A stretch of DNA of 62,568 nt from Candidatus Saccharimonadota bacterium (GTDB lineage Bacteria; Patescibacteriota; Saccharimonadia; Saccharimonadales; CAIOMD01): the NCBI GenBank assembly GCA_017992295.1, contig JAGOOV010000002.1, positions 1 to 62,568 of the forward strand. The letters run 5' to 3'. Position numbers and translations under genes: made by a program. The notes under the pieces were generated by a model. It was given only the letters and a program-made list of their open reading frames with translations. It had not been told where the DNA came from and ran no database searches. Positions 1 to 62,568 of the stretch are shown here, piece by piece; the first letter of the stretch is position 1, and every line of letters begins with the position of its first letter.

Positions 1-2550
1 TACTTTGTAGTAACCACCACTGGCATCGACTGGGGGAGTGGGTAGACTACCGCCTGCGCCACGGCTATAGTCTATCGCGGTAGTTGGTAACTTACCTTCC
101 AAAGCTCTCTCCCCCTCTCCGAAGGCATAGTCTCCCACCGAAAGACCGTATGGTGCGCGAGGAGGGTTGGTTGCGTTATGGTGAAAAGCGGCTGAGGCCA
201 TAGCTATAGTGCTTCGGGCGATAATAGCGTATTGGGAGGCCGAGGCGATACCCTGAGAGTTGGGAGGGATTGGATTGGTGTTAAAGATGACGTCTCCATT
301 AGTAGCGTGGACGTCGTGGCCGTAAAAACGAGTGTAAGGAACTTCGTAGACGGTAAAATTCTTGGTTTCAGTCGATGTGCCGATAGTAGTAAATCTCGAG
401 TAAGAAGTACCTGGATCTTGGGCGTCGAGTGTATTGCGCTGTGTTGAGTCTGCATATAATGTTACTACTGTGTCTCCTCCCGTTATAGTAGGAACGGCGT
501 TAGGGGCACTACAATTATAGGTGACGGTCTGAGTGCCCTCACGCAACAACCCGCCGCCGTATGACCAAGTCCTTGTTAAATTATTACCGGCTGACGGACA
601 GGCACTTCTGTCGGCAGCCACTCTGTGGGTTACCGAAAATGTGTTATTGCCTTTTTCGTAATCAGTAACATCAACGTGCGGAGTGAAACCACCATCGGGT
701 GGAGTTCGAAGGCCTACTTCCACACATGCTCTTCCTGAAGTAAATGAAGACTTGTCGTCGTTGCTGACTGATGGTTTAACGATAATACTCTGACAATAAA
801 CTCCAGGTGAGGAAGGCGTAAATCTATTCACTCTCTTGGGCTCGATGCGCTTTCCTGCACCAAGAGGTCCGTGCGTTCTTGTACTAGGCATCGTCGGGGT
901 AGCCCCTCCGCTGTTGGGGTTGCTTACCCAGTAGACCTCCCCACTTCCGCTCTCCCAAATTACTGTCGATTTAAAAGTGTCTTTAACATCCGTTCCGGGA
1001 GCGCCCGGTCTCATACCAGATTTATTAGAAGCGTTCCATATGTCGTGAGTAAACACTACTGGCGGATCACCAACCTGCACGTTGCGTCTGTCAACATCAG
1101 ACGAAGCTCTTAAAGTCCATTTGTGGAATCGGAAATTTATTGTATCAGTAGCACCGTTTTTTGGTTTCCAGTTTTCGTCAACAATAGCATATCCGTAGTC
1201 AGCATGTGAAACTGATATTGTGTAGTGCACCCAGCAACTCAGTTCAAACCTAGCAATACCGTTACGATTTGTTTCTTGTCTAAAAACACGGTTGTCTATT
1301 TCACTATTACAAAGATTGTGATAATTTTGCCCGTTGAACCATACCCTTACCGTAGCCCCCGGAATTTTGTCGCCCGTTACAGAGTCCGTTACAATAACCT
1401 CAAGTTTTCCAATGTGTATTTGGGAACCGGGATTTTTTAACTTGCAACAACTGCCCGATTTATTTAATGCAGGGTGTTCGCATATAGCATAAGCTACTTT
1501 GCCAGTGAATTCGGTATAGATAAATTTTACACCCTCTTGTACATGGTTAATGACCAATTTAAATAATGAGGCGTAAGTTCTCGTATATTGATATATAGCT
1601 TTTCGTTCTCCCATCGATACCTTAAATGAAGATGTATATGCGTCCCAGCTATTGTGAGCACCACCATTCCGTGCTGTTAACACTGCAACGCCAAAGTAAC
1701 CACCTGCAGATTTATAAACTGGAGTTACCTGCCCCGGGGTAGTTAATTTTGAAATATTTTGCCAGTCCTCTCGACCCTCGAAATATTCTTTGTCGTTACT
1801 CCCATTTAAACCGGTAAATTTATAACTATCAATAAACGGTCTATGCCATAATGTGCTATTTTCGAATGAGTCGACAATGTCTTCGGGTTTCTTGCCTGAA
1901 ATCATCTGCTGCCTGAGCTCGTTAGCCTTCGCTAAAGCCTGCTCCACTCCTTGTTGGTCGTTGCCGTAAACATCGTATCTTACAAATAACACCTCACCAC
2001 TGTAGCTTGCGACTACTTCTGTTACTAGTTTTTCTTTAATGAGTTCTAGTTTTAGGTTCTCTAGATATTGTTCTTTAGTCCAGCCGTATGTCTCTCGTAG
2101 CATGGTCAAAAAATCAGTTTCTCTGCCGTATTCCGCTACCCTTTTACGGTATTCTTCATTTAACTCTTTGTCCGAAACTGTAATATTCTTCTTTTTTGAT
2201 CCTTGAGATATGAACGCCTTTTCTTTTAAGTGGTTTTTAGCCTTTTCGTACACTTCCTTTTCGGATAAATTCTTGTTGGAAGCCCGCCAAGCTTTTTTAT
2301 TTAAATTAGCATCTTTGGCAATATCAGACTTATAAATTTTTACACCGTTTACTGTTAAAACGGGTCTTTCTTTGATGAACAGAAAGTAGAACCCGACACA
2401 TACAGCAATTACAATTATTAAAATTAAAACTGTTATTAGTTTATTGTTTTTAATTTTAAGCATGACGTTTTTAACGTTAGCACACTTAACCGCTCCACTT
2501 ATTACTTCACCGCTTTTGTTACTTGGATCTTTTTTAGTGATATTTATCAT
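1..2550 (-). CDS. Large membrane-anchored surface protein, C-terminus cut by the window edge (TM helix; SurA/PpiD-like chaperone N-domain; carboxypeptidase-regulatory-like beta-sandwich; long Gly/Thr/Asn-rich remainder)
   Basis: Hand translation of the minus strand from ATG at 2550 (AGAGGA RBS 6-7 nt upstream) gave 850 codons with no stop, ending exactly at base 1. It is missing from the ORF track because it has no in-window stop. The N-terminus reads MINITKKDPS...LITVLILIIVIAVCVGFYFLFI (TM helix). It continues VNGVKIYKSDIAKD...EQYLENLKLELIKEKL (SurA-N-like), then GKLEVIVTDSVTGDKIPGATVRVWFNG. Confidence 0.75.
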   Translation of the reverse strand, partial: MINITKKDPSNKSGEVISGAVKCANVKNVMLKIKNNKLITVLILIIVIAVCVGFYFLFIKERPVLTVNGVKIYKSDIAKDANLNKKAWRASNKNLSEKEVYEKAKNHLKEKAFISQGSKKKNITVSDKELNEEYRKRVAEYGRETDFLTMLRETYGWTKEQYLENLKLELIKEKLVTEVVASYSGEVLFVRYDVYGNDQQGVEQALAKANELRQQMISGKKPEDIVDSFENSTLWHRPFIDSYKFTGLNGSNDKEYFEGREDWQNISKLTTPGQVTPVYKSAGGYFGVAVLTARNGGAHNSWDAYTSSFKVSMGERKAIYQYTRTYASLFKLVINHVQEGVKFIYTEFTGKVAYAICEHPALNKSGSCCKLKNPGSQIHIGKLEVIVTDSVTGDKIPGATVRVWFNGQNYHNLCNSEIDNRVFRQETNRNGIARFELSCWVHYTISVSHADYGYAIVDENWKPKNGATDTINFRFHKWTLRASSDVDRRNVQVGDPPVVFTHDIWNASNKSGMRPGAPGTDVKDTFKSTVIWESGSGEVYWVSNPNSGGATPTMPSTRTHGPLGAGKRIEPKRVNRFTPSSPGVYCQSIIVKPSVSNDDKSSFTSGRACVEVGLRTPPDGGFTPHVDVTDYEKGNNTFSVTHRVAADRSACPSAGNNLTRTWSYGGGLLREGTQTVTYNCSAPNAVPTITGGDTVVTLYADSTQRNTLDAQDPGTSYSRFTTIGTSTETKNFTVYEVPYTRFYGHDVHATNGDVIFNTNPIPPNSQGIASASQYAIIARSTIAMASAAFHHNATNPPRAPYGLSVGDYAFGEGERALEGKLPTTAIDYSRGAGGSLPTPPVDASGGYYKV

Positions 2551-2855
2551 AAAATCCTCTTTGTTTAACTTTAATCAGATTGTACGAAAAATTACAACCA
2601 TAAGCAATAAACACGATAAATAGTTTTTTAACAGGGGCGTTAACCTTAAATTATTTACTATACTGCGCTTTCAAAGTAAAGCACTAGCAATGTATCTTAC
2701 TGTTTTACAGATTAGTGTTTTTTTACGATAATCGTTTTCTTGCATTACCGCAAACCCAACCAACCATTTATCTTTTACTCTAAAATCGGTTTGATATCTT
2801 ATTTTAATGTTCGTCATTGTTATTTATACGTTACTACCTCTGTTATAATAGCGTA

Positions 2856-3950
2856 ATGAGCTTGTCTATTGGAATAGTCGGTTTGCCGAACATTGGCAAA
2901 TCTACCCTGTTTAACGCCCTGACCAATAATAATATTTTAGCCGCTAACTATCCGTTCGCCACCATAGAACCAAACACCGGCGTTGTGCCAATACCCGACG
3001 AAAGGCTAGAAAAATTAGCTTTATTATATGACAACCCAAAAATTATTCCGGCCACCGTTAAGTTTACCGATATTGCCGGATTGGTAGCCGGTGCCAGCCG
3101 GGGCGAGGGTTTAGGTAACCAATTTTTAAGTCATATTCGTGAATGTGGTGCTATCGCCCAAGTAATTAGGGCTTTTCAAGACGACAACATTCAGCACGTT
3201 CAAGGCAAAATCGATCCGGCTCACGATATAGAAATTGTCAACACCGAACTTGTTCTGGCCGACGTCAGTACCGTACAAAAAAAGTTACCAAAATTAGAAA
3301 AAGAAGCCAAAGCCAACCCTAAACTTGAGCCACAGCTCGACTTTTTACAAAAAATTTTTAATCAACTGAATGATGGCAAACCACTTTTTGACACGGTTAA
3401 CAAAAAGTTAAATGCCAACGAAATTGACGGTTGGCTGAAAGAATTGCAGCTATTAACCGCCAAGCCGATTATTTATGTGTTCAATGTCGATGAAGCTTCT
3501 TTAAGCAACAAACAAACTCAACAAAAATTGTTCGAACTGGTTAAGCCAAGCCCAGCCATTTTAGTGTGTGCCAAACTAGAAGACGAACTTAAAAATTTGC
3601 GCAAACACGAGGTTGCAGAACTGTTGCAAAGTTATGGAGTTGAGCATTCTGGTTTGGAACAATTAGTTAAAATCGCTTACCAGGCTCTAAACTTGCAAAG
3701 TTTTTTAACTGCCGGTGATAAAGAAGTAAGGGCTTGGACTATTAAAAAAGGCAGTACCGCCCCGCAAGCCGCCGGCGTCATACACGGCGATTTTGAACGC
3801 GGTTTTATAGCCGCTGAAGTTGTTGATTACTACGACTTAATAGAAGCCGGCTCCAAGGTCGTAGCTCGAGCCAGGGGTAAAATTCGTACCGAGGGCAAAA
3901 CTTACATTATGCAACCAAACGACATTGTCGAGTTCAAATTTAACGTTTAA
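2856..3950 (+). CDS. ychF: Ribosome-binding ATPase YchF
   Basis: P-loop GLPNIGKSTLFNALT lies right after the start, and the TGS-type C-terminus (RTEGKTYIMQPNDIVEFKFNV) is present. I prefer ATG 2856 (MSLSIGIVG) to the track's TTG at 2817. Confidence 0.93.
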   Translation: MSLSIGIVGLPNIGKSTLFNALTNNNILAANYPFATIEPNTGVVPIPDERLEKLALLYDNPKIIPATVKFTDIAGLVAGASRGEGLGNQFLSHIRECGAIAQVIRAFQDDNIQHVQGKIDPAHDIEIVNTELVLADVSTVQKKLPKLEKEAKANPKLEPQLDFLQKIFNQLNDGKPLFDTVNKKLNANEIDGWLKELQLLTAKPIIYVFNVDEASLSNKQTQQKLFELVKPSPAILVCAKLEDELKNLRKHEVAELLQSYGVEHSGLEQLVKIAYQALNLQSFLTAGDKEVRAWTIKKGSTAPQAAGVIHGDFERGFIAAEVVDYYDLIEAGSKVVARARGKIRTEGKTYIMQPNDIVEFKFNV

Positions 3951-4019
3951 TTTTTCAATTGAGCCAAGACAACGGCCGGTGAAAGTATGAACACCTGGTG
4001 TTTTAAGTCTTATGTATTT

Positions 4020-4733
4020 TTAAAGTTTTCTTAATAAAAAGAACCGTTCTCGATTGCCTTTAGAGCCGGCTATTTGTGAATCGGCCTTTTTAAGTACGAC
4101 AAAATATTTTTTAACCCAGGCTTCAAAATCTTTTAATATCCTACGGCGTATAGCGTCATTTTTTATGACACCCCGATGTTTTAAGCTACCACCCACTTCG
4201 AACTGTGGCTTTAACATGGCAATAACTAAAGAATTGAGAGTTATTATTTTTCTAATATGCGGCAAAACACGGCGAAGCGATATAAAAGAAACGTCTATTA
4301 AAACAATATCCGGTTTTTGACTGGGTAAAAAATCACGTATATCCGTTTTTTCATGCAACTCAACACGTTCTTCAGCACGTAGGCTCGGGTGCATTTGATT
4401 AGTGCCTACATCAACCGCAATTACTTTTTTAGCGCCGTTTTGCAAAGCAAAGTCGGTAAAACCGCCGGTACTACTTCCAACATCTAAAACAATTTTGTCT
4501 TCAAAATTAAGGTTTAAGGTTTCGGCTACGCTTTCTAGTTTTAAGGCTGCCCTACTAACAAATCGTTGTTCCTGTTTTATTTTTAAAGCCGAACTTTTTT
4601 TAACAAAGTAGCCCGGTTTTATAATGATTTTTCCATCCACTTCTACCTTGCCTAACCTAATTAGAATTTCTGCCTGACTACGATTTGGCGCTAAATTCCT
4701 TTGCACTAGTTCTGTGTCAAGTCTATTTTTCAT
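4020..4733 (-). CDS. tlyA: TlyA-family rRNA 2'-O-methyltransferase (S4 domain + FtsJ fold)
   Basis: S4-like RLDTELVQRNLAPNRSQAEILIRLGKVEVDGK and SAM motif LDVGSSTGGFTD. I prefer ATG 4733 (MKNRLD) to the track's TTG at 4760. Confidence 0.85.
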   Translation of the reverse strand: MKNRLDTELVQRNLAPNRSQAEILIRLGKVEVDGKIIIKPGYFVKKSSALKIKQEQRFVSRAALKLESVAETLNLNFEDKIVLDVGSSTGGFTDFALQNGAKKVIAVDVGTNQMHPSLRAEERVELHEKTDIRDFLPSQKPDIVLIDVSFISLRRVLPHIRKIITLNSLVIAMLKPQFEVGGSLKHRGVIKNDAIRRRILKDFEAWVKKYFVVLKKADSQIAGSKGNRERFFLLRKL

Positions 4734-5268
4734 TGCCGTTACCAAAATTATATTTTGCAACCACGGTTTTTGTATTTTTGTACTTTCGCATAACAGCTAT
4801 GTGACCAACAGTTATCGGCTTTGATTTATCTACAACCGGATGAATTTTTTTTATAGTTACATGAGGAGTAAAGCCATAACCTAAAAATTCATTGCTGTAA
4901 TAATCGTATATATTTAAGCCAACGCTTTTTAGTTCCTTAATTAACAGATTATGGACTTTATGCAATAAAACGTTAGTTTTTACTAAAATTACCGGAATAT
5001 TTTTGTTTGGACCAAAGTTATCATTGCCCGCCAAGGTTATATCGAAAGGGGTGAACATATTTGCTACCCGGCTAGCCACCTGCATCACAGAGCCGGTTTG
5101 TCTTGGTTCCGTGGGAAAGGGGGGTAAAAGGGTAATGTGCTGTGGAGTATGTTTAGATTCAAAACCTACTTTTTCGGAGCAAGTCAAAATTACATAGAAG
5201 AATCTTTCTACAAAATCACGATTGTTATTTTTTGCGCTCACGGTAGCTACCGTCTTCGGTACTAACAC
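4723..5268 (-). CDS. 2H phosphoesterase superfamily protein (LigT / 2'-5' RNA ligase-like)
   Basis: Two H-x-T motifs (HITLLPPF and HVTIKK) sit about 100 aa apart. The start is uncertain: GTG 5268 or GTG 5241, both overlapping the efp 3' end. Confidence 0.6.
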   Translation of the reverse strand: MLVPKTVATVSAKNNNRDFVERFFYVILTCSEKVGFESKHTPQHITLLPPFPTEPRQTGSVMQVASRVANMFTPFDITLAGNDNFGPNKNIPVILVKTNVLLHKVHNLLIKELKSVGLNIYDYYSNEFLGYGFTPHVTIKKIHPVVDKSKPITVGHIAVMRKYKNTKTVVAKYNFGNGNEK

Positions 5269-5788
5269 TTATTTCATCGCCCTGTTTAATAAAAGCCGGT
5301 ACCTTAACGATAATTCCGGTTTCTAGCTTGGCATCTTTGACTACGCTGGTAGAAGTATCTCCCTTAACTACGTCTTCGGTATATACAACCTTTAAAAATA
5401 CATTCTTTGGCAATTCCACGCTAATTGGCTTTTGGCCGAACATTTGCAGTTTAACGGCGTCTCCTTCTTTGAGATAACCGGCAGCCTCTTGGGCGGTGTC
5501 ACCTTCTATTTCTAGCTGTTCATAAGTATCGGAATCCATAAAAAACAGTTTATATTTATTTTTGTAAAGGTATTGTACGCTCTTAAAAGAAACATCAGCC
5601 GGCTCAATTACCTCACTGCCTTTAAAAGTTTTGTTCAACACCTTACCGTCCACTAGACTTTTAATGCGTACGTTAACAATAGAACCGCCACGTCCCATCA
5701 CTTTTTGAGAATAGTCCACAACTTTATAGGGGTGTCCTTCCAGTTGAAAAACAGTTCCTTTCTTAAGATCCGTGATGCCAAATGCCAT
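5225..5788 (-). CDS. efp: Elongation factor P
   Basis: 187 aa; reads DLKKGTVFQLEGHPYKVVDYSQKVMGRGGSIVNVRIKSL, the typical EF-P domain I sequence. Confidence 0.95.
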   Translation of the reverse strand: MAFGITDLKKGTVFQLEGHPYKVVDYSQKVMGRGGSIVNVRIKSLVDGKVLNKTFKGSEVIEPADVSFKSVQYLYKNKYKLFFMDSDTYEQLEIEGDTAQEAAGYLKEGDAVKLQMFGQKPISVELPKNVFLKVVYTEDVVKGDTSTSVVKDAKLETGIIVKVPAFIKQGDEISVSTEDGSYRERKK

Positions 5789-5873
5789 TTTTACTCCGTT
5801 TTTACGTTATTAAACTATATTTTGTAATTTTATTAACGCCCGCAATTTTATGCGCCTGCCTGTCGAGTATTAA

Positions 5874-6077
5874 TTAATTGTTTGGGACAAATGGCAGTAG
5901 TGCAATATGGCGAGCTTTTTTGACTGCCTTAGCCATGCGTCGTTGTTGCATTTCGGTCAAGCCGGTACGTTTGCGAGTCTCAATTTGACCAAACTGATTA
6001 ACATAACGTTGTAGACTTTTAACGTCTTTGTAATCGAAATAAACACTACCGGTTGCCGGTTTTCTTTTTCTGGCCAT
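5874..6077 (-). CDS. rpsR: 30S ribosomal protein S18
   Basis: 67 aa; reads DYKDVKSLQRYVNQFGQIETRKRTGLTEMQQRRMAKAVKKARHIALLPF. Confidence 0.95.
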   Translation of the reverse strand: MARKRKPATGSVYFDYKDVKSLQRYVNQFGQIETRKRTGLTEMQQRRMAKAVKKARHIALLPFVPNN

Positions 6078-6163
6078 ATTCGTTTCCTTTCATCTTAATT
6101 AGCTGTCTGCTTAACATATAATTAAATTGTTGTTAACCTACCAAAAACAACGTCCGATAGTTA

Positions 6164-6616
6164 TTAAAACGGAATCTCACTTAAATCTATCGGCTCATCG
6201 CTGATATCTTCTATGACGACCTCTTTTTTAGAAGATTTCTTGGTTTCTGGCTGGTCACTGTCACTGTCGACCGAATCGCTGCTCCCTCTACTGCCCAAAA
6301 AGGTTACATCTTGAGCAACCACTTCTACTTTACTGCGTTTTTGCCCATCTTGCTCCCACGAGCGACTTTGCAACCGGCCGCTCACCAGCACCGGGCGACC
6401 TTTTGTGACATATTGGGCTACTCGCTCACCCAAAGCCCCCCAAGCTGTGACATCTACATAATCCGTTGTCTCTTGCCACTCTCCATCGGCATTTTTATAG
6501 CTGCGGTTTAAAGCCAAACTAAAACTGCAAACACTTTGACCACTGGGAATAGTTCTAAGCTCCGGATCGCGAGTCAAATTACCCATCAACGTTACCTGAT
6601 TAAAACTTCTCGCCAT
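6164..6616 (-). CDS. ssb: Single-stranded DNA-binding protein
   Basis: OB-fold N-terminus (FNQVTLMGNLTRDPELR) and an acidic tail ending DLSEIPF. It sits between rpsF and rpsR. Confidence 0.95.
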   Translation of the reverse strand: MARSFNQVTLMGNLTRDPELRTIPSGQSVCSFSLALNRSYKNADGEWQETTDYVDVTAWGALGERVAQYVTKGRPVLVSGRLQSRSWEQDGQKRSKVEVVAQDVTFLGSRGSSDSVDSDSDQPETKKSSKKEVVIEDISDEPIDLSEIPF

Positions 6617-6619
6617 TTT

Positions 6620-7108
6620 TTACTCCTTAACTTTCTTTACTTTATTGGATTCTCTAGTACCGGTCTTTTTAGTTGCTTCGGTTTTTGTAGTTTCTTTTGT
6701 TTTTTTAGCAGGTGCTTGAGCTTCTTCTTTGGGTGACTCTGTCGGTTTTTCTACTTTTTCGGCCTTACTTTTTTGTTTTTTTGCTTCTTTGCTGCTTTTA
6801 ACAGCCTCGGCTCTAGCAATAGCTTTCAAATCGGGCTTGGTTATTAGAAATCTAATAACTTCGTCGGTAATATTTAGACTGGCTTCCACTTTCCCGACGG
6901 CTTGCGGGGGTAATTCAACCGTGTAAAAAACATAGACGGCCGAAGCCAAGCCTTTAATCTTATAAGCCAGCTTACGCTTACCCCAATTATCTTCGCCGAT
7001 AAGCTTGCCCTTATTGTCGGTTATCAGTTTTATTACTTTTTGGGAGGCTTTTTCTAGATCTATTTCAAGATCCGGATGATAAAGCACCGCTAATTCGTAT
7101 GTATTCAA
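6620..7108 (-). CDS. rpsF: 30S ribosomal protein S6 with Lys/Glu-rich C-terminal extension
   Basis: Begins MNTYELAVLYHPDLE. TTG start with an AAGGAAGGA RBS 8 nt upstream. There are about 60 extra Lys-rich residues. Confidence 0.9.
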   Translation of the reverse strand: MNTYELAVLYHPDLEIDLEKASQKVIKLITDNKGKLIGEDNWGKRKLAYKIKGLASAVYVFYTVELPPQAVGKVEASLNITDEVIRFLITKPDLKAIARAEAVKSSKEAKKQKSKAEKVEKPTESPKEEAQAPAKKTKETTKTEATKKTGTRESNKVKKVKE

Positions 7109-7134
7109 ATTATCGTCCTTCCTTTGGTTAGTGA

Positions 7135-7163
7135 CTGCTCCTCTACTCTCTTCTAGATAGCAG
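7135..7163 (-). promoter_or_regulatory. Hairpin with internal loop in the rpsF 5' leader (possible S6:S18 autoregulatory element)
   Basis: The minus-strand RNA reads CUGCUAUCUA-GAAGAGAG-UAGAGGAGCAG (helices CUGCU/AGCAG and UCUA/UAGA). It lies about 25 nt upstream of the rpsF RBS. Confidence 0.3.
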
Positions 7164-7387
7164 CCTGAAGTTAATATTGCAATTATTATAACTTACCCAC
7201 CTCTGTTGGTCAACAATTTAGCGATGGAGCATTTTTATAAAATATAAACTTTTGAAAGCTTGAGCTTATTACCAAGAGTATCTTAAAAGTGTCGTGTATT
7301 TAGGGATCGCCTGGTCATCGTTAAACTGAATTTAAATTGTTACAAATAATTGTCCTGAACGCCGCCAATGCTTTTATTTGATTTCGT

Positions 7388-9604
7388 TTATCTTGTTAGG
7401 TATTCGTCTCGGGGGTCATCGCTTACCGGTTCGTCAACATCTACATCACCGCCACCCAGCACTTCGTCAATAGTCGACGCCAGCACTTCTCGCGGTCGCG
7501 AGCCATCGGCATGACTAACTATTCCTCGTTTCTCCATCTCGTCAATCATTCTTGAGGCCCTGCCGTAGCCTATTCTCAAACGCCGTTGTAATAGGCTGGT
7601 GCTGGCTTTGCCGTTTTCTATAATTACTCCAATAGCATCCTTCCACAAATCGTCGCTGGCAGCACTATCACTGTACTCCATAACGATACTGCCCCGGCCA
7701 TGTAGCTGAACAGGCATACTTATAACTTCGTCGTTATATTGCGGTTCTCGCTGAGAGCGCAAAAAATCGTTTACCCGATTTATCTCTTTCAACTCAATTA
7801 AAGCGCCTTGCAAGCGTACCGGCTTGCCATCTATCGGTTTGTACAGCATGTCGCCGTAGCCTAACAGTTTTTCGGCGCCGGGCCCGTCTATAATAGTCCG
7901 GGAGTCGATTTGGCTGACTACCGTAAAGGCTATTCGGGAAGGCACGTTAGCCTTAATCAGACCCGTAATAACATCCACACTTGGCCGTTGTGTTGCCAAT
8001 ATCAAGTGTATGCCTGCCGCACGTGATTTGGCCGCCACTCTGGCCACAAGAGCCTCTATGTCACGACCAGCAGCCATCATTAAGTCGTACAACTCATCTA
8101 TTACTATTAGAATAAAAGGCATCCTTTCTTCTTTTCGATCTTCGTTATACTCGAAAATATTTCTTTTACCGGCTTCAGAAAATGTTTTTAAGCGTCTTTC
8201 CATTTCGGCTACCGACCACTTGAGGGCACTTACACACTTTTCGGGCTCGGTAATCACCGGAGTTAATAAGTGAGGAATATGATTGAAAGGTGTCAACTCT
8301 ACTTGCTTGGGGTCAACCAAGATTAGCTTTAGATCTGAGGGGCTATTTCGATACACCAAACTAGTTAGCAAGGCGTTAATCATGACGGACTTGCCGGAGC
8401 CAGTTTGGCCGGCAATTAACAAGTGCGGCATTTTGCCTATATTGGCGATTGTCGGCTTACCCGAAATGTCTTTACCGACTGCAAAAATTAAGGGATCTTT
8501 TTTATCTTTCCACTCTTTTGACGACAATATACTAGATAATCGAACCGTGGCTGACTTTAGATTAGGCACCTCTATGCCTACCGCCTTTTTACCCGGTATA
8601 GGAGCTTCTATACGTATTGTTTTAGCGGCTAATTCGTAGGCGATATTAGTTTCGTAAGCGACAATTTTGCTTAACTTTTGGCCGGGTGCCGGAAGTAAAA
8701 TATATTGAGTTACCCTTGGACCGACGTTAGCTCCCTCCATATCGACGGATATATTAAAATTAGCCAAGGTTGATTTTATAATCTCGGCATTAGCTTTAGT
8801 GTCTCCGGGGTCTGCTTTGTCTTGTTTTTGATTAAGCAAATCGAGGCTTGGGAATTTCCAGTCGGGATCACTTTCGGCGGTTAAGGCAGCATGGTCTTCG
8901 CTGGGGGAAAGTTTAGCCACCGCCGCCTTGAGTCCGCTCGTTTTATCTCTTTTAGTCTCTTCGTTAGGACTGTGATGAACTATTGGAACTCCTGCATGGA
9001 TTTGGAACTTATCGCCCTCGGCTTTCTCTTTAAGTTCTTTTAAGTCGGAATCCCTTTCTTTCTTCCTAAACAGGGCTAACAACCAAGCAAGCATCTTTTT
9101 TGGAGCAATGCCAAACATCACCAAAAAAGCTACCCAGGCAACAACAAGGAATAGCACAAACGCCGTGGTGCTATTTAAGAACGTCAGCAAGCCTTTACTC
9201 AGTAAGTAGCCAACCTCTCCACCGTAGGTTCCAACACTGGCAGCTTTAGAGGCAGATTGTTGATCGACAAAGACATGCATCATCCCCGCCAAACACGATA
9301 AAAAGATTGCGCTAGCCGCTAGTTTTATAAATGGAATAATATATTCTTCATTCTTGAACTTATGTACGCCCAAATACACTAGGACAAACGACAGTAAATA
9401 AGCAATTAAGCCAAACGCCCAACTGGCGATACTGAATAGTTTTACGGGTAAAGCGCCGCCCCAGCCAAAACCCCCCAATAACAAGAAGAAGGCCAATACA
9501 AACAAAATAAAAACAAAAACCTGGCGCCAGAAATAATTAGTTTTTGACTCTTCTTTAACCGTTTCCTTACGCTTGCGCTGGGGTCTTCTTTTTTTCTTTG
9601 CCAT
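7388..9604 (-). CDS. ftsK: DNA translocase FtsK
   Basis: N-terminal TM helices, Walker A GQTGSGKS, Walker B FILIVIDEL, and a gamma winged-helix (LLQRRLRIGYGRASRMIDEME). Confidence 0.95.
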   Translation of the reverse strand: MAKKKRRPQRKRKETVKEESKTNYFWRQVFVFILFVLAFFLLLGGFGWGGALPVKLFSIASWAFGLIAYLLSFVLVYLGVHKFKNEEYIIPFIKLAASAIFLSCLAGMMHVFVDQQSASKAASVGTYGGEVGYLLSKGLLTFLNSTTAFVLFLVVAWVAFLVMFGIAPKKMLAWLLALFRKKERDSDLKELKEKAEGDKFQIHAGVPIVHHSPNEETKRDKTSGLKAAVAKLSPSEDHAALTAESDPDWKFPSLDLLNQKQDKADPGDTKANAEIIKSTLANFNISVDMEGANVGPRVTQYILLPAPGQKLSKIVAYETNIAYELAAKTIRIEAPIPGKKAVGIEVPNLKSATVRLSSILSSKEWKDKKDPLIFAVGKDISGKPTIANIGKMPHLLIAGQTGSGKSVMINALLTSLVYRNSPSDLKLILVDPKQVELTPFNHIPHLLTPVITEPEKCVSALKWSVAEMERRLKTFSEAGKRNIFEYNEDRKEERMPFILIVIDELYDLMMAAGRDIEALVARVAAKSRAAGIHLILATQRPSVDVITGLIKANVPSRIAFTVVSQIDSRTIIDGPGAEKLLGYGDMLYKPIDGKPVRLQGALIELKEINRVNDFLRSQREPQYNDEVISMPVQLHGRGSIVMEYSDSAASDDLWKDAIGVIIENGKASTSLLQRRLRIGYGRASRMIDEMEKRGIVSHADGSRPREVLASTIDEVLGGGDVDVDEPVSDDPRDEYLTR

Positions 9605-9705
9605 GCTTGTTTTATTGTACTCTACTAACGCTTATCCTTATAAAATCAATTAGGTTTGAGTAGAATATGTAGTATATTATACCACGTTTTTTCACTTTAG
9701 TCTAC

Positions 9706-11721
9706 CTAATTTTTGTATGCTTCTTGACCCAGTAATTGTTGTCTTAACCTAGCAAACCGCCTAGCTTGAGAAATTGCATCCTCTTTAGCTTTTTCTTCCG
9801 GACTTGTGCCGTTTGAACCACCATTAGAGGAGGTTTTAACAGTAGTTTGGACGCCCTTACCGATAACGTTAATTACTGGAATAACTATCGGGCTCCGTTG
9901 AGTACGTTCATACAAAAAATGAGTTACGTGCTCTTTAATCTCTTGCTTAAAGCGATCCAATTCCACTCGCTTAAAACGTTGCTGCACCGCCCTTCGCAGT
10001 TCGCTTCGCAAATCGTTCATTAGCTCTTCGTTATCCCTCATATAAATAAATCCGCGACTAATAATGTCCGGACTAGTTAAAACTGAGCCGTTCTTTTTAT
10101 CAATCGTCAACACCACCGCTACTAAACCATCTTGAGCCATCATTAAACGATCCTTGACCACTACATTACTAACAATCGCCCCCGTTTGGTCGACCAACAC
10201 GGTGCCGTGCGGTACTTGGCCGGCATGTTCCATTTTGTCGCCTGTGAAAGATATGACATCACCGTTTTCGGCGTTAAATGTTCGGTCTCTAGGGATTCCT
10301 TCTTCAACTGCATATTCGATATGGCGCTGTTTAGAACGATAGGAACCATAAATGGGCACAAAGAACTTAGGTTTGGTAATTCTAATCATGTCTTTGTATT
10401 CATCGGCGCTACCATGTCCCGAAACATGCAGAGGACCAATGTTATCCAGCTCGTGAGTAGCGTGTTGAAATATATGAACCCCCTTACGCATCAGATCGTC
10501 TACCATGTCACCAATCATAGCGTCGTTGCCGCTCTCCGGTATCGGCGTGGAGCTTAAAATAACCGTATCTCTAGGCTTGAGCTTAATGTGTTTATGGTCG
10601 CCGGTACTCATACGCATAAGAGCTGAGTTTGTTTCGCCCTGACTGCCTGTGCATATAACAACAACTTTTTCGTCTGGTAGATTATTAGCGCTGGCTATCG
10701 GAATAAAAGTGCCCTTTGGCACTTTAACAAAGCCATTTCTAACTGCCATTTCGAGGGTGCTCATCATACTACGACCGTCTAAAGCGATTTTTCGGCCGTG
10801 GTGCACGGCAGCGTTTATAACCATTTGGATTCTATTAATGTTCGTAGAAAAAATGGCAATAAAAACTCTACCTGGAGCCCTGTTAAATAACTCAATAAAA
10901 CTGGGTTCAATTATACTCTCGCTAGGCGTTCTACCGGCTCTGTCGGTTGTAGTACTTTCGGACAACAGCAATAAAACGCCTTCTTCACCCAGGTGTTTCA
11001 ATCTATCCATATCGGTTTTTTCGTGATCTAGAGGGTTAGGGTCGAGCCTAAAATCACCACTTATAATAATTCTGCCAACCGGAGAATCAATAACTATAGC
11101 AGTTGCTCCGGGTATAGAGTGAGTAACCCTCACCAGTTCAACAAAAAAAGCGCCAATCTTTATTTTTTCGTGAGTCGTTTCGTTTATAACAACTGTTTTC
11201 AGCTCAAACCCTTCGGGCATTGATAAACCAAAATTTTCAAAAATTTCCTCAACCCTGCCAATAGTGAACTTACTGCCAAAAACAGACGCCGGGAATTTTG
11301 GCACAATATGAGGTAAGCCTCCAATATGGTCCAGGTGGCCGTGACTTATGACGTAGCCCTTTATTTTATGCCTGATAGTCTCGAGATAAGTGGTGTCGGC
11401 GATAGCGTAGTTAATACCCGGTAAATCTACGCCCAAGTCGTTACCGGCATCAATTACCAAAGCATCGTTTAGATACTCGATAACCAACATATTCTTTGAG
11501 CCGCCCCCATCCATGCCGCCTAACCCAATTACTTTTAGCCTGGGTGAGTCATCTATTAAATTGGCTCTCTTTTCGAGCTTTTTAGATTCGGCGTTTTGGT
11601 ATTCGTTGGCGATTTTGTTGGCTGCTTCAACACTACGCCTTTGAGCTCGAATCGCCTCACTGCGCGAGGCTGACCGCGCCGCCAACTTAGCTGTTTCTTG
11701 AGTTTTTTGATTGTCTGTCAT
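9706..11721 (-). CDS. rnj: Ribonuclease J (metallo-beta-lactamase/beta-CASP) with basic N-terminal extension
   Basis: HGHLDHIGG motif; 671 aa; the beta-CASP and C-terminal domains are colinear with RNase J. Confidence 0.9.
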   Translation of the reverse strand: MTDNQKTQETAKLAARSASRSEAIRAQRRSVEAANKIANEYQNAESKKLEKRANLIDDSPRLKVIGLGGMDGGGSKNMLVIEYLNDALVIDAGNDLGVDLPGINYAIADTTYLETIRHKIKGYVISHGHLDHIGGLPHIVPKFPASVFGSKFTIGRVEEIFENFGLSMPEGFELKTVVINETTHEKIKIGAFFVELVRVTHSIPGATAIVIDSPVGRIIISGDFRLDPNPLDHEKTDMDRLKHLGEEGVLLLLSESTTTDRAGRTPSESIIEPSFIELFNRAPGRVFIAIFSTNINRIQMVINAAVHHGRKIALDGRSMMSTLEMAVRNGFVKVPKGTFIPIASANNLPDEKVVVICTGSQGETNSALMRMSTGDHKHIKLKPRDTVILSSTPIPESGNDAMIGDMVDDLMRKGVHIFQHATHELDNIGPLHVSGHGSADEYKDMIRITKPKFFVPIYGSYRSKQRHIEYAVEEGIPRDRTFNAENGDVISFTGDKMEHAGQVPHGTVLVDQTGAIVSNVVVKDRLMMAQDGLVAVVLTIDKKNGSVLTSPDIISRGFIYMRDNEELMNDLRSELRRAVQQRFKRVELDRFKQEIKEHVTHFLYERTQRSPIVIPVINVIGKGVQTTVKTSSNGGSNGTSPEEKAKEDAISQARRFARLRQQLLGQEAYKN

Positions 11722-11728
11722 TATTTTA

Positions 11729-12301
11729 TTATTTTCCTTTTCTTATTAACCTTAATGTTTCTGGGATTGCTTGATAGTCGTTAATTAGTTCCTGGCGCAT
11801 CATACCGTTATACAGAGCAGCTGCCGGATGGAACAGGGGCAAATACACTTGCCCCTTTACGCGTTTAGGCTGACCATGTATTTTGCTTATTTGCTGATTG
11901 GGCAAGAAGCACTCCATGGAGTGCCTGCCCAGAAGTACGATTAAAGGAGGTTGTATAACGTCAATCTGTTTAATTAAATATGGCAAAAAAGCCGATTTTT
12001 CTTCGGGCAGAGGATCCCTGTTGTTTGGTGGCCGGTATTTAACAATATTCGTTATATAAATCTGCTTACGATTTAATTTGATACTAGACAGCATTTCGTC
12101 TAAAAACCTGCCGGCCGCCCCAACAAACGGCTTGCCTTGTATATCTTCATTTTTTCCGGGAGCCTCACCAATAAACATAATATCGGCATCGGGGTTCCCC
12201 TCGCCGAAGACCAAACTGGTAGCTTGAGCTGCTAATTGAGAGCAGACTTTATTTTCTATAATACTTGTCTTAATTTGGTCAAGAAGTTCTTGTTTAGACA
12301 T
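11729..12301 (-). CDS. Uracil-DNA glycosylase, family 4
   Basis: Motif [17 protein letters not shown]...GKPFVGAAG...HPAAAL. Confidence 0.88.
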
Positions 12302-12340
12302 CTTTAAAATTTACTTGTTTACTTAACTAGTTGATAGTTG

Positions 12341-14473
12341 TTACTTTTTGTGGTTTGCGGCTTGCTTCATAGACAAAACCAAACGTCCCCTATCGTCTAT
12401 GGCTATTAGTTTGACCGAAACAAGATCGCCGCTTTTAACCACATCACTAGGATGCTGGGTTCTTCCTTCAGCCATCTCGCTAATATGAACCAGCCCTTCT
12501 ACCCCTGGCATTATCTCTACAAAAGCCCCAAAGTCCATGAGCTTAATTACTTTGCAATTCGAGTATATTTTTCCTACCTCCGGTTCAGCAACGTACTGCT
12601 TAATTAACGCTTTGGTAGCCTCAATAGACTCTTTATCTTGTGACGCCAGATAGATTAAACCATCGTCTTTAATATCTATCTCGGCTCCGGTTTGAGCAAT
12701 AATCTTGTTGATAGTTCCACCACCTTTACCGATGACATCGCGTATTTTATCCGGATTAATTTTCATAGTTTCTACCCGAGGAGCAAATTTGCTCATTTCT
12801 AATCGCGGTTTAGGCAAAGTTTTTAGCATCGACTCTAATATAACTGCTCGCCCTTCTTTGGCCTGCAGCAGGGCTTTGCTCAGCAGCTCAATAGAAAGGC
12901 CGTGTACCTTCATGTCCATTTGTAAGGCAGTAATACCATCCTTAGTGCCGGCTACTTTGAAATCCATATCGCCAGCAAAATCTTCGGCATCGGCAATATC
13001 ACTGAGGATTATTGCTTTGTCGTTATCCATAAATAACCCCATAGCTATGCCGCTGACTGGTGTTTTGATTGGTACCCCGGCATCCATAAGCGCCAAACAA
13101 CTGGAACAAGTTGCTGCCATAGACGTGCTTCCGTGTTGACTCATAATTTCGGTCACACTTCGAATAGTGTATGGAAACTCTTCTTCACTGGGCAAAACCG
13201 CCTGCAACGCTCTTTCGGCCAAAGCCCCGTGCCCAATCTCACGACGGCCTGGACTACCCAGGCGGCGAACATCTCCAGTGGTGTAACCGGGGGCGTTGTA
13301 GTGATGCATATAGCGTCGCTCGCCCTCCTTTTCCATCGTATCAATCACTTGGGCATAGCTTAAAGGAGCCAGTGTAACAATGTTCATCGCTTGAGTTATA
13401 CCTCTGGTGAACAAGCTAGAGCCATGGGCTCTAGGCAGTAAGCCGACTTCACTACTTAATGGTCTTATCTCATCGCTTTTTCGCCCATCCGGCCTAGCGC
13501 CGCTTTTGATTATTCCGTCTCTGACGTCTTTATTAACAACCACTGCATAAGCTTCTTCGTATTCTTTCTGCTTCAGAGCAAACTCCTCCTCGCCGAGCAG
13601 TGACAAAAAATGATCGAGCATTGATATCCTCAAATCGTGCATCTTCTGATGCCTTTCCGGATAGTCAGTTCTAATATTAGAACCTAGCTTATTGTCTAAA
13701 AATAGTTGAACCTCACGTACTACTTCTTCGCTTGGCACGTCTAATATATATTCCTGGGGTTCAACCCCTATTTTTTTGACCAATTCCTCTTGTAGTTTAA
13801 TAGCGGGTTGAATATTTTTATGAGCGTATTCAAAAGCCCCTATCATTTCTTTTTCCGAGGCCTCATTAGCACCCGCCTCGACCATCATAATTGCGCCTTT
13901 AGTACCTGCCACTACTACGTCTAGTTTAGACTCAGCCATGTCCTCGGCCGACAAGAAAGTGCTATACTTACCCCCTACCAAACCAACCCTTAGCCCTGCC
14001 ACCGGACCCTCAAAGGGTGCGCCGGTTAACATTAATGCACTGCTTACGGCAATCATGGCAATAGCATCCGGCCTAAACCCGGGATCCATGCTTAACACTG
14101 TGGCTATGCCTTGAACCTCATGGCGATAACCCTTGGGCCATAGCGGTCTGATTGGTCTGTCTATCAGGCGTCCTATCAAAATGGCATCATCGCTCGGGCG
14201 ACCTTCTCTTTTAATAAACCTACTGCCGCTGATTTTGCCGGCTGCATACATTTTCTCCTCGTAATCAATACTTAGGGGGAAATAGTCAAATTCTTTGACT
14301 GGTGTTGGGCTGACCATAGCTGTACCCAATATCACGGTATCGCCATAACGAACCAAAACGCTGGAAGTCGATCTAAAACCCACACGCCCAACCTCTAAAC
14401 TCAATGTTTTCCCACAGAACTCGGTTTCTATTTTTAATATGTTTTTTCCAAACGGATTAATCGTTTGTCCCAT
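12341..14473 (-). CDS. pnp: Polynucleotide phosphorylase
   Basis: 710 aa with two RNase PH domains, a KH domain (GKGGGTINKI) and a C-terminal S1 domain. It lies downstream of rpsO. Confidence 0.96.
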   Translation of the reverse strand: MGQTINPFGKNILKIETEFCGKTLSLEVGRVGFRSTSSVLVRYGDTVILGTAMVSPTPVKEFDYFPLSIDYEEKMYAAGKISGSRFIKREGRPSDDAILIGRLIDRPIRPLWPKGYRHEVQGIATVLSMDPGFRPDAIAMIAVSSALMLTGAPFEGPVAGLRVGLVGGKYSTFLSAEDMAESKLDVVVAGTKGAIMMVEAGANEASEKEMIGAFEYAHKNIQPAIKLQEELVKKIGVEPQEYILDVPSEEVVREVQLFLDNKLGSNIRTDYPERHQKMHDLRISMLDHFLSLLGEEEFALKQKEYEEAYAVVVNKDVRDGIIKSGARPDGRKSDEIRPLSSEVGLLPRAHGSSLFTRGITQAMNIVTLAPLSYAQVIDTMEKEGERRYMHHYNAPGYTTGDVRRLGSPGRREIGHGALAERALQAVLPSEEEFPYTIRSVTEIMSQHGSTSMAATCSSCLALMDAGVPIKTPVSGIAMGLFMDNDKAIILSDIADAEDFAGDMDFKVAGTKDGITALQMDMKVHGLSIELLSKALLQAKEGRAVILESMLKTLPKPRLEMSKFAPRVETMKINPDKIRDVIGKGGGTINKIIAQTGAEIDIKDDGLIYLASQDKESIEATKALIKQYVAEPEVGKIYSNCKVIKLMDFGAFVEIMPGVEGLVHISEMAEGRTQHPSDVVKSGDLVSVKLIAIDDRGRLVLSMKQAANHKK

Positions 14474-14499
14474 TAATTTTTTATAATCCTTTCTATAAA

Positions 14500-14551
14500 G
14501 TGGCGGGGTTCAGGTATACGGGCTTAACAACGTATAGCTGTGCTCCACCAC
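14500..14551 (-). promoter_or_regulatory. Stem-loop in the rpsO-pnp intergenic region (pnp leader / processing hairpin candidate)
   Basis: In the RNA, GUGGUGG pairs with CCGCCAC (7 bp, one G-U). This encloses a second helix, UAUACG/CGUAUA. Confidence 0.35.
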
Positions 14552-14624
14552 CTTACTTCAATAATTTATTTAAATTATACTTAATTTTTCTCCTAATTAA
14601 ATTATTTATTCAAATATCAAATTT

Positions 14625-14897
14625 TTAAACTTGACGTCTGATGCCTAACTTTTTGATAGTCTTAAGGTATTTGTCCGGTTCCGTTTCTGCCAAGTATTTC
14701 AATAAACGGCGCCTTTTACCAACTAGCTGTAACAATCCTCGACGAGCCATAAAATCATGCTTGTTCTTTTTTAAATGTTCCGTAATCTCTTTAATTCTGG
14801 CAGTTAAAACACTAGCCTGAGCTTCCGGCGAACCGGTGTCTTTTTTATGTCTTTGAGTATCGTTGATTATCGATTGTTTTTTAGCTGTAGAAATCAT
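14625..14897 (-). CDS. rpsO: 30S ribosomal protein S15
   Basis: 90 aa; reads DTGSPEAQASVLTARIKEITEHLKKNKHDFMARRGLLQLVGKRRRLLKYL. Confidence 0.95.
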   Translation of the reverse strand: MISTAKKQSIINDTQRHKKDTGSPEAQASVLTARIKEITEHLKKNKHDFMARRGLLQLVGKRRRLLKYLAETEPDKYLKTIKKLGIRRQV

Positions 14898-14926
14898 AAA
14901 GCCTACGGATTATAACAATATTTTAC

Positions 14927-15616
14927 TCAATTTTCAAGCGTAATTAAATTGTTTAGCAAAATTGGGTAATTTAGTTGGCTAAGCTCAACGGCCTTATCTA
15001 AATCAAAATTTCCCACCCTGGTTCTGACCAGATGTTTTATATATGCACCGGTACCTAGCTCCTTGCCTATATCTTCTACTAGCACCCTAATGTATGTGCC
15101 ACTACTGACGGTCGTTTTTATTTTTAAGCAAGGATATTTGTAGGATACAATCTCAATCTCTTTGATATTAATTTGTCTAGGTTTTATACTCGGTCGCAAA
15201 CCTTGGCGGGCTAGTTTGTAGGCTCTAATGCCATCGACTTTTACAGCACTAAAAACAGGCGGAGTTTGTAGGCTCACTCCTTTAAAACTGACTAAAGCCA
15301 ATTTTATACTCTCTCTTGTTGGCCTTTTCGAAGAAACTACTTTAATTTGGCCCTCGCTATCGCCAGTAGTAGAGTTCTTGCCTAAAACAGCTTCGGCAAT
15401 ATAGGTTTTTTGTAGTTCAGTTAAGGCGGTTAGCCTTTTTGTGTATGGGCCCACTGCTATAACTAGCAAGCCGCTGGCCAGAGGATCCAACGTGCCACTA
15501 TGGCCTACCTTTATTTTCTGCTTAGTATTCGCTTTAATAATTCCTCTAACAATGGATACTACTCTAAAGCTGGAGATGCCGATCGGTTTATTTACTAATA
15601 ACAGTCCTTGAACCAT
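14927..15616 (-). CDS. truB: tRNA pseudouridine(55) synthase TruB
   Basis: Catalytic motif GHSGTLDPLASGLLV; 229 aa. Confidence 0.92.
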   Translation of the reverse strand: MVQGLLLVNKPIGISSFRVVSIVRGIIKANTKQKIKVGHSGTLDPLASGLLVIAVGPYTKRLTALTELQKTYIAEAVLGKNSTTGDSEGQIKVVSSKRPTRESIKLALVSFKGVSLQTPPVFSAVKVDGIRAYKLARQGLRPSIKPRQINIKEIEIVSYKYPCLKIKTTVSSGTYIRVLVEDIGKELGTGAYIKHLVRTRVGNFDLDKAVELSQLNYPILLNNLITLEN

Positions 15617-15637
15617 TTGGCTGATAGAAATTTTTAA

Positions 15638-17215
15638 TTAAAAACCAGGTAAAGGCGGAACGCCACTGATGTTGTCATCATCGTCCCTAGCATTGCCGGC
15701 ATTTGGCAACATTTCTTTGGCTGGTTCAGAAAAAGGCGGCATTATGGGCGGAGGAACGGGAGGAGCAACATTATCGCTCTCCTCTTTTTCCAAAGGGAAC
15801 TCTGTAGCATTTAGAGCTTGAACCGGCTCGGGGCGATCAGGATTGTAGGCAGCATTTACAGCGTTCATAACGGCCTTACGAGCAGCATCGGCGTCCAAAT
15901 CGTTTTGTGGCGAATCTTGATAGCTCTGCACATTTGATTCGATGTCGGCTAGAGTATCGTTTTGGTTTACATCCGGGCCAAGTTTTTTATCGTTCTCCAG
16001 TGAGCCAATGTCAAAATTATCGTTATCGTTAATCGGCCGAATATCCGCAGCTTTAGTTGGCAAGGGTGGTGTAACGGCCGAGGGAATAGTGCTGAGCGGA
16101 TCGGTGCTTGGACCGTATCGTTCTTGCTCGGGAACCGAGTTCGCTGTCAGAACTCCCCCTGTTTGTGGCGCCTCAGTAATATATTTACTGTATTCACTGA
16201 TCTCCTTTTCATTTTCGTCAATTTTTTCTTTTTCTTTTACATCGTCTTTCTGTTTGCTATTTTCACTTTTTTCTTGTTGTTTTAAGTCTGAAGAGGCGGA
16301 TAGCACTCCCTGTTCATCGATGTGTATTTCTTCCGGTTCCGGCTTAGTTGGTCGAATGTCACTCGTTTCTTCTTGTTTTTTTATTTTGTCTTCATGTAAA
16401 TCAATAACCCCTTCTTCGTCGGGGTTAGTCTCCGGTTGTACTGGCTCTTGTTCATCGGGCTTATTTTCTGCTAGTTCCAGTTTTTCGGCTATTAGTTGTT
16501 GATTAGCTCCAGCTGCCATTAACTGCGCCGCCATAGTCATCACTTTAGGCGTCGTCTTCTCGTTGCGAAACCTTTCCGTTTGGGCCACTATCCCTGTTAA
16601 GAAAGCCGTAGCCATTTGGCTATCAATTAATCCTCCTTGAAAAGCTTCGCTAATACTAACCAGCATTTCGCATAAACCGCTAGCCTCTGGTTCTTGCCAA
16701 TTAATACTACCGATGTCCACCTGCGTCGGGCCAGCCATAACCCCGATAACCGTAGCGTCATGTAAAATGCGTCCGTGTGCAGTTATAGCTTTGTCTAGAT
16801 AATTGCGCTCTGCCACACCTAAAGCCACCACAACGTCAACATTAAAGTCGCCCTGGCTAAAATCCAAATCTTTCTCGGTTAGATAAGTTCTGTAAGGCGT
16901 GATAAATATTTTTACTACGTTCTCTTCTACTTTGTAGCGTAATTTGTCGGCTTTGGACTTATCTAGCGCAATTATAAAATCTCGCAGACTGTCAGTATTT
17001 TGCTCTAGAGTTTCTTCGGGTTTTAAAAATTCAATTGTTGACGGTACTTGTCCGCTAAAAACGGCCGTAGCGTGCTTTCCCAGTTTATTCATCATTAAGG
17101 TAAGTCCAACAGCCGCACATAGCTGGTCTACACTCGGGTTATCGCTAACTGTAACCAGCACGTTCTGAGCATCTCGTAAACGCTCAACAGCCTGGGATTT
17201 AGAATTTTGATCCAT
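15638..17215 (-). CDS. DHH/DHHA1-like protein with degenerate catalytic motifs and a long disordered acidic/Pro-rich C-terminal half
   Basis: The N-terminal ~230 aa are colinear with NrnA-type DHH proteins, but the H..DGD and DHH positions read SDNPSVD, and no DHH tripeptide occurs in the protein. The C-terminal ~290 aa are low-complexity. Confidence 0.5.
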   Translation of the reverse strand: MDQNSKSQAVERLRDAQNVLVTVSDNPSVDQLCAAVGLTLMMNKLGKHATAVFSGQVPSTIEFLKPEETLEQNTDSLRDFIIALDKSKADKLRYKVEENVVKIFITPYRTYLTEKDLDFSQGDFNVDVVVALGVAERNYLDKAITAHGRILHDATVIGVMAGPTQVDIGSINWQEPEASGLCEMLVSISEAFQGGLIDSQMATAFLTGIVAQTERFRNEKTTPKVMTMAAQLMAAGANQQLIAEKLELAENKPDEQEPVQPETNPDEEGVIDLHEDKIKKQEETSDIRPTKPEPEEIHIDEQGVLSASSDLKQQEKSENSKQKDDVKEKEKIDENEKEISEYSKYITEAPQTGGVLTANSVPEQERYGPSTDPLSTIPSAVTPPLPTKAADIRPINDNDNFDIGSLENDKKLGPDVNQNDTLADIESNVQSYQDSPQNDLDADAARKAVMNAVNAAYNPDRPEPVQALNATEFPLEKEESDNVAPPVPPPIMPPFSEPAKEMLPNAGNARDDDDNISGVPPLPGF

Positions 17216-17469
17216 TCTTAGTCCGTTCTATATTTTTCTATCTTTCTGCAAATTATTTGTATTTTTTTATACCTATCAAAACACTATCACATAAATGGCT
17301 GTTTATCAAGATATATTAGGCTTATTTTTAGAAGTATTTTTTGGTTATAAAGGGCACGGAGTAAGGTCTATTTACGTAAACAAGCTTTTTCATAACCTTC
17401 GGCTTGCGAAACGCCAACATCTTTTAAGTGAGCACTATCGTATTTTAGTTTTTTTCGTACTTATATTCT

Positions 17470-17498
17470 TTGCAAAATAAGAAGTTTTAGTTTATACT
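17470..17498 (+). promoter_or_regulatory. Sigma-70-like promoter upstream of rpsT
   Basis: TTGCAA-N17-TATACT, about 50 nt upstream of the rpsT ATG. Confidence 0.4.
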
Positions 17499-17547
17499 TT
17501 GCCATTGATTGATAAAGTAACTCTACTAAATAAGGATAAAACGTACG

Positions 17548-17952
17548 ATGCCAATAATTAAGTCCGCAGAGAAGAGAGTCAGAAAGACTAAAAAAGCTGC
17601 AATTCGTAACGCCAAAACCAAGCGTAATTTACGAGAAGCGGTCAAAGCTTTTATTGTAGCCACCAAAAAAGGCAAGGCCAAAGAAATTCTTGAGGCGCAG
17701 AACCGTGCCAATAGCGCTATTGATACTGCAGTCAAAAAGGGAGTGATACACAAAAATAAAGCAGCCCGAAAAAAGAAACAACTAGCCAAAAACGCTAAAG
17801 CGAGCGGAGCCAAAATCGGTAAAGCCACCAAAGCGAAATCAACTGCCAAAACAACATCTAAGAAGACTGTCAAACAAAAAACTGTTAAAAAAACCAATTC
17901 CAAACCAAAAACCGTTAAAAAACCAACAGCCAAACCGCTTACTAAAAAATAA
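17548..17952 (+). CDS. rpsT: 30S ribosomal protein S20 with Lys/Thr/Ala-rich C-terminal extension
   Basis: Begins MPIIKSAEKRVRKTKKAAIRNAKTKRNLREAVKAF. The tail contains KATKAKSTAKTTSKKTVKQKTVKK. Confidence 0.93.
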   Translation: MPIIKSAEKRVRKTKKAAIRNAKTKRNLREAVKAFIVATKKGKAKEILEAQNRANSAIDTAVKKGVIHKNKAARKKKQLAKNAKASGAKIGKATKAKSTAKTTSKKTVKQKTVKKTNSKPKTVKKPTAKPLTKK

Positions 17953-17959
17953 CCCTTGT

Positions 17960-18877
17960 TTATTTAAACGAAAGTATTAACGTTTTTAAAACGTCGTCGG
18001 CATTCGTTGATCGTTGTTTAATTAGTCTGTCGGCCTCAATGGTGTCGTCCAGCATTTTTCGCAGCTTTACATTTAAGATACGACGAGCAATATTTAAGTT
18101 TTTGCGAATTACAAAAGGATTCATTTTTGATTCTTTCGCTATCCGGTCAACTGACAACCCGTTGGCCGATTTTACCACGGCTAACACATATAATTGCCAA
18201 GAAATCATGCCAAGTAAGTACCCCGGCTCCAACCCCTGCTCTCTTTGTTCTTTGTATAGTTTTATAGCTCTGGCTGGTTGATTATTAAAAGTGCTGTCGA
18301 GCATGGCAAATACACTGCTTTGTGGATTCAGGCTGGTTAGCTCCATTATCGATTCTTTAGTAATTTTTGAATCATACAACACTAGTTTTTCAAGCTCGTT
18401 AGCCAGCATTTGGTGATTGTCCCCGACTCTATCAACTAGTAAATTTGCTAAAGCCCGATTTATTGAACCACCCAACTGATTAACTTGCTCTATAACCCAA
18501 TCAACCAGATCTTCGCCCTCCAGGTGTTTGAATTCTTTTATCTCGGCGTATTTTTTTAGTTCCGTTAAAAATCGACTCCGGCTGTCTAGATGATTTTCTA
18601 CGACGACAAATTCAGTGGTGTCGGCCACATACCGAACTAAATCGTCAAAATTATCACTAATTTCTTTATTTTGGCCTAACCCTCTTACTATTACCATTCT
18701 TTTCGAAGACAAAAAGGGTATCGTAGCTACACTATCTTTCAGTAGATTAAGCTCAATTGAATCTCCACTAAGTCTATCGATTGCCGCTGCCCCATGAATC
18801 GTCGAAAAGTTGCCAACGAACTCTTTAAGCGCGGTTTCTCTTGCTGGATAATTATCCCCTATAAAAGCGGTAATCAT
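17960..18877 (-). CDS. holA: DNA polymerase III delta subunit
   Basis: 305 aa with delta-type AAA+-like N-domain and a C-terminal helical domain. Typical position next to rpsT. Confidence 0.8.
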   Translation of the reverse strand: MITAFIGDNYPARETALKEFVGNFSTIHGAAAIDRLSGDSIELNLLKDSVATIPFLSSKRMVIVRGLGQNKEISDNFDDLVRYVADTTEFVVVENHLDSRSRFLTELKKYAEIKEFKHLEGEDLVDWVIEQVNQLGGSINRALANLLVDRVGDNHQMLANELEKLVLYDSKITKESIMELTSLNPQSSVFAMLDSTFNNQPARAIKLYKEQREQGLEPGYLLGMISWQLYVLAVVKSANGLSVDRIAKESKMNPFVIRKNLNIARRILNVKLRKMLDDTIEADRLIKQRSTNADDVLKTLILSFK

Positions 18878-18881
18878 ATTA

Positions 18882-19757
18882 TTATTTCTCGTACAATTTT
18901 TGGTCTTTAATGCAAACGTGAGTACCTCGACCCGCCACCCTGATTTTTATTATCTCACGACCACACTTGGGGCAGGGCTGATGTTCTTTTCTAAAAACTT
19001 TGGCGAACTCAATGTAACTGCCTTTTTTGCCTTCCGCATTAACATAGTTTTTATCTGTCGAGCCACCCTTTTCAATACTTAGTTTCAAAACTCTTATTAA
19101 ACAATCGTGCAATCTCTTTAACCTGGCTTTAGGTATGGCGCTAACAATGCTTGATGGGTGTATCCCGGCACAAAACAAAGATTCGTCGGCATATATGTTA
19201 CCGATGCCAGCAATTACCGATTGGTCAAGCAAGGCGGTTTTTATGTTGGAGTTTTTTCGTTTCATTAAACAATCGGTAAAAAGAGGCAAACTAAAGCTAG
19301 AACCCAGCGGTTCCGGACCAACTTTTTGCATAAATCCGATATTGGGAATTTCGTCGGTTGGTATAAGTCTCATCCAACCAAATTTTCGCTGATCGTTAAA
19401 AAATAGTTTACTCCCATTGGTAAATTCAACGGTTACTCTGGTAGATTTGTCTGGCAACTCGCCAATCAAGCTATCGGTAGGATGCCCGGCTCCAAAACTT
19501 TGCTTGCCTCTAAAAACCAATTGACCGGTCATTTTTAGATGAATAACCAAACTATAGCCACTAGAAAGATCAATCATCAATACTTTCGCACGACGCCTAA
19601 TATCTAGAACCTCGGAACCAATCATGAATTTTTTGACATCACTAGGCGAATTTGGGAAACTTTTTGGCCAATCGCTCTTGGTTTTAGAAATAACCAAACC
19701 AGGCATAAACTGCCTTAAACCTAGTTTAACGGTCTCTACTTCCGGCAACTCTGGCAT
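18882..19757 (-). CDS. mutM: Formamidopyrimidine-DNA glycosylase
   Basis: N-terminal MPELPEVETV, an H2TH region, and a C-terminal zinc-finger region CPKCG...RGTHVC. Confidence 0.92.
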   Translation of the reverse strand: MPELPEVETVKLGLRQFMPGLVISKTKSDWPKSFPNSPSDVKKFMIGSEVLDIRRRAKVLMIDLSSGYSLVIHLKMTGQLVFRGKQSFGAGHPTDSLIGELPDKSTRVTVEFTNGSKLFFNDQRKFGWMRLIPTDEIPNIGFMQKVGPEPLGSSFSLPLFTDCLMKRKNSNIKTALLDQSVIAGIGNIYADESLFCAGIHPSSIVSAIPKARLKRLHDCLIRVLKLSIEKGGSTDKNYVNAEGKKGSYIEFAKVFRKEHQPCPKCGREIIKIRVAGRGTHVCIKDQKLYEK

Positions 19758-19864
19758 ACTTGTTACATTATAGTTATCATTTATATTAGTTACTAGCCAA
19801 AGAGATTTTTGGCTAAACAGTCAAGCGGCTTGAAAACCATTTGTGCTTACTAGATACTTACCGT

Positions 19865-20104
19865 ATGGATTCTGTAAAAGACATCTTGGCCAAAAAAGAT
19901 CTAGATAAACCAACCGAACTAACGGCGTTACAAGAATATTGTCAGGAGTTATTCGACTTTAAGCCGAAAGTAGCAGTTAAAAAAGATGCTATTTGGCTTT
20001 ACACACCAAACGGGATTTTAGCTACCGAATTAAGAATGCGACTACCGGAGATAAACCGCCGTTGCGGTTTAACTAAGAAACTGGTGATAAAAATTGGCAT
20101 GTAA
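19865..20104 (+). CDS. Small DUF721/DciA-like protein (tentative)
   Basis: 79 aa from ATG 19865. The pattern KKDAIWLYTPNGILATELRMRLPEI resembles DUF721. I prefer this start to the track start at 19841. Confidence 0.45.
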   Translation: MDSVKDILAKKDLDKPTELTALQEYCQELFDFKPKVAVKKDAIWLYTPNGILATELRMRLPEINRRCGLTKKLVIKIGM

Positions 20105-20296
20105 TCTTATAACGTTAAGTTAATTGTATTTTAAAGAAGTGTTAACAGCTAGCTGGTTATACTTTACGGTTTATTAGTTCTCAATTTCTACGTTCCTTAT
20201 AGCGAGGTTGATAATGCGGTTGATAATCTAAAACCAAGACCTTACCAAAACGAAAACTGCTATAGCCTCATTAATGCAATTGGGTTCAGTTTGTTA

Positions 20297-20734
20297 TTAT
20301 CCGGTTGAACCAAAGCCCTTGGAGCCACGTTTGGTTGCGCTTAATTCGATAACCAAACTCCATTCAACCTTTTCGTATTTACCAATTATCGCCTGTGCGA
20401 TCCTGTCTTTCGGTTTTACAATAAAGTCTTTTTTTCCGTTGTTTACCAAAATTACGCATACTTCTCCTCGATAATCGGCATCTATGGTGCCGACGCCGTT
20501 AGCTAACCCAATGCCGTACTTCAAAGCCAAACCGCTACGACCACGAATTTGCATTTCGTACCCCTCCGGTACGGCAACCGCTATGCCAGTCGGTATAGAA
20601 AAAATGTCGCCCGGTTTCATCCGGATTACTTTATCTACACAAGCATGTAAGTCCATACCTGCGCTATGCTCGGTTTGGTATTTAGGCAAAACGGCATTAT
20701 CACGAAGTTTTTTAATCTTAATTTTCATAACCAT
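20297..20734 (-). CDS. dut: dUTP diphosphatase
   Basis: Motifs HSAGMDL, GRSGLALKYGI, and the C-terminal RGSKGFGSTG. Confidence 0.95.
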   Translation of the reverse strand: MVMKIKIKKLRDNAVLPKYQTEHSAGMDLHACVDKVIRMKPGDIFSIPTGIAVAVPEGYEMQIRGRSGLALKYGIGLANGVGTIDADYRGEVCVILVNNGKKDFIVKPKDRIAQAIIGKYEKVEWSLVIELSATKRGSKGFGSTG

Positions 20735-20773
20735 AATTATAACTTCTTATAACGCTGGTGCTATCATTAAATT

Positions 20774-21307
20774 ATGAAGTTACACTTTGAAAAGTCGTGG
20801 CATCTCGCGATATTTGTTTTTTGTGTCATTTTAGCAATAGCTAGCTGGATGATTGCATTTTATTTCTGGAGCAAGCTCCCTCAAACAATACCTACTCATT
20901 TTAGTTTCAGTGGTCAAGCCGATAGCTGGAGTCAAAAAAGTTTGTGGTATATGCTTTTAGTCCCCCTACTACAAACTGTGCTGGTAATAGGTTTCGGATT
21001 TTTATACCTTAAGCCGCAATACACCAACATACCAAGCACTCTCTTTTTAATAACCTACGAAAAAACTAAACGTAACATTGCCTATAAACTAATTAGAAAT
21101 ATGCTGGTAGTCTCCCTAGCCTTTGTCGGCGTCTTTTTTACGTACCTAACTTTTGCCTTAAACTATGCTGCTTTTCATGGCAGTATTAGCCTGATGCCGC
21201 TGGTTTTGATAGTTTGGCTGGTTGCCCTATTCGCTTGGCTAATTTGGTACAACGTTAAAGTTTATCGAACAACTATGAAGTTCATCGCCGATAACAAATC
21301 AAAATAA
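20774..21307 (+). CDS. DUF1648-type membrane protein (SdpI-like N-terminal module)
   Basis: Four TM helices and the motif LPQTIPTHFSFSGQADSWSQKS. Confidence 0.7.
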   Translation: MKLHFEKSWHLAIFVFCVILAIASWMIAFYFWSKLPQTIPTHFSFSGQADSWSQKSLWYMLLVPLLQTVLVIGFGFLYLKPQYTNIPSTLFLITYEKTKRNIAYKLIRNMLVVSLAFVGVFFTYLTFALNYAAFHGSISLMPLVLIVWLVALFAWLIWYNVKVYRTTMKFIADNKSK

Positions 21308-21444
21308 TTCTTTTTTGACATTTTGCCAAATAAGCCCGTTTTCGTCCGTATAGCTTGAGCCGTCTTCATGAAAGCCTAATTTCTCAGATATTTTCTGCAT
21401 CGGTTGGTTTAACGTTTGGTAGCTTTTGTACTTTTTAGGTTCTA
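21301..21444 (-). pseudogene. C-terminal remnant of a GNAT N-acetyltransferase
   Basis: A 47-codon minus-strand frame reads ...YQTLNQPMQKISEKLGFHEDGSSYTDENGLIWQNVKKELF*. The N..(I/L).(K)LGF segment is the typical GNAT C-terminus. A stop lies immediately upstream and the acetyl-CoA motif is absent. Confidence 0.35.
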
Positions 21445-21631
21445 AATAGCTTAGACCGACTTATTTGAACTAGAGCCAACATCCTCGCCACGAGGTGTTT
21501 TGGCCTATGATTCCAAGTTATTATGAGAGACGATTTTTTTTCGGGATCGCTGTTTGACCCAACAAGTTAGTGTACGAAAAGACTTTTACAGTTAGCGGTT
21601 TTGCCTAACTTTGTCCGTATTAAGTTGGAAA

Positions 21632-24277
21632 TTATAACTCGCCCCAATTTTGCCCAGTACGCACCTCTACTGCTAGTACAATGCCCAACCCTGGATACAC
21701 ATTTTCCATAACATCTTTCATTATCTCGGAAACTTTTTGTGCATCTTTTTTTAAGCACTCAACTAAAAGCGAATCATGTATTTGCAGTAACTGTCTTGGC
21801 TTATTATCATCGGCTTCCAGGCTGCTGTTCTTAAACTCCTGATCGAATTTTTGCTCTAATTTGGCCATAGCCATCTTCATTAAATCTGCCTCCGTGCCTT
21901 GAATCGGCATATTAACCGCCTGTCTCAGCGCCGCCTCTCGCACTATGTAATTTGGCGATTTCACATCGGGAGTCGGCCTACGTCGCCCAAAAACCGTGGC
22001 TACGTAACCGGCATTCGCTGCGTGCTCTTTTAGAGTTTGGATATAATCCACCAGCGGCTGGCGAGAGGCAAAATATCGATCAATGAAATCTTGGGCATCA
22101 TTAAATGTCATACCTGTAGCAGCGGCTAATCCGTGTGGACTCATACCGTAAAGAACACCAAAATTAATCGTTTTAGCAGCATTGCGTTGTTCCTCTGTCA
22201 CGTCCTCTAACGCCACCCCGTAGACTTCGCTGGCTGTCCTAATGTGTATATCTTCTCCGCTGTTAAACACTTCCATCATGTCGGTATCGTTGGCCATAAC
22301 GGCAGCCAAGCGGAGTTCAAACTGACTATAATCCGCCGAAACAAACACTTTACCTTTATCTGCCACAAATGCCGCGCGAATAGTTTTACCCAGCTCGCTT
22401 CTAACCGGAATATTTTGTAAATTAGGATCGCTCGAGCTTAAGCGGCCAGTTTGAGCAATATTTAGATTAAAAGTAGTGTGTATACGCCCGTCTTTAGCCA
22501 CCAATTTAGGCAAAGCATCTATATAAGTATTTTTTAATTTAGTTAACTCACGATACTGACTAATTAAATCGACTACCGGGCTATAGCTTCTAAGCTTGTC
22601 TAGTTCGCCGGCTGCTGTTGAGTAGCCGGTTTTACCTTTTTTTATCCCCACGGTAGGTAAGCCCATATCTTCGAACAATATTTTTGCTAACTGCATAGGG
22701 CTAGAAATATTAAATGTTTGGTTTGCCAGCTTATAGATGTTTTCTTCTACCCTGCTTATCTTTAATGCCATTTGCTTTCCCATTTTCTTTAGGTAGGGTA
22801 CATCTAGTTTGATGCCCTTACATTCCATACGAGCCAAAACCGGTATCACCGGCCATTCAATTTTATTCGCCAAATCTGTCATTTTATTAAATTGTTCAAA
22901 ACTTTGAGCTTGTTTTTTGTGCAAAGCGCATAGAGTGTTCACCAATTCGGCAGCATACATCGAAACATCTTCTGGAGGAATTGCTGTAAAATCTTGATTT
23001 TGGTAGCCTAACTCGTCTTTGGCAATATCGTGTAACGTTTTTGGAGTCCTCAAGCTATCCAACAAAAAGGCTGCCACCTGAACATCGTGAGCTACCCTTT
23101 GGGGATATATTCCAACTTCAAAAAGACTTTTTAGATGACTTTTTACGTCATAGCCTGCAATCGGAGTCGTTTCGAGTAAGTGTTTTAAGCTTCTCAATTT
23201 ATCTATATCTTGGGGGAGTATAAAGGTGGCCACCTGAGAGCCCGTGCCAAGTATGACCGCGTAGGGGTCTGCTCCTTGAGCGCCACGACTGTAAGCATAC
23301 ACATATATACAAGTCGCCCTGTTGGCGTTAAATAACTCGGCAGCTACTACCCTTGGTGCTCGAGTTGATCCGTCTGCCAGCTCGGCCTCTTTTTCCTCGT
23401 TTATCAAATTTATTTCTGGCAGTTGTCTAAGTAAAGAGCGGAATTCCAAATTGGTTAATTCTTCTTTCAACTTAGTCGCGTCAAAATTATTAATATCCAT
23501 AGCTTTTAGATCTAATTTGATAGGAGCATCAGTAAACAAGGTAGCTAATTTTTTACTCAAATAGGCCGAATCTTTTCCCTTTAATAGCAATTCGTGAACT
23601 CGTCCGTCGATTAGATCGATATTATTGTATATTTCGTCCAAACTGTAATATTTCTTTAACAACGCTAGCGCCGTTTTTTCACCGATGCCGGGAACGCCTG
23701 GAATATTATCCGACGAATCGCCTTTTAAGCTCTTGTAGTCGAGGTACTGCTCTGGTTCAATACCATATTTGGCCTCGAAACTAGCCGGATGAAACTCTTC
23801 TATGCGACTTAAGCCTTTTTTAAGAGCGTAAACTTTTACATGACCGTTAATACACTGCAAAACGTCTAAGTCGCTAGTAATTAGTATTGTTTCAATATTT
23901 TTCTTCCGAGCTTGCGTAGCCAGCGTAGCCATAATATCGTCGGCCTCATAATCATCAAGCTCATAAAGTGGCCAGCCAAAGGCTTCTAATAAATTGTGCA
24001 GAATAGGGATTTGTTCGTAGAAGTCGGGCGGAGCCGGTTTACGACCGGCCTTATATGCCGGATAAATTTTTAATCTGGCGCGGATATTGGTTTTCGGCTT
24101 ATCCCACGCTACCGCCACATAATCCGGTTTTAGACGTTTTATGACTTCCAGACTTAAGGTGGTAAAACCGAACACTCCGCCGGTGGGTGTGCCGTCCTTT
24201 GTAGCTAGCCCCGGCATAGCGTAATAACCCCGATAAAAAATACTTTTACCGTCAATTATTACCAGTCTTTTATTCAA
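21632..24277 (-). CDS. polA: DNA polymerase I
   Basis: 881 aa with a 5'-nuclease domain, polymerase motif A (DYSQFELRL) and motif C (QIHDSLL). Apparent TTG start. Confidence 0.96.
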   Translation of the reverse strand: MNKRLVIIDGKSIFYRGYYAMPGLATKDGTPTGGVFGFTTLSLEVIKRLKPDYVAVAWDKPKTNIRARLKIYPAYKAGRKPAPPDFYEQIPILHNLLEAFGWPLYELDDYEADDIMATLATQARKKNIETILITSDLDVLQCINGHVKVYALKKGLSRIEEFHPASFEAKYGIEPEQYLDYKSLKGDSSDNIPGVPGIGEKTALALLKKYYSLDEIYNNIDLIDGRVHELLLKGKDSAYLSKKLATLFTDAPIKLDLKAMDINNFDATKLKEELTNLEFRSLLRQLPEINLINEEKEAELADGSTRAPRVVAAELFNANRATCIYVYAYSRGAQGADPYAVILGTGSQVATFILPQDIDKLRSLKHLLETTPIAGYDVKSHLKSLFEVGIYPQRVAHDVQVAAFLLDSLRTPKTLHDIAKDELGYQNQDFTAIPPEDVSMYAAELVNTLCALHKKQAQSFEQFNKMTDLANKIEWPVIPVLARMECKGIKLDVPYLKKMGKQMALKISRVEENIYKLANQTFNISSPMQLAKILFEDMGLPTVGIKKGKTGYSTAAGELDKLRSYSPVVDLISQYRELTKLKNTYIDALPKLVAKDGRIHTTFNLNIAQTGRLSSSDPNLQNIPVRSELGKTIRAAFVADKGKVFVSADYSQFELRLAAVMANDTDMMEVFNSGEDIHIRTASEVYGVALEDVTEEQRNAAKTINFGVLYGMSPHGLAAATGMTFNDAQDFIDRYFASRQPLVDYIQTLKEHAANAGYVATVFGRRRPTPDVKSPNYIVREAALRQAVNMPIQGTEADLMKMAMAKLEQKFDQEFKNSSLEADDNKPRQLLQIHDSLLVECLKKDAQKVSEIMKDVMENVYPGLGIVLAVEVRTGQNWGEL

Positions 24278-24403
24278 CTCGTTCGCAGCTATCTTTAACT
24301 CCTAGCGTCGTATACAAATATTATACTTCAAGACACCTGTTTTTAAGTTGGCTGCTAAAAATAATCAAAATTAAAGTGTTTGTAGGTGTTCTACTGTGCA
24401 GTT

Positions 24404-25474
24404 TTATTGATTAGCCACCGCCAAAGTGTTAGTGGCTGGCTGGTGTTGAGCTGTAAATCTGTCACCCGAATCTTTGATAACCAATTGTTGAGTAGTTTGG
24501 TTACCCGTTTTTAGCGCCAAAACTATCGAGTAAGCCACTTCGTCCACATTTTCTATCACCAACTGTCCGCCAGTAGATTCGCCATTCTCGCTTGCGGTTG
24601 TTCTAATCGCCGGCTGATATCTCTTAGCCTGCTCCAGTATATAAGCCCTCACAAGCCCTTTAGAGAAATCAAAATCAACATTCTTAGCGCCCGGCAACTG
24701 ATTAACGCTCAGCCAGTCAATTTTTTGTTTTATCGTTGGCCGTATGTATCTGTAGCCCAATTTTATACTTATCGGAGTTTGTAATAACGAGTTGCCCTTC
24801 TCCAGATCATCAGCCAAATCAGCCGCCAGTACGTTTGGCTTAGTGGTAACACTCGTTACATCGATATATGGCTCTCTTCCGCTGGCTAGAGCAAATCTAA
24901 TCTGTTCGATAATGAACTTGGCGTCGGAAGTAAAGCCGGTTACTTCCGGCCGAACCACCAGTTTATTGCCGTCAATCATCAGTTGAGCATCTTCAGATTT
25001 CGTTTGGCTGGTATTTATCCGTCGCTCTATGTAACCCGTGACGTATCTATCGCTCATTTTTATTGGCACCTCTAGGCGTTTCCATTCTAAAAACGACAAA
25101 ACGTTTGGTTTTTTCGGTATAGCGCTTTGGCTAAAGGTTTCGGTGTCCATCTCGATATTAAGTTGATCGAACTTTAGTTGACGTCGCAAGCCGCCTTCGT
25201 CAAAAGTAATATACATTTGGTTGTATTTTTCATCCAACAGAGTTTTTATTTGTTCTTTGGTTTTTCCGCCAATATAGGTGTCACCCACATAAGTGAAAGG
25301 TAAGCTACGGCCCTCAAATTTTTTGTTCACTATTACGCCAACAGAAGTTAGCGCACTTACAAAAACCGCTACAATTACAAAAGCCTCGACTACTCCTTTA
25401 ACCAAATTGCCTACTAGCCGTTTTCTGCGGTATTCTATAGCTCCCTTCTTAAAATCTAGCTTCTTGGGGAGCAT
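24404..25474 (-). CDS. Membrane-anchored extracytoplasmic protein (possible YoaR/VanW-N-terminal-like repeats)
   Basis: One TM helix (VVEAFVIVAVFVSALTSVGVIV). The segment YIGGKTKEQIKTLLDEKY resembles PG_binding_4-type modules. I prefer ATG 25474 (MLPKKLDF) to the track's TTG at 25603. Confidence 0.5.
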   Translation of the reverse strand: MLPKKLDFKKGAIEYRRKRLVGNLVKGVVEAFVIVAVFVSALTSVGVIVNKKFEGRSLPFTYVGDTYIGGKTKEQIKTLLDEKYNQMYITFDEGGLRRQLKFDQLNIEMDTETFSQSAIPKKPNVLSFLEWKRLEVPIKMSDRYVTGYIERRINTSQTKSEDAQLMIDGNKLVVRPEVTGFTSDAKFIIEQIRFALASGREPYIDVTSVTTKPNVLAADLADDLEKGNSLLQTPISIKLGYRYIRPTIKQKIDWLSVNQLPGAKNVDFDFSKGLVRAYILEQAKRYQPAIRTTASENGESTGGQLVIENVDEVAYSIVLALKTGNQTTQQLVIKDSGDRFTAQHQPATNTLAVANQ

Positions 25475-25712
25475 GGTTTTGTTTTGTTTTTGTACGCCAA
25501 TGCTTGAAACAACCGGGTTATGGTACGTCAACTGCGAGTTGTGACTTACTCCAAAACCGGTTTGTGTACAAACATTAAGGCGCGACAAACTATTGTCGTC
25601 CAAGTTTTTCCTCTTTTAAAGGCCCCTGATTTTGGGTTTGAATGGTGCCTTGTTTTGTTATTTGTCTCTATTTGATGTGCTAAAGCTGTTTGTTATTAGC
25701 TTATGCTTATAC

Positions 25713-25740
25713 TGTATATTTAGTTCTAGCGCCCTGTCAA
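25713..25740 (-). promoter_or_regulatory. Sigma-70-like promoter candidate for the 24404..25474 gene
   Basis: The minus strand reads TTGACA-N16-TATACA. Confidence 0.3.
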
Positions 25741-25804
25741 TATCATTTATCTAATACAGCTCTTATATTAATAACGCCATCTGATAACTGAACTTGATAT
25801 CCAT

Positions 25805-26911
25805 TTATTTTATGTAGTCGAGTAATCGTTTAGAGTCTTTGTGTTTGCGCAGCTTAGCCAACGCTTTAGCCTCAATTTGTCGAATACGCTCCCGGGTAAC
25901 GCTAAATTCTTGCCCCACTTCTTCAAGGGTGTGGCTTTTGCCATCTTCTAAACCAAATCGTAAACGGATAATTTTTTGCTCGCGTTCACTCAAAGAACCA
26001 AGCAAATCTTTGACCTGTTCTTTTAGCAACTGTCCGGCGGCGGATTCTTCCGGTGTTATGGTTTCTTCGTCCTCAACAAAATCACCTAAAACGCTATCTT
26101 CTTCGTCGTCACGCACACTTTGGTCGAGCGAGTGGATATCCTGCTTGATTTTCATAATATGCTCTACCTTTTCGACTTCTATCTCCATCTCTTTGGCTAT
26201 TTCCTCGTTGGTCGGCTCCCGGTTGAGTTCTTGGGTTAGACGCCGTTGAGTTCTAAGTAGTTTGTTAATAGTTTCAACCATGTGTACCGGTATACGTATC
26301 GTTCTAGCTTGATCGGCAATAGCCCTGGTTATAGCTTGGCGAATCCACCAGGTAGCATAGGTGCTAAATTTAAAACCTTTATCAGGGTCAAACTTTTCAA
26401 CGGCTCGAAGCAAGCCGGTATTGCCTTCTTGTATTAGATCAAGCAAATCCAGACCACGACCAACATAACGTTTGGCAATAGATACCACTAGACGCATATT
26501 GGCCTCGGCCATTTTATCTTTAGCGTTTTTTTCGCCAGCCACTACTTTTTTGGCCAAAGCTAACTCTTCTTCGGCCGTTAGTAGCGGTATTTTACCAATT
26601 TCACGCAAGTATAATCTTACAGAGTCGTCACTGATATCGTCCAGCAAGGCGTTGGGCTCTATTACAATTTCTTCATCTTCGGTCGTCCATTCGTCGCTAA
26701 AATCTTCTTTAGTCGGTTCTTCGGCAATTATTAACTCGATTCCCGCTTCTGATAACTCGTTATACAAGCTGTCTAACAAGTCTATATTGTCGGGCGTATC
26801 GGGAATTTGTTTAAATATTTCACGTTGCTCGATATGGCCCACTCGTTTGGCCTCTTCGAGTAGTTTTTCTTTTGCCGCACTTAATTCTATTGTTTGGTCT
26901 TCGTCTACCAC
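25805..26911 (-). CDS. rpoD: RNA polymerase sigma factor RpoD (sigma-70)
   Basis: Region 2 [14 protein letters not shown] and region 4.2 [27 protein letters not shown] start. Confidence 0.95.
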
Positions 26912-26921
26912 AAATACACTC

Positions 26922-28661
26922 CTACTTATTTTTTATTAAGGCGTTAAATTCGTCTAACAATTTGCTTACTTTTTTATCGTCGCCCTCGCGTTCGGCTTGA
27001 CGTATTGCCAAAGTTAATTCTTCTTTTTGTTGCTTTTGGTATTTTGCAATCAACTTGTTGATTAAGTCATTCAGCTCCCTTAGCCGCTCGTTAGAGTCAA
27101 AACTATCATAGAGCTCTTCTGCTTTGAATAGCAGTATTTTTACATAATTTTCAACATCTTTCAAGTCTTCGGGTATACCTTCGTTTAATGAAACTTGAGG
27201 ATTAGCTTCTAAATATTCATAAACGCGCTGTCTCTCGGGAGTATTGAACACTAATTTTTTCAGTTCGGTTTCTAGCAATCGACGCGTCGTCGGATAAGCC
27301 ACCAATAAACATAACAAACGATCCTCGTGCATATACGGGTCGCTTCCGGCCGGCTCGACCGACTGCGCCTTTCGCTTAAATACTTTTTTTGGATTCGCAA
27401 TGCTCGACAGCTTATTGCGGATAGCTTGCTCGCTAACTTCCGTCATCTTAGCCAGTTGTAATAAATAATGATCTTGTTCCACACTGTCGCGCAAACTGAC
27501 GATAGTCTTTAGCAAAACATCGCTAAATAATCTTTTACCGTTGGCAGTCGTTATATCATATATTTTTTGATACCTATCAATTAGCCAGTCGAGCGCATAT
27601 TGTGGTTTATGGATAGCTTCTTCCCATGCTGCCGAGTCTTTTTGTATTAATTCGTCGGGGTCTTTACTACCGGCTATGTTAACTATCGATAGGTGAACAT
27701 CCGAACGTTGAGCAATTTCTATCGCTCGTTCGGCAGCGGATATTCCGGCTTCGTCTTGATCAAAACAAAGCCTAATATCATCGGTAAACCGCTGTAATGC
27801 TTTGAGGTGTTGGCTGGTTAGGGCAGTCCCTCCTGTAGCCACAACATTGGCAAAACCGGCCTGATGGCTACTTATAACGTCTAAATTTCCTTCTACTATA
27901 ACCACAAAACCGCTTCGGCGGATAGCGTCCTTAGCTAAGTGTAGCCCAAAAACATGACGACTTTTATCGTAAAGTAATGTTTGCGGAACGTTAATGTATT
28001 TTGGCAAGTTAACATTATCGTCCAGCAATCTGGCAGTAAAGCCTATTGGTGCTCCTTGTGGATCCATTAAACATATCATTATGCGCCCTCGAAACATATC
28101 TGTTAAACCCCGGTAATTAGCGCTGACCAGTCCGGTCATTTTAATTATCGAATCTTCAAAACCACGTTTTTTTAAGAAATCTGCCAGGGCGTGTCCGGAG
28201 CTCGGCGAATAACCGATTCGGAAATTAGCGATAGTTTGCTTATTAAACTCGCGCTTTTTTACAACGTAATCAAGCGCCCCTTTATTTTTAAGTAAGGTTT
28301 GTTGGTAGTATTTGGTGGCCAATTCTAAGGCATTTAATATTTTGTCTTTTTGAGGTCGACTGCCTTTGAAGGCTGTTTTATAAAGAGCTAAATCTACCCC
28401 CGCTTTACGAGCCAATATCTCTAGAGCACCCTTAAAGTCAACACCCTCCATTTCCATAACAAAACCAAACATATTGCCACCTTTACCAGAACTAAAATCG
28501 TGCCAAATTTGCTTCTCGGGACTAACCATAAAACTCGGCGTTTTTTCATTATTAAACGGGGAGAATCCCCTAAAATTACGCCCCGCCCGTTTTAATTCAA
28601 CATACTCCCCGATAACGTCTTCAACAGATAGACGACTTTTAACATCCTCGACTGCATCCAT
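26922..28661 (-). CDS. dnaG: DNA primase DnaG (zinc-binding-domain ligands substituted)
   Basis: NEKTPSF motif, a Toprim domain ([11 protein letters not shown]...FDQDEAG), 579 aa, immediately upstream of rpoD. Confidence 0.92.
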
Positions 28662-28774
28662 ATCAACAGTGTAGTCGGCCGATTAGCAACTAGCAAGTAA
28701 CTCAACCTAAAATACTATTCGCCAGGCTGTTACTACTAGCGAACTTACTATCATTCCTGTTATGCTTTTACCTA

Positions 28775-29356
28775 ATGGAACAGTCAGACAATAACCCGTA
28801 CGATTTTATAATGGACCCACCAGGAGCAAAAAGCCGTTTTGGTTTTGGCGGGGGCAGTCAAAAACAAAAAATATTGAGAGTATTAATTTTGGTTTGTGGC
28901 TTGCTGCTGATTTTTGGCGGAGGATATGCTCTGCTGAGCAGTATCGGTAAAAAACAAAGCGAACAAATGTACCAACTAGCTGCTCAACAAATCGATTTGT
29001 CTGAACTTATCGATAAAAACTCTCGTGATTTACGAACTCCGGAGTTAATTAACAAATCAACCACTTTAGGCGTTATCATTGCCAGTCAATCTCAAGACAC
29101 AAACAGCTTTCTTTCCAAATTTGACCCTAAAAAAGGCAAAAAAATTAAATCCTACAGAAATACTAAATTCGATAAAGTACTGAATGACGCCAAAGCTCGC
29201 GGAAAATTTGAGGAATCTTATTCTTCCGTTTTGGCGAACCGATTAGATGCCTACAAAACCTTGTTAAGGTCTATCTATGCTTCGACAGACAACAAGAAAC
29301 TCAAAAAAATGGCTGAAAACTATCATTCGCAGCTATCTGTTGTTACGGATTCTTAA
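28775..29356 (+). CDS. Hypothetical membrane-anchored protein
   Basis: 193 aa with a single TM helix (ILRVLILVCGLLLIFGGGYALL). No recognisable motif. Confidence 0.6.
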   Translation: MEQSDNNPYDFIMDPPGAKSRFGFGGGSQKQKILRVLILVCGLLLIFGGGYALLSSIGKKQSEQMYQLAAQQIDLSELIDKNSRDLRTPELINKSTTLGVIIASQSQDTNSFLSKFDPKKGKKIKSYRNTKFDKVLNDAKARGKFEESYSSVLANRLDAYKTLLRSIYASTDNKKLKKMAENYHSQLSVVTDS

Positions 29357-29361
29357 AATAA

Positions 29362-29685
29362 TTATTCTTTTGCAGCCAAGTTGTAACTATGAAAAATAAG
29401 ACCTTGAATCTCTTCCAGGGGCAGCTGGCCGGTTAAAACTATAGTGTTCCAGTGTTTTTTGTTCAGATGATAGCCAGGCATAACGGTTTCGTATTTTTCG
29501 CGCAGTACCAACGACAGTTGTGGGTCACTTTTCAGACTCAGCTGGACGGGGTTTGAGCCTTCTTGAATGAGAGCAAACATTTTTTCATTCACTTTATAAA
29601 CAGCAACCTTTTCGCCAAATGGATAATCTAGCCTAACGTTCGGTAAGCCAAATATATACCCCTCAACATCTCTATGATTAATCAT
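29362..29685 (-). CDS. MmcQ/YjbR family protein
   Basis: 107 aa; reads LDYPFGEKVAVYKVNEKMFALI...PGYHLNKKHWNTIVL. Its start overlaps the orn stop by 4 bp. Confidence 0.75.
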   Translation of the reverse strand: MINHRDVEGYIFGLPNVRLDYPFGEKVAVYKVNEKMFALIQEGSNPVQLSLKSDPQLSLVLREKYETVMPGYHLNKKHWNTIVLTGQLPLEEIQGLIFHSYNLAAKE

Positions 29686-30215
29686 TTATCAAAGTATTTT
29701 AAATAAAATTTCAGTTCGGCTATCGATTCTTTTATATCATCTAGAGCACGATGCGATTCTTTTTTATTAAATACTAAATTATATTTTGTCTGCATTATGA
29801 CCTTAAAACTGCTTACATCAACCATCCGGTAGTGTAAAAGAGCGTCTACCTCCGGCCACCATTGTTTAATAAACTGTCTGTCTTGATGAATACTGTTGCC
29901 CGCCAATATGGCCGGCTCTTCAAAGTTATTTTTAATAAAATGGACAAATTCAATCATTACATGCTGCTCGTTTGGGGCCGCTTGCACTCTGTCTATCAAA
30001 CCGCTGGCTATATGGTTTTCTTTAGCCCAATTACCCATATTATTAATAATTTCAGGTGGTTGGAAAACTACCGATTCATATTTTGCCAGTTCCATAAACT
30101 CAAAGTTGGTAACGATGGCGGCAACTTCTAATATCCGGTCCTTGCCGGGATTTAAACCGGTCATCTCCATATCTAGCCATAGTAATTTTTGCGACAAAGA
30201 ATCGGTTGCCACCAT
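29682..30215 (-). CDS. orn: Oligoribonuclease
   Basis: DEDDh exonuclease motifs LWLDMEMTGL and HRALDD. Confidence 0.92.
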   Translation of the reverse strand: MVATDSLSQKLLWLDMEMTGLNPGKDRILEVAAIVTNFEFMELAKYESVVFQPPEIINNMGNWAKENHIASGLIDRVQAAPNEQHVMIEFVHFIKNNFEEPAILAGNSIHQDRQFIKQWWPEVDALLHYRMVDVSSFKVIMQTKYNLVFNKKESHRALDDIKESIAELKFYLKYFDK

Positions 30216-30234
30216 GTGCGTCTTACTCCCTATA

Positions 30235-30543
30235 TTATTCGGATTTCTTATCTAGTTTATCCAGTTTTAAGCCACGAACTACATAATAAATAACGGCTGC
30301 GACCGCGAATAAAGTAATGGTAGCAGATAAAATCGCCCCCCAACCAAACTCCAGTGAACGGCCATGCCAGTTGCTAATTACAACCCACTTACTACTCACC
30401 AAATTGGTACTTCCACCCACGATAAAATTAATAATCGGGTTAATAAACCCAACCACAATTGCTTCTACAGTTTTACCAACCTGGGTACCAATGGCCAAAC
30501 CCACGGCTAGCCCGACAACACCCTGAGTTCTAACAAAATTCAT
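30235..30543 (-). CDS. mscL: Large-conductance mechanosensitive channel
   Basis: Begins MNFVRTQGVVGLAVGLAIGTQVGKTVEAIVVGFINPII. ATG 30543 has an AAGGAAGG RBS, and I prefer it to the track's GTG at 30567. Confidence 0.9.
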   Translation of the reverse strand: MNFVRTQGVVGLAVGLAIGTQVGKTVEAIVVGFINPIINFIVGGSTNLVSSKWVVISNWHGRSLEFGWGAILSATITLFAVAAVIYYVVRGLKLDKLDKKSE

Positions 30544-30625
30544 AAAGCCTTCCTTTTTTCGTGCCACGATGAAATCTCCTTGTTATACATAGATAATAGT
30601 CGCTTTTAATGTTTTTAGTAAATGC

Positions 30626-32125
30626 TTACTCTATGGAATATAAAAAGTCTTGGGCTCTGTAGTTAATAATCCGCCTATGTTCAGGGGTGATTTTGACCAA
30701 GTTCTTCACTGCGAAGGCGGTAGTTTTATTATTGGCCAGCATTGCTCTGTGCCTATCGACGAATCTGTAAAACAGACCATCCCATATGTCGCACCATAAA
30801 TCTTTGGTGTAGTTACTGGTAGAGAGTACATAGTTGCTATCGGCAATGGGAGATTGATTGTTCATACCGCTCATATCGTCAAAATTGTACAAAGAAAATA
30901 CATTAGGCTGAACGGCCCAATCATAGGCGTCAAGCAACATACTCATAAACCATTTGTAGCATTCTATTGGATGAATGTCGGTTAGCATCATTAAATTATT
31001 GATGATAGACGTTCGCTCGTTTGGCATCAAATAGGCATTAGTAACAGCTTTTCTGATGGTGTTGTCCAGCGGTTCTAAGCCGGTTGTCGCTTCGAGCCAT
31101 TTAGGATTAATATATCCGACTCGCGACGGGCTCTTAGGAACATTAACCAAATTAGACACATAAAGACCGCGAACATATTCCCGCCAGCCAATAACACGCC
31201 TGATAAATCCTTCAAAATTCGCAATATCTACCGAATTTTTAACACTAAAGCTAACTACTTCATCCACCACTTGTTGAGGAGTCAATAACCCGCTGTTCAA
31301 AGCCACCGACAAGCCGCTATGATTTAACAACACCGAATCGTCCTTAATTGCATAGGCGTACTTGGCAAAATTCGGCAGTCGATTCTTAATAAAGTCATGC
31401 AACCATTTCTCGGCTTCAAAATGATCCGTCGGCCAGACAAATTCATCAACCGAGCCAGGGCTATCTGCAAAATGTCGATTCACCCACTCTCCGGCGTGTG
31501 CTATATATTGATTGTCGCCAAACGATTCAAAACCAACCACTTCATCAAAATCGGTCGCCAATTCGTTTTTGCCCAATTCAAACATCCACTGACCGCCCAG
31601 TGGTTTATAATCGTCGCCTATCAGTACGTTAAACCGTTCTCTTTGCCATTGATAAAAATCGCTAAATCGACGTTTTGTTTGACACCCAAAAAACTCTTTG
31701 ACCTCCACATTTTTCAATAAAAATGACGGCGTAGGTAAAATTTTTAAGGTAAACGGGTTGTCCAAATCTTTGTCGATTGTGTGTTTTAGTTTTGATTCTA
31801 ATAGTTTGTCGTTTAAGTCAAACAGCATCACTTGTTCGAAACCGGCTTTTTGAGCTCTCAACAAAATATCGCCCGGTTGTTCAATTTGGTCGAGTTCAAC
31901 ATATTCAACCTCTAAATCTTTTTGCCAAAGAAGCTCTTCTACATAGCGGCGCATACTAACGCGATGAAATAGCAACTTCTTCTTATTCAATTTGAGCCGT
32001 CTCTCCGGATGAAGGCCAAAAAATAAAGGCTCTTCAACTACGTAAATTAAATCGGTTGCAGGCAATAACTCAATGGCAAAAAGCTGATTAGGGTACAATA
32101 CCAAAGCCGTTTTTATGTTGCTCAT
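30626..32125 (-). CDS. Cryptochrome/photolyase-family protein (COG3046-type photolyase-related)
   Basis: About 500 aa with the motif IGWREYVRGLY and a C-terminal FAD-binding-like region. I prefer ATG 32125 (MSNIKTALVLYPNQLF) to the track's TTG at 32173. Confidence 0.75.
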   Translation of the reverse strand: MSNIKTALVLYPNQLFAIELLPATDLIYVVEEPLFFGLHPERRLKLNKKKLLFHRVSMRRYVEELLWQKDLEVEYVELDQIEQPGDILLRAQKAGFEQVMLFDLNDKLLESKLKHTIDKDLDNPFTLKILPTPSFLLKNVEVKEFFGCQTKRRFSDFYQWQRERFNVLIGDDYKPLGGQWMFELGKNELATDFDEVVGFESFGDNQYIAHAGEWVNRHFADSPGSVDEFVWPTDHFEAEKWLHDFIKNRLPNFAKYAYAIKDDSVLLNHSGLSVALNSGLLTPQQVVDEVVSFSVKNSVDIANFEGFIRRVIGWREYVRGLYVSNLVNVPKSPSRVGYINPKWLEATTGLEPLDNTIRKAVTNAYLMPNERTSIINNLMMLTDIHPIECYKWFMSMLLDAYDWAVQPNVFSLYNFDDMSGMNNQSPIADSNYVLSTSNYTKDLWCDIWDGLFYRFVDRHRAMLANNKTTAFAVKNLVKITPEHRRIINYRAQDFLYSIE

Positions 32126-32231
32126 TTGCTTACAATTATAAGTGATTATGGTTATTTTGTCTCTAATACTCAATCATATGGTTTAATCAAAAACAACCTC
32201 ATAACTCTCATAATTTGTCTAACTATCTTGT

Positions 32232-33908
32232 TTATATGTGCTTTGGTGTGGGTATTTTTAATAACTTAAGGCCATTTTTTAAAACGCAAGCGTAAGCTCC
32301 TACCAGGGCTAGTCTCTGAGATTCCTTATTACTGCCTATAACTCGGTTCCTCTCATAAAAACTGTTAAAAGCTTGCGCCAGTTCGTATAAGTAAGCGCAG
32401 ATCAGATGAGGCATCAGCCCCTCCGTCGCTTTGTCGATTACTTCCGTAAATTGCGAAATTTTTAATGCCAAACTCTTTTCCCTATCGTCAAAAGACCAAT
32501 CACCTACTACGTCCGTCGTCTTTTTATCTAAAATACTGCACGCTCTGGCGTAAGAATACTGCAAGTAGGGGCCACTATTCCCTTCAAGGCTAAGCGATTC
32601 ATTGACGTTATAAACTATGTTGCCGCCGATTTTATTTTTCAAAAAAGCGTATTTTATGGCCGCCAAAGCTGTTGATTTTGTAGGCGAATCCGGGTTATTG
32701 GCCATCTTTTTGGCCGATGATTCTACCGAATCTAATAAATCTAGCGCCGCTATCACATCACCGGTACGACTACTCATTTTGCCCTGACTCAAAACCACCA
32801 TACCATGCGGAATGTGCGTCGTATTATTAGCCTCTTTTGGCGAAAATTGTTCTAGAGCTTTTAGCATTACCTTAAAATATTCTGTCTGTTCATTACCGGT
32901 AATAATTATCGATTTATCGTAAGCATAATCGCGCCATTTAAGAGCCGCATTTCCCAAATCTTTGGCATCGTAGGTTGGTAAGCCTTGAGAATTGATAAAC
33001 ACTCTAGTGTGGAGCCCAAACTTTTCTCCTCTAAACACTACTGCTCCGTCGCTTTCTTCAAAAACTCCATCGGCGATGTGTTCTTTTACCAGCTTTAAGC
33101 CTTCCTTAGCCACCATACCTTCCAAATAATTCTTTTCGAACGGAGTGAAATCAAACAATTTATAGGTTTCCTCAAAATATTGCATACTCCACGACACTCC
33201 AACGCGGTGAATCTGGCTTATAACATCATCGCTGTTTTCGTATATTTTTTTGTTTATCTCGTTAATTTCGGCCTTGGCTTTATCGGATTCGTCGTAGGCC
33301 AAAGCCCCGTATGAATACGTTTCGCCTAAAAATTTGGGCCTTTCCGATTCAGTTATATCTGCCAGTTTTTTCAGGTCACCATCAATTTTTTTGAGTATTC
33401 CATAAATAGCCTTGGCCACATGCAGTCCAACGTCCCCTTGGTAAGTTACCCGGTGCACTTTTGCACCAGAGGCCTCAAACAGCAGTGCAATACAATCACC
33501 AACAGTCCCGGAATAGGCATGGCCAATGTGTATTTCTTTAAACGGATTGGGGTCTAAGTACTCAACCAAAACAACTTTGTTGGCCAGTTTGTTATTTCTA
33601 CCGTAATCGTCTTTTTTCTCCAGCACCTCTTTAATAGCGCTATGCAAGAGCGCTTCTTTTAAACGCACGTTAACAAAGCCGGGTTTGACAATTTCTATTT
33701 CTTCAAACAAACCGGTTTGCATATTTTCTATATTGCTTTTAATCGCTTGAGCGATTTGCAGAGGATCTTGGGCTTGTTTGCGACCAATCACCAGCGCAGC
33801 ATTTGTAGAAAAATCACCAAATTTTACGTCCGGCCTGGAAATATCAAAATTAACCTCGGCGTCTATTTTTTTAACACTTTCACTAATTACTTTTTGAACG
33901 TTTTTCAT
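32232..33908 (-). CDS. argS: Arginine--tRNA ligase
   Basis: HIGH motif (IHIGHAYSG), an ArgRS N-domain and a DALR anticodon-binding end; 558 aa. Confidence 0.95.
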   Translation of the reverse strand: MKNVQKVISESVKKIDAEVNFDISRPDVKFGDFSTNAALVIGRKQAQDPLQIAQAIKSNIENMQTGLFEEIEIVKPGFVNVRLKEALLHSAIKEVLEKKDDYGRNNKLANKVVLVEYLDPNPFKEIHIGHAYSGTVGDCIALLFEASGAKVHRVTYQGDVGLHVAKAIYGILKKIDGDLKKLADITESERPKFLGETYSYGALAYDESDKAKAEINEINKKIYENSDDVISQIHRVGVSWSMQYFEETYKLFDFTPFEKNYLEGMVAKEGLKLVKEHIADGVFEESDGAVVFRGEKFGLHTRVFINSQGLPTYDAKDLGNAALKWRDYAYDKSIIITGNEQTEYFKVMLKALEQFSPKEANNTTHIPHGMVVLSQGKMSSRTGDVIAALDLLDSVESSAKKMANNPDSPTKSTALAAIKYAFLKNKIGGNIVYNVNESLSLEGNSGPYLQYSYARACSILDKKTTDVVGDWSFDDREKSLALKISQFTEVIDKATEGLMPHLICAYLYELAQAFNSFYERNRVIGSNKESQRLALVGAYACVLKNGLKLLKIPTPKHI

Positions 33909-33911
33909 CTT

Positions 33912-34610
33912 TTATTTTACTTTTTTAGCACCCCGTTTACTGGATTTTTTCTCGACGCAAACAATAGCTCTCCAAACAACAAAATAAACTACCAAAAGCA
34001 ACGCAAAAAATAACAAAGTGGCGCTAAAAGTAAAAGTATAATCTTGCGGGTTAGAAATCCTGGTAGTCACATCAAACATTAGCCCAAAAGGATTAATAAT
34101 TATATCCCAGCTATTCCAACGCAAATATCTACCCAAATAAATAGCAAAGCCACATAACAACAAAACGACCACAACCAACCAGTGTGCCCAATAGCCAAAA
34201 CGTTGTAAAACCCTTTTATGTACCAAAAACAGCGAGTTAAACCCTAAAACAAATCCGGCCAAAGAGTACGTAGCAATTAAGACGACATCAAATATCATGC
34301 TGATTTCTGTTGTTTGATGTATATGAATAAAATCTGTCACCAAATAAAAAGCATTCGGCAAAAATACCAGCCATAAAATGCATAAACCCAAATTCACCCA
34401 CGACCAATTAAGGCCTTTCGGGGTGTTTTTATATAATGCCCAGGCAAAAAGCAAAGGCAAAGTGGCTAGTAGTAAATTCCAGGCTAAAAACCAGTAACGA
34501 TACGAACCGGTGCTAAATATCCTATATAAGCTTAGACTCAAAGCAAACAAACATAAAACCAGCAAGGCAAACCAATAACTCCGAATTAGCCTACCCAATT
34601 TATTTATCAT
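33912..34610 (-). CDS. DUF1361 family membrane protein
   Basis: Multi-pass membrane protein with the motif LPNAFYLVTDFIHI. Confidence 0.7.
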   Translation of the reverse strand: MINKLGRLIRSYWFALLVLCLFALSLSLYRIFSTGSYRYWFLAWNLLLATLPLLFAWALYKNTPKGLNWSWVNLGLCILWLVFLPNAFYLVTDFIHIHQTTEISMIFDVVLIATYSLAGFVLGFNSLFLVHKRVLQRFGYWAHWLVVVVLLLCGFAIYLGRYLRWNSWDIIINPFGLMFDVTTRISNPQDYTFTFSATLLFFALLLVVYFVVWRAIVCVEKKSSKRGAKKVK

Positions 34611-34662
34611 AACTAAATTATACAGCTATAAGTAGTTTCAAGGCTGGTGTTAGTCTATTAGG

Positions 34663-35334
34663 CTAGTCATATTTGTGTAAATAGTTTGGGCTGGTTATTA
34701 AGTGACTTATTCTAAATTGGTACTCTTTTATGGCCGACAGTATCGCCGCTTGATCCAAGCCTAAACTGTTAAAAACCACAAACGGCTCCATAATGTCAAA
34801 ACCGCAAAAGGCCAGTGTGCCATGATGTATCGGATGCAAAATTTGCTCAATTGTAGCCTTATGCTTCCCGTCCGGTCGATAAAAATCTTTAGGCCCGCCG
34901 GCGACGGCACAAATAAAAGCGCTTTTGCCTCTAAGCAGACCTTTCTCGTAAATTCGCCCGCCATCCCACGCCACTCCCATAGCCAACACTCTGTCGAACC
35001 AACCCTTTAATACCGCTGGTACGCTAAGCCACCAGATGGGGGTATGAAATATCACCAGTTCAGCTTGGTTGAGCTTTTCTATTTCGGCTTTTATGTCCGG
35101 GGCAAAAGCAAAATCCTGGCTTACAGCGTGACGTTGTTCCAACATGTAGTTAAAATGGCGCCCACTAAGCGAACTAAAGTCATACTTCTCAGCCTTAGGG
35201 CTAAAACCGCTAGCGTACAAATCCGTTTCCATAATGTTGTGCCCCTGCCCGGATAAAATACTCAAAGCCGTATTCTTTAAAGAACCGGTTAGCGAACCCG
35301 GTTCGTGATGAGCATAAACCAGCAATATGTTCAT
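34663..35334 (-). CDS. Flavodoxin-like fold NAD(P)H:quinone oxidoreductase (NQO1/KefF-like)
   Basis: Begins MNILLVYAHHEPGSLTGSL and contains FHTPIWWLSVPAVLKGWFDRV. Confidence 0.85.
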   Translation of the reverse strand: MNILLVYAHHEPGSLTGSLKNTALSILSGQGHNIMETDLYASGFSPKAEKYDFSSLSGRHFNYMLEQRHAVSQDFAFAPDIKAEIEKLNQAELVIFHTPIWWLSVPAVLKGWFDRVLAMGVAWDGGRIYEKGLLRGKSAFICAVAGGPKDFYRPDGKHKATIEQILHPIHHGTLAFCGFDIMEPFVVFNSLGLDQAAILSAIKEYQFRISHLITSPNYLHKYD

Positions 35335-35401
35335 AAGGCTATTCTATATCAAAATTTTTTGTTGTCGTAATCCTTATGCTTTTTTATGTTACATTTATTG
35401 C

Positions 35402-36136
35402 ATGGACTCCGAACAAAAAGAGCAACCAAATCAAGAAGTTATCGCCGACGAGTATATGACTCCGGCCCGCCAAGAAGATTTACAGCAAAAGCTGGAAGCC
35501 GAAAAGGCATACGTTGACAGATGGGCGCAACCCTCAATTACCCCACCATCTACCGATTACCAATCCGCAAGTAGCGCTTACCAGCCCGATTCAGCGCCAA
35601 CTCAACAATATGCCGTGCCAATATCCAAAAGACCATTATTTGGGTTCAAACAAAACACCTCGTCAGAACAGCCTACGGCCTCCACAAACTACAACGCGTA
35701 TTCGGCCACACCCGAACCAACTTCCGGTTCTTTTGAAACAGACACTTCATATAGCGACACTTACGACGATTACTCTACGCCCAACGAGGTAGCCCACGAA
35801 TACGCTGTTTTAAGTTTAGTGTTTGCAGTTGTATCACCACTGGCTGGCATTATTTTGGCCACTTTGGCGATTAAAAAATCTAAAAAAGTTTACCAAAATA
35901 ACAAATTGGCTAAAACATCTCTGTTAGTAAACATTTTAGCGTTGGTTGTAGCTATTGGCGTGTTAATCTTTTTGCTAACACCCACCGAAGAAGCACCCCT
36001 TATTAACGGCGATTCAGCACCAGAAACAACCACCGTTGAGTCGAAGACTAAAGTTAAAGACGATGCCGAACCGGATATTCCGGATATTAACGAATCTACC
36101 CAAAACCCCGAATCTTCCCCTGATACTATCGAGTAA
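35402..36136 (+). CDS. Hypothetical membrane protein, Gln/Pro/Ser-rich N-terminus with DUF4190-like TM hairpin
   Basis: ATG 35402 (MDSEQKEQ). Two TM helices (LSLVFAVVSPLAGIILATLAI and LLVNILALVVAIGVLIFLL). Confidence 0.6.
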   Translation: MDSEQKEQPNQEVIADEYMTPARQEDLQQKLEAEKAYVDRWAQPSITPPSTDYQSASSAYQPDSAPTQQYAVPISKRPLFGFKQNTSSEQPTASTNYNAYSATPEPTSGSFETDTSYSDTYDDYSTPNEVAHEYAVLSLVFAVVSPLAGIILATLAIKKSKKVYQNNKLAKTSLLVNILALVVAIGVLIFLLTPTEEAPLINGDSAPETTTVESKTKVKDDAEPDIPDINESTQNPESSPDTIE

Positions 36137-36184
36137 AAAGTTTGACTTAATTTTTGCAGACGACGGGGTTATTGTTCAATAGTA

Positions 36185-36213
36185 TTGATTATTTATTAAA
36201 TATATGATACAAT
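36185..36213 (+). promoter_or_regulatory. Sigma-70-like promoter with extended -10
   Basis: TTGATT-N17-TACAAT, preceded by TGA (TGnTACAAT), about 70 nt upstream of ATG 36282. Confidence 0.4.
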
Positions 36214-36281
36214 ATAATTGTATAGTGTTTTACTTGGTATGGAGTTAATAAAATTCGTCACCAAAAGAAGTGCAGTTATTT

Positions 36282-36857
36282 ATGGAAAAATATCAATCTT
36301 CACCGGCAGAAACAAGTAAAAAATGGTTACGCAGAGCAAAAGAGCTGGGTGCACCGGTATTAGCCCTTGTCATGCTGGCAGTTGAATGCGGATCAAGTAA
36401 AATAGCAGAATCGCAGGCCGAACGCCCCTTTCCTGGAATTGCCGAGCATTCGAGTATCACCCTAAGTCCTGACGATGCCAAACAATTGCGCCAAACAATT
36501 GAAGCAAAGAAAGAGCTTGAGAGTTTTTTAGATAAGGATATTTCCCAGACAGACAAAGATAAAAACGGTGCAAAATATTCAGATCCCTTAGGCGATATAA
36601 CTTACGGGTCCGGCAGCAGGCAAAAAATTGCAAATATCCTTGGGCTCGATTGGGGCGACCAAGAACAAGTTACCAGAATTAACGCTCGCGACTATGTCGA
36701 AGAAACTGTAAGGCAAAGAGCTCTGTGGTTAATAGGCGTCGGCGATTACGAAGGTGCAACATTTATAGTTCGTAAGTACATAGACTCTATGGGTAAAATC
36801 ACTCAAGAAAACGTATTCAAAGAGCTTACCGACGAGGCCGAAGCCCTCGATTTATAA
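36282..36857 (+). CDS. Hypothetical secreted/lipoprotein-like protein
   Basis: Begins MEKYQSS. A hydrophobic segment APVLALVMLAVECGSS could be a lipobox-like signal. No recognisable family motif. Confidence 0.55.
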   Translation: MEKYQSSPAETSKKWLRRAKELGAPVLALVMLAVECGSSKIAESQAERPFPGIAEHSSITLSPDDAKQLRQTIEAKKELESFLDKDISQTDKDKNGAKYSDPLGDITYGSGSRQKIANILGLDWGDQEQVTRINARDYVEETVRQRALWLIGVGDYEGATFIVRKYIDSMGKITQENVFKELTDEAEALDL

Positions 36858-37012
36858 CGCCAAGTTAGTCGTTTGTTTGTGTTATCTGTTTCCTCTAGCG
36901 CGGTTATAAGTTGTACATAGCATTTGGCAGTTTCCAATTTCGCTTTTACCACCCCTGCCTTCCGTCGTTGTCGATTTTCATGTAAACGAAGTTAGTGCAC
37001 CAACCAAAATTG

Positions 37013-38902
37013 CTAAACTATCAATTCGACAAATTTAACTATTAGCCAAGAAATAACCAAAAAAGTTATTGAAAAAACCGGGACAAATACAATTTTTAAC
37101 TTGTCTTTTGGCTGGAAAGTCCAAGATGAATAACCGGCTTGTTTAAGCTGCTTAAATAAATTTTTATCTTCCGGCTTAATCCTTTTAATTAAAAATCCCG
37201 TAATCAAAGCGGCAGTTGGTAGAATGTAAAATATCAAGTTGGGAACAAAATAGTCATCAAAATGATAATACCCATATCTCATCGAAGTGTCCAAACTATC
37301 AAGCAATGATGGTAAAGAAAATAAACCAAAAACAAAGAATGGTGTGGCCACGAAAAATAAAATTGTGGCAACTCTCCTTTCCCAGCAATATTCTTTCTGT
37401 ATTGTTTTAGCCAGTATCGGTGCAACGTTCTTAGTTGTATTTTTCGTTTTAATCAAGACTGTTGTTATTAATAGCCCTAAAATTGTTAGCAGGTTAGATA
37501 AACCAATTAAGCCAAGTTTTACTGGGTTTTTTCTTAAGTCCTTAAAAATTATTGAGCCTACTAAAAGTCCGGTAAGTACTGAGCTTAAAATAAATAGGAA
37601 TACGGTGATTACTATGGGGTATTTGGCGATAAAAGTTGAATAGTAAGTTTTTACAGGTGCTCGCGCTTTTAGCCACAAATCGTCGGTGAAAAACTTTGAT
37701 GGCGCATTGATTTCTATTTTGGTGTATTTGATATTTTCACCTCGTCCACTATAAAAGCCTTTAAAGTCACTGCCAAAACTAGCATTTTCATCAACATAAT
37801 ATTCGGTTTTTGTGTAGCTTTTTATTCCTTGAAAAACTTTTGGTGTAACATGGCCTATTACCCTTATAGTTACCGGAATTGTTTTGCTACCATAGACGCT
37901 TGTTGGGAGCAGCGGAAAATATATCTCTTTTGTGGGAAAGGTTACGAATATTCCTTTTTGGTTGGCTGATTTTTCATAAATATCATAATCTTCGGCGATT
38001 ATTGATGGATCATTTTGAATAGCTTGCGCTAATTCCTCCATAACAATTGCGCCTTGCTGGGATCTTAAATAACCGACTGGGTCGTAAGCGTAAGCCTGGT
38101 TAAATTCAGGATATTTTTGTTTTAAGTCGCCAATTAAATTTAAAAATTTCGGGTAATCATATTTATAAAAAAAATAATAATCTAGCTTGCTTTTTATTTC
38201 ATCGGCCGAATTTAACTTTTCGGGTGAGCTTATCCATGAAGCAATAAAAGAAAAATTTTTGCCGATGTAATTATCAAAAACCGGAATTGAACCAACTTCA
38301 ATTTTTAGCCCTTTGCCTTTCAAATAATCATATAGTCCATTTGCTGTTTTAGCAGTAATGATTTCCGAAGTGATGCCTTCTTTTTCTAAATGTTCATAAA
38401 CTACAACATCTTGTTCAACGCCATCCGCCAGGCTATTCGTTATGCCCATGCCCTTGTAGCGGCCTACAGTTTCTTCTGTACTTAGCGGGTTAAAATACGG
38501 CATTATAGGTATCGTGTAGAGTTGTGTCATTTGTAAAAATTTTTTTGCATTATCAAGATTCAATTTTGCTTTTTTCGAAATATCCTCACCTTTTAGTACG
38601 GGCATACTCTCAGCAACATCAATAGCGACTTTGTTTGGCTCCGCAGGAACGGGGAAAAGCCAAACAGCGCCATTGCTATTTTCTTTATCAATACCGACGC
38701 TGATAATCATTTTCTGCAAACCGTTACTGTAGTTGATAAACGCTTGTTGATTATCTTCGTCCGAGTAATCCCAACGGCCAGAATAAGGGTCGGGTTCTAT
38801 TATGGCTCCATCAGCCAAAACCGATTTAGGTAAAAAAGAAAATATCGCTAGAAGAAAAATAATAGTTAGCGATAAGTTAATAATATGTAGTAATTTTTTC
38901 AT
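37013..38902 (-). CDS. Large orphan membrane protein (signal peptide, ~400-aa extracytoplasmic domain, C-terminal multi-TM region)
   Basis: 629 aa. Begins MKKLLHIINLSLTIIFLLAIFSFLPKSVLA, contains the motif AVWLFPVPAEP, and has at least 5 C-terminal TM helices. AT-rich codon usage. Confidence 0.6.
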   Translation of the reverse strand: MKKLLHIINLSLTIIFLLAIFSFLPKSVLADGAIIEPDPYSGRWDYSDEDNQQAFINYSNGLQKMIISVGIDKENSNGAVWLFPVPAEPNKVAIDVAESMPVLKGEDISKKAKLNLDNAKKFLQMTQLYTIPIMPYFNPLSTEETVGRYKGMGITNSLADGVEQDVVVYEHLEKEGITSEIITAKTANGLYDYLKGKGLKIEVGSIPVFDNYIGKNFSFIASWISSPEKLNSADEIKSKLDYYFFYKYDYPKFLNLIGDLKQKYPEFNQAYAYDPVGYLRSQQGAIVMEELAQAIQNDPSIIAEDYDIYEKSANQKGIFVTFPTKEIYFPLLPTSVYGSKTIPVTIRVIGHVTPKVFQGIKSYTKTEYYVDENASFGSDFKGFYSGRGENIKYTKIEINAPSKFFTDDLWLKARAPVKTYYSTFIAKYPIVITVFLFILSSVLTGLLVGSIIFKDLRKNPVKLGLIGLSNLLTILGLLITTVLIKTKNTTKNVAPILAKTIQKEYCWERRVATILFFVATPFFVFGLFSLPSLLDSLDTSMRYGYYHFDDYFVPNLIFYILPTAALITGFLIKRIKPEDKNLFKQLKQAGYSSWTFQPKDKLKIVFVPVFSITFLVISWLIVKFVELIV

Positions 38903-39165
38903 GACTTAATCTTTAAATAATTTTGTTAAACATTCAATACTAACCTTAAGAGTTTTTGTTATTTTTCGGATAGTATAAAGTGTTAACCGGTGGTTAATGC
39001 CAACTTCAATTTTGGCAATAGCACAAAAAGCAATGTCAGATTTTTTATTTCTGATTCTGTATATTGAAAAATATTAAGTATATTTTGGTAATTTCGGTAC
39101 TGCTCTATCTTCAATTGTAAATATTTCTTTTGTCGCTCTCGTATAGTTTTGCTATATAAAAATTA

Positions 39166-39186
39166 TAAAAACGGCCGACGAAGCCG
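39166..39186 (-). terminator. Weak intrinsic terminator candidate after the endonuclease gene
   Basis: The minus-strand RNA forms CGGCU-UCGUC-GGCCG followed by UUUUU. Confidence 0.3.
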
Positions 39187-39225
39187 AAGCCTTTGAGTTT
39201 TGAGATTTTAGTAATCATGAAAAAT

Positions 39226-40743
39226 CTAAGCAGTTACCTCATTTAAAGTGGTTTTCATCTCAAGGCTATCAACAAATTTATCAATATCCGAGATTCTAAC
39301 TTCCAAACCATCTTTTTTGATAAAATCAAAATAGCGCTCAGTATCAATAAAAGATTTTGGCGAAATAAACACCGAGTAGGATTTCGTGCCTCTTTTTACA
39401 TATTCTTCAAGGTGACGATGTATAGAGAATGATTCTCTAATATGTTGTTGCGTTCCCGTTAGCAAGGTTACTTCGACTAAAACCGTGTCTTTATTTTCTA
39501 AACATTCAATATCGGGGCTTCCGCCAGAAGCGAAGCTCGTCGGCAGTCCTTCGTCATCTGAAATAAAATTTGGTTTCACGATAACACTCGGTAATTTTTT
39601 AAGGATTGCGAGGGAAGTCAAAAATTCCAATCGCAGTGGTTGTTCAATAACTTTCAAAATATCATCACTTGAAGATTTTTTCTGTGCCAAATTCAGCAGT
39701 TCGTTTTTAATAGATTCCCAAGCGTAATGATTAACCCATTTTTCCAATTCAGCTTTTGTGGTTTTTTCAGGAGCTTTAAATACCGTAAGTGTTGAAATTA
39801 AATCGTGGTCAACTTGTCCGATGTATTCAAAAAATTCTTTTTCCGTTTCAAATTCTTTGTAAGAAATGTAATTTTTTAGAATGTAATCTACGGTTACAGA
39901 TTCTTTTGTATTTATATCTATAAATCGACCGCCGCCGCGCAAAGAAAACAGTCCGGTTAGACGCATTTTTCTTATAAAATCGTCAGGATAATCACCGAGG
40001 ATTGAATTATTATCTCTCTTTGTTTCGTTTAACAATTTATAGCAAAGATCCAAAACTACCTCGTTACTGGGCGTGTAGCCGTGATTTTTGCGTAGTTTCT
40101 TTATCTTTTTATATAAATCTTCGGCATTGTCATCCTGCCAGCATAGCAATAATGGTATTTCTGCTCTGGATATACCAGCTCCTTTGTACGCAGGGTCATC
40201 GTTCAAAAATTTTATGGTTTGTATAAGCAAAATAAGCGGGACATTTTTATTTAAAACACGGCGAAACGGATTTTGGCGTTGATATTTTGCAAAAGCATTG
40301 GCAAAAACCATTAGCTCATTTTCTGGTTTTCCTTTATCCAGTAACATTTTTCCGCTTTCGGAAAATTTTATTTCTTCATCTTGCCAATACCAAACAAAGC
40401 CAAGTTCTTTGGCGATTTTAAACCAAGTATCAAATCTTGAAGGCCATCCCTTTTCAAATCCTGCTTCTTTGTGGCTTTGTGGGTTATCAGAAAATACTTT
40501 TTCGGTTTCAGATTCGCTCAATTCAATTTCATTCTTCCATTTATCCTTTAAAACCGAAGACACTTTCATTGGCTGATATAATCCTTTTTGAATTAAGGAT
40601 TTGGCAACCTTATCTATAATTTCATTTGTTAAAATTTCGCCGTCATATTCCGCAAGTACAGCCAAAAAATCCTTCAATCGTTCAGGATTTCTCATTGTAG
40701 TTGTAAACAGTAATGGCTTGTATTCAGATTGTCGTTTATTCAT
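39226..40743 (-). CDS. AlwI-family type II/IIS restriction endonuclease
   Basis: The N-terminal LFTTTMRNPERLKDFLAVL signature is one I recall as characteristic of AlwI/PleI/MlyI/N.BstNBI-family enzymes. The C-terminal PD...E.(K/T)-like core reads GGSPDIECLENKDTVLVEVTLL. It sits directly downstream of two methyltransferases. Confidence 0.7.
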   Translation of the reverse strand: MNKRQSEYKPLLFTTTMRNPERLKDFLAVLAEYDGEILTNEIIDKVAKSLIQKGLYQPMKVSSVLKDKWKNEIELSESETEKVFSDNPQSHKEAGFEKGWPSRFDTWFKIAKELGFVWYWQDEEIKFSESGKMLLDKGKPENELMVFANAFAKYQRQNPFRRVLNKNVPLILLIQTIKFLNDDPAYKGAGISRAEIPLLLCWQDDNAEDLYKKIKKLRKNHGYTPSNEVVLDLCYKLLNETKRDNNSILGDYPDDFIRKMRLTGLFSLRGGGRFIDINTKESVTVDYILKNYISYKEFETEKEFFEYIGQVDHDLISTLTVFKAPEKTTKAELEKWVNHYAWESIKNELLNLAQKKSSSDDILKVIEQPLRLEFLTSLAILKKLPSVIVKPNFISDDEGLPTSFASGGSPDIECLENKDTVLVEVTLLTGTQQHIRESFSIHRHLEEYVKRGTKSYSVFISPKSFIDTERYFDFIKKDGLEVRISDIDKFVDSLEMKTTLNEVTA

Positions 40744-40747
40744 AAGT

Positions 40748-41653
40748 TTAATAGTTAGTGATTAAAACTTCCTTAATTATCTTTTTGCTGTTGTTATGAT
40801 AATTAATGTAGTTGCTTTCAATTTTGTGTACTTTATATTTTTTTATCCATTTCAACAGTAGGTCGTTTTTACTTCCGTTATAGTAAGTAACATTCGATAA
40901 GGCAAACCTAGCGCCTTTTTTGTCTAAGTCTTCAATCATTTTTAATAAATCGGCTTCTGATTTTCGATTCCACAATTTATTATATTCACTTGCGGATATT
41001 AAATATGGAGGATCTAAATATACAAAATCATTTTTTGAATATTTTTTGTTTGAAAAAAACTTTTTAAAATCTTTTGAGGTTATAGATATTTTTTTATCAT
41101 GTACAAAATCAAAGTAGCCATTCAAGGCATTAACAACATTTTTATTAAAATCAACATTGCCCACAGGCAAATTAAATTTACCCCCGCCATTAAATCGCAA
41201 CATCCTATTGAATCCGTAAATAAGCAGAATATACAAAATTAGGGGGTCATTTTTCTGATAATTATTTACGCACAATCTCAATTTATCGTATCCGTCTTTA
41301 TTAAATTTTGCGTAATAAGTTTTTTTAAATTCCTTTTTTAGCGAATCAGGGACAATGTCCTTTTTATATGAATGCGAAAGTTTATATTTATGGATTATTT
41401 TTTCGGCTTCCTTAAAAAAACCTTCTGGATTTTTTGCGCTAGCGATCAAAAGCTTATGAATATTGATTAAGTGTTTGTCTATATCGTTAAGAAAATATTT
41501 TTTCGCTTCAATATTCAAAAATACTGTGCCTCCGCCGACAAAAGGTTCATAAAAATTATTTATTTCTTTGGGAAATAAATTTACCAGTTGTTTCATCAGC
41601 TTGTACTTGTCCCCGACGTAAAACAAAGGAGATCTTTTTATTTTATTTGTCAT
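40748..41653 (-). CDS. D12-class N6-adenine DNA methyltransferase (Dam-like), second MTase of the operon
   Basis: Motifs LFYVGDKYKL, FYEPFVGGGTVFLN (motif I) and VYLDPPY (motif IV). Its ATG overlaps the upstream gene's stop by 4 bp. Confidence 0.88.
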   Translation of the reverse strand: MTNKIKRSPLFYVGDKYKLMKQLVNLFPKEINNFYEPFVGGGTVFLNIEAKKYFLNDIDKHLINIHKLLIASAKNPEGFFKEAEKIIHKYKLSHSYKKDIVPDSLKKEFKKTYYAKFNKDGYDKLRLCVNNYQKNDPLILYILLIYGFNRMLRFNGGGKFNLPVGNVDFNKNVVNALNGYFDFVHDKKISITSKDFKKFFSNKKYSKNDFVYLDPPYLISASEYNKLWNRKSEADLLKMIEDLDKKGARFALSNVTYYNGSKNDLLLKWIKKYKVHKIESNYINYHNNSKKIIKEVLITNY

Positions 41654-43458
41654 AGTTTTGCCTTTGTTACGAAAAGATATTCTTTGTGATTATTAAAATT
41701 GGTATTGCCTGCGTTGAAATGCCTATAATTTTTTTCAAAAACCTTTGTCGGGCCTTTTTTTTGTAAAATCTGCTCGATTTCTTGTAGTGTGATTTTATTT
41801 TTTGAGGAGTTGCTTTTTGAATCGTATGTATTGTTGTACGAAACGACTAAATATTTAGCGTCAAGGTCTCTCACGAGTTCTGCAAATTTATCTTTAGCGT
41901 TGTTTCGACAATAATCGCTCATATTTTCCGGTTCTGGCTTTAGGGCAACACCAAAAAGTTTTGGTTTATCCCATTTAGTCAAGGTTTCAAGTACATGATA
42001 AAATCTGCTGTATTGTCTTGAGTTGTATGGTGGATCAATATAAACAACATCAGCATTTATTTTTTTAGCTAAAGCGTTCGCATCTTCTTGAAAAATTGAT
42101 ATTTCTTGCGTGTCTATTGGGTCAATCGGTTTCATAAAAAAACTATCATTGATAAATTCCTTTTTGAAATAAGCATCAAAGTGCCCAACCGTATTGGCGA
42201 TTTTATCTGCGGTATAAAGCAATGAAGCGATTAGCATGTAATATTCTCGTTCAGTTAAATTATTTTTATTTTCTTCTATATTTTCGCGAATAAATCCGAT
42301 AATTTTTGCTGAATTTTTGCTAAAAAATTTGCCACCAAAATTCTTGGAAAAGTAGTTTTCCTCCAAGTCATCGCCATAAATATTATTATAGCTTTTGACG
42401 ATGTTATCTATTTTATTTTTATCCCATCCCTCATCTCCGAAAAAAGCGCGATATATTGCATAATTTGAATGTAAAAAATCATTTAATAGAACTTTTTCAA
42501 AATGTTTTGTCGCGACAGCAGAAACAACGCCTGTTCCAGCGAAAATATCTGCAAATGAATTTCCGCTACATTCTTTGTTGATTATAGAAAAAATCCATTC
42601 AATCAATTTGTGTTTATTTCCGATATATCTGCGATTGTGTAGTTGTAGATGATTTTCTTTTACTTGTGGAATGTAAAAATAATTTTCTTGGATTTGTTCG
42701 GCGGTTATCTCATAGGTTGGTCTTTCGGTTTCAAACATAGCAAAAAGCGTGCCCTGTATTCCATCTGCCACATAATCAATACCTGCTTTTTGTTTATTTA
42801 TTTTTTCGTAAAAGCTGTAATGGTCGTTTTGAGAAACGATAATAAAATCAATGACTGGTATTCCCATTATTTCGCCAGCTTGTATGATTGTTTCAATAAT
42901 TTGATTGTCCTTTTCGCTTGGTGAAGAGTCGCCGGAAGGATGATTATGAACCAAAATAACGCTGGCGGCATTTAATTCGGTCGCAGGATAAAATATCTCT
43001 CTTGGGTGTAGCAATGCTTTATCTAAAAGACCGACACTGACAATTTCTTTTTTGAGTAAAACATTTCGTGCGTTTAAATAAAGACAAACTAAATGTTCTT
43101 TTTTCTTATCTCTTAAATCGTAAGTAAGGTATAAAATATCTTGAGAATTTTTTATAACAATATCGTTGGTTTTGTCTTCGTCATAAAATCTTTTTACCAA
43201 TGAAATCGCGGAAGCAATTTGTAGTGCTTTTGCTTGTCCGATTCCTGAAATCTCCAAAAGATCATTAACGGTTATATTCAAAAAGTTTTTACCGAATTTT
43301 TTGATAATATTTTCAGAAAGTTGTCTGACATTTTTCCCCTTAATCCCACTACCTAAAAGAATTGCCAAAAGGTCACTTTTTGAAAGTGCGTCAGCACCTT
43401 TTTCCAGAAACCTTTCTCTTGGGCGATCAATTTTTGGTATATCCTTAATATTTGGCAT
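41650..43458 (-). CDS. Fusion protein: RadC-like JAB/MPN domain (N-terminal ~225 aa) + D12-class N6-adenine DNA methyltransferase (C-terminal ~330 aa)
   Basis: The RadC part has RPRERFLEKGADALSKSDLLAILLGSG, the HhH segment ISGIGQAKALQI, and the JAB motif HNHPSGDSSPSEKD. The MTase part has RRYIGNKHKL, FADIFAGTGVVS and VVYIDPPYNSRQY. It is one uninterrupted 602-codon frame. Confidence 0.85.
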   Translation of the reverse strand: MPNIKDIPKIDRPRERFLEKGADALSKSDLLAILLGSGIKGKNVRQLSENIIKKFGKNFLNITVNDLLEISGIGQAKALQIASAISLVKRFYDEDKTNDIVIKNSQDILYLTYDLRDKKKEHLVCLYLNARNVLLKKEIVSVGLLDKALLHPREIFYPATELNAASVILVHNHPSGDSSPSEKDNQIIETIIQAGEIMGIPVIDFIIVSQNDHYSFYEKINKQKAGIDYVADGIQGTLFAMFETERPTYEITAEQIQENYFYIPQVKENHLQLHNRRYIGNKHKLIEWIFSIINKECSGNSFADIFAGTGVVSAVATKHFEKVLLNDFLHSNYAIYRAFFGDEGWDKNKIDNIVKSYNNIYGDDLEENYFSKNFGGKFFSKNSAKIIGFIRENIEENKNNLTEREYYMLIASLLYTADKIANTVGHFDAYFKKEFINDSFFMKPIDPIDTQEISIFQEDANALAKKINADVVYIDPPYNSRQYSRFYHVLETLTKWDKPKLFGVALKPEPENMSDYCRNNAKDKFAELVRDLDAKYLVVSYNNTYDSKSNSSKNKITLQEIEQILQKKGPTKVFEKNYRHFNAGNTNFNNHKEYLFVTKAKL

Positions 43459-43465
43459 ATTTTGT

Positions 43466-43552
43466 TTATTTAATTAAATCCTCAATCGTAACATCAAGAG
43501 CTTTCGTTAATTTTACCATGATGAGCGCAGGCGGTGTTTTAATTACATTACT
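43466..43552 (-). pseudogene. Remnant of an XRE-type HTH protein (C-terminal half only; possible decayed R-M controller)
   Basis: A 28-codon frame reads SNVIKTPPALIMVKLTKALDVTIEDLIK*, which matches the helix-3/C-terminal part of HTH_3 domains. A stop lies immediately upstream. It sits between the R-M operon and the tRNA. Confidence 0.3.
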
Positions 43553-43561
43553 TTAAGTTTT

Positions 43562-43651
43562 TGGCGGAGAGGAAGGGATTCGAACCCTTGATGACATTGC
43601 TGCCATACTCACTTTCCAGGCGAGCCAGTTCAACCACTCCTGCACCTCTCC
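43562..43651 (-). tRNA. tRNA-Ser (anticodon GGA), CCA encoded
   Basis: The reverse complement folds as acceptor GGAGAGG/CCUCUCC, anticodon stem CUCGC/GUGAG with loop CUGGAAA, a long variable arm (class II), T-arm AAGGG-UUCGAAU-CCCUU, discriminator G, then CCA. Confidence 0.9.
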
Positions 43652-43765
43652 GTAACAGATTAAATTATATCTTATAACCCTCTTTGCTCACTAATTTTTA
43701 CCTAATAAGCGCTTTTTAGATGCTTAAGCTTGCCTTATTTTACCTCTGTTCTTAAACTAAATGTA

Positions 43766-44587
43766 ATGTCGCTCATAAAACTGGAAAACGTTAGTAAAGT
43801 TTATGGTTTTGGGGATGCCACCACTCTGGCTCTTGATGATGTTTCCTTAGAGGTAGAAAAGGGCGAATTTGTTGCCATTATGGGCCCCAGCGGTAGCGGT
43901 AAAAGCACTTTAATGAATATTATCGGTTTGCTAGACAGACCCAGCCAGGGTAATTACGTGCTAGACGGCCGTAATGTTTCGCGCTTGCGCGGTAATACCC
44001 GGGCCAAAGTCCGGCGCGACAAAATTGGCTTTGTTTTTCAGAGTTTTAATTTAATACCGCGGATGACCATATTAGAAAACGTTGCCCTCCCTCTGTCTTA
44101 CAGAGGAATGCCAACAATCCGCCGTTTAATACAAGCCAGCGAAATATTAGAAAAAGTCGGCTTAAAAAGCCGGGAATATTATTTGCCTCGCCAATTAAGC
44201 GGCGGGCAAGCCCAAAGAGCGGCTATTGCCAGGGCGCTGGTTAACAAGCCCAGCTTAATCGTGGCCGACGAGCTCACCGGTAACCTGGATACCGCCAGTA
44301 GTCGGGTTATTATGGAGCTCCTTAACGACATACATAAAGGTGGCAACACCATCATTATGGTCACTCACAACCCCGATTTAACCGCCTGGGCCAGCCGGAT
44401 TGTGTATATGATAGACGGACGTATTCACCAAGATAAAGATCTCAAAAAAGACGAAACCGCCAACATTACCGAATTGCACAATGCGCCCGAGTTAACCGAA
44501 CAACCACCAGCCGAGGAGCCCAAGCGTAAAAAACGTGGCCGACCGCCCAAAAAAGCTAAAGAAGAGAAAGAAGCCAGTCAAAAATGA
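43766..44587 (+). CDS. ABC transporter ATP-binding protein (MacB/LolD/FtsE-like) with basic AT-hook-like C-terminal tail
   Basis: Walker A GPSGSGKST, signature LSGGQAQR, Walker B LIVADE. I prefer ATG 43766 (MSLIKLENV) to the track start at 43730. Confidence 0.92.
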   Translation: MSLIKLENVSKVYGFGDATTLALDDVSLEVEKGEFVAIMGPSGSGKSTLMNIIGLLDRPSQGNYVLDGRNVSRLRGNTRAKVRRDKIGFVFQSFNLIPRMTILENVALPLSYRGMPTIRRLIQASEILEKVGLKSREYYLPRQLSGGQAQRAAIARALVNKPSLIVADELTGNLDTASSRVIMELLNDIHKGGNTIIMVTHNPDLTAWASRIVYMIDGRIHQDKDLKKDETANITELHNAPELTEQPPAEEPKRKKRGRPPKKAKEEKEASQK

Positions 44588-45813
44588 TTTATACCAACAT
44601 TAAAATGGCCATTAACAGTATTCGTTCTACCAGAACCCGCAGTTTTTTGACTATGCTTGGGGTAATTATTGGCGTTTCGAGCGTTGTGGTCGTGGTTTCG
44701 CTGGGGCAAGGCGTACGCAACCAAGTTACCAAGCAAATAAACAACTTTGGAACCGATGTAATTAGCATTCGCCCCGGCCGTGCTTTTGGGCGAAAGGCTG
44801 CTAATCAGCTAGCCGGTATAAACCTGGGTTCTAACGTGGCTACCAGCACACTGACTAATTTAGATTTAGATGGCATCAAAAAAGTGCCGGGAGTTTCGGC
44901 TGTTGCGGTCAGTTCTAACATATCCAGCACTGCCCACAGTTACGAAAACACCAACTATTTAAACAGCCAAATAATTGCTACCAGTCCGGAAACGCCGGAA
45001 ATACTTAACCAAAAAATTGAGTTTGGTGAGTTTTTTGGCCCTAACGACTACACTCGCAGAACGGCCGTTATTGGCAGTGATATCGCTGCCGATTTGTATA
45101 ATCAGCGAGATCCCATAGGCCGCATTATCGTTATCCATGGCGAAGAATATATTGTTCGCGGGGTGTTTTACCCCATTCCTAAGAACCCTCTTAACATCGG
45201 TACCGATTTTAACAGCGTTGTTTATATTCCGCTAGGTACCGCTAAAGAGATAACCGGTAACAATCCGCAAATAAGCGAAATAGATGTAAAAGTTGGCAAA
45301 GGCCAATCGGTAGTGCAGGTAAGTCAGAATATTAAAAAAATACTGCTACATAATCACGCCGGACAAGAAGACTTTACTATAGTTAAACAAGTGGAGTACC
45401 TAGAAGCGGCAAACCAGGTATTTAATATGCTAACCGGTTTTGTAGCGGCGGTGGCGGGTATATCGTTGCTGGTTGGCGGAATCGGCATCATGAACATTAT
45501 GCTGGTCAGCGTTAGCGAGAGAACCCGCGAAATAGGCGTCCGTAAGGCCGTAGGCGCCACCAATCGCCAAATACTGGGGCAATTTTTAATCGAAGCCGTT
45601 GTTATAAGTGTTTTAGGCGGTATTTTTGGTATTTTATTATCGCTGTTAACGGCATTCATTTTCAGGCTGACAACCGACTTTAAGCCGTCGCTATCGTTCG
45701 CCACTATTTTGATAGCCACCGGCGTTTCGACGATTGTTGGCGTAATTTTTGGCATGACCCCCGCCATAAAAGCTTCACGCAAAGATCCCATACAATCACT
45801 GCGCCACGAGTAA
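44584..45813 (+). CDS. ABC transporter permease (MacB-type, FtsX domain)
   Basis: 409 aa with TM1, a periplasmic MacB_PCD-like domain and a C-terminal FtsX 3-TM bundle. ATGA overlap with the ATPase gene. Confidence 0.9.
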   Translation: MIYTNIKMAINSIRSTRTRSFLTMLGVIIGVSSVVVVVSLGQGVRNQVTKQINNFGTDVISIRPGRAFGRKAANQLAGINLGSNVATSTLTNLDLDGIKKVPGVSAVAVSSNISSTAHSYENTNYLNSQIIATSPETPEILNQKIEFGEFFGPNDYTRRTAVIGSDIAADLYNQRDPIGRIIVIHGEEYIVRGVFYPIPKNPLNIGTDFNSVVYIPLGTAKEITGNNPQISEIDVKVGKGQSVVQVSQNIKKILLHNHAGQEDFTIVKQVEYLEAANQVFNMLTGFVAAVAGISLLVGGIGIMNIMLVSVSERTREIGVRKAVGATNRQILGQFLIEAVVISVLGGIFGILLSLLTAFIFRLTTDFKPSLSFATILIATGVSTIVGVIFGMTPAIKASRKDPIQSLRHE

Positions 45814-45925
45814 TACCGATTAAGCTTAAAATATTGCCAAGTTAATTACAAAAAGTCATAATATAAGCGTTAGTTTAATCAGCCCGCTTTTAATGGTTAT
45901 TAAGAAATAAACAAGGAGCAAAAAG

Positions 45926-46135
45926 ATGAGCAGCCCGGAAAAAATTTTAGAACCCGACTTAGACGCGCCAATTGAACCGTTGATGGAAAACTGCGAATAT
46001 ACCGATGAATGCACTCTGCTCCATGTAGAAGACTATTCTTCGCACTGCGATAAACCGTGCGAATATGTGCAAAAAGAAGGTTGGCCCAGGGCTTGCCTGA
46101 AGTGCATCATTGAAGATCCTAACTATACTCAATAG
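45926..46135 (+). CDS. Small acidic Cys-rich protein (7 Cys in 69 aa)
   Basis: Strong AAGGAG RBS 7 nt upstream of the ATG. No signal peptide and no recognised family. Confidence 0.55.
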   Translation: MSSPEKILEPDLDAPIEPLMENCEYTDECTLLHVEDYSSHCDKPCEYVQKEGWPRACLKCIIEDPNYTQ

Positions 46136-46174
46136 CCTCTAAAACCGTATTTTTTTAAAATATTTTTCTATTAG

Positions 46175-47212
46175 CTACTTACTTAGTTCGGCTTTCATTT
46201 TCTCGATAATATCGACAGGGGTAGGGTTTAAGCCGTTAAGCAGTGCCATATAAAGCGACACAAAATCGCCCAGCATAACCGCCCAAATTAGTTGCTGTAA
46301 AACATTTTTACCCGCTATATCTACCACAATAGGCGAAGGCCGGCGGCCACTTAACATCCTTTCGGTAATTTCAAAACGTTTCTGAACCTGCGAGTGCTCT
46401 AAGCTAGATCGCAAATCTACGATTGCGTACGGCTTATCTTGCGGATGGCTTGTCCAACCTATAAATTCGTTATGACTAAATTCGGGATATTGACTAGCCC
46501 AAGCCACGTTTTTGGCGTTTTCGTTGATGTTAATCTTCCACTTATAGGCTGCGGGGAACATCTTTGGCCCTCCGTAAACTACTACGCTTCTGCCAATTAG
46601 TTCTAAGGCTATCTGCTTGGCCTGGTTTTGTTTTACGGCTACATCCGGCGCCCAGCCAGCTGATTGTTGTTTGACAAACTCGGCCGTATTCTTTAACTCG
46701 TCTAACGCTTTTGGAGTTGCCAATCCAAGCACCACCAGCCAATCAACAATCGCTTTAAAACTAAAGAAAGTGGCATATCTGGGTTGCGACACTTTAGGCA
46801 ATCTCGCCAAAGGATAGCCCTTTTGTTCGGCTATCTCAACCAGGCGCCCACCGGACGCGATAACAATTATCTTGGCTTTTTTTTGCTCAGCCTTGCTTAG
46901 CGCCTCTAGCGTTTCTTCGGTGTTACCACTGTAACTAGACGCAATAAACAGTGTGTTTTCGTTAACATACTCCGGGATATCGTAATTACGGCAAATTTCG
47001 AACGGCACATTTATGCCGGGCCAGGTCGTACATAGCAAAGCCCCCAAAGCCGAGCCGCCCATCCCGGCAAAAACAATATTCTGGATCTGATTTTTATCGA
47101 ATTTGGGCTTTGTTAGCTGGTAGTCGTAAATTAGTTGTTGCCATTCCTTTTGAGCAACACCAAGCGCATCTTGGCCGTCTTTTAGATGAATATACTTCAA
47201 ATCGTCTAGCAT
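46175..47212 (-). CDS. Bifunctional phosphoglucose/phosphomannose isomerase (SIS domains)
   Basis: 345 aa; motifs VFAGMGGSALGA and ASSYSGNTEETL; C-terminal PGI/PMI family region. Confidence 0.85.
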   Translation of the reverse strand: MLDDLKYIHLKDGQDALGVAQKEWQQLIYDYQLTKPKFDKNQIQNIVFAGMGGSALGALLCTTWPGINVPFEICRNYDIPEYVNENTLFIASSYSGNTEETLEALSKAEQKKAKIIVIASGGRLVEIAEQKGYPLARLPKVSQPRYATFFSFKAIVDWLVVLGLATPKALDELKNTAEFVKQQSAGWAPDVAVKQNQAKQIALELIGRSVVVYGGPKMFPAAYKWKININENAKNVAWASQYPEFSHNEFIGWTSHPQDKPYAIVDLRSSLEHSQVQKRFEITERMLSGRRPSPIVVDIAGKNVLQQLIWAVMLGDFVSLYMALLNGLNPTPVDIIEKMKAELSK

Positions 47213-47371
47213 TTAGTTTTTCCTTTTACTCTTTAATAGATTAACAGGAAGAAAAGACTAAGCCTAGTCGGTAATTGCCTTACCTTCAGGCGACCTTAGA
47301 GCTAATGGCTATTCTATTTTGCTTTTTTACAGCTTGTGCTAATCTTAAATTAAAGTATTGGGGCATTATTA

Positions 47372-47887
47372 ATGTTTGGGCACAGTAGTAAATCGGAAGA
47401 CAAACAAAGCGAAGAACCAAAAATACCGGATCCGGCTATGACGCACGAGCCTCCCATGCTTGGCTCTAACCCGCCAACTGCCAAGGCGGATACTCAATCT
47501 CAAGACGACAGCCCCATAACCGCACCGCCGTTGATAACCAACGAACCGACAGTTATAACTCCGCCGAATAATCAGGAAACTAACCGGTCCTTAGAAGAAA
47601 ACAGGGCCGATTCCTCCTCTTTAAATCAAACAGTCAAGCAAGATGATTTACTAGATATAAAACAAGACGCTTTACAGGAACTGGCTCCGTTGGTAGACAA
47701 GCTAGAGCAAACTCCCGAGGAGAAATTTCATCTGACAATGATGATGATTCAAGCCACCGATAACAAAGATTTGTTGTCCGATGCTTACAAAGCGGCCCAA
47801 ACCATCACCGACGAAAAAGCTCGCGCCCAGGCCTTGCTGGACGTTATCAACGAGATAAATTACTTTACCCAAAATCAAAACGAATAA
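47372..47887 (+). CDS. Hypothetical protein, Pro/Thr/Gln-rich N-terminus with helical C-terminus
   Basis: 171-aa ORF. No recognisable motif. Confidence 0.5.
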   Translation: MFGHSSKSEDKQSEEPKIPDPAMTHEPPMLGSNPPTAKADTQSQDDSPITAPPLITNEPTVITPPNNQETNRSLEENRADSSSLNQTVKQDDLLDIKQDALQELAPLVDKLEQTPEEKFHLTMMMIQATDNKDLLSDAYKAAQTITDEKARAQALLDVINEINYFTQNQNE

Positions 47888-48292
47888 CTAATATCTTGTA
47901 CTGCCGTGCGCCGTAGCGCCATACGGGGTAGGCATAGTGCTATACGGCTCTTCGTAGTCTGTTGTGTAGTGGTGCTGATTGGCCATATTAACTAGGCGGT
48001 TTCTTTCTATGGCCTGTTTATTCAGTTCGCGCAAGTTTTCGTCTATTTCTTCCAGGTGCCTGGCAAGACGCTCGATAACATACTGTTGACCCTGTAATAA
48101 TTGTGTAAATTTTTCCATCACTTTTTCTCTATTTTTGTCAAACATCTGTTGCATTTCTTGCTTATTGCACACTCTACCAGATATGGTTTGGATAGCACTT
48201 AAAATGTCCTGACGACTGGCTAACCGATTAGTTAACAAATCGGTGCACTGTTGCAAGGCAATACGCATATCTTGTTTAGAGCAACCATCCAT
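47888..48292 (-). CDS. Hypothetical coiled-coil protein
   Basis: ATG 48292 (MDGCSKQD) has an AGGAGG RBS 7 nt upstream, and I prefer it to the track's GTG at 48316. Confidence 0.55.
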   Translation of the reverse strand: MDGCSKQDMRIALQQCTDLLTNRLASRQDILSAIQTISGRVCNKQEMQQMFDKNREKVMEKFTQLLQGQQYVIERLARHLEEIDENLRELNKQAIERNRLVNMANQHHYTTDYEEPYSTMPTPYGATAHGSTRY

Positions 48293-48360
48293 AACAACCC
48301 TCCTGCTATTCCTCACTTAGCACAGGGGATTGTATGCCATATTTTAACCATTGTCTGTAA

Positions 48361-48795
48361 TTATTCCGGCATTGGCCCGGTATTGGGTACTTCGGTTGGA
48401 CCGGTATTAGGTACTTCGGCCGGTCCGGTATTGGGTGTCTGATTAATTTCGACGTCCGTGCTCGCTTGGGATCTTTCCACGCTTAGGCCATTTCTTTCGC
48501 CACCGCTACCGGCGACGTTCTTATTGGCAGTTGCCTTTTGGTCCGATTTATTTATGCTCTGAGTCGATATACTGCTAGTTTCGGTTATTGGATTTGGTTT
48601 TTCGCCCTTATTTCCGGCTATCCGGTTATAAGCCCATCGTCCGCCCCAAAACAAACTAAAAGCTACGGCCGCCCCTACAAAAAAGATTATCAGTGTAAAA
48701 AATATCGCCGTCGGGCGACTAACACTATCTGTTTCTTTAATATATTCTTTTACCGGATTCGTTTGTTTTGTATCTCTGTTACCATTGCTAGCCAT
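48361..48795 (-). CDS. N-terminally anchored membrane protein with C-terminal (E)VPNTGP tandem repeats
   Basis: TM helix AIFFTLIIFFVGAAVAFSLFWG. The C-terminus reads TPNTGPAEVPNTGPTEVPNTGPMPE. Confidence 0.6.
   Translation of the reverse strand: MASNGNRDTKQTNPVKEYIKETDSVSRPTAIFFTLIIFFVGAAVAFSLFWGGRWAYNRIAGNKGEKPNPITETSSISTQSINKSDQKATANKNVAGSGGERNGLSVERSQASTDVEINQTPNTGPAEVPNTGPTEVPNTGPMPE
48364..48440. repeat. About three tandem 24-bp repeats inside the 3' end of the 48361..48795 CDS
   Basis: The units are CCGGTATTGGGTACTTCGGTTGGA, CCGGTATTAGGTACTTCGGCCGGT and CCGGTATTGGGTGTC..., with a partial unit before them. Confidence 0.85.
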
Positions 48796-48981
48796 AAGTA
48801 AAACTCTACCTTTCTAGCTCCATTCTAAAACAAAAGGTATTGATTTTACAAATTTTTATTTCGTTATATGCTTATGCTTCGTTTTCCTAAAAAGATAGAG
48901 GGCGCCAACATCTTGACACCCTCAAACAGCGATATCAGACAATTTACCACTGCCTTTACAGTAGCTAATCCTGTAATCTGT

Positions 48982-50613
48982 TTAATAGTCCATGCCCATT
49001 GAGCCGGGAGCTCCGCCTGCCGGCATTGGAGGTTGTTTTTCCGGTATTTCTACCACTAAGGCCCCCATTGTCATAGCCGTACCGGCGATTGAAGCGGCGT
49101 TTTGTAAGGCCTCTTTAGATACTCTCGTTGGGTCTACAATTCCTACCGCTTTTAAGTCCACCAGCTTGTTAGCATTGTTCACGTCAATGCCTTGGCCGAT
49201 TTTACCGTCTTTGACCTTTGGCAGCCACTCGTCGGCATTTAGCCCGGCATTAGATAGCAATATCCTAAACGGCTGTTCTAAAGCATTTTTTAGCAATTGA
49301 GCACCGGCATTTTTGTCCTTTATACCGCTGGCCAAATCTATATAAGTCACTCCACCGCCTGGCACAATACCCTCTTCTAAAGCGGCCTTTACAGCTGCTA
49401 CGGCATCGTCCACCCGGTATTTTTTCTCTTCAATCTCGGTTTCGGTTGCTCCGCCCACCTTGATTACAGCCACTCTACCACTTAAAGCGGCTCGACGCTT
49501 TTCCAGGTTTTCTTTATCGTACTCACTACTGGCCTTTTCGATTTGTGCATTAATTTGCTTAATCCGCGCATCAACTTCGATTGGATTGCCGGAACCCTCG
49601 ATAATCGTTGTATCGTCTTTGGTTACGATGATTTTTCGGGCCGTGCCTATCATATTTAGGTCGGCGGATTCAAAGCTGTGCCCTTGTTCCTCACTAATCA
49701 CCTCACCACCGGTCAAGATCGCAATATCATTTAGAATATCTTTCTTACGATCACCAAAAGCCGGTGCTTTAATAGCAACTGTATTAAACACGCCTTTAAG
49801 TTTGTTTAGCACCAAAGTAGTTAAAGCTTCACCGTCTACATCTTCGGCAATTAAGATTAAATCTTTTTTACCGGCCTGAGCCAGTTTCTCGAGCAGCGGC
49901 AAGAACTCTTGGATGCTGGAAACTTTTTTGTCGGTGATTACTATCGATGGTTTTTCGTAAACCGCTTCCATACGGGCCGCGTCGGTCACAAAGTATGGGC
50001 TAATAAAACCACGATCAATAGTAAAGCCCTCCACAACTTCGCTCTCTAGGCTCAAACCCTGACCTTCTTCGACTGTTACAACACCATCTTTACCGACCTT
50101 GTTAATAACTTCGCTAATTAGTCGGCCTATCTCGGAATCGCCGGCCGAAATAGCAGCAACTTCAGCTACACGCTTGTCGTCGCCTTGGATATCTTCGCTA
50201 TGGCTCTTTAGAGTCTTAATTGCCTCGTGAGTAGCAGATTCTAACCCGCGGCGCAATTGCATCGGGTCGTGCCCGGCAGCTATTAGCCGATTAGCCTCTT
50301 TGAGAATATGGTAAGTCAAAATAGTAACTGTGGTCGTGCCATCTCCGGCTACGTCGTTCATTTTATTGGCGGCCTGCTTAATTAGCTCGGCTCCAATCTT
50401 ATAACCTAAGGTTTCATCGTCATTTTCCGGTAAATCAACACCCTTGGCAACGGTCACGCCGTCGTGAGTCACGCTTGGTCCGCCGTAAGACTTACCTATT
50501 ACTACGTTGCGTCCTTTAGGGCCCATGGTAGTCTTAACTGCGTTGTATAAAATTTCGGCGCCGGCTAGTACTCGGCGGCGGGCATCATCATCATAAAATA
50601 TCTTTTTAGCCAT
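48982..50613 (-). CDS. groL: Chaperonin GroEL
   Basis: 543 aa; motif AGDGTTTVTILT; C-terminal tail GGAPGSMGMDY. Confidence 0.97.
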   Translation of the reverse strand: MAKKIFYDDDARRRVLAGAEILYNAVKTTMGPKGRNVVIGKSYGGPSVTHDGVTVAKGVDLPENDDETLGYKIGAELIKQAANKMNDVAGDGTTTVTILTYHILKEANRLIAAGHDPMQLRRGLESATHEAIKTLKSHSEDIQGDDKRVAEVAAISAGDSEIGRLISEVINKVGKDGVVTVEEGQGLSLESEVVEGFTIDRGFISPYFVTDAARMEAVYEKPSIVITDKKVSSIQEFLPLLEKLAQAGKKDLILIAEDVDGEALTTLVLNKLKGVFNTVAIKAPAFGDRKKDILNDIAILTGGEVISEEQGHSFESADLNMIGTARKIIVTKDDTTIIEGSGNPIEVDARIKQINAQIEKASSEYDKENLEKRRAALSGRVAVIKVGGATETEIEEKKYRVDDAVAAVKAALEEGIVPGGGVTYIDLASGIKDKNAGAQLLKNALEQPFRILLSNAGLNADEWLPKVKDGKIGQGIDVNNANKLVDLKAVGIVDPTRVSKEALQNAASIAGTAMTMGALVVEIPEKQPPMPAGGAPGSMGMDY

Positions 50614-50636
50614 TTAAATTCTCTCCTTAATCTCTT

Positions 50637-50903
50637 TTACTTAATAACAGCGTAAATATCTTCTTCTTTTACCAGAAGATATTCTTTGGCTCCGTCTTTT
50701 ACCTTCGGGTGGCTGTAACCACCGTACACCACTCGGTCGCCAACTTTAACTTCTTGTACTTTTTTTCCGATTGCAACAACTTTAGCTATTTCTGGTTTTT
50801 CGGCCGCTTTATCGGGCAGGTAAATACCGCTGGCGGTTTTTGTTTCGGCCTCTTCTTGCTCGGCCACAATGTACTCTGCTAGAGGTTGGATTTTCACACT
50901 CAT
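50637..50903 (-). CDS. groS: Co-chaperonin GroES
   Basis: 88 aa; begins IQPLAEYIVAEQEEAETKTASGIYLP. Upstream of groEL. Confidence 0.95.
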   Translation of the reverse strand: MSVKIQPLAEYIVAEQEEAETKTASGIYLPDKAAEKPEIAKVVAIGKKVQEVKVGDRVVYGGYSHPKVKDGAKEYLLVKEEDIYAVIK

Positions 50904-50938
50904 AAAAACTCCTGTTATGTTGTTATTTACTGATTATT

Positions 50939-50965
50939 TTAGCACTTTAGTACCTAGAGTGCTAA
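50939..50965. promoter_or_regulatory. CIRCE operator (HrcA binding site) upstream of groES
   Basis: TTAGCACTT-N9-GAGTGCTAA, against the consensus TTAGCACTC-N9-GAGTGCTAA. Confidence 0.85.
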
Positions 50966-50974
50966 TTTACGTAT

Positions 50975-51007
50975 ATTTATACTATAAAAAGTCTAAAAAT
51001 GTGTCAA
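50975..51007 (-). promoter_or_regulatory. Sigma-70-like promoter of groES-groEL
   Basis: The minus strand has a perfect -35 TTGACA, followed 15-17 nt later by TATAGT/TAGTAT, just upstream of CIRCE. Confidence 0.45.
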
Positions 51008-51086
51008 TATTTTGGTGTTATTTAACTAATAATTGACTATTATTTATGTTTATGTTAATATATGCGTATTACTTAACAAACAAAAA

Positions 51087-52031
51087 ATGAAAAACCTAGA
51101 AAACAATCCCGATAACGACAAAGACCCTCGTGTTAAATTTCGTAAGTTAATAAACGCCGCGGTTAACAATGCCAGCTCGTTGTTGAACGCTAAATTAACT
51201 GAAAAGGATCTCGAAGCACGGCTGGAAGAGATAGGAGCAAACGATGACCGGCTTATGAGAATAACCAAAATGTTTGTACGTTCTAAAGCAGAATTTCTTA
51301 AAATGATTGACCCTGATAGATCCTATCTCGATGAATCTATCGTCTTTAACCACGCCCTTAAAGACGTACTAAACGACTTTGAGAACGAATCTATGTCGCC
51401 GGATGCCTTAATTAACCGACTAACCGAGTTTTCTTTTGTCAGCACCCAACTGCCTGAAAGCCAGAAAGATCTATTGAGACAAGTTTTTGCTAAAGATTTT
51501 AAAGGTATGTGGCACGAACAGGCTTTCGAGAATTTGTTGTGTCGCAGTGTTGGAGTTAAGATGAGAATGGGCCAAACATCCCTAGAGCACGAGAAAAAGG
51601 GTGTTGATTTGTTTTTGCAAACAAATATAAAAGATTGGGTGGGCGTAGACGTAAAAAGTTCGCTAACCGGAGTTCTTGAATCTAAAGCTAAGCATCCGTC
51701 CAAATCCGAAAAAAAGCCCGTTACCCAAGTTATTAAGTCAACAAGTTTTCAAGGTGAGCCGTCTTACCGCCAACCGATAATTCGAGTTACTCATAACGGT
51801 AATCATTTTATTTTAAATGTCGATTATGGACTGGAAGGCAAGTTGCCTATGGTGATTTCGCCTCCCGACTACCGAAATTTTGATCGAGAGGTGGCCACGG
51901 AGCTAACAGAGAAGCTTTTAGAATACTTAAGGTCACAGTCGTCCGAGGTAGCCTTGTACGATCAAATGCCGGATCACAGCTTTAGGCGTAGAAGGCGCGA
52001 TATCGGCCATACCGCTATTAAAGAATTTTAA
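51087..52031 (+). CDS. Hypothetical protein with a possible PD-(D/E)xK nuclease-like core
   Basis: ATG 51087 (MKNLENNPD). The ordered pattern WHEQAFE ... KGVDLFLQ ... WVGVDVKSS fits E...D...(D/E)xK. Confidence 0.55.
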   Translation: MKNLENNPDNDKDPRVKFRKLINAAVNNASSLLNAKLTEKDLEARLEEIGANDDRLMRITKMFVRSKAEFLKMIDPDRSYLDESIVFNHALKDVLNDFENESMSPDALINRLTEFSFVSTQLPESQKDLLRQVFAKDFKGMWHEQAFENLLCRSVGVKMRMGQTSLEHEKKGVDLFLQTNIKDWVGVDVKSSLTGVLESKAKHPSKSEKKPVTQVIKSTSFQGEPSYRQPIIRVTHNGNHFILNVDYGLEGKLPMVISPPDYRNFDREVATELTEKLLEYLRSQSSEVALYDQMPDHSFRRRRRDIGHTAIKEF

Positions 52032-52071
52032 TATTTACTAATTAACATTTTAATGGTATAGTATATCTCTC

Positions 52072-52491
52072 ATGTCAGAGATATATGCCGTACTAGGTGA
52101 TAACCACGAGTTAATTAAAGAGGTAGAAAAATCTTACGAATCTTCTGAAGATTATGTAAGACTGTGTGCCATTCGTATGGAAATGGGGGAACTGGCAACT
52201 AAGGGCGTTTTCAATCGTTCGGACTCAATAAAATCCAGTGCAATCTTCAATGATAATGAACGCGAATTGGCAGAGCATGTGATTAAATATCTGCCGATGA
52301 CCAAACCCAACATCGTCCGTCAACGCGTTGGCGAAGTAACCGATAAAGTCATTCATACCGAAGTTGAACAAAGATCTTTCGGCTTATGCTTTGTAGACAA
52401 GCGCATAGAACAAAATAACGCTACCCTTATCGTTCCCCGTAGTCGTAATAAGCAGGCTTTTATAGAAGTGTTTGACCCCGACGAGATTTAA
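52072..52491 (+). CDS. Hypothetical protein (139 aa)
   Basis: An ORF with coding-like composition, 40 nt downstream of the previous gene. No motif recognised. Confidence 0.5.
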   Translation: MSEIYAVLGDNHELIKEVEKSYESSEDYVRLCAIRMEMGELATKGVFNRSDSIKSSAIFNDNERELAEHVIKYLPMTKPNIVRQRVGEVTDKVIHTEVEQRSFGLCFVDKRIEQNNATLIVPRSRNKQAFIEVFDPDEI

Positions 52492-52492
52492 T

Positions 52493-53833
52493 TTAATTAT
52501 TAATAATCTTGGTTACTTTTTTTACATAGTTGTTCAAAATAGTCGGTGTATCGGCTTCGGCATTGAGGCGTAGCAGTGGTTCAGTATTGCTTGGTCTGAC
52601 GTTTACCCAGCCATCGTTAAAAGTTAAAGTTAAGCCATCCAGCCAATCTATCTTTGCATCACTAAACGATTTGGCAATTTTGTTCATTGCTGCGTCTTTG
52701 TCGTCAATTTCAAAATTGGTCTCTTCTACCGAGTAGTATTTACGAAACTTGTCGGCCAGCCTACTCAATTTGATTCCACTTTTACAAAGTAGCGCCAAAG
52801 CAACCATTGATGCAATCAGACCACTGTCAGCCATAAAGTTATTCCTAAAATAATAGTGGTGGCTGTGTTCACCGGCAAACAAGGCGTTGTGAAGCCGCAT
52901 CTCGTTTTTAATAATGCTATGCCCTACTTTGGTACGGATTGCCTTACCGCCGTGTTTTTCGATGGTTTCTTTGGCCACTCGCCCGACAATAGCGTTATAC
53001 AAAACGGTAGAACAAGGGGCTTTGCCCAAGAAATACTCCGCTAAAATTGATGTCATGACCGTACCGCTGATAGGCACGCCTTTTTCATCTATTAAAACCG
53101 CCCTATCGCCGTCTCCGTCAAAAGCCAAGCCTGCATCACATTTTTGTTGCTTAACCACGTTTATTAAATCTTGCAGATTTTTTGATTCAATCGGGTTAGC
53201 CGGATGATTGGGAAAACCACCATCCAATTCAAAATACATTTCTATAACATCGAACGGAGCATAAGGTTCCAACTCCGGGAATATCTTGCCTACCATGCCG
53301 TTACCGGCATCGACGGCTATTTTTAGCGGTTTTAAGTCGCCCATATCGACAAAAGACAGCACGTGAGTTATCCAATCTTCGGTCACATCACGGCTTATTA
53401 CCCGACCTTTGTTCGTCTTGTTTTTAAATTTATTGGTTTTCACTTTTTCTCTAATATCACTTAAACCGGTATCTAAGCCAATCGGTTTGGCCTCTTCACG
53501 GCAAAATTTTATGCCGTTATACTCACCCGGATTATGACTGGCCGTAATCATAAGACCACCGGCTAGTTTATATTTACCTACCGCGAAATAAATCATATCG
53601 CTGGTTACCATACCGATATCCCAAACATCCCTACCTTGTGATACCAGCCCTTTAATCGCCGCCTTGGCTAATTCGTCGCTGTCCGATCGCATATCTCTAC
53701 CAACGGCTACCGGCCCTTCTTTTGGCAACCAGTCGGCTACAGCCTTGGCAATTTTTTCAACTATATCGTTGGTTAGCTCTGTACCAACTTTACCTCGAAC
53801 ATCGTAAGCCTTAAAAATATCATCTATGACCAT
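52493..53833 (-). CDS. Phosphomannomutase/phosphoglucomutase
   Basis: Active-site loop TASHNPGEYNGIKF and metal-binding motif DGDGDR; 446 aa. Confidence 0.93.
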   Translation of the reverse strand: MVIDDIFKAYDVRGKVGTELTNDIVEKIAKAVADWLPKEGPVAVGRDMRSDSDELAKAAIKGLVSQGRDVWDIGMVTSDMIYFAVGKYKLAGGLMITASHNPGEYNGIKFCREEAKPIGLDTGLSDIREKVKTNKFKNKTNKGRVISRDVTEDWITHVLSFVDMGDLKPLKIAVDAGNGMVGKIFPELEPYAPFDVIEMYFELDGGFPNHPANPIESKNLQDLINVVKQQKCDAGLAFDGDGDRAVLIDEKGVPISGTVMTSILAEYFLGKAPCSTVLYNAIVGRVAKETIEKHGGKAIRTKVGHSIIKNEMRLHNALFAGEHSHHYYFRNNFMADSGLIASMVALALLCKSGIKLSRLADKFRKYYSVEETNFEIDDKDAAMNKIAKSFSDAKIDWLDGLTLTFNDGWVNVRPSNTEPLLRLNAEADTPTILNNYVKKVTKIINN

Positions 53834-53851
53834 GTTTAGTATTCTATCCCA

Positions 53852-54682
53852 TTAAATTTCGATTTGCCTTTTTAAAAAGTAAAAGAGCTTCATAGTTCCG
53901 AATTTTTGGTATATGTCGATGGCGTTAATGAGCAATGATGATTTTTCGGAATCCTCACCAAGAATATCTTTCGGACTTTCTACTTCTTTAATCTGTTTTT
54001 TTAGGTTTTCTAAACTCTTGTTGTGGTTTATAAAGCTGTCTGATCTAACAGAAAAAACCTCCGGTAACTTATTTTTTAGAGGGCTATGGTCGTATTCTAT
54101 GAACACTTCGTCAATAGAGCCAAACCAATTTTCTGTTTCGATATCACCAATGTTGGCTGACAGTAAGAAGTGCCTGGGCAATACAAACCTTACATGTATC
54201 TCGTCTCCGTAAGGCTCCCCGTCGTCGGTAATGCCCTCAACCAACCTAAACCCTACGGCTTCTACCGGGTATTCTCCCTTGCGGACCGCCGTTTCTTTTG
54301 GTTCCCAGTAGTGCAAATAGTCATAGAAGGTAAATGTCTTTTCTTTGTTTCTTTTTTGTATAGCGCCTGATTTTTCTTCGGAAAGGCGATTGATTTCTAG
54401 ATACTGCAAATAATTGTTATTGCAAGCGCTTCTTAAAGTGCTTTTTGCCGCAATAATTATCTTGTGCCTGATGGTTTCGCCGACCTCTTTTAGCTCGTTA
54501 CTGTCTAACGGTAAAGATAAAGCCAATGTAGCTTCGAATTTTTCTTTGGCCTTATTTAACTCACCTGTTGTTTCGGCAATTTCTTGGTTAAACCTGTCAA
54601 ACTCTTCTTGTTGGCCCCAATTGTTTTCAATCCGCCAATTTGTCACTGGTATAATTACACTAATATTACTTTCATTTGTCAA
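53852..54682 (-). CDS. Hypothetical protein (276 aa)
   Basis: A long ORF with coding-like composition. No recognised motif. Confidence 0.5.
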   Translation of the reverse strand: MTNESNISVIIPVTNWRIENNWGQQEEFDRFNQEIAETTGELNKAKEKFEATLALSLPLDSNELKEVGETIRHKIIIAAKSTLRSACNNNYLQYLEINRLSEEKSGAIQKRNKEKTFTFYDYLHYWEPKETAVRKGEYPVEAVGFRLVEGITDDGEPYGDEIHVRFVLPRHFLLSANIGDIETENWFGSIDEVFIEYDHSPLKNKLPEVFSVRSDSFINHNKSLENLKKQIKEVESPKDILGEDSEKSSLLINAIDIYQKFGTMKLFYFLKRQIEI

Positions 54683-54810
54683 TAATCATTTTTGATGTTA
54701 AAATATCCGAACCTTGAGCGTTGGCTCTTGGTGGTACCTGCCCAAATTTTTGGGCCACTCTACGATTGGAGGGCACGTTGCGTCAAACACAGACCAAGCA
54801 AAGAGTTTTA

Positions 54811-55332
54811 GTGTTCAACTTCTCTGGTTTACCAGAGAACAAGATATACGAAACCATCATGGATGGACTATGGGGTCTTTCCAAGGTGGCGGGCGTGAGG
54901 AGAGTTCATCTGGATCGGTGGGGGAACAGGCTCCGTGTATTCCTTGAGCCCGACGCCGATGCAGGCATGGTGGCGCAGTTGGTAGAGCGCCGCCTCGAAG
55001 CACTCCGGGTATACCATGAGCACCAGGGGCTCTTCGAGCAAGTCGACAAATCTGTCACATACCACGACTGGTTCGTCAGCGTGGATCTCAATGCCAAACT
55101 GAGGTACGTACTAGGGGTTGATGGGCTGAATGAGCTCATCAATCGCGTCAAGGCGCTCGACATCGACGGACGCTCGCTTTCAGTGAGTTCTGGCGGATTT
55201 GTCGTCAAACCGAACAAGAAGAGGGTAGTATTTTTCTATCGTCTTCACGGCGACATTCTTTTCTACCTCAACCTCTTAATTGCGTCGAAGCTCATGGACC
55301 CTGACGCAAGGAGGCAAGTCCAGGAAGACTAG
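54811..55332 (+). CDS. Orphan protein encoded in the GC-rich block (start uncertain: TTG 54721, GTG 54811 or ATG 54859)
   Basis: This is the only frame in the block with balanced, protein-like composition (...LRVFLEPDADAGMVAQLVERRLEALRVYHEHQGLFEQVDK...). GTG 54811 has AAAGAG 5-6 nt upstream. Antisense frames are Ser/Thr/Arg-rich. Confidence 0.5.
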   Translation: MFNFSGLPENKIYETIMDGLWGLSKVAGVRRVHLDRWGNRLRVFLEPDADAGMVAQLVERRLEALRVYHEHQGLFEQVDKSVTYHDWFVSVDLNAKLRYVLGVDGLNELINRVKALDIDGRSLSVSSGGFVVKPNKKRVVFFYRLHGDILFYLNLLIASKLMDPDARRQVQED

Positions 55333-55342
55333 CCTGTAAAAT

Positions 55343-55619
55343 GTGGGTGGCCCCCGGTAGTATCGAATGCGTAAAGCATTTGGTTAGACACTTGCTTACT
55401 AGCTGCCTTCAGTGGCGCTGGGCAAGATCTAAGCTTAGCTTATATCGCACTCGATCTATCGCGGGGCCCCCACGCCCGTATACCCAAAGCGGGCCGTTGT
55501 AGCTGCGTTCTACCGCGCTCCGGCCCACTTTGGGTATCTTTAGGCCAGACTGTGGCTAATTTGCAGAGGCTGTTGTAAGCAAACGTTTACGACTCTCAAA
55601 GCCCAGTCCGGCCTTTTTT
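55343..55619 (+). ncRNA. Structured RNA element 1 (3'-UTR element or independent ncRNA), ending in a stem + U-run
   Basis: Three helical units. (a) 55343-55371 pairs with 55446-55473: about 25 bp, with two single-nt bulges, one A-C mismatch and one small asymmetric internal loop. (b) 55480-55495 pairs with 55522-55537: 10+5 bp. (c) 55542-55555 pairs with 55602-55614 and is followed by TTTTT. Confidence 0.4.
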
Positions 55620-55669
55620 CTTAGCAGTCAATATAACCCGATCCTAATTAGATTTCTAAAAAATTTAAC

Positions 55670-55698
55670 TTGAATTATTTGCCATTCTAAGGTATAAC
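55670..55698 (+). promoter_or_regulatory. Sigma-70-like promoter candidate in the AT-rich spacer between the two structured elements
   Basis: TTGAAT-N17-TATAAC. Confidence 0.4.
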
Positions 55699-55704
55699 GA
55701 TACG

Positions 55705-56215
55705 TATTCAATCGGATTGCTGATTGACGATGAGGCGCGAGACGGTTTAAACATCAAACAATATTTGAAAAATAGCTATCTCTGACGGGTCTTGGACTCT
55801 CTCTTTGCTTGGTATCCAATTGCTATCGTCCCTCTTTTTAGAAATGAGGGAACTTTCTGCCACTAGGCAGACGCCTGGGTATTAAAGCCTTAGAGCTTAG
55901 CCATTCTGGCGATGTGCCAGAAGGATTATACTCTAAGCGAGCAGAGAAAAAGAAAAAGCGTTTCGAGCCAAATTACTTAGGTGAATCGCCCAGAGCAATT
56001 GCTGGGACGCGGCACAGCGCAGTGTCTAGCATACCTTTGTAATTTGGTGCAACGCCCCCGTGCTTCTCTGAAAAGGCGCTTGTGTTATGCGCCGCAAACT
56101 GGCCCAATCAGGGCCACAACCGTGAAAGGGGCCTGCAAAGAAGGCCCATATCTGCTACGCCCTTGGTGAGGGCCTCCGACATTCCTCGTCGGCGGCCCCA
56201 CCTTGGGCCTTTTTT
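55705..56215 (+). ncRNA. Structured RNA element 2 (~500 nt candidate ncRNA of unknown class)
   Basis: At least 9 local hairpins with stems of 5 bp or more, mostly GC-rich. Their arms are at 55829-34/55846-51, 55856-61/55866-71, nested 55889-95/55931-37 around 55904-10/55916-22, 55989-93/56002-06, 56075-79/56089-93, 56101-05/56111-15, 56129-33/56143-47 and 56076-80/56088-92 region equivalents further 3' at 56176-80/56188-92. There is no credible ORF and the element ends at an intrinsic terminator. Confidence 0.4.
56194..56215 (+). terminator. Rho-independent terminator on the + strand
   Basis: GGCCC-CACCTT-GGGCC followed by TTTTTT. The only upstream + strand sequence is non-coding. Confidence 0.65.
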
Positions 56216-56240
56216 ATTTGCTTACTACTAAAATCAAATT

Positions 56241-57572
56241 TTAATAACCGACCTCTTTGAGCACCTCTTTAGCAACTACCCGTTCATCCCAAGGTACCTT
56301 TTTTCCACCCATGTTGCGATAATCTTCGTGGCCAATGCCTGCCAAAACAACGACATCCCCTGTTTTAGCGTCTAAAAAGGCCTGTTTTATGGCTTCTTTC
56401 CTATTGGCTATTTCTTTACATTTGTCGGCTCCCTTGGCCTTTACAATCCCTTCTTTTACTGCTTGACGTATCAAGTCGCCGTCTTCGGTGTAGGTTTCAT
56501 CGTCAGTCAAGTAGATATTGTCGGCGTATTTTGCCACCACTTCACCCATTATTGGCCGCTTGGCTTTATCTCTGTCGCCAGTAGCTCCAAAGACAATGCT
56601 TACCTTGCCTTTAGCAACTTCTTGCAGCGAAGTTAAAACGACTTTAAGAGCATCCGGTGTAACTGCAAAATCGACTAAAACCGTGAATGGTTGACGGCCG
56701 TTAACTACTTCCATGCGGCCCGGCACGACCGGCACCTTTTCTATCCCGGCTACAATAGATTCCGACTCTATTCCTATTTCGGCTGCCAAAGCAGCTGCCA
56801 TAGAGGCGTTATATACATTAAATTCACCTAGCAATTTGGTCTTTAAGTTAACGGCGATTTTACTACTTACCAGCCTGAACGAAGTGCCATTCGGGGTAAG
56901 CTTGATTCCCTTTATCTGATAGTTGGCATTCAGCTTGCCAACGTCAACCTTGCCTTTTTTAACTTTAGTCGCGAAAAAGTCATACCAATCATCATCGGCA
57001 TTCAATATTACTTTTTGTGGGTTGTACTCTGTTAATAAGCGGGCTTTGGCGGAGGCGTAAGATTCCATTGTGCCATGATAATCCAGATGATCTTGACTTA
57101 AATTGGTCACCAGGGCCAACTCCACCGGCACCCCCAAAGTACGATACTGATCAAGGGCATGGCTGGTCACTTCTAAAATAACCCAATCTACTTTTGCTGC
57201 ATTGGCTTTAGCAAAAAACTTCTGTACCGCCCAGGCGCTAGCCAAGGTCATGTGGGTTTTATTAGCCTCTAGCCGACCGTTAACTTCGATAAAAGCGGTG
57301 GTGTACAGAGCAGTTTTTAAACCACTTTCTTTTAGGATTTCGTTGATATAGGCACAAGTCGTTGTTTTTCCATTGGTACCGGTAACGGCGATAACTTTCA
57401 TTTTTTTAGCGGGGAACCTGTAAATGGCGTTAGCTAACAAGGCTTTCTGTTTTCGATATGTTTTTTCTACCTGCCTAATGGCTGTTTTGGGGATAACCTT
57501 TCTGGCTAATTTTTTAACGCTACTCATACTTTTAATTATAGACGATAATAATAGTTTATTTTTTAACGACAA
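56241..57572 (-). CDS. murE: Mur ligase, MurE-type (UDP-MurNAc-L-Ala-D-Glu : diamino acid ligase), non-canonical specificity motif
   Basis: Motifs VTGTNGKTTT, GDRDKAKRP and GIGHEDY. The start is uncertain (TTG 57572 or ATG 57527). Confidence 0.85.
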   Translation of the reverse strand: MSLKNKLLLSSIIKSMSSVKKLARKVIPKTAIRQVEKTYRKQKALLANAIYRFPAKKMKVIAVTGTNGKTTTCAYINEILKESGLKTALYTTAFIEVNGRLEANKTHMTLASAWAVQKFFAKANAAKVDWVILEVTSHALDQYRTLGVPVELALVTNLSQDHLDYHGTMESYASAKARLLTEYNPQKVILNADDDWYDFFATKVKKGKVDVGKLNANYQIKGIKLTPNGTSFRLVSSKIAVNLKTKLLGEFNVYNASMAAALAAEIGIESESIVAGIEKVPVVPGRMEVVNGRQPFTVLVDFAVTPDALKVVLTSLQEVAKGKVSIVFGATGDRDKAKRPIMGEVVAKYADNIYLTDDETYTEDGDLIRQAVKEGIVKAKGADKCKEIANRKEAIKQAFLDAKTGDVVVLAGIGHEDYRNMGGKKVPWDERVVAKEVLKEVGY

Positions 57573-57622
57573 CCCTCAAGTGGCAAATCATTCACCTGCC
57601 TTTGTGATAAGCTGTATCTGTT

Positions 57623-58747
57623 GTGATAGTTTTGGGTATCGAGACCAGTTGTGATGAAACTGCTGCCGCCGTTGCAAAAGACGGCACTATACTATTGTCC
57701 AGTCAAGTCGCCAGCTCTGTTGATTTACATGTGCAGTACGGCGGAGTTGTACCAGAGATAGCCGCCCGTAGCCATATTGAATCGATTAACGCCGTAGTTA
57801 GTCGGGCGCTGGACGAAGCCGCTGCTCAAGTCTCTCTCGATCAGCATCAGCGTGCTTTAAACGTAACCCAAAACCCCTGGGATTTAATCGATGCCATTGC
57901 GGTTACCAAAGGTCCGGGGCTACTGGGCAGTTTATTAATCGGGGTTATGACCGCCAGAACCTTAGCCATTGCCAAAAACAAACCGCTTTACGGGATCAAT
58001 CACGTGGAAGCCCACGTTTATTCTAATTTTTTAACAACGTCTGATAACGCTAAAGAAATAAATCCAGGCGCTTCATCACACCCTCCCCGTCCTCAATTCC
58101 CTATTTTGTCCCTGATTGTCAGCGGTGGGCATACTCAATTGGTAGTATTTAATAACCATTTCGACTATCGCCTGCTTGGTCAATCGGTTGATGATGCTAT
58201 TGGTGAAGCCTTTGATAAGGCTGCAAAAATCATTGGCCTACCCTACCCCGGCGGACCGAGCATCGCCCAGGCAGCCAAAAAAGGCAATCCCCTCAAATAC
58301 GATCTACCAAAAGCCAAAGTAGAGGGGCCCTATAATTTTTCTTTTTCGGGCTTAAAAACGGCCGTTTTACGCTTGGCGCAAGAGCAAGCCGGCGGCGATT
58401 ATAGAATGCCAAGTTTTGAAATCCCGCCACTGTTAAACAATCAACAAAGATACGATATTGCGGCTAGCTTTCAGCGTGTTGCCATTGAAACTGTAGTAGA
58501 AAAAACCGTAAAAGCCTACCGCATGATTAAACCTAAAACCGTATTAATAGCCGGCGGTGTGGCGGCTAATCAGGAGCTTCGCAGTCAATTGTCATTAGCT
58601 TTACCGGTCGCCATAACTTACGCACCCGCAAACTTGTGTACGGACAACGGCGCCATGATTGCTTCTTTAGGCTGTTTTAAGGCTATGGCCGGCCAACGAC
58701 CCGACGATCCGTACTCATTAGCAGTTAACCCTAGTTTAAAAATGTGA
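57623..58747 (+). CDS. tsaD: tRNA N6-adenosine threonylcarbamoyltransferase TsaD
   Basis: Begins (V)IVLGIETSCDETAAAV and contains the HVEAH metal motif. GTG start. Confidence 0.93.
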   Translation: MIVLGIETSCDETAAAVAKDGTILLSSQVASSVDLHVQYGGVVPEIAARSHIESINAVVSRALDEAAAQVSLDQHQRALNVTQNPWDLIDAIAVTKGPGLLGSLLIGVMTARTLAIAKNKPLYGINHVEAHVYSNFLTTSDNAKEINPGASSHPPRPQFPILSLIVSGGHTQLVVFNNHFDYRLLGQSVDDAIGEAFDKAAKIIGLPYPGGPSIAQAAKKGNPLKYDLPKAKVEGPYNFSFSGLKTAVLRLAQEQAGGDYRMPSFEIPPLLNNQQRYDIAASFQRVAIETVVEKTVKAYRMIKPKTVLIAGGVAANQELRSQLSLALPVAITYAPANLCTDNGAMIASLGCFKAMAGQRPDDPYSLAVNPSLKM

Positions 58748-58927
58748 TTTAACAGGGTAATTATTGCAATCTAAACAAAATAAAGTATCAACTATTGGAG
58801 TTACTTACTTATAATGGTTGATGAGTTAGGTTTTAGAAGTTAAAATGTATTAAACTACATATATTTGAAAAATAGTAAAATAACTTCTTTCACATGAAAA
58901 TAAATTAGCGAAAAGGTCAAGTTTTTG

Positions 58928-61498
58928 ATGAAACTATCTAAATCATACGAGCCAGCTATATACGAAAATGATATTTATTCCCTGTGGGAACAAAGCGGAG
59001 CCTTTAAGCCTTCTAAAAAGACGGCAAGTGATTACTTCAGCTTAGTAGTGCCACCCCCCAACGCCAATGCTCCCCTGCATATCGGCTTTGGGCTAACCAT
59101 GGCCCTAGAAGATATCATGGCCCGATATAACCGCATGCAAGGTAAAAGTACTCTGTTCGTACCCGGAGCCGATCACGCCGGTTTTGAAACTTGGGTAGTT
59201 TACGAAAAAAAGCTTGAAAGAGAAGGCAAGACTCGTTTCGATTTTAGCCGCGAAGAGCTATACTCCCAGGTCTGGGATTTTGTAGCCACTAATCGTGCGG
59301 CCTTCGAAAAACAATTTCGCGATCTTGGGGCCAGTGTCGATTGGGACTCCTTTACCTTTACGCTAGACGATAAAATTGTTAACCGCTCATACCAGACATT
59401 TAAACGCCTTTGGGACGACAAACTGATTTACAGAGGTGAAAGATTAGTAAATTTTTGCACTTTCCACGAAACCGGTTTCGCCGATGTTGAGGTTGAGTAC
59501 CGCGAAGAAGAGGGAACGCTTTGGTATATTAACTACCCACTCACCGACGGTAGCGGCCAATTAACTATCGCAACCACCCGACCGGAGACTATGCTTGGCG
59601 ACACAGCTCTGGCGGTTAACCCCAATGACAACCGATATTCTAAATTCGTGGGCAAAACGGTCAAACTGCCTCTGACCAAACGTGAAATACCGGTTATCGC
59701 CGACGATATGGTAGATATGCGCTTTGGCACAGGGGTGGTAAAAATTACTCCAGCTCACGACTTCAACGATTTTGAAGTCGGAGAGAGACATGATTTGCCA
59801 AAAATTACAGTAATCAGCTATACCGGTAAAATCACCCACGAAGCACCCGAAGCTTATAGAGACCTAACCACTCAAGAAGCTAGACAAAAAATAGTTTTAG
59901 ATCTTAAAGCACTAAACTTACTCGTCAAAGAAGAAAAGCACAAACACAACGTCGGTCATTGTTATAAATGCGGTACGGCAATTGAGCCTCTATTAAGAGA
60001 ACAGTGGTTTATCGACATGCAACCTTTGGCGCAACCGGCTATAAAAGCGCTTAAAGAAAACAAAATCATTTTTTATCCGTCTGCCAAAAAAGAACAGTTG
60101 ATAAATTATCTAAAGGGCTTAAAAGACTGGAATATCAGCCGACAAATCGCTTGGGGTATACCGATCCCGGCTTTTCAGAACATTGACGACCCTGACGATT
60201 GGATTTTTGATACCAGGGTAGGGGAGGAAATGCTCGATTTAGGTGGTAAAACTTATCGTCGGGACCCGGACGTGTTTGACACCTGGTTCAGCAGTAGTTC
60301 GTGGCCTTATTCCACCCTGGATTATCCAGATGCCAACTTTAAAAAATACTATCCCTTAAGTGTCATGGAGACCGGAGGGGAAATACTTTACCCATGGGTT
60401 TCAAGAATGCTTATGTTGGGGCTTTATGTTACCGGTAAGATACCTTTTAAAGCTGTTTATATTCATGGCTACGTAATGGCCGAAGACGGTTCTAAGATGA
60501 GTAAATCGGTTGGTAATGTGGTTAATCTTTCGGAGGTTTTAAGTCACTATGGTTCCGATGCTTTTAGGATGGGGATTATCGCCGGGCGGACTCCTGCCGT
60601 TAACCGTGGCTACAGTCAAACAAAAGTAGAAGCAGCTCGCAATTTTTGCAATAAGCTATGGAACATTGCCAGGTATATCGAAGGCGTTGCCGGCGACGAT
60701 TTAACACCAATCAAACCGCCCAAAAGCCAATCTATGGCTGACGATTGGCTACTGGGTAAAATGCAAGTCTTTGCCACAAAGCTAACCAAAGATTTTGACA
60801 ATTACCGTTTTGCTGAAGCTTATGACAAGTTGTATCATTTCGTCTGGAACGAAGTTGCCGACTGGTATATCGAAGCCAGTAAAGTTAAGCCTAATGTAGA
60901 GTTGTTGGTTTTTACGCTGAAATCGATATTAAAGTACTCTCACCCGTTTGCTCCTTTTGTTACCGAGACTATTTGGCAGACCTTGCACCCCAGCGACAGC
61001 CATTTGCTTATCAACCAAAAGTGGCCAAATATCCCACATCATAACAAGAGTGCTGTCAAGCAATTTGAGCAAATCAAAACTATCGTTAGCGAGGTTAGGT
61101 ATATCGCCACTGCCCTAGATGTTAAGCGGCCGGCTTTGTATTTTAAGGACGAGCCCTTCTTAAGTGCCAATAGCGACCTACTGATTAAACTGGCCCATTT
61201 AAGTAATTGTGCCGAAGTTGAAGATGGCAGAGGTATGCGCCTAACCAGGACCGGCGCCAATTGCTGGCTGGATATTGACTTGGTAACAGCCCAGAAATAC
61301 GTTACCAAGCTGAAGTTTAGTAAGGTCGAAAAAGAGGCCGTAATCGAAAAATTACAAAACAGGTTGGCCAACAAGGAATATATATCGAAAGCTCCACGTG
61401 AGATTGTTAAACAAACCAAGAGCCAGCTTGCCGAAGAACGAGCACTGTTAGCAAAGTTAGAACAAGAAATTAAAAACTTTCAATCAGCCACCAACTAA
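58928..61498 (+). CDS. valS: Valine--tRNA ligase
   Basis: PPPNANAPLHIG (HIGH-type motif), KMSKS, a CP1 editing domain and a C-terminal coiled coil. I prefer ATG 58928 to the track's TTG at 58925. Confidence 0.96.
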   Translation: MKLSKSYEPAIYENDIYSLWEQSGAFKPSKKTASDYFSLVVPPPNANAPLHIGFGLTMALEDIMARYNRMQGKSTLFVPGADHAGFETWVVYEKKLEREGKTRFDFSREELYSQVWDFVATNRAAFEKQFRDLGASVDWDSFTFTLDDKIVNRSYQTFKRLWDDKLIYRGERLVNFCTFHETGFADVEVEYREEEGTLWYINYPLTDGSGQLTIATTRPETMLGDTALAVNPNDNRYSKFVGKTVKLPLTKREIPVIADDMVDMRFGTGVVKITPAHDFNDFEVGERHDLPKITVISYTGKITHEAPEAYRDLTTQEARQKIVLDLKALNLLVKEEKHKHNVGHCYKCGTAIEPLLREQWFIDMQPLAQPAIKALKENKIIFYPSAKKEQLINYLKGLKDWNISRQIAWGIPIPAFQNIDDPDDWIFDTRVGEEMLDLGGKTYRRDPDVFDTWFSSSSWPYSTLDYPDANFKKYYPLSVMETGGEILYPWVSRMLMLGLYVTGKIPFKAVYIHGYVMAEDGSKMSKSVGNVVNLSEVLSHYGSDAFRMGIIAGRTPAVNRGYSQTKVEAARNFCNKLWNIARYIEGVAGDDLTPIKPPKSQSMADDWLLGKMQVFATKLTKDFDNYRFAEAYDKLYHFVWNEVADWYIEASKVKPNVELLVFTLKSILKYSHPFAPFVTETIWQTLHPSDSHLLINQKWPNIPHHNKSAVKQFEQIKTIVSEVRYIATALDVKRPALYFKDEPFLSANSDLLIKLAHLSNCAEVEDGRGMRLTRTGANCWLDIDLVTAQKYVTKLKFSKVEKEAVIEKLQNRLANKEYISKAPREIVKQTKSQLAEERALLAKLEQEIKNFQSATN

Positions 61499-61515
61499 TA
61501 GTCAAGAATAATCGG

Positions 61516-62391
61516 CTAAAACTCTAACATTTGTTTAATTTTAGCTTCGTTGGCTTCCTGATTGTAATCGTCAAACCACATTACCCGCCAGCCCATACGT
61601 TGTGCCGCGATTACATTCGGCCGTTCGTCGTCAATAAGTAGTATTTCGTTCGGTTCTACACCGGCCATTTGAGTGGCTTTTTGAAAGATTGCTTCCTCAG
61701 GTTTAGCTGTTTTTACTTCTGAAGAATCAACCACACTCCAATAATTAACATCAGGCAATATTTTGTTGGCCAGCATCGACCTGGTCATTTCCGGGAAGTT
61801 GTTAGTTAACAGACCGATTTTATAATTCTCGGCAGCCCATTCTACCACCTGCTTCATACTCTCGTTCGGCTCTATGTTGTCTAAATAATACCTCTTCCAA
61901 TCTACTCCTTGGCTACCGATATTTGTTACCAGGATCGAATTAAATTCGGCCATACTCATCTGACCGCGTACTAATTTGTCTTCGTATTGCCAAAATATAT
62001 CTTCAACCCTTTCCGGCGAAACGTTAAAGTCATAAGCAATGCTGGTAAAAGCTCTTTGATAATATCTAACCAATACACCGTTTACGTCGAAGTACACAAA
62101 CTTTATACCGCTTTTAGACGTTTTATAGGCCTTTTGAGGCGTGTTTGAGGCGGTTGCCGTCTCTTTGCCTAGTAAATGGTCAATCGACTGTCCTGTCGCC
62201 TCTGCGATAGCCGAAACGGTAAATACGCTGGGTGTTTTGATAGCCCCACGTTCTATTTTGGCCAACGTTGAATAAGACAACCCGGCCTTAAAACAAAGAT
62301 CCTGTTGGGTCAAACCGGCCTTTTTACGAGCCTTTGCAATAGCCTTGCCCAAGGCCAGTTCTTTTTTGGCAGTGCCCTCCCCGTCGTTCAT
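61516..62391 (-). CDS. Fusion of an XRE-type HTH domain (N-terminal) and a HAD-superfamily hydrolase domain (C-terminal)
   Basis: The HTH reads LGKAIAKARKKAGLTQQDLCFKAGLSYSTLAKIERG. The HAD part has FVYFDVNGVLV (motif I), LLTNN (motif II) and LLIDDERPN (motif IV). I prefer ATG 62391 to the track's TTG at 62397. Confidence 0.8.
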   Translation of the reverse strand: MNDGEGTAKKELALGKAIAKARKKAGLTQQDLCFKAGLSYSTLAKIERGAIKTPSVFTVSAIAEATGQSIDHLLGKETATASNTPQKAYKTSKSGIKFVYFDVNGVLVRYYQRAFTSIAYDFNVSPERVEDIFWQYEDKLVRGQMSMAEFNSILVTNIGSQGVDWKRYYLDNIEPNESMKQVVEWAAENYKIGLLTNNFPEMTRSMLANKILPDVNYWSVVDSSEVKTAKPEEAIFQKATQMAGVEPNEILLIDDERPNVIAAQRMGWRVMWFDDYNQEANEAKIKQMLEF

Positions 62392-62506
62392 TAACAATAT
62401 ATTAGCACGTTACGGCTGGCCTTAAAAAACAAAAACCAACCGTTTATTACTATTAAGTTGCGAGCTTAAGCCTATTAGGCTAAAAATTATAAAACGAAAA
62501 TCTAGC

Positions 62507-62568
62507 TTAAGCGTGATGGTACCGACCGCCACGATTAATATCCATGGCCCTATATAACTGTTCTATCA
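62507..62568 (-). CDS. 3' end of an unidentified gene entering from the right edge
   Basis: The minus-strand frame is open from base 62568 (...IEQLYRAMDINRGGRYHHA*) with stop complement at 62507-62509. It is too short to identify. Confidence 0.3.
   Translation of the reverse strand, partial: IEQLYRAMDINRGGRYHHA

Follow-up and report, generated by a model that had tools for sequence, protein, structure and literature searches.

A RadC head joined by a tether with a conserved motif to the leading adenine methylase of an AlwI-type restriction-modification cassette

The window, that is the whole stretch of 62,568 nucleotides that was analysed, carries at about 39183-43569 a cassette of three tightly packed genes, M1, M2 and R, the first of which has a RadC head. 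The features of the cassette and of its borders are listed below, from the upstream side.

43562..43651, minus strand: tRNA-Ser(GGA), identified by ARAGORN, with the cassette adjoining its 3' end.
43466..43569, minus strand: remnant of a gene for a 68-aa Xre-type HTH, controller-like protein, comprising roughly its last 34 codons (3' part), recognised by blastn homology extending to 43569.
41650..43458, minus strand: RadC-M1 fusion gene of 602 codons, made of RadC head, tether and D12 N6-adenine methyltransferase (MTase), defined by its ORF and its Pfam and NCBIfam domains.
43225..43449, minus strand: UPF0758_N domain of the fusion (aa 4-78; PF20582, 1.8e-22), with the helix-hairpin-helix (HhH) GIG motif ISGIGQAKALQI (aa 70-81).
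42802..43149, minus strand: RadC-type JAB/MPN domain (aa 104-219; PF04002, 2.1e-36), with the motif HNHPSGDSSPSEKD at 42907-42948.
42664..42801, minus strand: tether (aa 220-265), the recombination joint between head and MTase, delimited by divergence, pLDDT and breakpoint.
42742..42774, minus strand: tail motif YVADGIQGTLF (aa 229-239), delimited by family conservation.
41650..42663, minus strand: M1, D12-class N6-adenine DNA methyltransferase with its own N-terminal arm (aa 266-602; MethyltransfD12 match PF02086 at aa 278-539, 2.5e-36), with RRYIGNK, FAGTG and DPPY.
40748..41653, minus strand: M2, Dam-family N6-adenine MTase of 301 aa (PF02086), its start overlapping the fusion stop by 4 nt (ATGA).
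39226..40743, minus strand: R, AlwI-family type IIS restriction endonuclease (REase) of 505 aa (PF09491, 7.3e-42), after a 4-nt gap from M2.
39172..39186, minus strand: terminator-like hairpin with a T-run, 40 nt past the REase stop and within the conserved cassette, homology to loci L017 and L020 reaching 39183.

The fusion gene is one uninterrupted ATG-to-stop ORF on the minus strand, which the initial annotation had left unstated; its proposal that a RadC module and a D12 MTase share a single 602-codon frame is confirmed by this ORF, by the Pfam and NCBIfam domains and by 32 intact orthologs. The motifs that it had named were all recovered (the HhH and JAB motifs, the latter at aa 171-184, YIGNK at 278, FAGTGVVS at 306 and DPPYNSRQY at 475), and its figure of about 45 aa for the linker was correct, stand-alone RadCs stopping just past 'YSF' (aa ~220) and stand-alone M1 orthologs starting at about aa 262-272. 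A frameshift or assembly join in the linker, of which it had warned, was excluded upon re-inspection with contigs of four independent public runs, which showed 0 differences and 0 gaps over 41500-43588; at least 11 public runs contain 100% of the sampled words of the gene. Among the best 120 database clusters, 118 encode proteins of 601-606 aa with all domains, more than 120 clusters being found overall, and the fusion is present in about 35 GTDB species representatives. From genome contigs, 32 distinct full-length genes were taken in which the frame is kept while about 41% of comparable synonymous codons differ. In this set, the ratio of amino acid to synonymous divergence is 0.32 and 0.45 for RadC against 0.54 for the MTase, and the UPF0758_N segment has the lowest amino acid divergence in the gene (0.140 compared with 0.434 synonymous). 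Constraint on the RadC part is no weaker than on the methylase, and the fusion is a genuine three-part protein maintained by selection. Its structure model displays two confident domains, in blocks mostly above pLDDT 90, with a pTM of only 0.60.

No description of this architecture was found in the searchable literature, in agreement with the initial annotation, which did not know it as a described one. The same annotation had considered that it might prove common and already annotated: common it is, in metagenomes, while in databases the fusion stands only under the uninformative names 'DNA repair protein RadC' or 'adenine-specific DNA-methyltransferase'. Consequently, such fusions have probably been missed as R-M methylases under the RadC name. 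The REBASE-derived PADLOC profiles span only the RadC-less core (339-aa M1). The R-M core is of a known kind, and the RadC head upon it is an undescribed variant.

The function of RadC has been unresolved since the 1980s and its name is acknowledged as misleading; to our knowledge it is among the most widespread bacterial proteins without known activity, neither partner nor substrate being established. In PMC1635313 and PMC9674854, both of which cite Saveson and Lovett 1999, RadC is linked, on genetic grounds, to recombinational repair at stalled forks. The head of the fusion is a complete RadC, with both HhH and JAB and with an intact catalytic site. It reaches 216.5 bits against the NCBIfam RadC equivalog NF000642 (cutoff 180, aa 14-219) and 206 bits against TIGR00608 (cutoff 133.85); the JAMM residues E154, H171, H173 and D184 of the JAB domain are invariant in 32 of 32 genes (S181 in 31 of 32), and sister heads give HHH/HHH_5 Pfam matches. 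The head matches 2qlc_A by phmmer at 1e-27, and comparison of the model with the solved RadC JAB 2QLC by Foldseek gave a TMt of 0.86-0.89, an rmsd of 1.7-2.2 A and 40% identity. In its two-domain plan, HMM scores over the curated cut-offs, intact JAMM and same fold, it is like housekeeping RadC / YicR (UPF0758), but it is fused, lies off the housekeeping locus and has a C-terminal Y-V-A-D-G-x-Q-x-x-L-F tail. RadC being defined as a stand-alone protein of ~220-230 aa at a chromosomal locus, the head departs from that definition, fused as it is to an MTase inside a mobile cassette. It is not the host housekeeping radC and belongs to the cassette and to a dedicated group of methylase-fused RadCs.

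The D12 part of the fusion scores 126 bits against PF02086 (cutoff 22) and 425 bits against the PADLOC MTase_II profile PDLC03373 (aa 269-600). Its predicted fold matches DpnM, EcoDam and T4Dam with a probability of 1.00, and F306, G308 and G310 of the AdoMet motif FAGTG306-310 are invariant in the 32 genes, as is DPPY475-478. M2, a different D12 MTase, reaches 140 bits against TIGR00571 (cutoff 114.85) and 362 bits against PDLC03383, and is syntenic with the fusion in nearly all loci. R matches the PADLOC REase_II profile PDLC03507 over its full length with 432 bits, its C-terminal region matches the structures of N.BspD6I and R.BspD6I, and the linkage of AlwI REase with methylase recurs in more than 25 loci. 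M1 is predicted to be one of two strand-specific N6-adenine methylases of an AlwI-type type IIS cassette; statistics of site avoidance in the window gave no pointer to the sequence methylated. The AlwI-family systems, of AlwI itself and of relatives such as BspD6I, PleI, MlyI and N.BstNBI, have the same composition of a PF09491 REase with two N6-adenine MTases, one of them of the Dam family, and an NCBI-annotated Lactococcus lactis plasmid system has the same gene order M1-M2-R. Endonucleases of this family are noted to occur together with a pair made of a 'DNA adenine methylase' and Dam, whether as one fused protein or as two (PMC12898733). Unlike in those systems, M1 here has an N-terminal RadC and a conserved tail, which the REBASE-derived profiles and the plasmid relatives lack.

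The claim that the fusion heads an R-M gene cluster was also borne out, with the refinement that a small HTH or PDC-S14 gene precedes it in relatives. The 68-aa HTH gene, of which the window keeps only the remnant, is intact in L017, L020 and L033 (the L017 protein matches HTH_3 at 3.9e-17). At the DNA level, homology does not extend beyond 39183/39215-43470/43569, public contigs branch at the tRNA-Ser end (loose ends and breaks at 43559-43592), and the three-gene cassette is found in unrelated neighbourhoods. By their labels, the hosts comprise many classes of Patescibacteria, Atribacterota, Planctomycetia, Brocadiaceae, Nitrospirae and Margulisiibacteriota, as well as one fusion-bearing bin labelled Nanoarchaeota, likely a binning error; a Nanoarchaeota host would have PCNA and not the beta clamp. 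The cassette is horizontally mobile, travelling as one unit across phyla. Its flanks carry neither conjugation nor phage genes. Upstream of the fusion the loci share no conserved operator: their DNA there sorts into three or more unrelated classes, and in many loci the similarity stops some 10 nt short of the ATG.

The head is a portable module, found N-terminal on three unrelated methylase families: close RadC heads are also fused to C5 MTases (PF00145), to an N6_N4 MTase (PF01555) and to other D12 MTases, followed downstream by EcoRII-C (L012), MTaX1 (L006) or AlwI-family REases, and the portable head opens an R-M-type operon in all five loci examined. In clustering, nearly all of the 29 stand-alone RadC representatives fall outside the fused heads, among which the MTase types are interleaved. 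Loci L043-L045 are 91-94% identical to the window over aa 1-220 and only 34-52% over the MTase, with the breakpoint at aa ~221-250, in the tether. Heads and methylases recombine at the tether, with the motif kept. Orthologous cassettes bear other heads, as HTH_3-M1 / M2 (301 aa) / AlwI REase in L010 and L011 and as LexA_DNA_bind+Peptidase_S24-M1 / AlwI REase in L008 and L009, and the M1 of the Lactococcus lactis plasmid has an HTH-like N-terminus. Close cassettes with no RadC at all are L050 (M1 74%, M2 80%) and L051, and in L054, a decaying copy, RadC was removed by an in-frame deletion.

The tether is the fastest-evolving and least-confident part of the protein (amino acid divergence 0.351, pLDDT 59-78), and within it Y-V-A-D-G-x-Q-x-[ST]-L-F forms a near-invariant island. 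Among 119 family members, Y229 and L238 are kept in 119 and G233, Q235 and F239 in 118; in alignment A2, Y229 is invariant and G233, Q235 and L238 are each kept in at least 90%. The motif is common to the D12, C5 and N4/N6 fusions, and Qxx[LM]F occurs in 79 of 98 diverse heads, with variants that include QLSLF, QASLF and QNSLF, part of these heads having tails without Q or F. It was present in 0 of 30 stand-alone RadC representatives and was not found in HTH-headed M1 orthologs. A similar motif lies N-terminal to the M1 core under other heads or in the absence of a head (QLPLF in the LexA-M1 fusion, QRTLF, QLTIF, and QLALF at residues 5-9 of a stand-alone M1), in 8 of 29 representatives compared with 0.76 +/- 0.85 in shuffles (maximum 4 of 500). 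The linker, to judge by this conservation, is not passive and bears a near-invariant QxxLF-type motif. In the full-length model, the motif has a pLDDT of 74-78 and small beta bridges; in the head-only model, the tail has a pLDDT of 62-65, then below 50, with a short helix at 238-245. Such low values in tether and tail are the behaviour expected for a flexible linear motif.

Within the tail, QGTLF (aa 235-239) fits the clamp consensus Q-x-x-L-F, one match of which is expected by chance in about 1 in 10 proteins of 600 aa. The beta-clamp consensus is given as Q1-L2-x-L4-F5, whose key residues are Q1 and the hydrophobic ones at 4 and 5, and clamp-binding motifs often lie in unstructured regions and are exploited by mobile elements (PMC4549789). 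The pentapeptide in a flexible segment is shared with clamp binders such as Pol II/IV/V, MutS, Hda and IS transposases (consensus and transposases: PMC4549789); unlike in these, the candidate motif is internal and has the extra conserved Y-V-A-D-G prefix.

The best explanation, though tentative and given a little less than an even chance, is that a portable RadC head and a clamp-docking tail couple the methylase to DNA, probably newly replicated. The RadC head very probably serves R-M methylases as a functional accessory; that the tail binds the beta clamp, as its motif suggests, is possible, with the balance leaning somewhat against it. The two methylases would share an asymmetric, probably GGATC-like site, M1 modifying one strand and M2 the other, and DNA without the modification would be cut by R, while head and tail would assist the methylase in cis by directing it to DNA. 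Through its QxxLF motif the tail would dock on the beta sliding clamp that stays behind on freshly replicated DNA, the clamp being a universal hub usable in any new host, and docking would keep methylation close behind the fork and place the RadC hydrolase where restriction damage to unmodified nascent DNA would arise. Eukaryotic DNMT1 binds PCNA, coupling maintenance methylation to replication, and the analogy would be methylation coupled to replication via a host hub. The literature search found no bacterial DNA methylase reported to bind the clamp, nor do we know of one. The Y-V-A-D-G prefix is conserved though clamp binding needs none, so that it may have another purpose, as a processing site or as a contact with M2, R or the MTase, and the intermediate pLDDT of the motif together with its small beta bridges means that it may dock on the MTase instead. 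The existence of RadC-less cassettes such as L050 also indicates that the head is not essential for this R-M type. The heads whose tails have no Q or F, the motif-free HTH-headed M1 orthologs and the Nanoarchaeota label of one bin likewise count against clamp docking. A broader version, that the dedicated RadC group is a beta-clamp-tethered DNA-processing head, repeatedly recruited by R-M methylases of three unrelated families and coupling methylation and RadC chemistry to the replisome, is rather doubtful.

The fusion gives RadC a concrete, testable partner for the first time, and a whole RadC group is dedicated to R-M methylases and shuffled as a module among three methylase families. Should docking on the clamp be true, the mechanism of RadC would for the first time become accessible, bacteria would have an equivalent of DNMT1 travelling on PCNA, and a new layer would be added to the ways in which mobile R-M systems stay safe for their hosts. 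RadC-headed systems abound in Patescibacteria and in other uncultured lineages.

A second explanation, which we consider unlikely, is that the head is a regulator or sensor: RadC would take the place of an N-terminal HTH, or of an entire LexA with its self-cleaving S24 peptidase, and control R-M gene expression or activity, possibly through JAB-dependent cleavage at the tail (after ..DG) that would free the methylase or answer a DNA signal. The HTH and LexA heads of orthologous M1s do occupy the same position (L008-L011 and the Lactococcus lactis plasmid), the plan 'DNA-binding domain + peptidase + tether + MTase' fits both LexA and RadC heads, and the conserved D/E-G right before Q could be a cleavage site. 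HhH motifs, on the other hand, bind DNA without sequence specificity, and a conserved operator is lacking across loci. The separate 68-aa HTH gene upstream of RadC-M1 in class-B loci implies that the regulator role is already filled there, and the LexA-M1 fusion has a QLPLF of its own, so that the motif tracks the tether and not the type of peptidase. N-terminal DNA-binding domains regulate in the SsoII and Ecl18kI methylases (PMC3978073, PMC2760811). M.SsoII and M.Ecl18kI likewise bear an extra N-terminal DNA-binding module on a flexible linker, but the head here is HhH with an enzyme domain and not HTH, the operator is not conserved, and the loci often carry a separate upstream HTH gene too. 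Peptidase domains are proposed to cut polyvalent proteins into units (PMC5512222), but for RadC-type JABs it has been argued that they have no groove for a ubiquitin tail and that their substrates are nucleic acids, not peptides (PMC3239186, PMC5512222).

A third explanation, by analogy with DpnA of pneumococcal DpnII, is a helper in establishment or transformation: the head would steer the methylase to single-stranded or gapped DNA that is entering the cell or recombining, and newly acquired DNA, or a new host genome, would be protected while the cassette establishes. It is improbable. Its premise is that elements entering cells in single-stranded form carry RadC-like domains together with anti-restriction modules, and it is consistent with the abundance of the cassette in Patescibacteria, which are reported as taking up DNA, and with spread across phyla without a mobility gene, compatible with uptake and recombination. 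Against it, pneumococcal radC mutants reportedly transform normally (Attaiech et al. 2008), and the tail motif is left unexplained. Moreover, the full-length fusion had no match in 72,556 plasmids, 50,697 phages and the IMG/VR contigs, which sets it apart from the early-entry proteins of conjugative elements and phages. The radC gene is a member of competence regulons (PMC1635313), and RadC is fused to ArdC, DnaG primase and DinG helicase on conjugative elements (Iyer et al. 2011, 2017; PMC3239186, PMC5512222), where a RadC-type JAB is likewise tied to DNA-handling enzymes, on mobile DNA that takes part in restriction conflicts. Unlike those polyvalent proteins, the present one has a full HhH+JAB RadC with one partner that is always a DNA methylase and heads an R-M operon; the RadC-methylase architecture is not mentioned in the text of PMC3239186 or PMC5512222.

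A neutral accident, whereby the cassette inserted beside a host radC, the stop was lost and the fusion hitch-hiked without functional link, is strongly disfavoured. Gene fusions are known to arise so, the RadC-less cassettes L050 and L051 work as units and L054 lost its RadC in frame; yet the head accompanies the cassette into unrelated genomes, is more strongly constrained than the MTase and keeps an intact active site across the 32 divergent genes, occurs as one group on three unrelated MTase families and re-assorts with MTases at the tether with the motif retained. A sequencing or assembly artefact, with radC and MTase joined by a frameshift error or a chimeric linker join, was rejected as having a practically negligible probability, since the contigs of four independent studies are identical across the junction and more than 120 full-length clusters and 32 distinct intact genes exist, even though the T-run at the Leu-Phe codons is a frameshift hotspot with T6 alleles in L059 and L060.

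In the motif, Leu-Phe is encoded by CTT TTT, which makes a T5 run, and the window has the in-frame T5 form. The two T6 alleles split the gene exactly at this run and leave the motif as the exact C-terminus of RadC. The T-run could, by slippage or by prfB-like +1 frameshifting, switch the product from a RadC that ends in QxSLF-COOH to the full RadC-methylase and back.

The fusion is a modular, selected and horizontally mobile protein: a RadC head whose active site is intact, followed by a conserved tail, is joined to the first methylase (M1) of a type IIS restriction-modification (R-M) system. It is encoded by one ATG-to-stop ORF of 602 codons (41650..43458), as the initial annotation had read it; the ORF lies on the minus strand, and all the motifs quoted there were found in this ORF. 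Pfam domains and, for RadC, the NCBI equivalog model (216.5 bits, cutoff 180) agreed on the complete RadC module and D12 methyltransferase claimed for this single frame, and its proposed position as first gene of an R-M operon was borne out by the two genes following it on the same strand. The domains, all far above the Pfam gathering score, and the neighbouring genes are:

aa 4-78 of the fusion, minus strand: UPF0758_N domain
aa 104-219 of the fusion, minus strand: RadC JAB domain
aa 278-539 of the fusion, minus strand: MethyltransfD12 domain
start overlapping the fusion stop by 4 nt, minus strand: M2, Dam-family methylase, 301 aa
beginning 4 nt past the M2 end, minus strand: R, AlwI-family endonuclease, 505 aa

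A terminator-like hairpin lies 40 nt downstream of the endonuclease gene. Upstream of the fusion start codon, the coding strand showed no sigma-70 promoter, and promoter-like sites around this upstream region were fewer than in shuffles. A hidden internal promoter or start yielding a separate methyltransferase was considered and rejected, the synonymous-site dips over codons ~211-270 being mild (to 0.30-0.32 against a mean of 0.41) and Met241 being unconserved (I45/L45/M23 at this position among the family). No second radC was found within the window.

Soil, activated sludge and anaerobic digester metagenomes, at least 11 public runs in all, contain the exact fusion sequence. A frameshift or assembly join at the linker, the caveat attached to the initial annotation, was ruled out by contigs of four different studies, which span 41500-43588 with 0 differences and 0 gaps, and a sequencing or assembly artefact as the origin of the fusion can be practically discounted. 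Among the best 120 protein clusters (78-94% identity), 118 were of 601-606 aa with all domains, and 32 distinct full-length genes of 600-605 codons were extracted from GTDB species genomes and metagenome contigs. Between these 32 genes, synonymous codons differed in 41% of comparable pairs, while amino-acid differences amounted to 14% in the HhH domain, 19% in JAB, 22% in the methylase and 35% in the tether (aa 220-265), which is the fastest-evolving part. The JAMM residues E154, H171, H173 and D184 were invariant in 32/32 genes and S181 was kept in 31/32; FxGxG and DPPY were invariant as well. Because amino-acid change is low relative to synonymous change and the active-site residues are invariant, RadC is under selection no weaker than that on the methylase, and a neutral accident as the origin of the fusion is highly improbable.

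The same three genes were found in wholly different neighbourhoods, one cassette-bearing contig holding complex I, sigma-54 and LexA genes and being clearly non-Patescibacteria. DNA homology between the window and the related loci was restricted to 39215-43470 (72-90% identity), reaching 39183-43569 for the closest class of upstream flank, and no recombinase travelled with the cassette in the loci compared. Host labels covered many Patescibacteria classes, Atribacterota, Planctomycetia, Brocadiaceae, Nitrospirae, Margulisiibacteriota and one Nanoarchaeota bin, and binning errors may account for some of these labels. In the window, the cassette forms a block of ~30-35% GC inside a region of ~44% GC and adjoins the 3' end of tRNA-Ser(GGA), and no att-like repeats of the tRNA-Ser end, marking an integrative island, were found at 13 nt or more. 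Contigs of public runs carrying the cassette all end within the tRNA-Ser gene (window 43559-43592), from which several different sequences branch onward, with a word depth 2-5 times that of the flanks; these breaks fit a tRNA common to many genomes, and the cassette may adjoin different flanks in different strains. The low-GC block also extends beyond the cassette (window 36750-39200), and a 629-aa predicted multi-pass membrane protein without Pfam or PADLOC match is encoded at 37013-38902 on the minus strand, outside the conserved cassette. Searches for a vehicle in 72,556 plasmids, 50,697 phages and IMG/VR gave no match spanning both halves, the matches being to the methyltransferase half or the RadC half separately, and the fusion falls outside the definition of a polyvalent protein of a conjugative element. 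A helper role in transformation or establishment was also considered for the head and is improbable.

The RadC head is very probably a functional accessory of R-M methylases. It passes all sequence and fold tests of the RadC family and differs from that family in not being a stand-alone housekeeping gene. Searches using one representative per 50%-identity cluster yielded a second, divergent RadC-D12 fusion (database protein cluster P0122, 41% identity) and closely related RadC heads (45-60% identity) joined to non-D12 partners, identified by Pfam as a C5 cytosine methylase in P0132, P0138, P0139 and P0212 and as an N6_N4 methylase in P0191. The C5 and N6_N4 fusions again lead R-M-like operons wherever context was available, where an EcoRII-C endonuclease comes after RadC-N6_N4 (in a genome outside the Patescibacteria) and MTaX1 after RadC-C5. 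With a C5-fusion head as query, at least 120 further heads (52-89% identity) were found on C5, D12 or N6_N4 methylases. In a rough neighbour-joining tree, the fused heads formed one or two groups with methylase types interleaved, apart from nearly all of 29 stand-alone RadC representatives. Protein P0136, a seemingly stand-alone RadC (67% identity), was rejected as housekeeping ancestor, being a truncated remnant whose 968-bp contig continues into unrelated DNA.

At three related loci (L043-L045), aa 1-220 are 91-94% identical to the window and the methylase only 34-52%, with the breakpoint in the tether, and the reverse pattern was seen in L039, L041 and L046; therefore, head and methylase have different histories and were re-assorted at the tether. 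The head is an accessory and not a requirement, since RadC-less, otherwise closely related cassettes exist (L050) and RadC is deleted from L054. The latter is a decaying copy (L054:4968-7594), in which an in-frame deletion of RadC aa ~10-190 leaves the first 9 residues and the tail motif, and a ~1.3-kb insertion lies inside the methylase. Decay was also observed in L031, with the fusion truncated, M2 absent and the endonuclease frameshifted. Other arrangements encountered were an HhH-only head (JAB lost) with QLTIF and a D12 methyltransferase (P0216), a Clp_N and RadC fusion (P0227) and an S24 peptidase joined to a tandem D12-D12 methylase (P0127).

Conservation does not extend into the DNA upstream of the fusion, which falls into three classes:

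class A: a 282-aa GIY-YIG-like/DUF4357 gene, matching PADLOC candidate defence gene PDC-S14 (353 bits)
class B: a 68-aa Xre HTH gene, with its end about 7 nt ahead of the fusion ATG
class C: a conserved non-coding leader

In about a third of loci (L001:7149-7997, L014, L019, L037 and others), the class A protein, which has a weak RAMA hit, stops 3 nt short of the fusion ATG, and the PDC-S14 gene and the cassette may form an extended defence island. The leader, …cgctacgaaaacgatttatttataaggggaaaacgaatacaata…, precedes the fusion in L018, L022, L043, L044 and L016; it travels with the RadC head, because it is common to genes with methylase halves only ~45% identical, and may hold a promoter. The window belongs to class B. 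Its HTH gene is reduced to about the last 34 codons (43466-43569, minus strand) against the tRNA; L017, L020 and L033 have an intact copy just ahead of the fusion, and L032 a frameshifted one. Since the window remnant is cut off at the tRNA-Ser 3' end, this copy of the cassette has lost its putative, controller-like HTH regulator.

These flanks bear on a serious rival explanation, unlikely as it is, by which the head would be a LexA-like regulatory or self-processing domain. M1 orthologs do carry such heads: an Xre HTH is found at the M1 N-terminus in L010 and L011, in the same cassette of M1, 301-aa M2 and AlwI endonuclease, an HTH-like N-terminal extension on the M1 of a Lactococcus lactis plasmid, and a complete LexA on the M1 ortholog of L008 and L009. 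The weight of this rival comes from SsoII and Ecl18kI, where N-terminal DNA-binding domains of methylases are established regulators (PMC3978073, PMC2760811); the fusion head lies outside the definition of an SsoII-type HTH regulator. Against a regulatory role stand the unconserved upstream DNA and the separate HTH gene that coexists with RadC-M1, in L059 and L060 as well; because of this coexistence, RadC was added to a regulator and did not replace one. Cluster P0146 joins a complete LexA, QLPLF and M1, and its locus L008 also encodes an N6_N4 methyltransferase and a DpnI-like methyl-dependent endonuclease.

The R-M core is of a known kind, a member of the AlwI-type family, since PADLOC REBASE-derived profiles recognise RadC-less cores of all three genes, the L. 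lactis plasmid has the same gene order (M1, Dam M2, AlwI endonuclease) and AlwI-family enzymes are accompanied by such a methylase pair (PMC12898733). The endonuclease gene can be exchanged independently of the methylases: in L021 and L034 the fusion is ~90% identical to that of the window and R only 51-52%. For L021 the values are 91% (fusion), 90% (M2) and only 52% (R), and similar exchange relative to the window was noted in L034, L039, L041, L046 and L049; L043-L045 have no M2 and carry a 26%-identical AlwI-family endonuclease straight after the fusion. Site avoidance in the window was uninformative as a guide to specificity (observed/expected 1.53 for GGATC and 0.83 for GAGTC). GATC is scarce in the whole window (103 observed, 182 expected, ratio 0.57) and the most depleted pentamer is TAAGA/TCTTA (93 vs 158, z = -5.2), which may reflect other modification or restriction pressures in the genome.

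Every fusion type has Y-[VL]-x-[DEQ]-G-x-Q-x-x-L-F past the natural RadC C-terminus (…YSFYEKI, aa 214-220) and ahead of the point where its methylase naturally begins; in the window the motif reads YVADGIQGTLF (aa 229-239), within the tail segment aa ~226-246, which includes …DYVADGIQGTLFAMFETE…. In a 119-member family, Y229 and L238 were invariant and G233, Q235 and F239 were each kept in 118, with variable positions on either side (221-228 and 240-248). Among 98 more diverse heads, Y229 was again invariant and G233, Q235 and L238 reached at least 90%, on par with catalytic residues; Qxx[LM]F was present in 79/98 heads having enough sequence past RadC (QGTLF, QASLF, QNSLF, QATLF, QYSLF, QLSLF), and most remaining heads had near variants. 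The motif was absent from 30 stand-alone RadC representatives, which stop short of its position.

The core (aa 235-239) fits the beta-sliding-clamp-binding consensus Q1-L2-x-L4-F5, which depends chiefly on Q1 and on hydrophobic residues at positions 4 and 5; clamp-binding motifs usually lie in unstructured segments, and IS transposases use one for function in distant hosts (PMC4549789). Like motifs also occur on M1 proteins with a different head or none, ~20-42 aa ahead of the catalytic core: QLPLF in the LexA-M1 tether, QLALF (residues 5-9) in a stand-alone M1, QRTLF, and QLTIF in the HhH-only head. They were present in 8/29 representatives, 4 of which are not full RadC fusions; shuffles gave 0.76 +/- 0.85 (maximum 4 of 500). 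The full-length AlphaFold2 model displayed two confident domains with a pTM of only 0.60 and pLDDT of 59-78 over aa 221-270. In the head-plus-tail model, pLDDT over the tail was 62-65 and dropped under 50 further on, the one short helix spanning 238-242; given this low pLDDT, the tail is predicted not to be firmly packed on RadC and is compatible with a linear docking motif, short of proof.

The working that we infer for RadC and its tail draws on sequence, context and models. Of an asymmetric site, M1 would modify one strand and M2 the other; R would cut unmodified DNA, and head and tail would act in cis on DNA. Docking of the tail on the beta clamp, which has a less than even chance, would let the methylase and the RadC hydrolase trail replication, and a universally conserved clamp would suit a cassette obliged to protect any genome entered. 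Independent genetic evidence (Saveson and Lovett 1999, as relayed in PMC1635313 and PMC9674854) ties RadC to recombinational repair at stalled forks. Its chemistry could be that of a peptidase, or the nuclease or nucleic-acid-processing activity that Iyer et al. proposed (PMC3239186, PMC5512222). Published RadC fusions are with HhH, ArdC, primase and helicase (PMC3239186, PMC5512222), and nothing relevant turned up in literature searches on fusions of RadC to methylases, on RadC and the clamp, or on bacterial methylases that bind the clamp. The architecture, thought undescribed in the initial annotation, is thus without a describing text as far as these searches reach, but the proteins are already in public databases as 'DNA repair protein RadC', so that it is recorded yet uninterpreted.

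The Leu-Phe codons of the motif form a T-run (window 42742-42747), and CTT-TTT was used in 18/34 genes against about 20% expected. A conserved programmed slippery site at the T5 run was not established, 16 genes having shorter runs and the sequences being related. In L059:5640-5860 and L060:2450-2617, which encode two of the three protein clusters named below, a T6 run (TCA CTT TTT TGA) stands in place of the T5 of fused genes and the methylase resumes in the +1 frame; these alleles could stem from a homopolymer error, from phase variation or from prfB-like +1 frameshifting at UUU UGA. In three independent clusters (P0293, P0304 and P0361), RadC terminates exactly at the motif (…QGSLF*, …QHSLF* and …QTTFF*, respectively).

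Follow-up and report, generated by a model that had tools for sequence, protein, structure and literature searches.

A GC-rich block in the window, i.e. the whole 62,568-nucleotide stretch of Saccharibacteria DNA that we analysed, carries a lineage-specific module that was inherited vertically and not acquired recently, as judged from the comparison of related lineages. It comprises an orphan protein gene, ORF X, and two structured RNAs, rnaA and rnaB, which by their sequence relationships are new RNA families of a narrow clade. By their substitution patterns both RNAs experience purifying selection far stronger than that at synonymous sites, and compensatory changes, which clearly exceed those in controls, maintain their helices. 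Our best explanation, held tentatively and with a confidence that stays a little short of even, is a locus in which the RNAs would be the functional core and ORF X their RNA-binding partner, together forming a small ribonucleoprotein.

The block spans positions 54676-56218 at the site between murE and pgm, where its neighbours are pgm, a hypothetical protein gene, murE and tsaD. It is the clearest block of its kind in the window, with a GC content of 0.50-0.55 as compared to a window mean of 0.412. In 300-nt windows the GC content rose from 0.39-0.40 at 54350-54799 to 0.54-0.55 at 54800-55249, fell to 0.39 at 55550-55849 in an AT-rich spacer inside the block, returned to 0.52-0.53 at 55850-56299 and then decreased to 0.46 within murE. 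Besides the block only three short stretches of the window attained a GC content of 0.50 (400-nt windows). The initial annotation had described GC-rich DNA starting at about 54700 in an AT-rich background; the block is real, but its true start lies slightly upstream, with a promoter at 54676. The open reading frames that had been listed at 54714, 54721, 54868 and 54906 exist, and the + frame with its stop at 55332 is the only one with support as a coding sequence, as had been supposed.

Two transcription units are predicted on the + strand of the block (Table 1), with transcript ends that follow from promoters and terminators recognised in the sequence. The transcription start of ORF X was placed from promoter P1, which ranks top among the promoter-like sites of a consensus scan (10/12 matches, extended -10). 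An equivalent, TTGTCA/N17/TATAAC, can be read 5' of the positional counterparts of ORF X in the lineages L009, L010 and L015. The structured non-coding part of the block totals ~800 nt, and no tandem repeats were found within the block.

Table 1. Predicted features of the GC-rich block and its divergent neighbour (positions in the window).
Feature	Position	Strand	Description
hyp276	53852..54682	-	hypothetical protein, probably of 264 aa with its start at 54646; conserved divergent neighbour of the module
Unit 1		+	promoter P1, Shine-Dalgarno, ORF X, 288-nt structured tail rnaA, terminator
Promoter P1	54676..54704	+	promoter of the ORF X transcript; -35 TTGTCA, 17-nt spacer with TG, -10 TAAAAT
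5' UTR (predicted)	54712..54777	+	small hairpins and Shine-Dalgarno GGAGGG at 54768-54773
ORF X	54778..55332	+	TTG start, 184 aa, orphan protein
rnaA	55333..55620	+	structured 3' portion of the transcript that carries ORF X, 288 nt
rnaA long irregular hairpin	55343-55473	+	only small internal loops
rnaA invariant hairpin	55480-55537	+	58 nt; 22/22 pairs unchanged
rnaA terminator hairpin	55542-55613	+	U-tract TTTTTT at 55614-55619
Unit 2		+	promoter P2, ~510-nt multi-helix RNA rnaB, terminator
Spacer with P2	55621..55704	+	AT-rich, promoter for rnaB read from sequence
P2 elements	55670-55675, 55693-55698	+	-35 TTGAAT, 17-nt spacer, -10 TATAAC
rnaB	55705..56216	+	~510 nt, independent structured RNA, about 20 helices; 5' end placed from P2
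rnaB 5' hairpin	55708-55727	+	followed by GACGAUGAGG
rnaB conserved islands		+	GCGAUGUGCCA and AAGCGUUUCGAGC...GCAACGC
rnaB terminator stem	56194-56209	+	T-run at 56210-56215; found by consensus scan

Two hairpin-dense non-coding stretches, each closed by a stem and T-run on the + strand, had been noticed at the outset, and both proved far more stable than dinucleotide shuffles (z = -8.9 for 55333-55625 and z = -6.1 for 55700-56220). The terminator of rnaA is seen in the fold and conserved in relatives; it is absent from the list of a simple consensus scan. In rnaA 11 of the 95 consensus pairs were changed on both sides as compared to 3.2 ± 1.5 in shuffles (0/500 reach 11), and in rnaB 28 of the 141 as compared to 9.4 ± 2.5 (0/500 reach 28), where the double changes stem mostly from one divergent sequence, L102, and the count used the very sequences from which the structures had been derived. 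Sliding the pairing partners as a control gave 0-6 double-changed pairs for rnaA and 5-11 for rnaB. The RNA helices, read on the + strand, contain many G-U pairs. Divergence in the RNAs was low: rnaA is 90% identical to L110, where the synonymous sites of ORF X differ at 55% (pS 0.55), and rnaB showed 7/486 differences as compared to a synonymous divergence (dS) of 0.10-0.40 in the neighbouring genes. An internal 53-aa open reading frame of rnaA is broken by a 1-nt indel in L089, and an internal 62-aa frame of rnaB by a 2-nt deletion in the same lineage; because of these frameshifts we regard rnaA and rnaB as non-coding. Folding stability, double-changed pairs, sub-neutral divergence, G-U pairs and frameshifted internal frames together argue that the RNAs are functional. 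Computed pairing (RNAduplex) between rnaA, the 5' UTR and rnaB returned just meaningless full-length duplexes.

The region of the second promoter is conserved as well. Between two 94% lineages there were 0/105 differences at 55626-55730, with flanking genes differing by 5-8%, and the spacer together with the 5' end of rnaB keeps 88% identity to L110 at an ORF X pS of 0.55. The -35 and -10 hexamers of P2 stand at the matching place in L110, L102, L009 and L010; on the + strand the site is absent from the consensus-scan list. Homology of rnaB could be followed as a chain from the window to L102 (E 1e-56), from L102 to L009 (E 3e-16) and from L009 to L010 (E 1.5e-9), and the 3' hairpin of rnaA matches L009 with E values of 3e-6 and 3e-16. 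A covariance model of the rnaB 5' part (R2) matched exactly the five lineages that carry the module in 1 Mb (5/83 sources). A model of the central domain (R1) recovered only the window and L102, and L009, L010 and L015 were negative even with filters off; that the central domain was not recovered in L009 or L010 counts against our best explanation. In a metagenome pattern scan with the two invariant islands of rnaB all 7/7 matches were chance hits on unrelated high-GC contigs; the collection is evidently devoid of this clade.

The protein-RNA arrangement is found elsewhere: the module occupies the murE-pgm site in matching order in five Saccharibacteria lineages, namely the window, L110, L102, L009 and L010. 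These lineages are far apart, with saturated synonymous divergence (dS about 1) and a MurE identity of 64-66%. Such co-occurrence in five syntenic lineages may merely reflect common descent. The open reading frames at the position of ORF X in L009, L010 and L015, as well as those in 15 further GC-rich loci, gave no detectable homology to ORF X (tblastn, hmmsearch, phmmer, hhalign); for L009 and L010 this speaks against a ribonucleoprotein. The divergent hypothetical neighbour also adjoins the module in L102 (64% identity) and in L009 and L010 (28-29%). In composition it does not stand out from the genome, it matched no family (Pfam, PHROG, PADLOC, NCBIfam), and its AlphaFold2 model was unusable (pLDDT 36.6). 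It is at most a possible member of the module.

ORF X matched no family in Pfam, NCBIfam, PHROG or PADLOC and no fold in the PDB, in agreement with the earlier impression of a protein without recognisable family. An AlphaFold2 model from a 4-sequence alignment (pLDDT 84.1, pTM 0.72) predicts a fold of two beta-alpha-beta-beta-alpha units in tandem, and a G-x-x-G in ORF X is invariant. The best Foldseek matches in both of the independent libraries searched were tandem KH proteins, with E values of 5.5e-3 (PDB) and 1.8e-3 (BFVD) that lie below significance and TM scores of 0.24-0.29. With KH-domain proteins (KhpA/KhpB, or tandem KH as in FMRP KH1-KH2) ORF X shares the alpha/beta repeats and the G-x-x-G (G113-x-x-G116, invariant in four sequences) where a long helix begins, followed by beta-beta-alpha. 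However, Pfam models of KH do not match ORF X (no Pfam family at cut-offs of E <= 1 to 5), and a PDB sequence profile search found no KH. In the model residues 106-125 form one continuous helix according to DSSP, such that the G-x-x-G sits inside the helix and not in a KH loop. The topology fits ferredoxin-like units (RRM, HMA or S6-like) equally well, and beta-alpha-beta-beta-alpha arrangements are common to many domains that bind no RNA. A weak similarity to the NAC domain (E = 0.29) was taken as noise.

According to our best explanation the ORF X mRNA would run on into the conserved structured rnaA and end at its intrinsic terminator, while the second unit, with its own conserved promoter and terminator, would yield the ~510-nt rnaB. 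The RNAs would be the functional core and ORF X a dedicated RNA-binding partner that possibly autoregulates via its own 3' tail, rnaA, which is physically part of the predicted ORF X mRNA. On this view the high GC content would be due to selection, both for stable RNA structure and for the unusual codon usage of ORF X, and not to a foreign origin. The link between protein and RNAs is plausible but weak; it is suggested by adjacency, by co-inheritance in 5/5 lineages and by the sub-threshold fold resemblance.

The most serious competitor, which we consider rather unlikely though by no means negligible, is that ORF X and the RNAs are neighbours that function independently. rnaA would then be a stabilising or regulatory 3' UTR with terminator, or the source of a 3'-UTR-derived small RNA, and rnaB an RNA with a regulatory or structural role of its own, acting without ORF X. 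This is favoured by the separate predicted promoter and terminator of rnaB, by the lack of a significant RNA-binding fold among the matches of ORF X and by the pace of evolution: ORF X evolves ~2x as fast as its neighbours (35% amino-acid identity to L102 as compared to 63-64%), while the RNAs keep invariant islands. However, the invariant 58-nt hairpin of rnaA, with all 22/22 pairs unchanged, exceeds what a terminator or stabilising element needs, and in 5/5 lineages the three parts follow one another closely in unchanged order.

The initial annotation took the block for horizontally acquired DNA. A recently acquired foreign island, be it a mobile element, a prophage remnant or a defence cassette from a GC-richer donor, would fit a GC content of 0.52-0.55 as compared to 0.41 and a GC3 of 0.64 in ORF X, the sole gene of the window with GC3 >= 0.55 (all others 0.27-0.50). 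It would also fit an orphan, fast-evolving protein, and a variable site: unrelated GC-rich small open reading frames lie downstream of murE in ~20/80 Saccharibacteria loci, and murE directly adjoins pgm in L084 and L085. Yet the module stands at the matching site in five lineages of saturated synonymous divergence, and every lineage retains a high GC3 in the ORF, which argues for a maintained composition rather than for unameliorated foreign DNA. As had been seen before, mobility features are missing: the surrounding several kb contain neither an integrase, transposase or reverse transcriptase gene nor flanking direct repeats, and likewise no tRNA/att site. The block itself gave no matches in IMG/VR or phage genomes, and neither PADLOC nor PHROG returned any. 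Since the same site is occupied in five lineages and in >20 independent assemblies, the module is neither a chimera nor a recent acquisition, and we consider a foreign island quite improbable. An ancient insertion in the ancestor of the clade is possible.

A second alternative raised initially was a housekeeping RNA (RNase P RNA, tmRNA, 6S or SRP RNA) so diverged in rnaA or rnaB that standard models miss it. In its favour, rnaA and rnaB are stable, GC-rich, conserved RNAs with strong predicted promoters in a reduced genome, and no housekeeping RNA of this kind was found elsewhere in the 62-kb window. However, no Rfam 15 family matched at E <= 10 in 54500-56400 or in L102, L009, L010 and L110; this holds for rnaA and rnaB themselves and includes the RNase P models RF00010 and RF00011. 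The P4 strands of RNase P (GAGGAAAGUCC / ACAGAA..GGCUUA) are absent on reading the block, and the short look-alikes that it does contain, GUGCAAC and GUGAAAGG, show no conservation in L102. No tmRNA was found by Rfam or by ARAGORN, whose sole tRNA call was a tRNA-Ser at 43562-43651. For 6S and SRP RNA the absence of an Rfam match at E <= 10 is a weaker exclusion than for the others, because the Rfam models of 6S RNA have a known lack of sensitivity; with only small internal loops, the long hairpin of rnaA shows neither a 6S rod with a large central bubble nor an SRP domain IV motif. Furthermore, the 5' model of rnaB finds its family in just 5/83 sources, and the closely related L015 has four small genes at the site instead. 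A diverged housekeeping RNA is thus very improbable.

It is highly improbable that ORF X is spurious and the entire 1.5 kb a non-coding structured RNA. The ORF region itself is more stable than dinucleotide shuffles (z = -4.9), its body differs from the 94% lineage by 4 synonymous and 6 non-synonymous changes, and gene callers dispute the start (173, 184 or 185 aa). Against this stand 8 consecutive third-position synonymous changes to the same lineage at 54783-54816, with substitutions 5' of 54778 lacking a codon pattern, and an overall dN/dS of 0.19-0.35. The frame is open in four lineages at 35-55% identity (homologs P0018 at 55% and P0016 at 35%), the GGAGGG 4 nt ahead of the TTG at 54778 is kept in L089, L110 and L102, and the GC1/GC2/GC3 pattern is gene-like. 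From the synonymous run at the 5' end, the homologs, the dN/dS and the confident AlphaFold2 model we infer that ORF X is a real gene. A tRNA-like string within it (54966-54990, GGTGGCGCAGTTGGTAGAGCGCC) was rejected, being no tRNA by ARAGORN and not kept in L110.

An assembly chimera, raised at first by the abrupt composition change and compatible with several contigs of other assemblies that end within or just past rnaA, can practically be dismissed, since the junctions are identical in >20 independent assemblies (JGI, ENA, Logan, NCBI; differing samples and assemblers, some contigs 76-140 kb) and the contig breaks fit a strain-level allele mosaic as seen in L001. In L001 rnaA differs from the window by 8% between identical flanks. 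It carries the allele of the 94% lineage and is thus a recombinant; a hypermutation or diversity-generating reading was rejected.

Among known systems, rnaB recalls the large bacterial RNAs OLE, ROOL, GOLLD and raiA-motif RNA in being long (~510-600 nt), multi-helical and lineage-restricted, with invariant single-stranded islands, covarying helices and its own predicted transcription. OLE works with dedicated partner proteins encoded nearby. Unlike these, rnaB is known from only five lineages, all of Saccharibacteria, with no link to phages or tRNA clusters, and no Rfam 15 match to OLE, ROOL, GOLLD, raiA or HEARO was obtained at the gathering cut-off or at E <= 10, so that neither sequence nor structure connects it to these families. 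Bacterial loci of Rsr (Ro60) and Y RNA, and similar ribonucleoproteins of a protein with an adjacent non-coding RNA, share with the block a protein gene directly followed on the same strand by co-inherited structured RNA gene(s), but ORF X is no Ro/TROVE protein (no Pfam match) and a tRNA-like module is absent (ARAGORN, Rfam). Type III toxin-antitoxin systems (ToxIN, CptIN, TenpIN) likewise combine a small protein of ~170-200 aa with a non-coding RNA and a terminator in between. In the block, in contrast, the RNAs lie downstream and not upstream, a tandem repeat array and a PADLOC match are lacking, and the locus is a syntenic part of the chromosome and not mobile. A retron is not indicated, as no reverse transcriptase gene occurs among the block neighbours. 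The literature searched contained nothing on Saccharibacteria-specific non-coding RNAs or phylum-specific RNA biology.

Large many-helix non-coding RNAs are rare in bacteria and have historically proved to be ribozymes or the cores of ribonucleoproteins. The genomes of Saccharibacteria and other Patescibacteria measure about 1 Mb and contain hardly any non-coding DNA, and in such streamlined genomes ~800 nt of strongly conserved RNA with intricate folding, together with an orphan protein, are unlikely to be idle. In the most far-reaching reading, which we put forward as a doubtful conjecture, rnaB, rnaA and ORF X would constitute an undescribed Saccharibacteria ribonucleoprotein whose basis is large, complex-folded non-coding RNA of a new class. 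This RNA would resemble OLE, ROOL and GOLLD in size and intricacy, would potentially be catalytic or scaffolding, and would have been kept in an ultra-small, streamlined genome. The locus may then belong to a broader, fast-turning-over "GC-rich island" downstream of murE in many Saccharibacteria. Should a ribonucleoprotein indeed be formed, the locus would provide new families, two of RNA and one of protein fold, and would also give access to the GC-rich segment that recurs 3' of murE in the phylum. If not, it would be a clean case in which foreign-looking GC-rich DNA of an AT-rich genome marks structured RNA genes and not horizontal transfer.

The GC-rich block (54676-56218) between the genes for phosphoglucomutase (pgm) and MurE holds a 184-aa orphan protein gene, ORF X, followed by two structured RNAs, rnaA and rnaB. 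In 300-nt windows the GC content rose from ~0.39 upstream to 0.54-0.55 at 54800-55250, dipped to 0.39 at 55550-55850, recovered to 0.52-0.53 at 55850-56300 and dropped inside murE. The window mean is 0.412 and the block is the most prominent GC-rich stretch, so the observation of the initial annotation is confirmed. The overlapping ORFs named there were all present, and its anatomy, one real ORF and two terminator-bounded structured non-coding stretches on the + strand, was correct. All three segments were far more stable in folding than their dinucleotide shuffles, with z = -4.9 for the ORF region, -8.9 for 55333-55625 and -6.1 for 55700-56220. The closest MurE relatives in the genome collection all come from Saccharibacteria/Saccharimonadales MAGs, and members of the ORF X protein cluster are annotated as 'Candidatus Saccharibacteria bacterium'. 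Elsewhere in the window, four consecutive - strand genes (37013-43458; GC 0.28-0.35, clearly below the mean of 0.41) abut the only tRNA gene, tRNA-Ser (43562-43651), and could be an AT-rich acquired island.

Features of the ORF X-RNA locus and its flanking genes
Feature	Position	Strand	Remark
Phosphoglucomutase (pgm)	52493-53833	-	flanking gene
Hypothetical protein (hyp276)	53852-54682	-	flanking gene
ORF X	54778-55332	+	TTG start
rnaA	55333-55620	+	begins directly after ORF X stop codon; three fold elements
rnaA element 1		+	irregular hairpin (fold), 130 nt
rnaA element 2	55480-55537	+	invariant hairpin, 58 nt
rnaA element 3	3' end of rnaA	+	long predicted terminator hairpin and U-tract
rnaB promoter	55670-55698	+	TTGAAT-17-TATAAC, read from sequence; position kept in L110, L102, L009, L010
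rnaB	about 55705-56216	+	own predicted promoter and canonical terminator
MurE ligase, short form	56241-57572	-	flanking gene
TsaD	57623-58747	+	flanking gene

More than 20 contigs show the same arrangement with identical junctions; they stem from independent JGI, ENA, Logan and NCBI assemblies, and some span 76-140 kb. Continuous borders in all of these rule out an assembly artefact, including the chimera considered earlier. The contigs represent two lineages of ~94% identity (the 94% lineages) plus mosaics. In the related contig L001, rnaA shows 23/293 differences from the window between identical flanks. We dismissed hypervariability, as this sequence is the allele of the other lineage, and L001 is therefore a recombinant: Over 53365-56215 it matches the window lineage exactly in pgm and hyp276, but has the other allele in the 3' part of ORF X and in rnaA. 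Contigs L098 to L101 contain further allele combinations. Such patterns indicate that co-occurring strains recombine inside the locus. Contigs of several independent assemblies (L003, L008, L096-L099) end at window-equivalent 55373-55697, within or just past rnaA, which fits strain-level allele heterogeneity there rather than misassembly.

Within ORF X, eight consecutive synonymous third-position changes separate the 94% lineages at 54783-54816; changes 5' of 54778 follow no codon pattern. A Shine-Dalgarno sequence (GGAGGG, 54768-73) lies 4 nt ahead of the TTG and is kept in the related loci L089, L110 and L102. The dN/dS ratio (Nei-Gojobori) was 0.19 against L089 and 0.35 against L110, with 0.05-0.12 for neighbour genes. 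For codons 1-28 (54778-54861), which include MRQTQTKQRVLVF, identical in L110, it was 0.13 versus 0.40 for the remainder. Judged by this codon-level evolution, ORF X is a real gene with a translated, fast-evolving product. Several gene callers place its start 3' of the conserved 28-codon N-terminus.

Only the ORF X cluster itself was matched when 5.8 billion proteins were searched through a word index. An exhaustive phmmer search of 1.84 billion representatives added the homolog P0016 (E 8e-19) and a profile search added P0018. The family is extremely rare yet real, since its few homologs are 35% (P0016) and 55% (P0018) identical along their whole length. Searches against Pfam, PHROG, PADLOC and NCBIfam gave no match. 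An AlphaFold2 model, based on a four-sequence alignment only (pLDDT 84.1, pTM 0.72), consists of two beta-alpha-beta-beta-alpha units in tandem. ORF X had no significant match in the PDB by sequence or fold; the top sub-threshold fold matches in both fold libraries were tandem KH proteins, and G113-x-x-G116 is invariant. We consider the KH likeness of the predicted fold a lead, not a result. With a GC3 of 0.62-0.64, ORF X is the only window gene at or above 0.55 (remaining genes, groEL included, 0.27-0.50), and its counterparts in L102, L110, L009 and L010 are likewise high. Selection on mRNA structure, with which the fold stability of the ORF region is consistent, is a candidate cause of this lasting bias. 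A tRNA D-arm-like string within ORF X, GGTGGCGCAGTTGGTAGAGCGCC (54966-54990), was rejected as a chance resemblance, because it is not kept in L110 or L102 and ARAGORN detected no tRNA.

By its predicted promoters and terminators the locus has the architecture of two transcription units. Against L110, where synonymous sites of ORF X are saturated (pS 0.55, dS about 1.0), rnaA is still 90% identical and the spacer with the rnaB 5' end 88%. Between the 94% lineages, synonymous divergence is 0.18-0.40 in pgm, hyp276 and murE, and rnaB differs at 7/486 positions. The AT-rich spacer with the rnaB promoter (55626-55730) differs at 0/105, while the flanking genes differ by 5-8%. This conservation exceeds the need of a promoter alone, such that a regulator-binding site in the spacer is possible. 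L102 is 60% identical to the window in rnaA and 50% in rnaB. In this comparison 11 of 95 consensus pairs of rnaA changed on both sides (shuffled 3.2 ± 1.5, 0/500 reaching 11; slid 0-6), and 28 of 141 in rnaB (shuffled 9.4 ± 2.5, 0/500 reaching 28; slid 5-11), with the structures derived from the same few sequences in which the changes were counted. The internal ORFs 55341-55502 and 55981-56169 are interrupted in L089 by 1-nt and 2-nt indels, which argues that both RNAs are non-coding. On the + strand, over a dozen pairs are G-U and would become A-C mismatches on the opposite strand, marking + as the RNA strand. Together, the comparisons indicate that both stretches are + strand RNA genes, under strong purifying selection and with conserved folds.

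Neither RNA could be assigned to a known class, and a diverged housekeeping RNA, one of the earlier alternatives, found no support. Rfam 15 gave no match at gathering thresholds for the window or 15 related loci, and no meaningful one up to E = 10 for the block, L102, L009, L010 and L110. ARAGORN detected no tmRNA, and RNase P P4 motifs were absent on reading the block sequence. Type III antitoxin RNAs consist of tandem repeats, whereas none were found in the block, which argues against this class.

Searched with a covariance model built on the 5' hairpin of rnaB and the GACGAAnGGAGG motif, 83 sources (1 Mb) yielded exactly five lineages: the window, L110, L102, L009 and L010. The hairpin covaries, with A-U, G-U and G-C at one pair and U-A and G-C at a second. 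The 1-kb contig L110 covers ORF X, rnaA and the beginning of rnaB. L102 (MurE 64% identical) has the order pgm, hyp261, ORF X, 914 nt of non-coding DNA and murE, and the entire block aligns to the window (nhmmer E 1e-56). In L009 and L010 (MurE 66% identical) order, promoters, terminators and a GC-rich ORF are as in the window; these ORFs have no detectable homology to ORF X. Homology links L102 with L009 from the rnaA 3' hairpin through the rnaB 5' end (E 3e-16), and L009 with L010 over rnaB in full (E 1.5e-9). Between the rnaB terminator and murE, L009 has an additional orphan gene of 128 aa (7319-7705, -), AT-rich and with its own promoter-like region, which the other four lineages lack.

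Since the module is shared by five lineages, without flanking mobility genes, repeats or tRNA and with nothing similar in IMG/VR or phage genomes, it is old, vertically inherited and confined to a narrow clade. The label 'foreign' is thus not supported. The module may nevertheless trace back to an ancient insertion in the ancestor of this clade. In L084 and L085 pgm directly abuts murE.

Among 80 Saccharibacteria murE loci, about 20 have a GC-rich segment directly 3' of murE that exceeds the locus mean by 0.09 or more (including L011-L015, L018, L031, L035, L038, L060, L072, L073, L078 and L079; about 7150-8500 in locus coordinates). These segments often contain small opposite-strand ORFs of very high GC3 (0.64-0.88). 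None of the ORFs matches Rfam, and they lack detectable mutual homology, except L013 with L014. On a complete 799-kb Saccharibacteria chromosome (L015:7300-10120, -) the murE-pgm gap spans 2.9 kb at 54-60% GC and is occupied by four unrelated small orphan genes (141-189 aa, GC3 0.60-0.68). Each has its own predicted promoter (TTG..N17..TATAAx), a GGAG Shine-Dalgarno and a hairpin terminator; the gap contains no rnaB-like RNA. A hotspot with fast turnover may exist downstream of murE across the phylum.

Our leading, still tentative reading is a ribonucleoprotein (RNP), in which the RNAs would be the functional core and ORF X their partner. It builds on rnaA physically belonging to the ORF X mRNA, the co-inheritance of ORF, rnaA and rnaB in 5/5 lineages, a predicted ORF X fold whose type frequently serves in RNA binding, and an invariant hairpin exceeding a terminator's needs. 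That ORF X, rnaA and rnaB function independently appears somewhat less likely, and the remaining rivals have small probabilities. The locus represents two new structured-RNA families and one new protein family in a narrow Saccharibacteria clade. Its interest is moderate at present and would grow considerably if the RNP or a large-RNA reading were true.

Follow-up and report, generated by a model that had tools for sequence, protein, structure and literature searches.

A probable orphan gene for a large structured non-coding RNA beside a fast-evolving protein gene in Saccharibacteria

Organization of the interval between orfX and murE

The stretch of DNA analysed here (the window) comprises 62,568 nt from a Candidatus Saccharimonadota bacterium. 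On its plus strand, orfX (54721–55332), which encodes a hypothetical protein of ~173–203 aa, is the gene consistently found upstream of the region under study. It is followed by three long hairpins (RNA-A, 55333–55620, plus strand), with folding z-scores of ‒8.75 on the plus strand and ‒9.4 on the minus strand. RNA-A ends in the terminator T1 (55542–55620, plus strand; motif GTnTACGAC ... GCCCnG ... GGSCTTTTTT), and no other non-coding sequence of the locus is as well conserved over the clade as this module. On the far side lies the convergent murE gene, an entry of the ORF list at 56241–57572 on the minus strand.

Between T1 and murE, we recognized a candidate non-coding RNA of ~510 nt, designated RNA-B (55705–56215, plus strand), based on its fold, its conservation and the lack of codon periodicity. 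Its 5′ end was placed from the ‒10 hexamer of the predicted promoter P2 (55670–55698, plus strand), which was read from the sequence as TTGAAT (‒35, 55670–55675), a 17-nt spacer and TATAAC (‒10, 55693–55698); its 3′ end is the T-run of the terminator. P2 was not listed by the program scan for plus-strand promoters, because the scan rule needs a T at the end of the ‒10 hexamer, where P2 has a C. The predicted fold begins with a 5′ hairpin, H1 (TCAATCGG/CTGATTGA, 55708–55727), followed by GACGA. A large multi-branched body (55729–56068) then appears in the RNAalifold consensus with the sister species (L081), closed by a predicted long-range helix between 55729–55738 and 56060–56068. Within the body are a nested hairpin, CTTAGAG/CTCTAAG enclosing TTCTGGC/GCCAGAA (55889–55937), and an invariant purine-rich stretch, GAGCAGAGAAAAAGAAAAAG (55941–55958), identical in the window, L081 and another relative, L083. 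In the consensus fold, the 3′ half of this stretch (AAAAAGAAAAA, 55948–55957) is predicted to be unpaired, and 55938–55947 pairs with 55802–55811. The 3′ part of RNA-B is an array of GC-rich hairpins (56075–56093, 56100–56116, 56129–56147 and 56159–56193), with GGCCC/GGGCC-type stems read at 56101–56116, 56129–56147, 56159–56175 and 56176–56199.

RNA-B ends in the intrinsic terminator T2 (56194–56215, plus strand), consisting of GGCCCCACCTTGGGCC (GGCCC-CACCTT-GGGCC) and TTTTTT, and the murE stop codon lies 25 nt past it. T2 is not bidirectional for murE, as a U-run is absent on the minus-strand side. T1 and T2 have a 16-nt string in common; apart from these two terminators, no direct-repeat family was found at the locus, and no tandem repeats were detected in 54600–56240, a weak TRF row at 56251–56274 lying inside murE. 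RNA-B is present as a single copy in the window, and its GC content is ~50%, compared with a window average of 41%. This anatomy agrees with the original prediction: the promoter occupies exactly the coordinates proposed for it, the nested hairpin and four GGCCC/GGGCC-type stems were all found where claimed, the terminator was confirmed by the terminator scan, and the convergent murE beyond it by the ORF list.

The minimum free energy of the RNA-B plus strand was ‒202.6 kcal/mol, corresponding to a z-score of ‒7.2 against 100 dinucleotide shuffles, compared with ‒3.8 for the minus strand. In a scan of 511-nt windows, RNA-B reached a z-score of ‒9.8, against a mean of ‒0.5 (sd 1.5) for 41 other windows of the stretch; a single further window was an outlier, overlapping the hairpins that directly precede RNA-B. 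RNA-B thus folds far beyond chance.

Conservation in the sister species and in more distant lineages

L081, which is 91.5% identical overall, is the sole divergent alignable relative for RNA-B of the window. RNA-B diverges from it by ~9–10% (~90% identity), compared with 27% for the promoter spacer (73% identity) and 13–30% for flanking synonymous sites (pS 0.13–0.30), and is therefore 2–3 times less divergent than neutral sites. Both promoter hexamers are kept in L081 (TTGAAC and TATAAC), while the 17-nt spacer between them diverges. In sliding windows, the best-conserved core (~55780–56050) showed 93–97% identity, and T2 is identical in L081 and L083. Between the window and L083, RNA-B differs at 1 position, compared with 24 positions in the hairpins upstream of it and 9 in orfX.

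The 53 substitutions between the window and L081 break 6 predicted pairs, against 19.7±2.8 expected under composition-matched permutation (0 of 5000 permutations were as low). Double-compensatory pairs numbered 5, with 0.75 expected, although covariation for RNA-B of the window is thin, amounting to 2 to 5 double changes from L081 alone. RNAalifold showed one such change from A-U to G-C at 55972/56043, and in the hairpin at 56075–56093, GGCGC/GCGCC has become GGTGCC/GGTACC, which includes a double change (56077/56091). In H1 the changes are confined to the loop, and in the 3′ hairpin array the stems are kept while the loops vary (AATCA to CAACT; TGCAAAGAA to TGC-CTTAA). RNA-B is under purifying selection, and its substitutions preserve helices. 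The minus-strand fold also shows helix conservation against L081 (8 broken pairs, 21.1 expected); a DNA-level or minus-strand reading of this conservation is nevertheless disfavoured.

The layout of the locus is shared by seven more distant species-level lineages (L001, L002, L095, L096/L097, L178, L179 and L180). In each, the slot has the order hypothetical gene, fast-evolving orfX, terminator, promoter and a covarying non-coding RNA of 500–600 nt, and a TTGAnn/TTGCAA-17-TATAAC promoter occupies the corresponding position in L001, L002, L095, L096, L178 and L180. In total, the locus was seen at a fixed chromosomal position in nine lineages, all within one Saccharibacteria subclade. The sister RNAs are mutually homologous (nhmmer E 1e-12 to 1e-24) and carry their own covarying long-range helices. 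In their alignment, 83% of cells are paired, compared with 31–47% when partners are slid, and 28 pairs show double changes, compared with 6–14 (the observed value was reached in 0 of 500 shuffles). Between L001 and L178, 9 pairs are broken on the plus strand and 19 on the minus strand, and the sister RNA is therefore assigned to the plus strand. Their H1-equivalent hairpin covaries (CGAGC/GCTCG, CTGT/ACAG, CGGT/ACCG), with both sides changed in 5 of 6 pairs.

The bodies of the sister RNAs are not alignable with RNA-B of the window, and a profile HMM built from six of them did not detect it; the case for orthology is accordingly built on synteny, the promoter and the covarying 5′ hairpin. Mainly from position, we infer that RNA-B and the sister RNAs are orthologous, a non-homologous replacement being a possible alternative. 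A covariance model built from the 5′ modules of the sister RNAs gave its top match in the 62.5-kb window at 55699–55793 on the plus strand (11.4 bits, E 0.37). This match coincides with the predicted start of RNA-B.

Beyond these lineages, no homologue of RNA-B occupies this slot in L003–L080 (MurE identity ≤62%), and when 80 GTDB murE loci of Saccharibacteria were searched with RNA-B by nhmmer, matches were confined to the subclade. MurE identity is 65% between genomes whose RNA bodies have diverged beyond HMM detection. A metagenome scan with generic Mur-ligase motifs gave only relatives of ≤37% identity. A JGI contig of 7381 nt carries P0143, a homologue of hyp276 (64% identity), and probably a MurE (P0016).

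The protein gene upstream of the RNA gene is orfX in 9 of 9 lineages. Compared with L081, it has 65% nucleotide identity without gaps, against 92–94% in the flanks, with a dS of 1.22, a dN/dS of 0.29 and a protein identity of 53%. Over the clade, its homology is visible only as a BLASTP chain. Sequence searches of the neighbouring proteins, orfX among them, against Pfam, NCBIfam, PADLOC, PHROGs and the PDB were unmatched, Pfam gave no Y1_Tnp or TnpB match in eight orfX homologues, and phmmer found 3 matches among 1.84 billion representative proteins. AlphaFold gave poor models of both orfX (pLDDT 52) and hyp276 (pLDDT 37), and with the orfX model Foldseek returned only generic ferredoxin-fold neighbours with TM-scores of 0.3–0.4. 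At low confidence, this model suggests that orfX may be built of ferredoxin-like domains (beta-alpha-beta-beta-alpha-beta) in tandem, with IS608 TnpA and Csy4 among its weak structural neighbours.

Alternative explanations and searches for known RNA families

We considered whether the interval is a cis-acting or antisense element, either a long 3′ part of the orfX transcript with a structure of its own or a convergent transcript that disturbs the transcription of murE or the formation of its 3′ end. RNA-B does sit between same-strand orfX and convergent murE, the terminator scan found no recognizable terminator of murE itself before an antisense run into RNA-B, and the string common to T1 and T2 fits such a role. 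However, RNA-B has its own promoter with conserved hexamers, lies 3′ of the strong T1 terminator and stops short of murE without overlap. Adjacency to murE is not conserved either, as another gene lies between the RNA and murE in L001, L095, L178 and L179. As a base-pairing target in the orfX mRNA, the sole notable complementarity is 13 nt (55801–55813 with 54793–54805); this match is no better than chance (E 0.84), is not retained in L081 and was rejected. A cis-acting or antisense role is on balance unlikely.

Less likely still is a non-functional relic, that is, a decayed gene or mobile-element remnant with GC palindromes that fold by accident or act as DNA. Its appeal lies in the raised GC content, in the adjacent long palindromes, which fold equally well on both strands, and in an RNA body that cannot be aligned with the sister lineages. 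In addition, the unit resembles that of orfX (promoter, 5′ hairpin, ~550 nt and similar terminator), as an old tandem duplicate would. Against this, divergence from L081 is below the neutral level, stems are kept while loops change, the promoter hexamers are conserved, and the plus strand of RNA-B folds much better than the minus strand. A decayed orfX paralogue was rejected, since no similarity emerged when every orfX protein was compared by tblastn with the full set of RNAs. The 1.5-kb island was also unmatched by BLASTN in collections of phages and plasmids, and a pattern scan of IMG/VR with the window motif gave zero matches. The same scan with the sister-RNA motif gave 2 matches, which were taken as chance because the family HMM was unmatched in the fetched viral DNA (L181).

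There is little likelihood that RNA-B is a divergent housekeeping RNA (RNase P RNA, tmRNA, 6S or SRP RNA) missed by standard models. A length of ~500 nt with long-range helices would fit RNase P RNA or tmRNA, reduced genomes seldom retain 0.9 kb of non-coding DNA without reason, and strings reminiscent of RNase P do occur: one like J11/12 in the window, a CR-I-like GGAAAGUCCGCC in the L095 RNA and CCGGCUUAUAUC, resembling the P4 3′ strand, in the L002 RNA. The known families are nevertheless silent. With Rfam 15 at gathering thresholds, RNA-B had no match in a search of the whole window. With all 4227 models at E≤10, the 1.9-kb region 54500–56400 gave only chance-level matches, namely, mir-1549 (17.9 bits, 91 needed) and CRISPR-DR58 (16.8 bits, 38 needed); the models for RNaseP_bact_a/b and related RNAs, tmRNA, 6S (RF00013), SRP, OLE, ROOL, GOLLD, HEARO and raiA were all unmatched at this threshold. 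As far as covariance models reach, these RNAs are excluded by model search.

The relatives gave the same picture. Rfam searches of L001, L002, L007, L095, L096 and L178–L180 were without an RNase P model match, and nothing scored at E≤10 with the RNase P, tmRNA, 6S and SRP models in a 1.1-kb scan of L095 or in the other relatives. ARAGORN found no tmRNA in the window, where its sole match was a tRNA-Ser (43562–43651), and nothing in eight related loci. An RNase P identity based on the CR-I-like GGAAAGUCCG (L095) and the P4-like CCGGCUUAU (L002) was rejected, being unsupported by the Rfam scans of relatives; the CR-I-like strings are missing from other members, and the P4-like string of L002 lies mid-molecule and not near the 3′ end. 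Moreover, an RNA body past HMM detection at 65% MurE identity is unlike the universal catalytic RNAs, and RNA-B is missing from the slot in L003–L080. The original prediction had left the class of the RNA open, proposing cmscan with all Rfam models and nhmmer/BLASTN searches; Rfam returned no family, and nhmmer on the 80 murE loci no relatives outside the subclade. Its caution over the local J11/12 resemblance was right, and the absence of RNase P and SRP signatures and of a tmRNA acceptor, T-arm and tag frame, which it had noted by eye, is borne out by Rfam and, for tmRNA, also by ARAGORN. A literature search on Saccharibacteria or CPR with structured non-coding RNA or RNase P RNA found nothing relevant.

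Finally, that the region encodes one or more small proteins (e.g. in 42-, 49- or 62-codon frames) is barely conceivable: several ORFs of 40–64 codons are present on both strands, but 3-nt periodicity is absent (substitutions against L081 by codon position 18/15/12, P=0.55, compared with 20/8/79 in murE), indels (five columns, as runs of 1, 1, 2 and 1 nt) disrupt every frame, the 62-codon GTG frame (55981–56169, plus strand; ORF list) is shifted by the 2-nt indel and unmatched in Pfam, the 42-codon frame has 2 synonymous and 5 non-synonymous codon changes, and public assemblies carry no gene call over RNA-B. This supports the view that these ~500 nt hold no credible ORF.

Comparison with known RNAs and proposed function

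Like the OLE, ROOL, GOLLD and raiA motif RNAs, RNA-B is several hundred nucleotides long and frameless, has many helices including long-range ones, is accessible by comparative discovery only, and has a restricted range and a function not obvious from context. It differs from them in its unmatched Rfam models, its much narrower range (nine lineages seen, in one Saccharibacteria subclade), its much faster sequence turnover and its constant link to one fast-evolving protein gene. With 6S RNA it shares a stand-alone promoter-to-terminator gene and a fast-evolving sequence with a kept architecture, and 6S RNA likewise often escapes sequence searches. However, 6S RNA is a single long irregular hairpin of ~180–200 nt with a central bubble mimicking an open promoter, whereas RNA-B is multi-branched, has ~510 nt and is unmatched by RF00013. 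Bacterial RNase P RNA (type A or B) is comparable in size, multi-domain fold and long-range helices, and isolated strings reminiscent of its CR-I or J11/12 occur in the window or in single relatives; in contrast, RNA-B is not matched by its covariance models, its conserved regions are not common to the members, and RNA-B evolves far too fast and is missing at the locus in closely related genomes.

A hairpin-rich RNA adjoining a small fast-evolving protein gene also recalls Cas6 and crRNA, the end hairpins or omega-RNA (HEARO) of IS200/605 TnpA/TnpB, and type III toxin–antitoxin RNAs. Unlike these Cas6, TnpA/TnpB and ToxN systems, RNA-B and orfX are without repeats, without such domains (Pfam, PADLOC) and without a conserved HUH motif, and RNA-B has its own predicted promoter and a position 3′ of the protein gene. 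The tandem ~35-nt repeats upstream of an endoribonuclease toxin gene that mark type III systems are lacking at the locus, and PADLOC and Pfam found no toxin domain in the neighbours. Nor does the locus show the Y1 HUH transposase or TnpB of IS200/IS605 elements, which are flanked by subterminal hairpins and occur in multiple copies; RNA-B is single-copy in the window, and the locus keeps a fixed position in nine lineages.

Taken together, the interval 55670–56215 is probably an independent gene for a structured plus-strand non-coding RNA of ~510 nt, unmatched to known families. This supports the promoter-to-terminator RNA of no known class that had been proposed originally, through the Rfam and ARAGORN negatives and the lack of a coding signal. 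In descriptive terms, RNA-B has the features of a large structured non-coding RNA gene: a predicted promoter and terminator of its own, no conserved ORF and a structure kept by selection, the last seen at shallow depth (one divergent alignable relative). By sequence comparison, it looks like a genuine orphan of this kind, fast-evolving and restricted to one lineage. RNA-B is presumably transcribed: the sigma-70-type promoter (55670–55698) would start a plus-strand transcript, and the intrinsic terminator (56194–56215) would end it. The product would act via its folded shape and not a reading frame, with a 5′ hairpin, a multi-branched body held by the long-range closing pairing, and GC hairpins arrayed towards the 3′ end. 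The gene would form part of a three-part locus of one Saccharibacteria subclade, together with a hypothetical gene of ~265 aa and fast-evolving orfX; in sister lineages, the 500–600-nt RNA in the same slot, with matching promoter and covarying 5′ hairpin, would be its counterpart, diverged in sequence past alignment.

No motif for a specific biochemical activity was found in RNA-B. We infer a role in trans, that of a structured scaffold or of a partner to a protein, and not that of an antisense regulator; the obvious candidate for such a protein is the product of neighbouring orfX. The contrast between ~90% identity of RNA-B and 53% of the orfX protein, window against L081, was also noted; as a sequence-level comparison, it argues against tight co-evolution of the two. 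In a more ambitious proposal, which we regard as speculative, RNA-B and its sister-lineage counterparts would represent a previously unrecognized class of large structured RNAs and would form, with hypervariable orfX, a clade-specific ribonucleoprotein module under arms-race or balancing selection. In such a module, orfX might be a tandem ferredoxin-like, Cas6- or TnpA-like hairpin binder, and in episymbiotic Saccharibacteria the role could be, for example, host interaction or phage defence. This would explain both the replacement of orfX alleles and the fast turnover of an RNA with a kept architecture.

To our knowledge, very few structured bacterial RNAs above 400 nt still lack an assigned function, and each such orphan has so far led to new RNA biology. 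Saccharibacteria genomes are ~1 Mb in size with little spare DNA, so that a 0.9-kb non-coding block retained in one slot by nine lineages is probably important to the cell. Beyond the earlier reading of a single sequence, the present analysis adds conservation of the RNA under selection, syntenic relatives with an analogous covarying RNA gene, and a fast-evolving protein gene that always adjoins it. The locus is a natural experiment, in which orfX has been replaced by a very old or imported allele, the RNA has kept its helices as its sequence turned over, and a strongly conserved terminator module lies between them. If the RNA and orfX cooperate, they would constitute a new RNA–protein system in an uncultivated phylum that is medically and environmentally widespread.

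Anatomy and folding of the candidate RNA locus

The relatives of MurE placed the window within Candidatus Saccharibacteria (TM7), and the flanking genes include a phosphoglucomutase-family gene, murE and tsaD. The candidate RNA, a predicted ncRNA of ~510 nt (55705‒56215, + strand), lies in a 1.56 kb island (54683‒56240) with a GC content of ~50%, compared with 41% across the window. This island is bordered on one side by hyp276, a hypothetical 276-aa gene (53852‒54682, − strand), and on the other by the convergent murE (56241‒57572, − strand). The promoter TTGAAT-17-TATAAC (55670‒55698), the densely packed GC-rich hairpins, the terminator (56194‒56215) and the 62-codon GTG frame of junk-like composition at 55981 were all found where the original prediction had placed them. 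Promoters ending in TATAAC were detected in both transcription units, at 54676‒54704 and 55670‒55698. These promoters often read GTGTATAAC or ATATAAC and are followed by ~9 nt and then a hairpin, suggesting that the clade may favour TATAAC as its ‒10 hexamer; a consensus promoter scan misses it, because the scan requires T at the last position. TATAAC-type promoters were also observed near region coordinate 30 in five more distant relatives (L001, L002, L095, L096 and L179).

The candidate RNA folds at −202.6 kcal/mol (z −7.2) on the + strand, compared with z −3.8 on the minus strand and a mean z of −0.5 (sd 1.5) for 41 other 511-nt windows across 62.5 kb. The sole other outlier among these 41 overlaps the hairpins directly upstream of the candidate RNA. 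This upstream region (RNA-A, 55333‒55620, + strand) consists of three long near-perfect hairpins 3′ of the hypothetical protein gene orfX (54721‒55332, + strand), with z −8.75 on the + strand and −9.4 on the − strand, and the last of the three is the terminator T1 (55542‒55620).

Conservation and helix selection in close relatives

The island was 99.9‒100% identical in at least 10 independent public assemblies (JGI, ENA, Logan and NCBI). The close relative L083 differed from the window by 2%, with nine differences in orfX, 24 in the upstream hairpins (55333‒55620) and one in the candidate RNA. Several of these 24 match L081, the locus of a sister species, and the mosaic divergence of the three sequences suggests recombination breakpoints within the island. 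L081 is 91.5% identical to the window across 11.3 kb. The candidate RNA is ~90% identical (93‒97% in the core, 55800‒56050), while the promoter-bearing spacer is only 73% identical, with both hexamers retained. Since synonymous divergence (pS) in four flanking genes is 0.13‒0.30, the candidate RNA is two to three times better conserved than neutral sites.

No coding signal was detected in the comparison with L081: substitutions were distributed 18/15/12 across the three phases (P=0.55), compared with 20/8/79 in murE. Insertions or deletions occupied five columns, in runs of 1, 1, 2 and 1 nt. The 62-codon frame, which the original prediction had dismissed, is shifted in L081, and a 42-codon frame showed two synonymous and five non-synonymous codon changes. 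Gene callers placed no gene in this stretch in any of the assemblies. All three tests agree that the candidate RNA stretch is non-coding.

Selection on helices was assessed by mapping the 53 substitutions of L081, the single divergent alignable relative for the candidate RNA, onto the minimum-energy fold of the window, with random same-base positions as the null. Only six pairs were broken, compared with 19.7±2.8 after permutation (0 of 5000 permutations as low), and five pairs were changed on both sides, compared with 0.75 expected. RNAalifold analysis of the window, L081 and L083 gave 159 pairs, with most substitutions located in loops; where only one side of a pair differed, the usual change was from C to U, facing a G. 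Both sides had clearly changed at 55972/56043 and 56077/56091, and in the 3′ GC hairpins of L081 the loops vary and the stems are retained. The minus strand likewise shows helix conservation because helices are symmetric; folding energy, promoter and terminator favour the plus strand.

In orfX, identity between the window and L081 was 65% (nt) and 53% (aa), without gaps, compared with 92‒94% in the flanks; dS was 1.22, compared with 0.15‒0.38 in neighbouring genes, and dN/dS was 0.29. These values describe a genuine protein gene rather than one in decay, and its allele seems to be ancient or imported and to have entered by recombination between sharp edges at ~54750 and ~55330.

The conserved slot and its RNAs in distant lineages

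Among nine lineages in all, seven are distant and species-level (L001, L002, L095, L096/L097, L178, L179 and L180; MurE identity 64‒69%). These seven share the order phosphoglucomutase gene, hypothetical gene of ~265 aa, divergent orfX, 0.7‒0.9 kb of non-coding DNA and murE, with one extra ORF before murE in some of them. In gap alignments, the modules recur in the order P1 with a 5′ hairpin, orfX, T1, second promoter, 500‒600 nt without a conserved ORF, and second terminator. The second promoter, TTGAnn/TTGCAA-17-TATAAC, was found by pattern in eight of the nine lineages. At this position L179 carries a weaker TTGATA ... TATAAA; its gap holds two further called ORFs, and its RNA was left out of the RNA analysis. 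No other non-coding sequence of the locus is as well conserved across the clade as the locus-specific T1 module (GTnTACGAC ... GCCCnG ... GGSCTTTTTT); in L002, the motif is located at the RNA's own terminator instead. The extra hypothetical ORF separates the RNA gene from murE in L001 (5319‒5705), L095 (1727‒2059), L178 (2441‒3037) and L179 (4790‒5179; all − strand, locus coordinates), encodes 110‒198 aa on the same strand as the RNA, gave no Pfam match, and is absent in the window, L081, L002 and L096. The whole module is absent from relatives with a MurE identity of ≤62% (L003‒L080).

The divergently transcribed hyp276 is conserved in all nine lineages, although the window and L001 proteins are only ~28% identical; its N-terminal half is predicted to be long helical, and an intermediate homologue (P0143, 64% identity) was noted on a JGI contig. 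The homology of orfX across the clade is traceable solely as a BLASTP chain, and a HMMER pass against 1.84 billion representative proteins gave three matches, namely the representative of its own cluster, a protein with 34% identity and a third that is probably spurious. Domain libraries and a PDB sequence search recognized neither protein, and the AlphaFold models were poor (pLDDT 52 for orfX and 37 for hyp276). The orfX model hints at tandem beta-alpha-beta-beta-alpha-beta units, and Foldseek with this model (pLDDT 52) returned only generic ferredoxin-fold neighbours at TM-scores of 0.3‒0.4 (ACT domains, IS608 TnpA, Csy4 and ribosomal protein S6), so that nucleic-acid or ligand binding is a lead and nothing more.

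The RNAs in the same slot of the distant lineages (sister RNAs) are mutually homologous (nhmmer E 1e-12 to 1e-24) and have in common a 5′ hairpin and long-range helices that covary, such as a 14-bp helix (CACCCUGGGUGG/CCACCCAGGGUG) and a GGUGC/GCGCC helix. In a rough MAFFT alignment of six sister RNAs, 83% of cells were paired, compared with 31‒47% with partners slid, and double-sided changes occurred in 28 of 70 pairs, compared with 6‒14, values reached by 0 of 500 shuffles; because the structure itself came from this alignment, the numbers are tilted in its favour. An independent pairwise test of L001 and L178 (nine broken pairs on the plus strand and 19 on the minus strand, with 25‒28 expected) agrees with this covariation and fixes the strand.

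The candidate RNA resembles the sister RNAs in slot, promoter, 5′ hairpin followed by GACGA, and length, and nhmmer finds L081 similar to L001 (E ~1e-6) over a stretch that extends from T1 across the promoter and takes in the first ~45 nt of the RNA. A covariance model of the six sister 5′ modules only, applied unfiltered to both strands of the whole window, gave its top match at 55699‒55793 (+ strand), covering the full model at 11.4 bits (E 0.37), and the sister-RNA profile HMM gave no match in the window. The place of the covariance-model match speaks for membership in the family of sister RNAs, and its low score and the null HMM result speak against it. Orthology is therefore likely but unproven, on positional and not alignment evidence, and the RNA body may instead have been exchanged for unrelated sequence.

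Known RNA families and the proposed role

With Rfam 15 (4227 models), gathering thresholds over the whole window gave only tRNA elsewhere and no match to the candidate RNA, and permissive thresholds (E≤10) over 54500‒56400 gave only microRNA and CRISPR-repeat matches at chance level. ARAGORN found no tmRNA in the window. Model searches therefore exclude RNase P, tmRNA, 6S, OLE, ROOL, GOLLD, HEARO and raiA, in line with the unknown class originally assigned. Phage and plasmid collections contained no similar sequence, and none of the sister RNAs matched Rfam or ARAGORN models. Two minus-strand strings in sister RNAs, GGAAAGUCCGCCGG (L095, ~2520‒2545) and AGAUCCGGCUUAUAUC (L002, ~5520‒5545), resemble RNase P CR-I and the P4 3′ strand, respectively; assignment of the sister RNAs to RNase P was rejected, as these strings are absent from other members and RNase P models score nothing. 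No known RNA family fits the candidate RNA.

The candidate RNA is very probably a real structured ncRNA gene: the comparisons reveal a predicted promoter-to-terminator unit in a conserved slot, with helices, but not codons, under selection. It would be transcribed as a discrete RNA of ~510 nt, acting via its fold. A role in trans, as a scaffold or protein partner, would be preferred to that of an antisense or cis regulator, because the candidate RNA is served by a conserved promoter of its own, downstream of a strong terminator, overlaps no neighbouring gene in the window and lies in a slot whose adjacency to murE is not conserved, and because conserved complementarity to a target was not found. 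Pairing with orfX mRNA was considered from a 13-nt perfect complementarity between 55801‒55813 (CTCTTTGCTTGGT) and the orfX coding region (54793‒54805), and was rejected, as the match is at chance level (E 0.84 in the window) and has two mismatches in L081. As the only constant neighbour, orfX would be the first candidate partner of a trans-acting RNA; that the two work together is a tentative suggestion, weakened by the small change in the RNA where orfX changes much. By analogy, the candidate RNA comes nearest to the orphan large ncRNAs OLE, ROOL, GOLLD and raiA, and also to 6S RNA, whose sequence turns over fast although its architecture is retained. The candidate RNA represents a family that is new and narrow in distribution, of a general kind already known.
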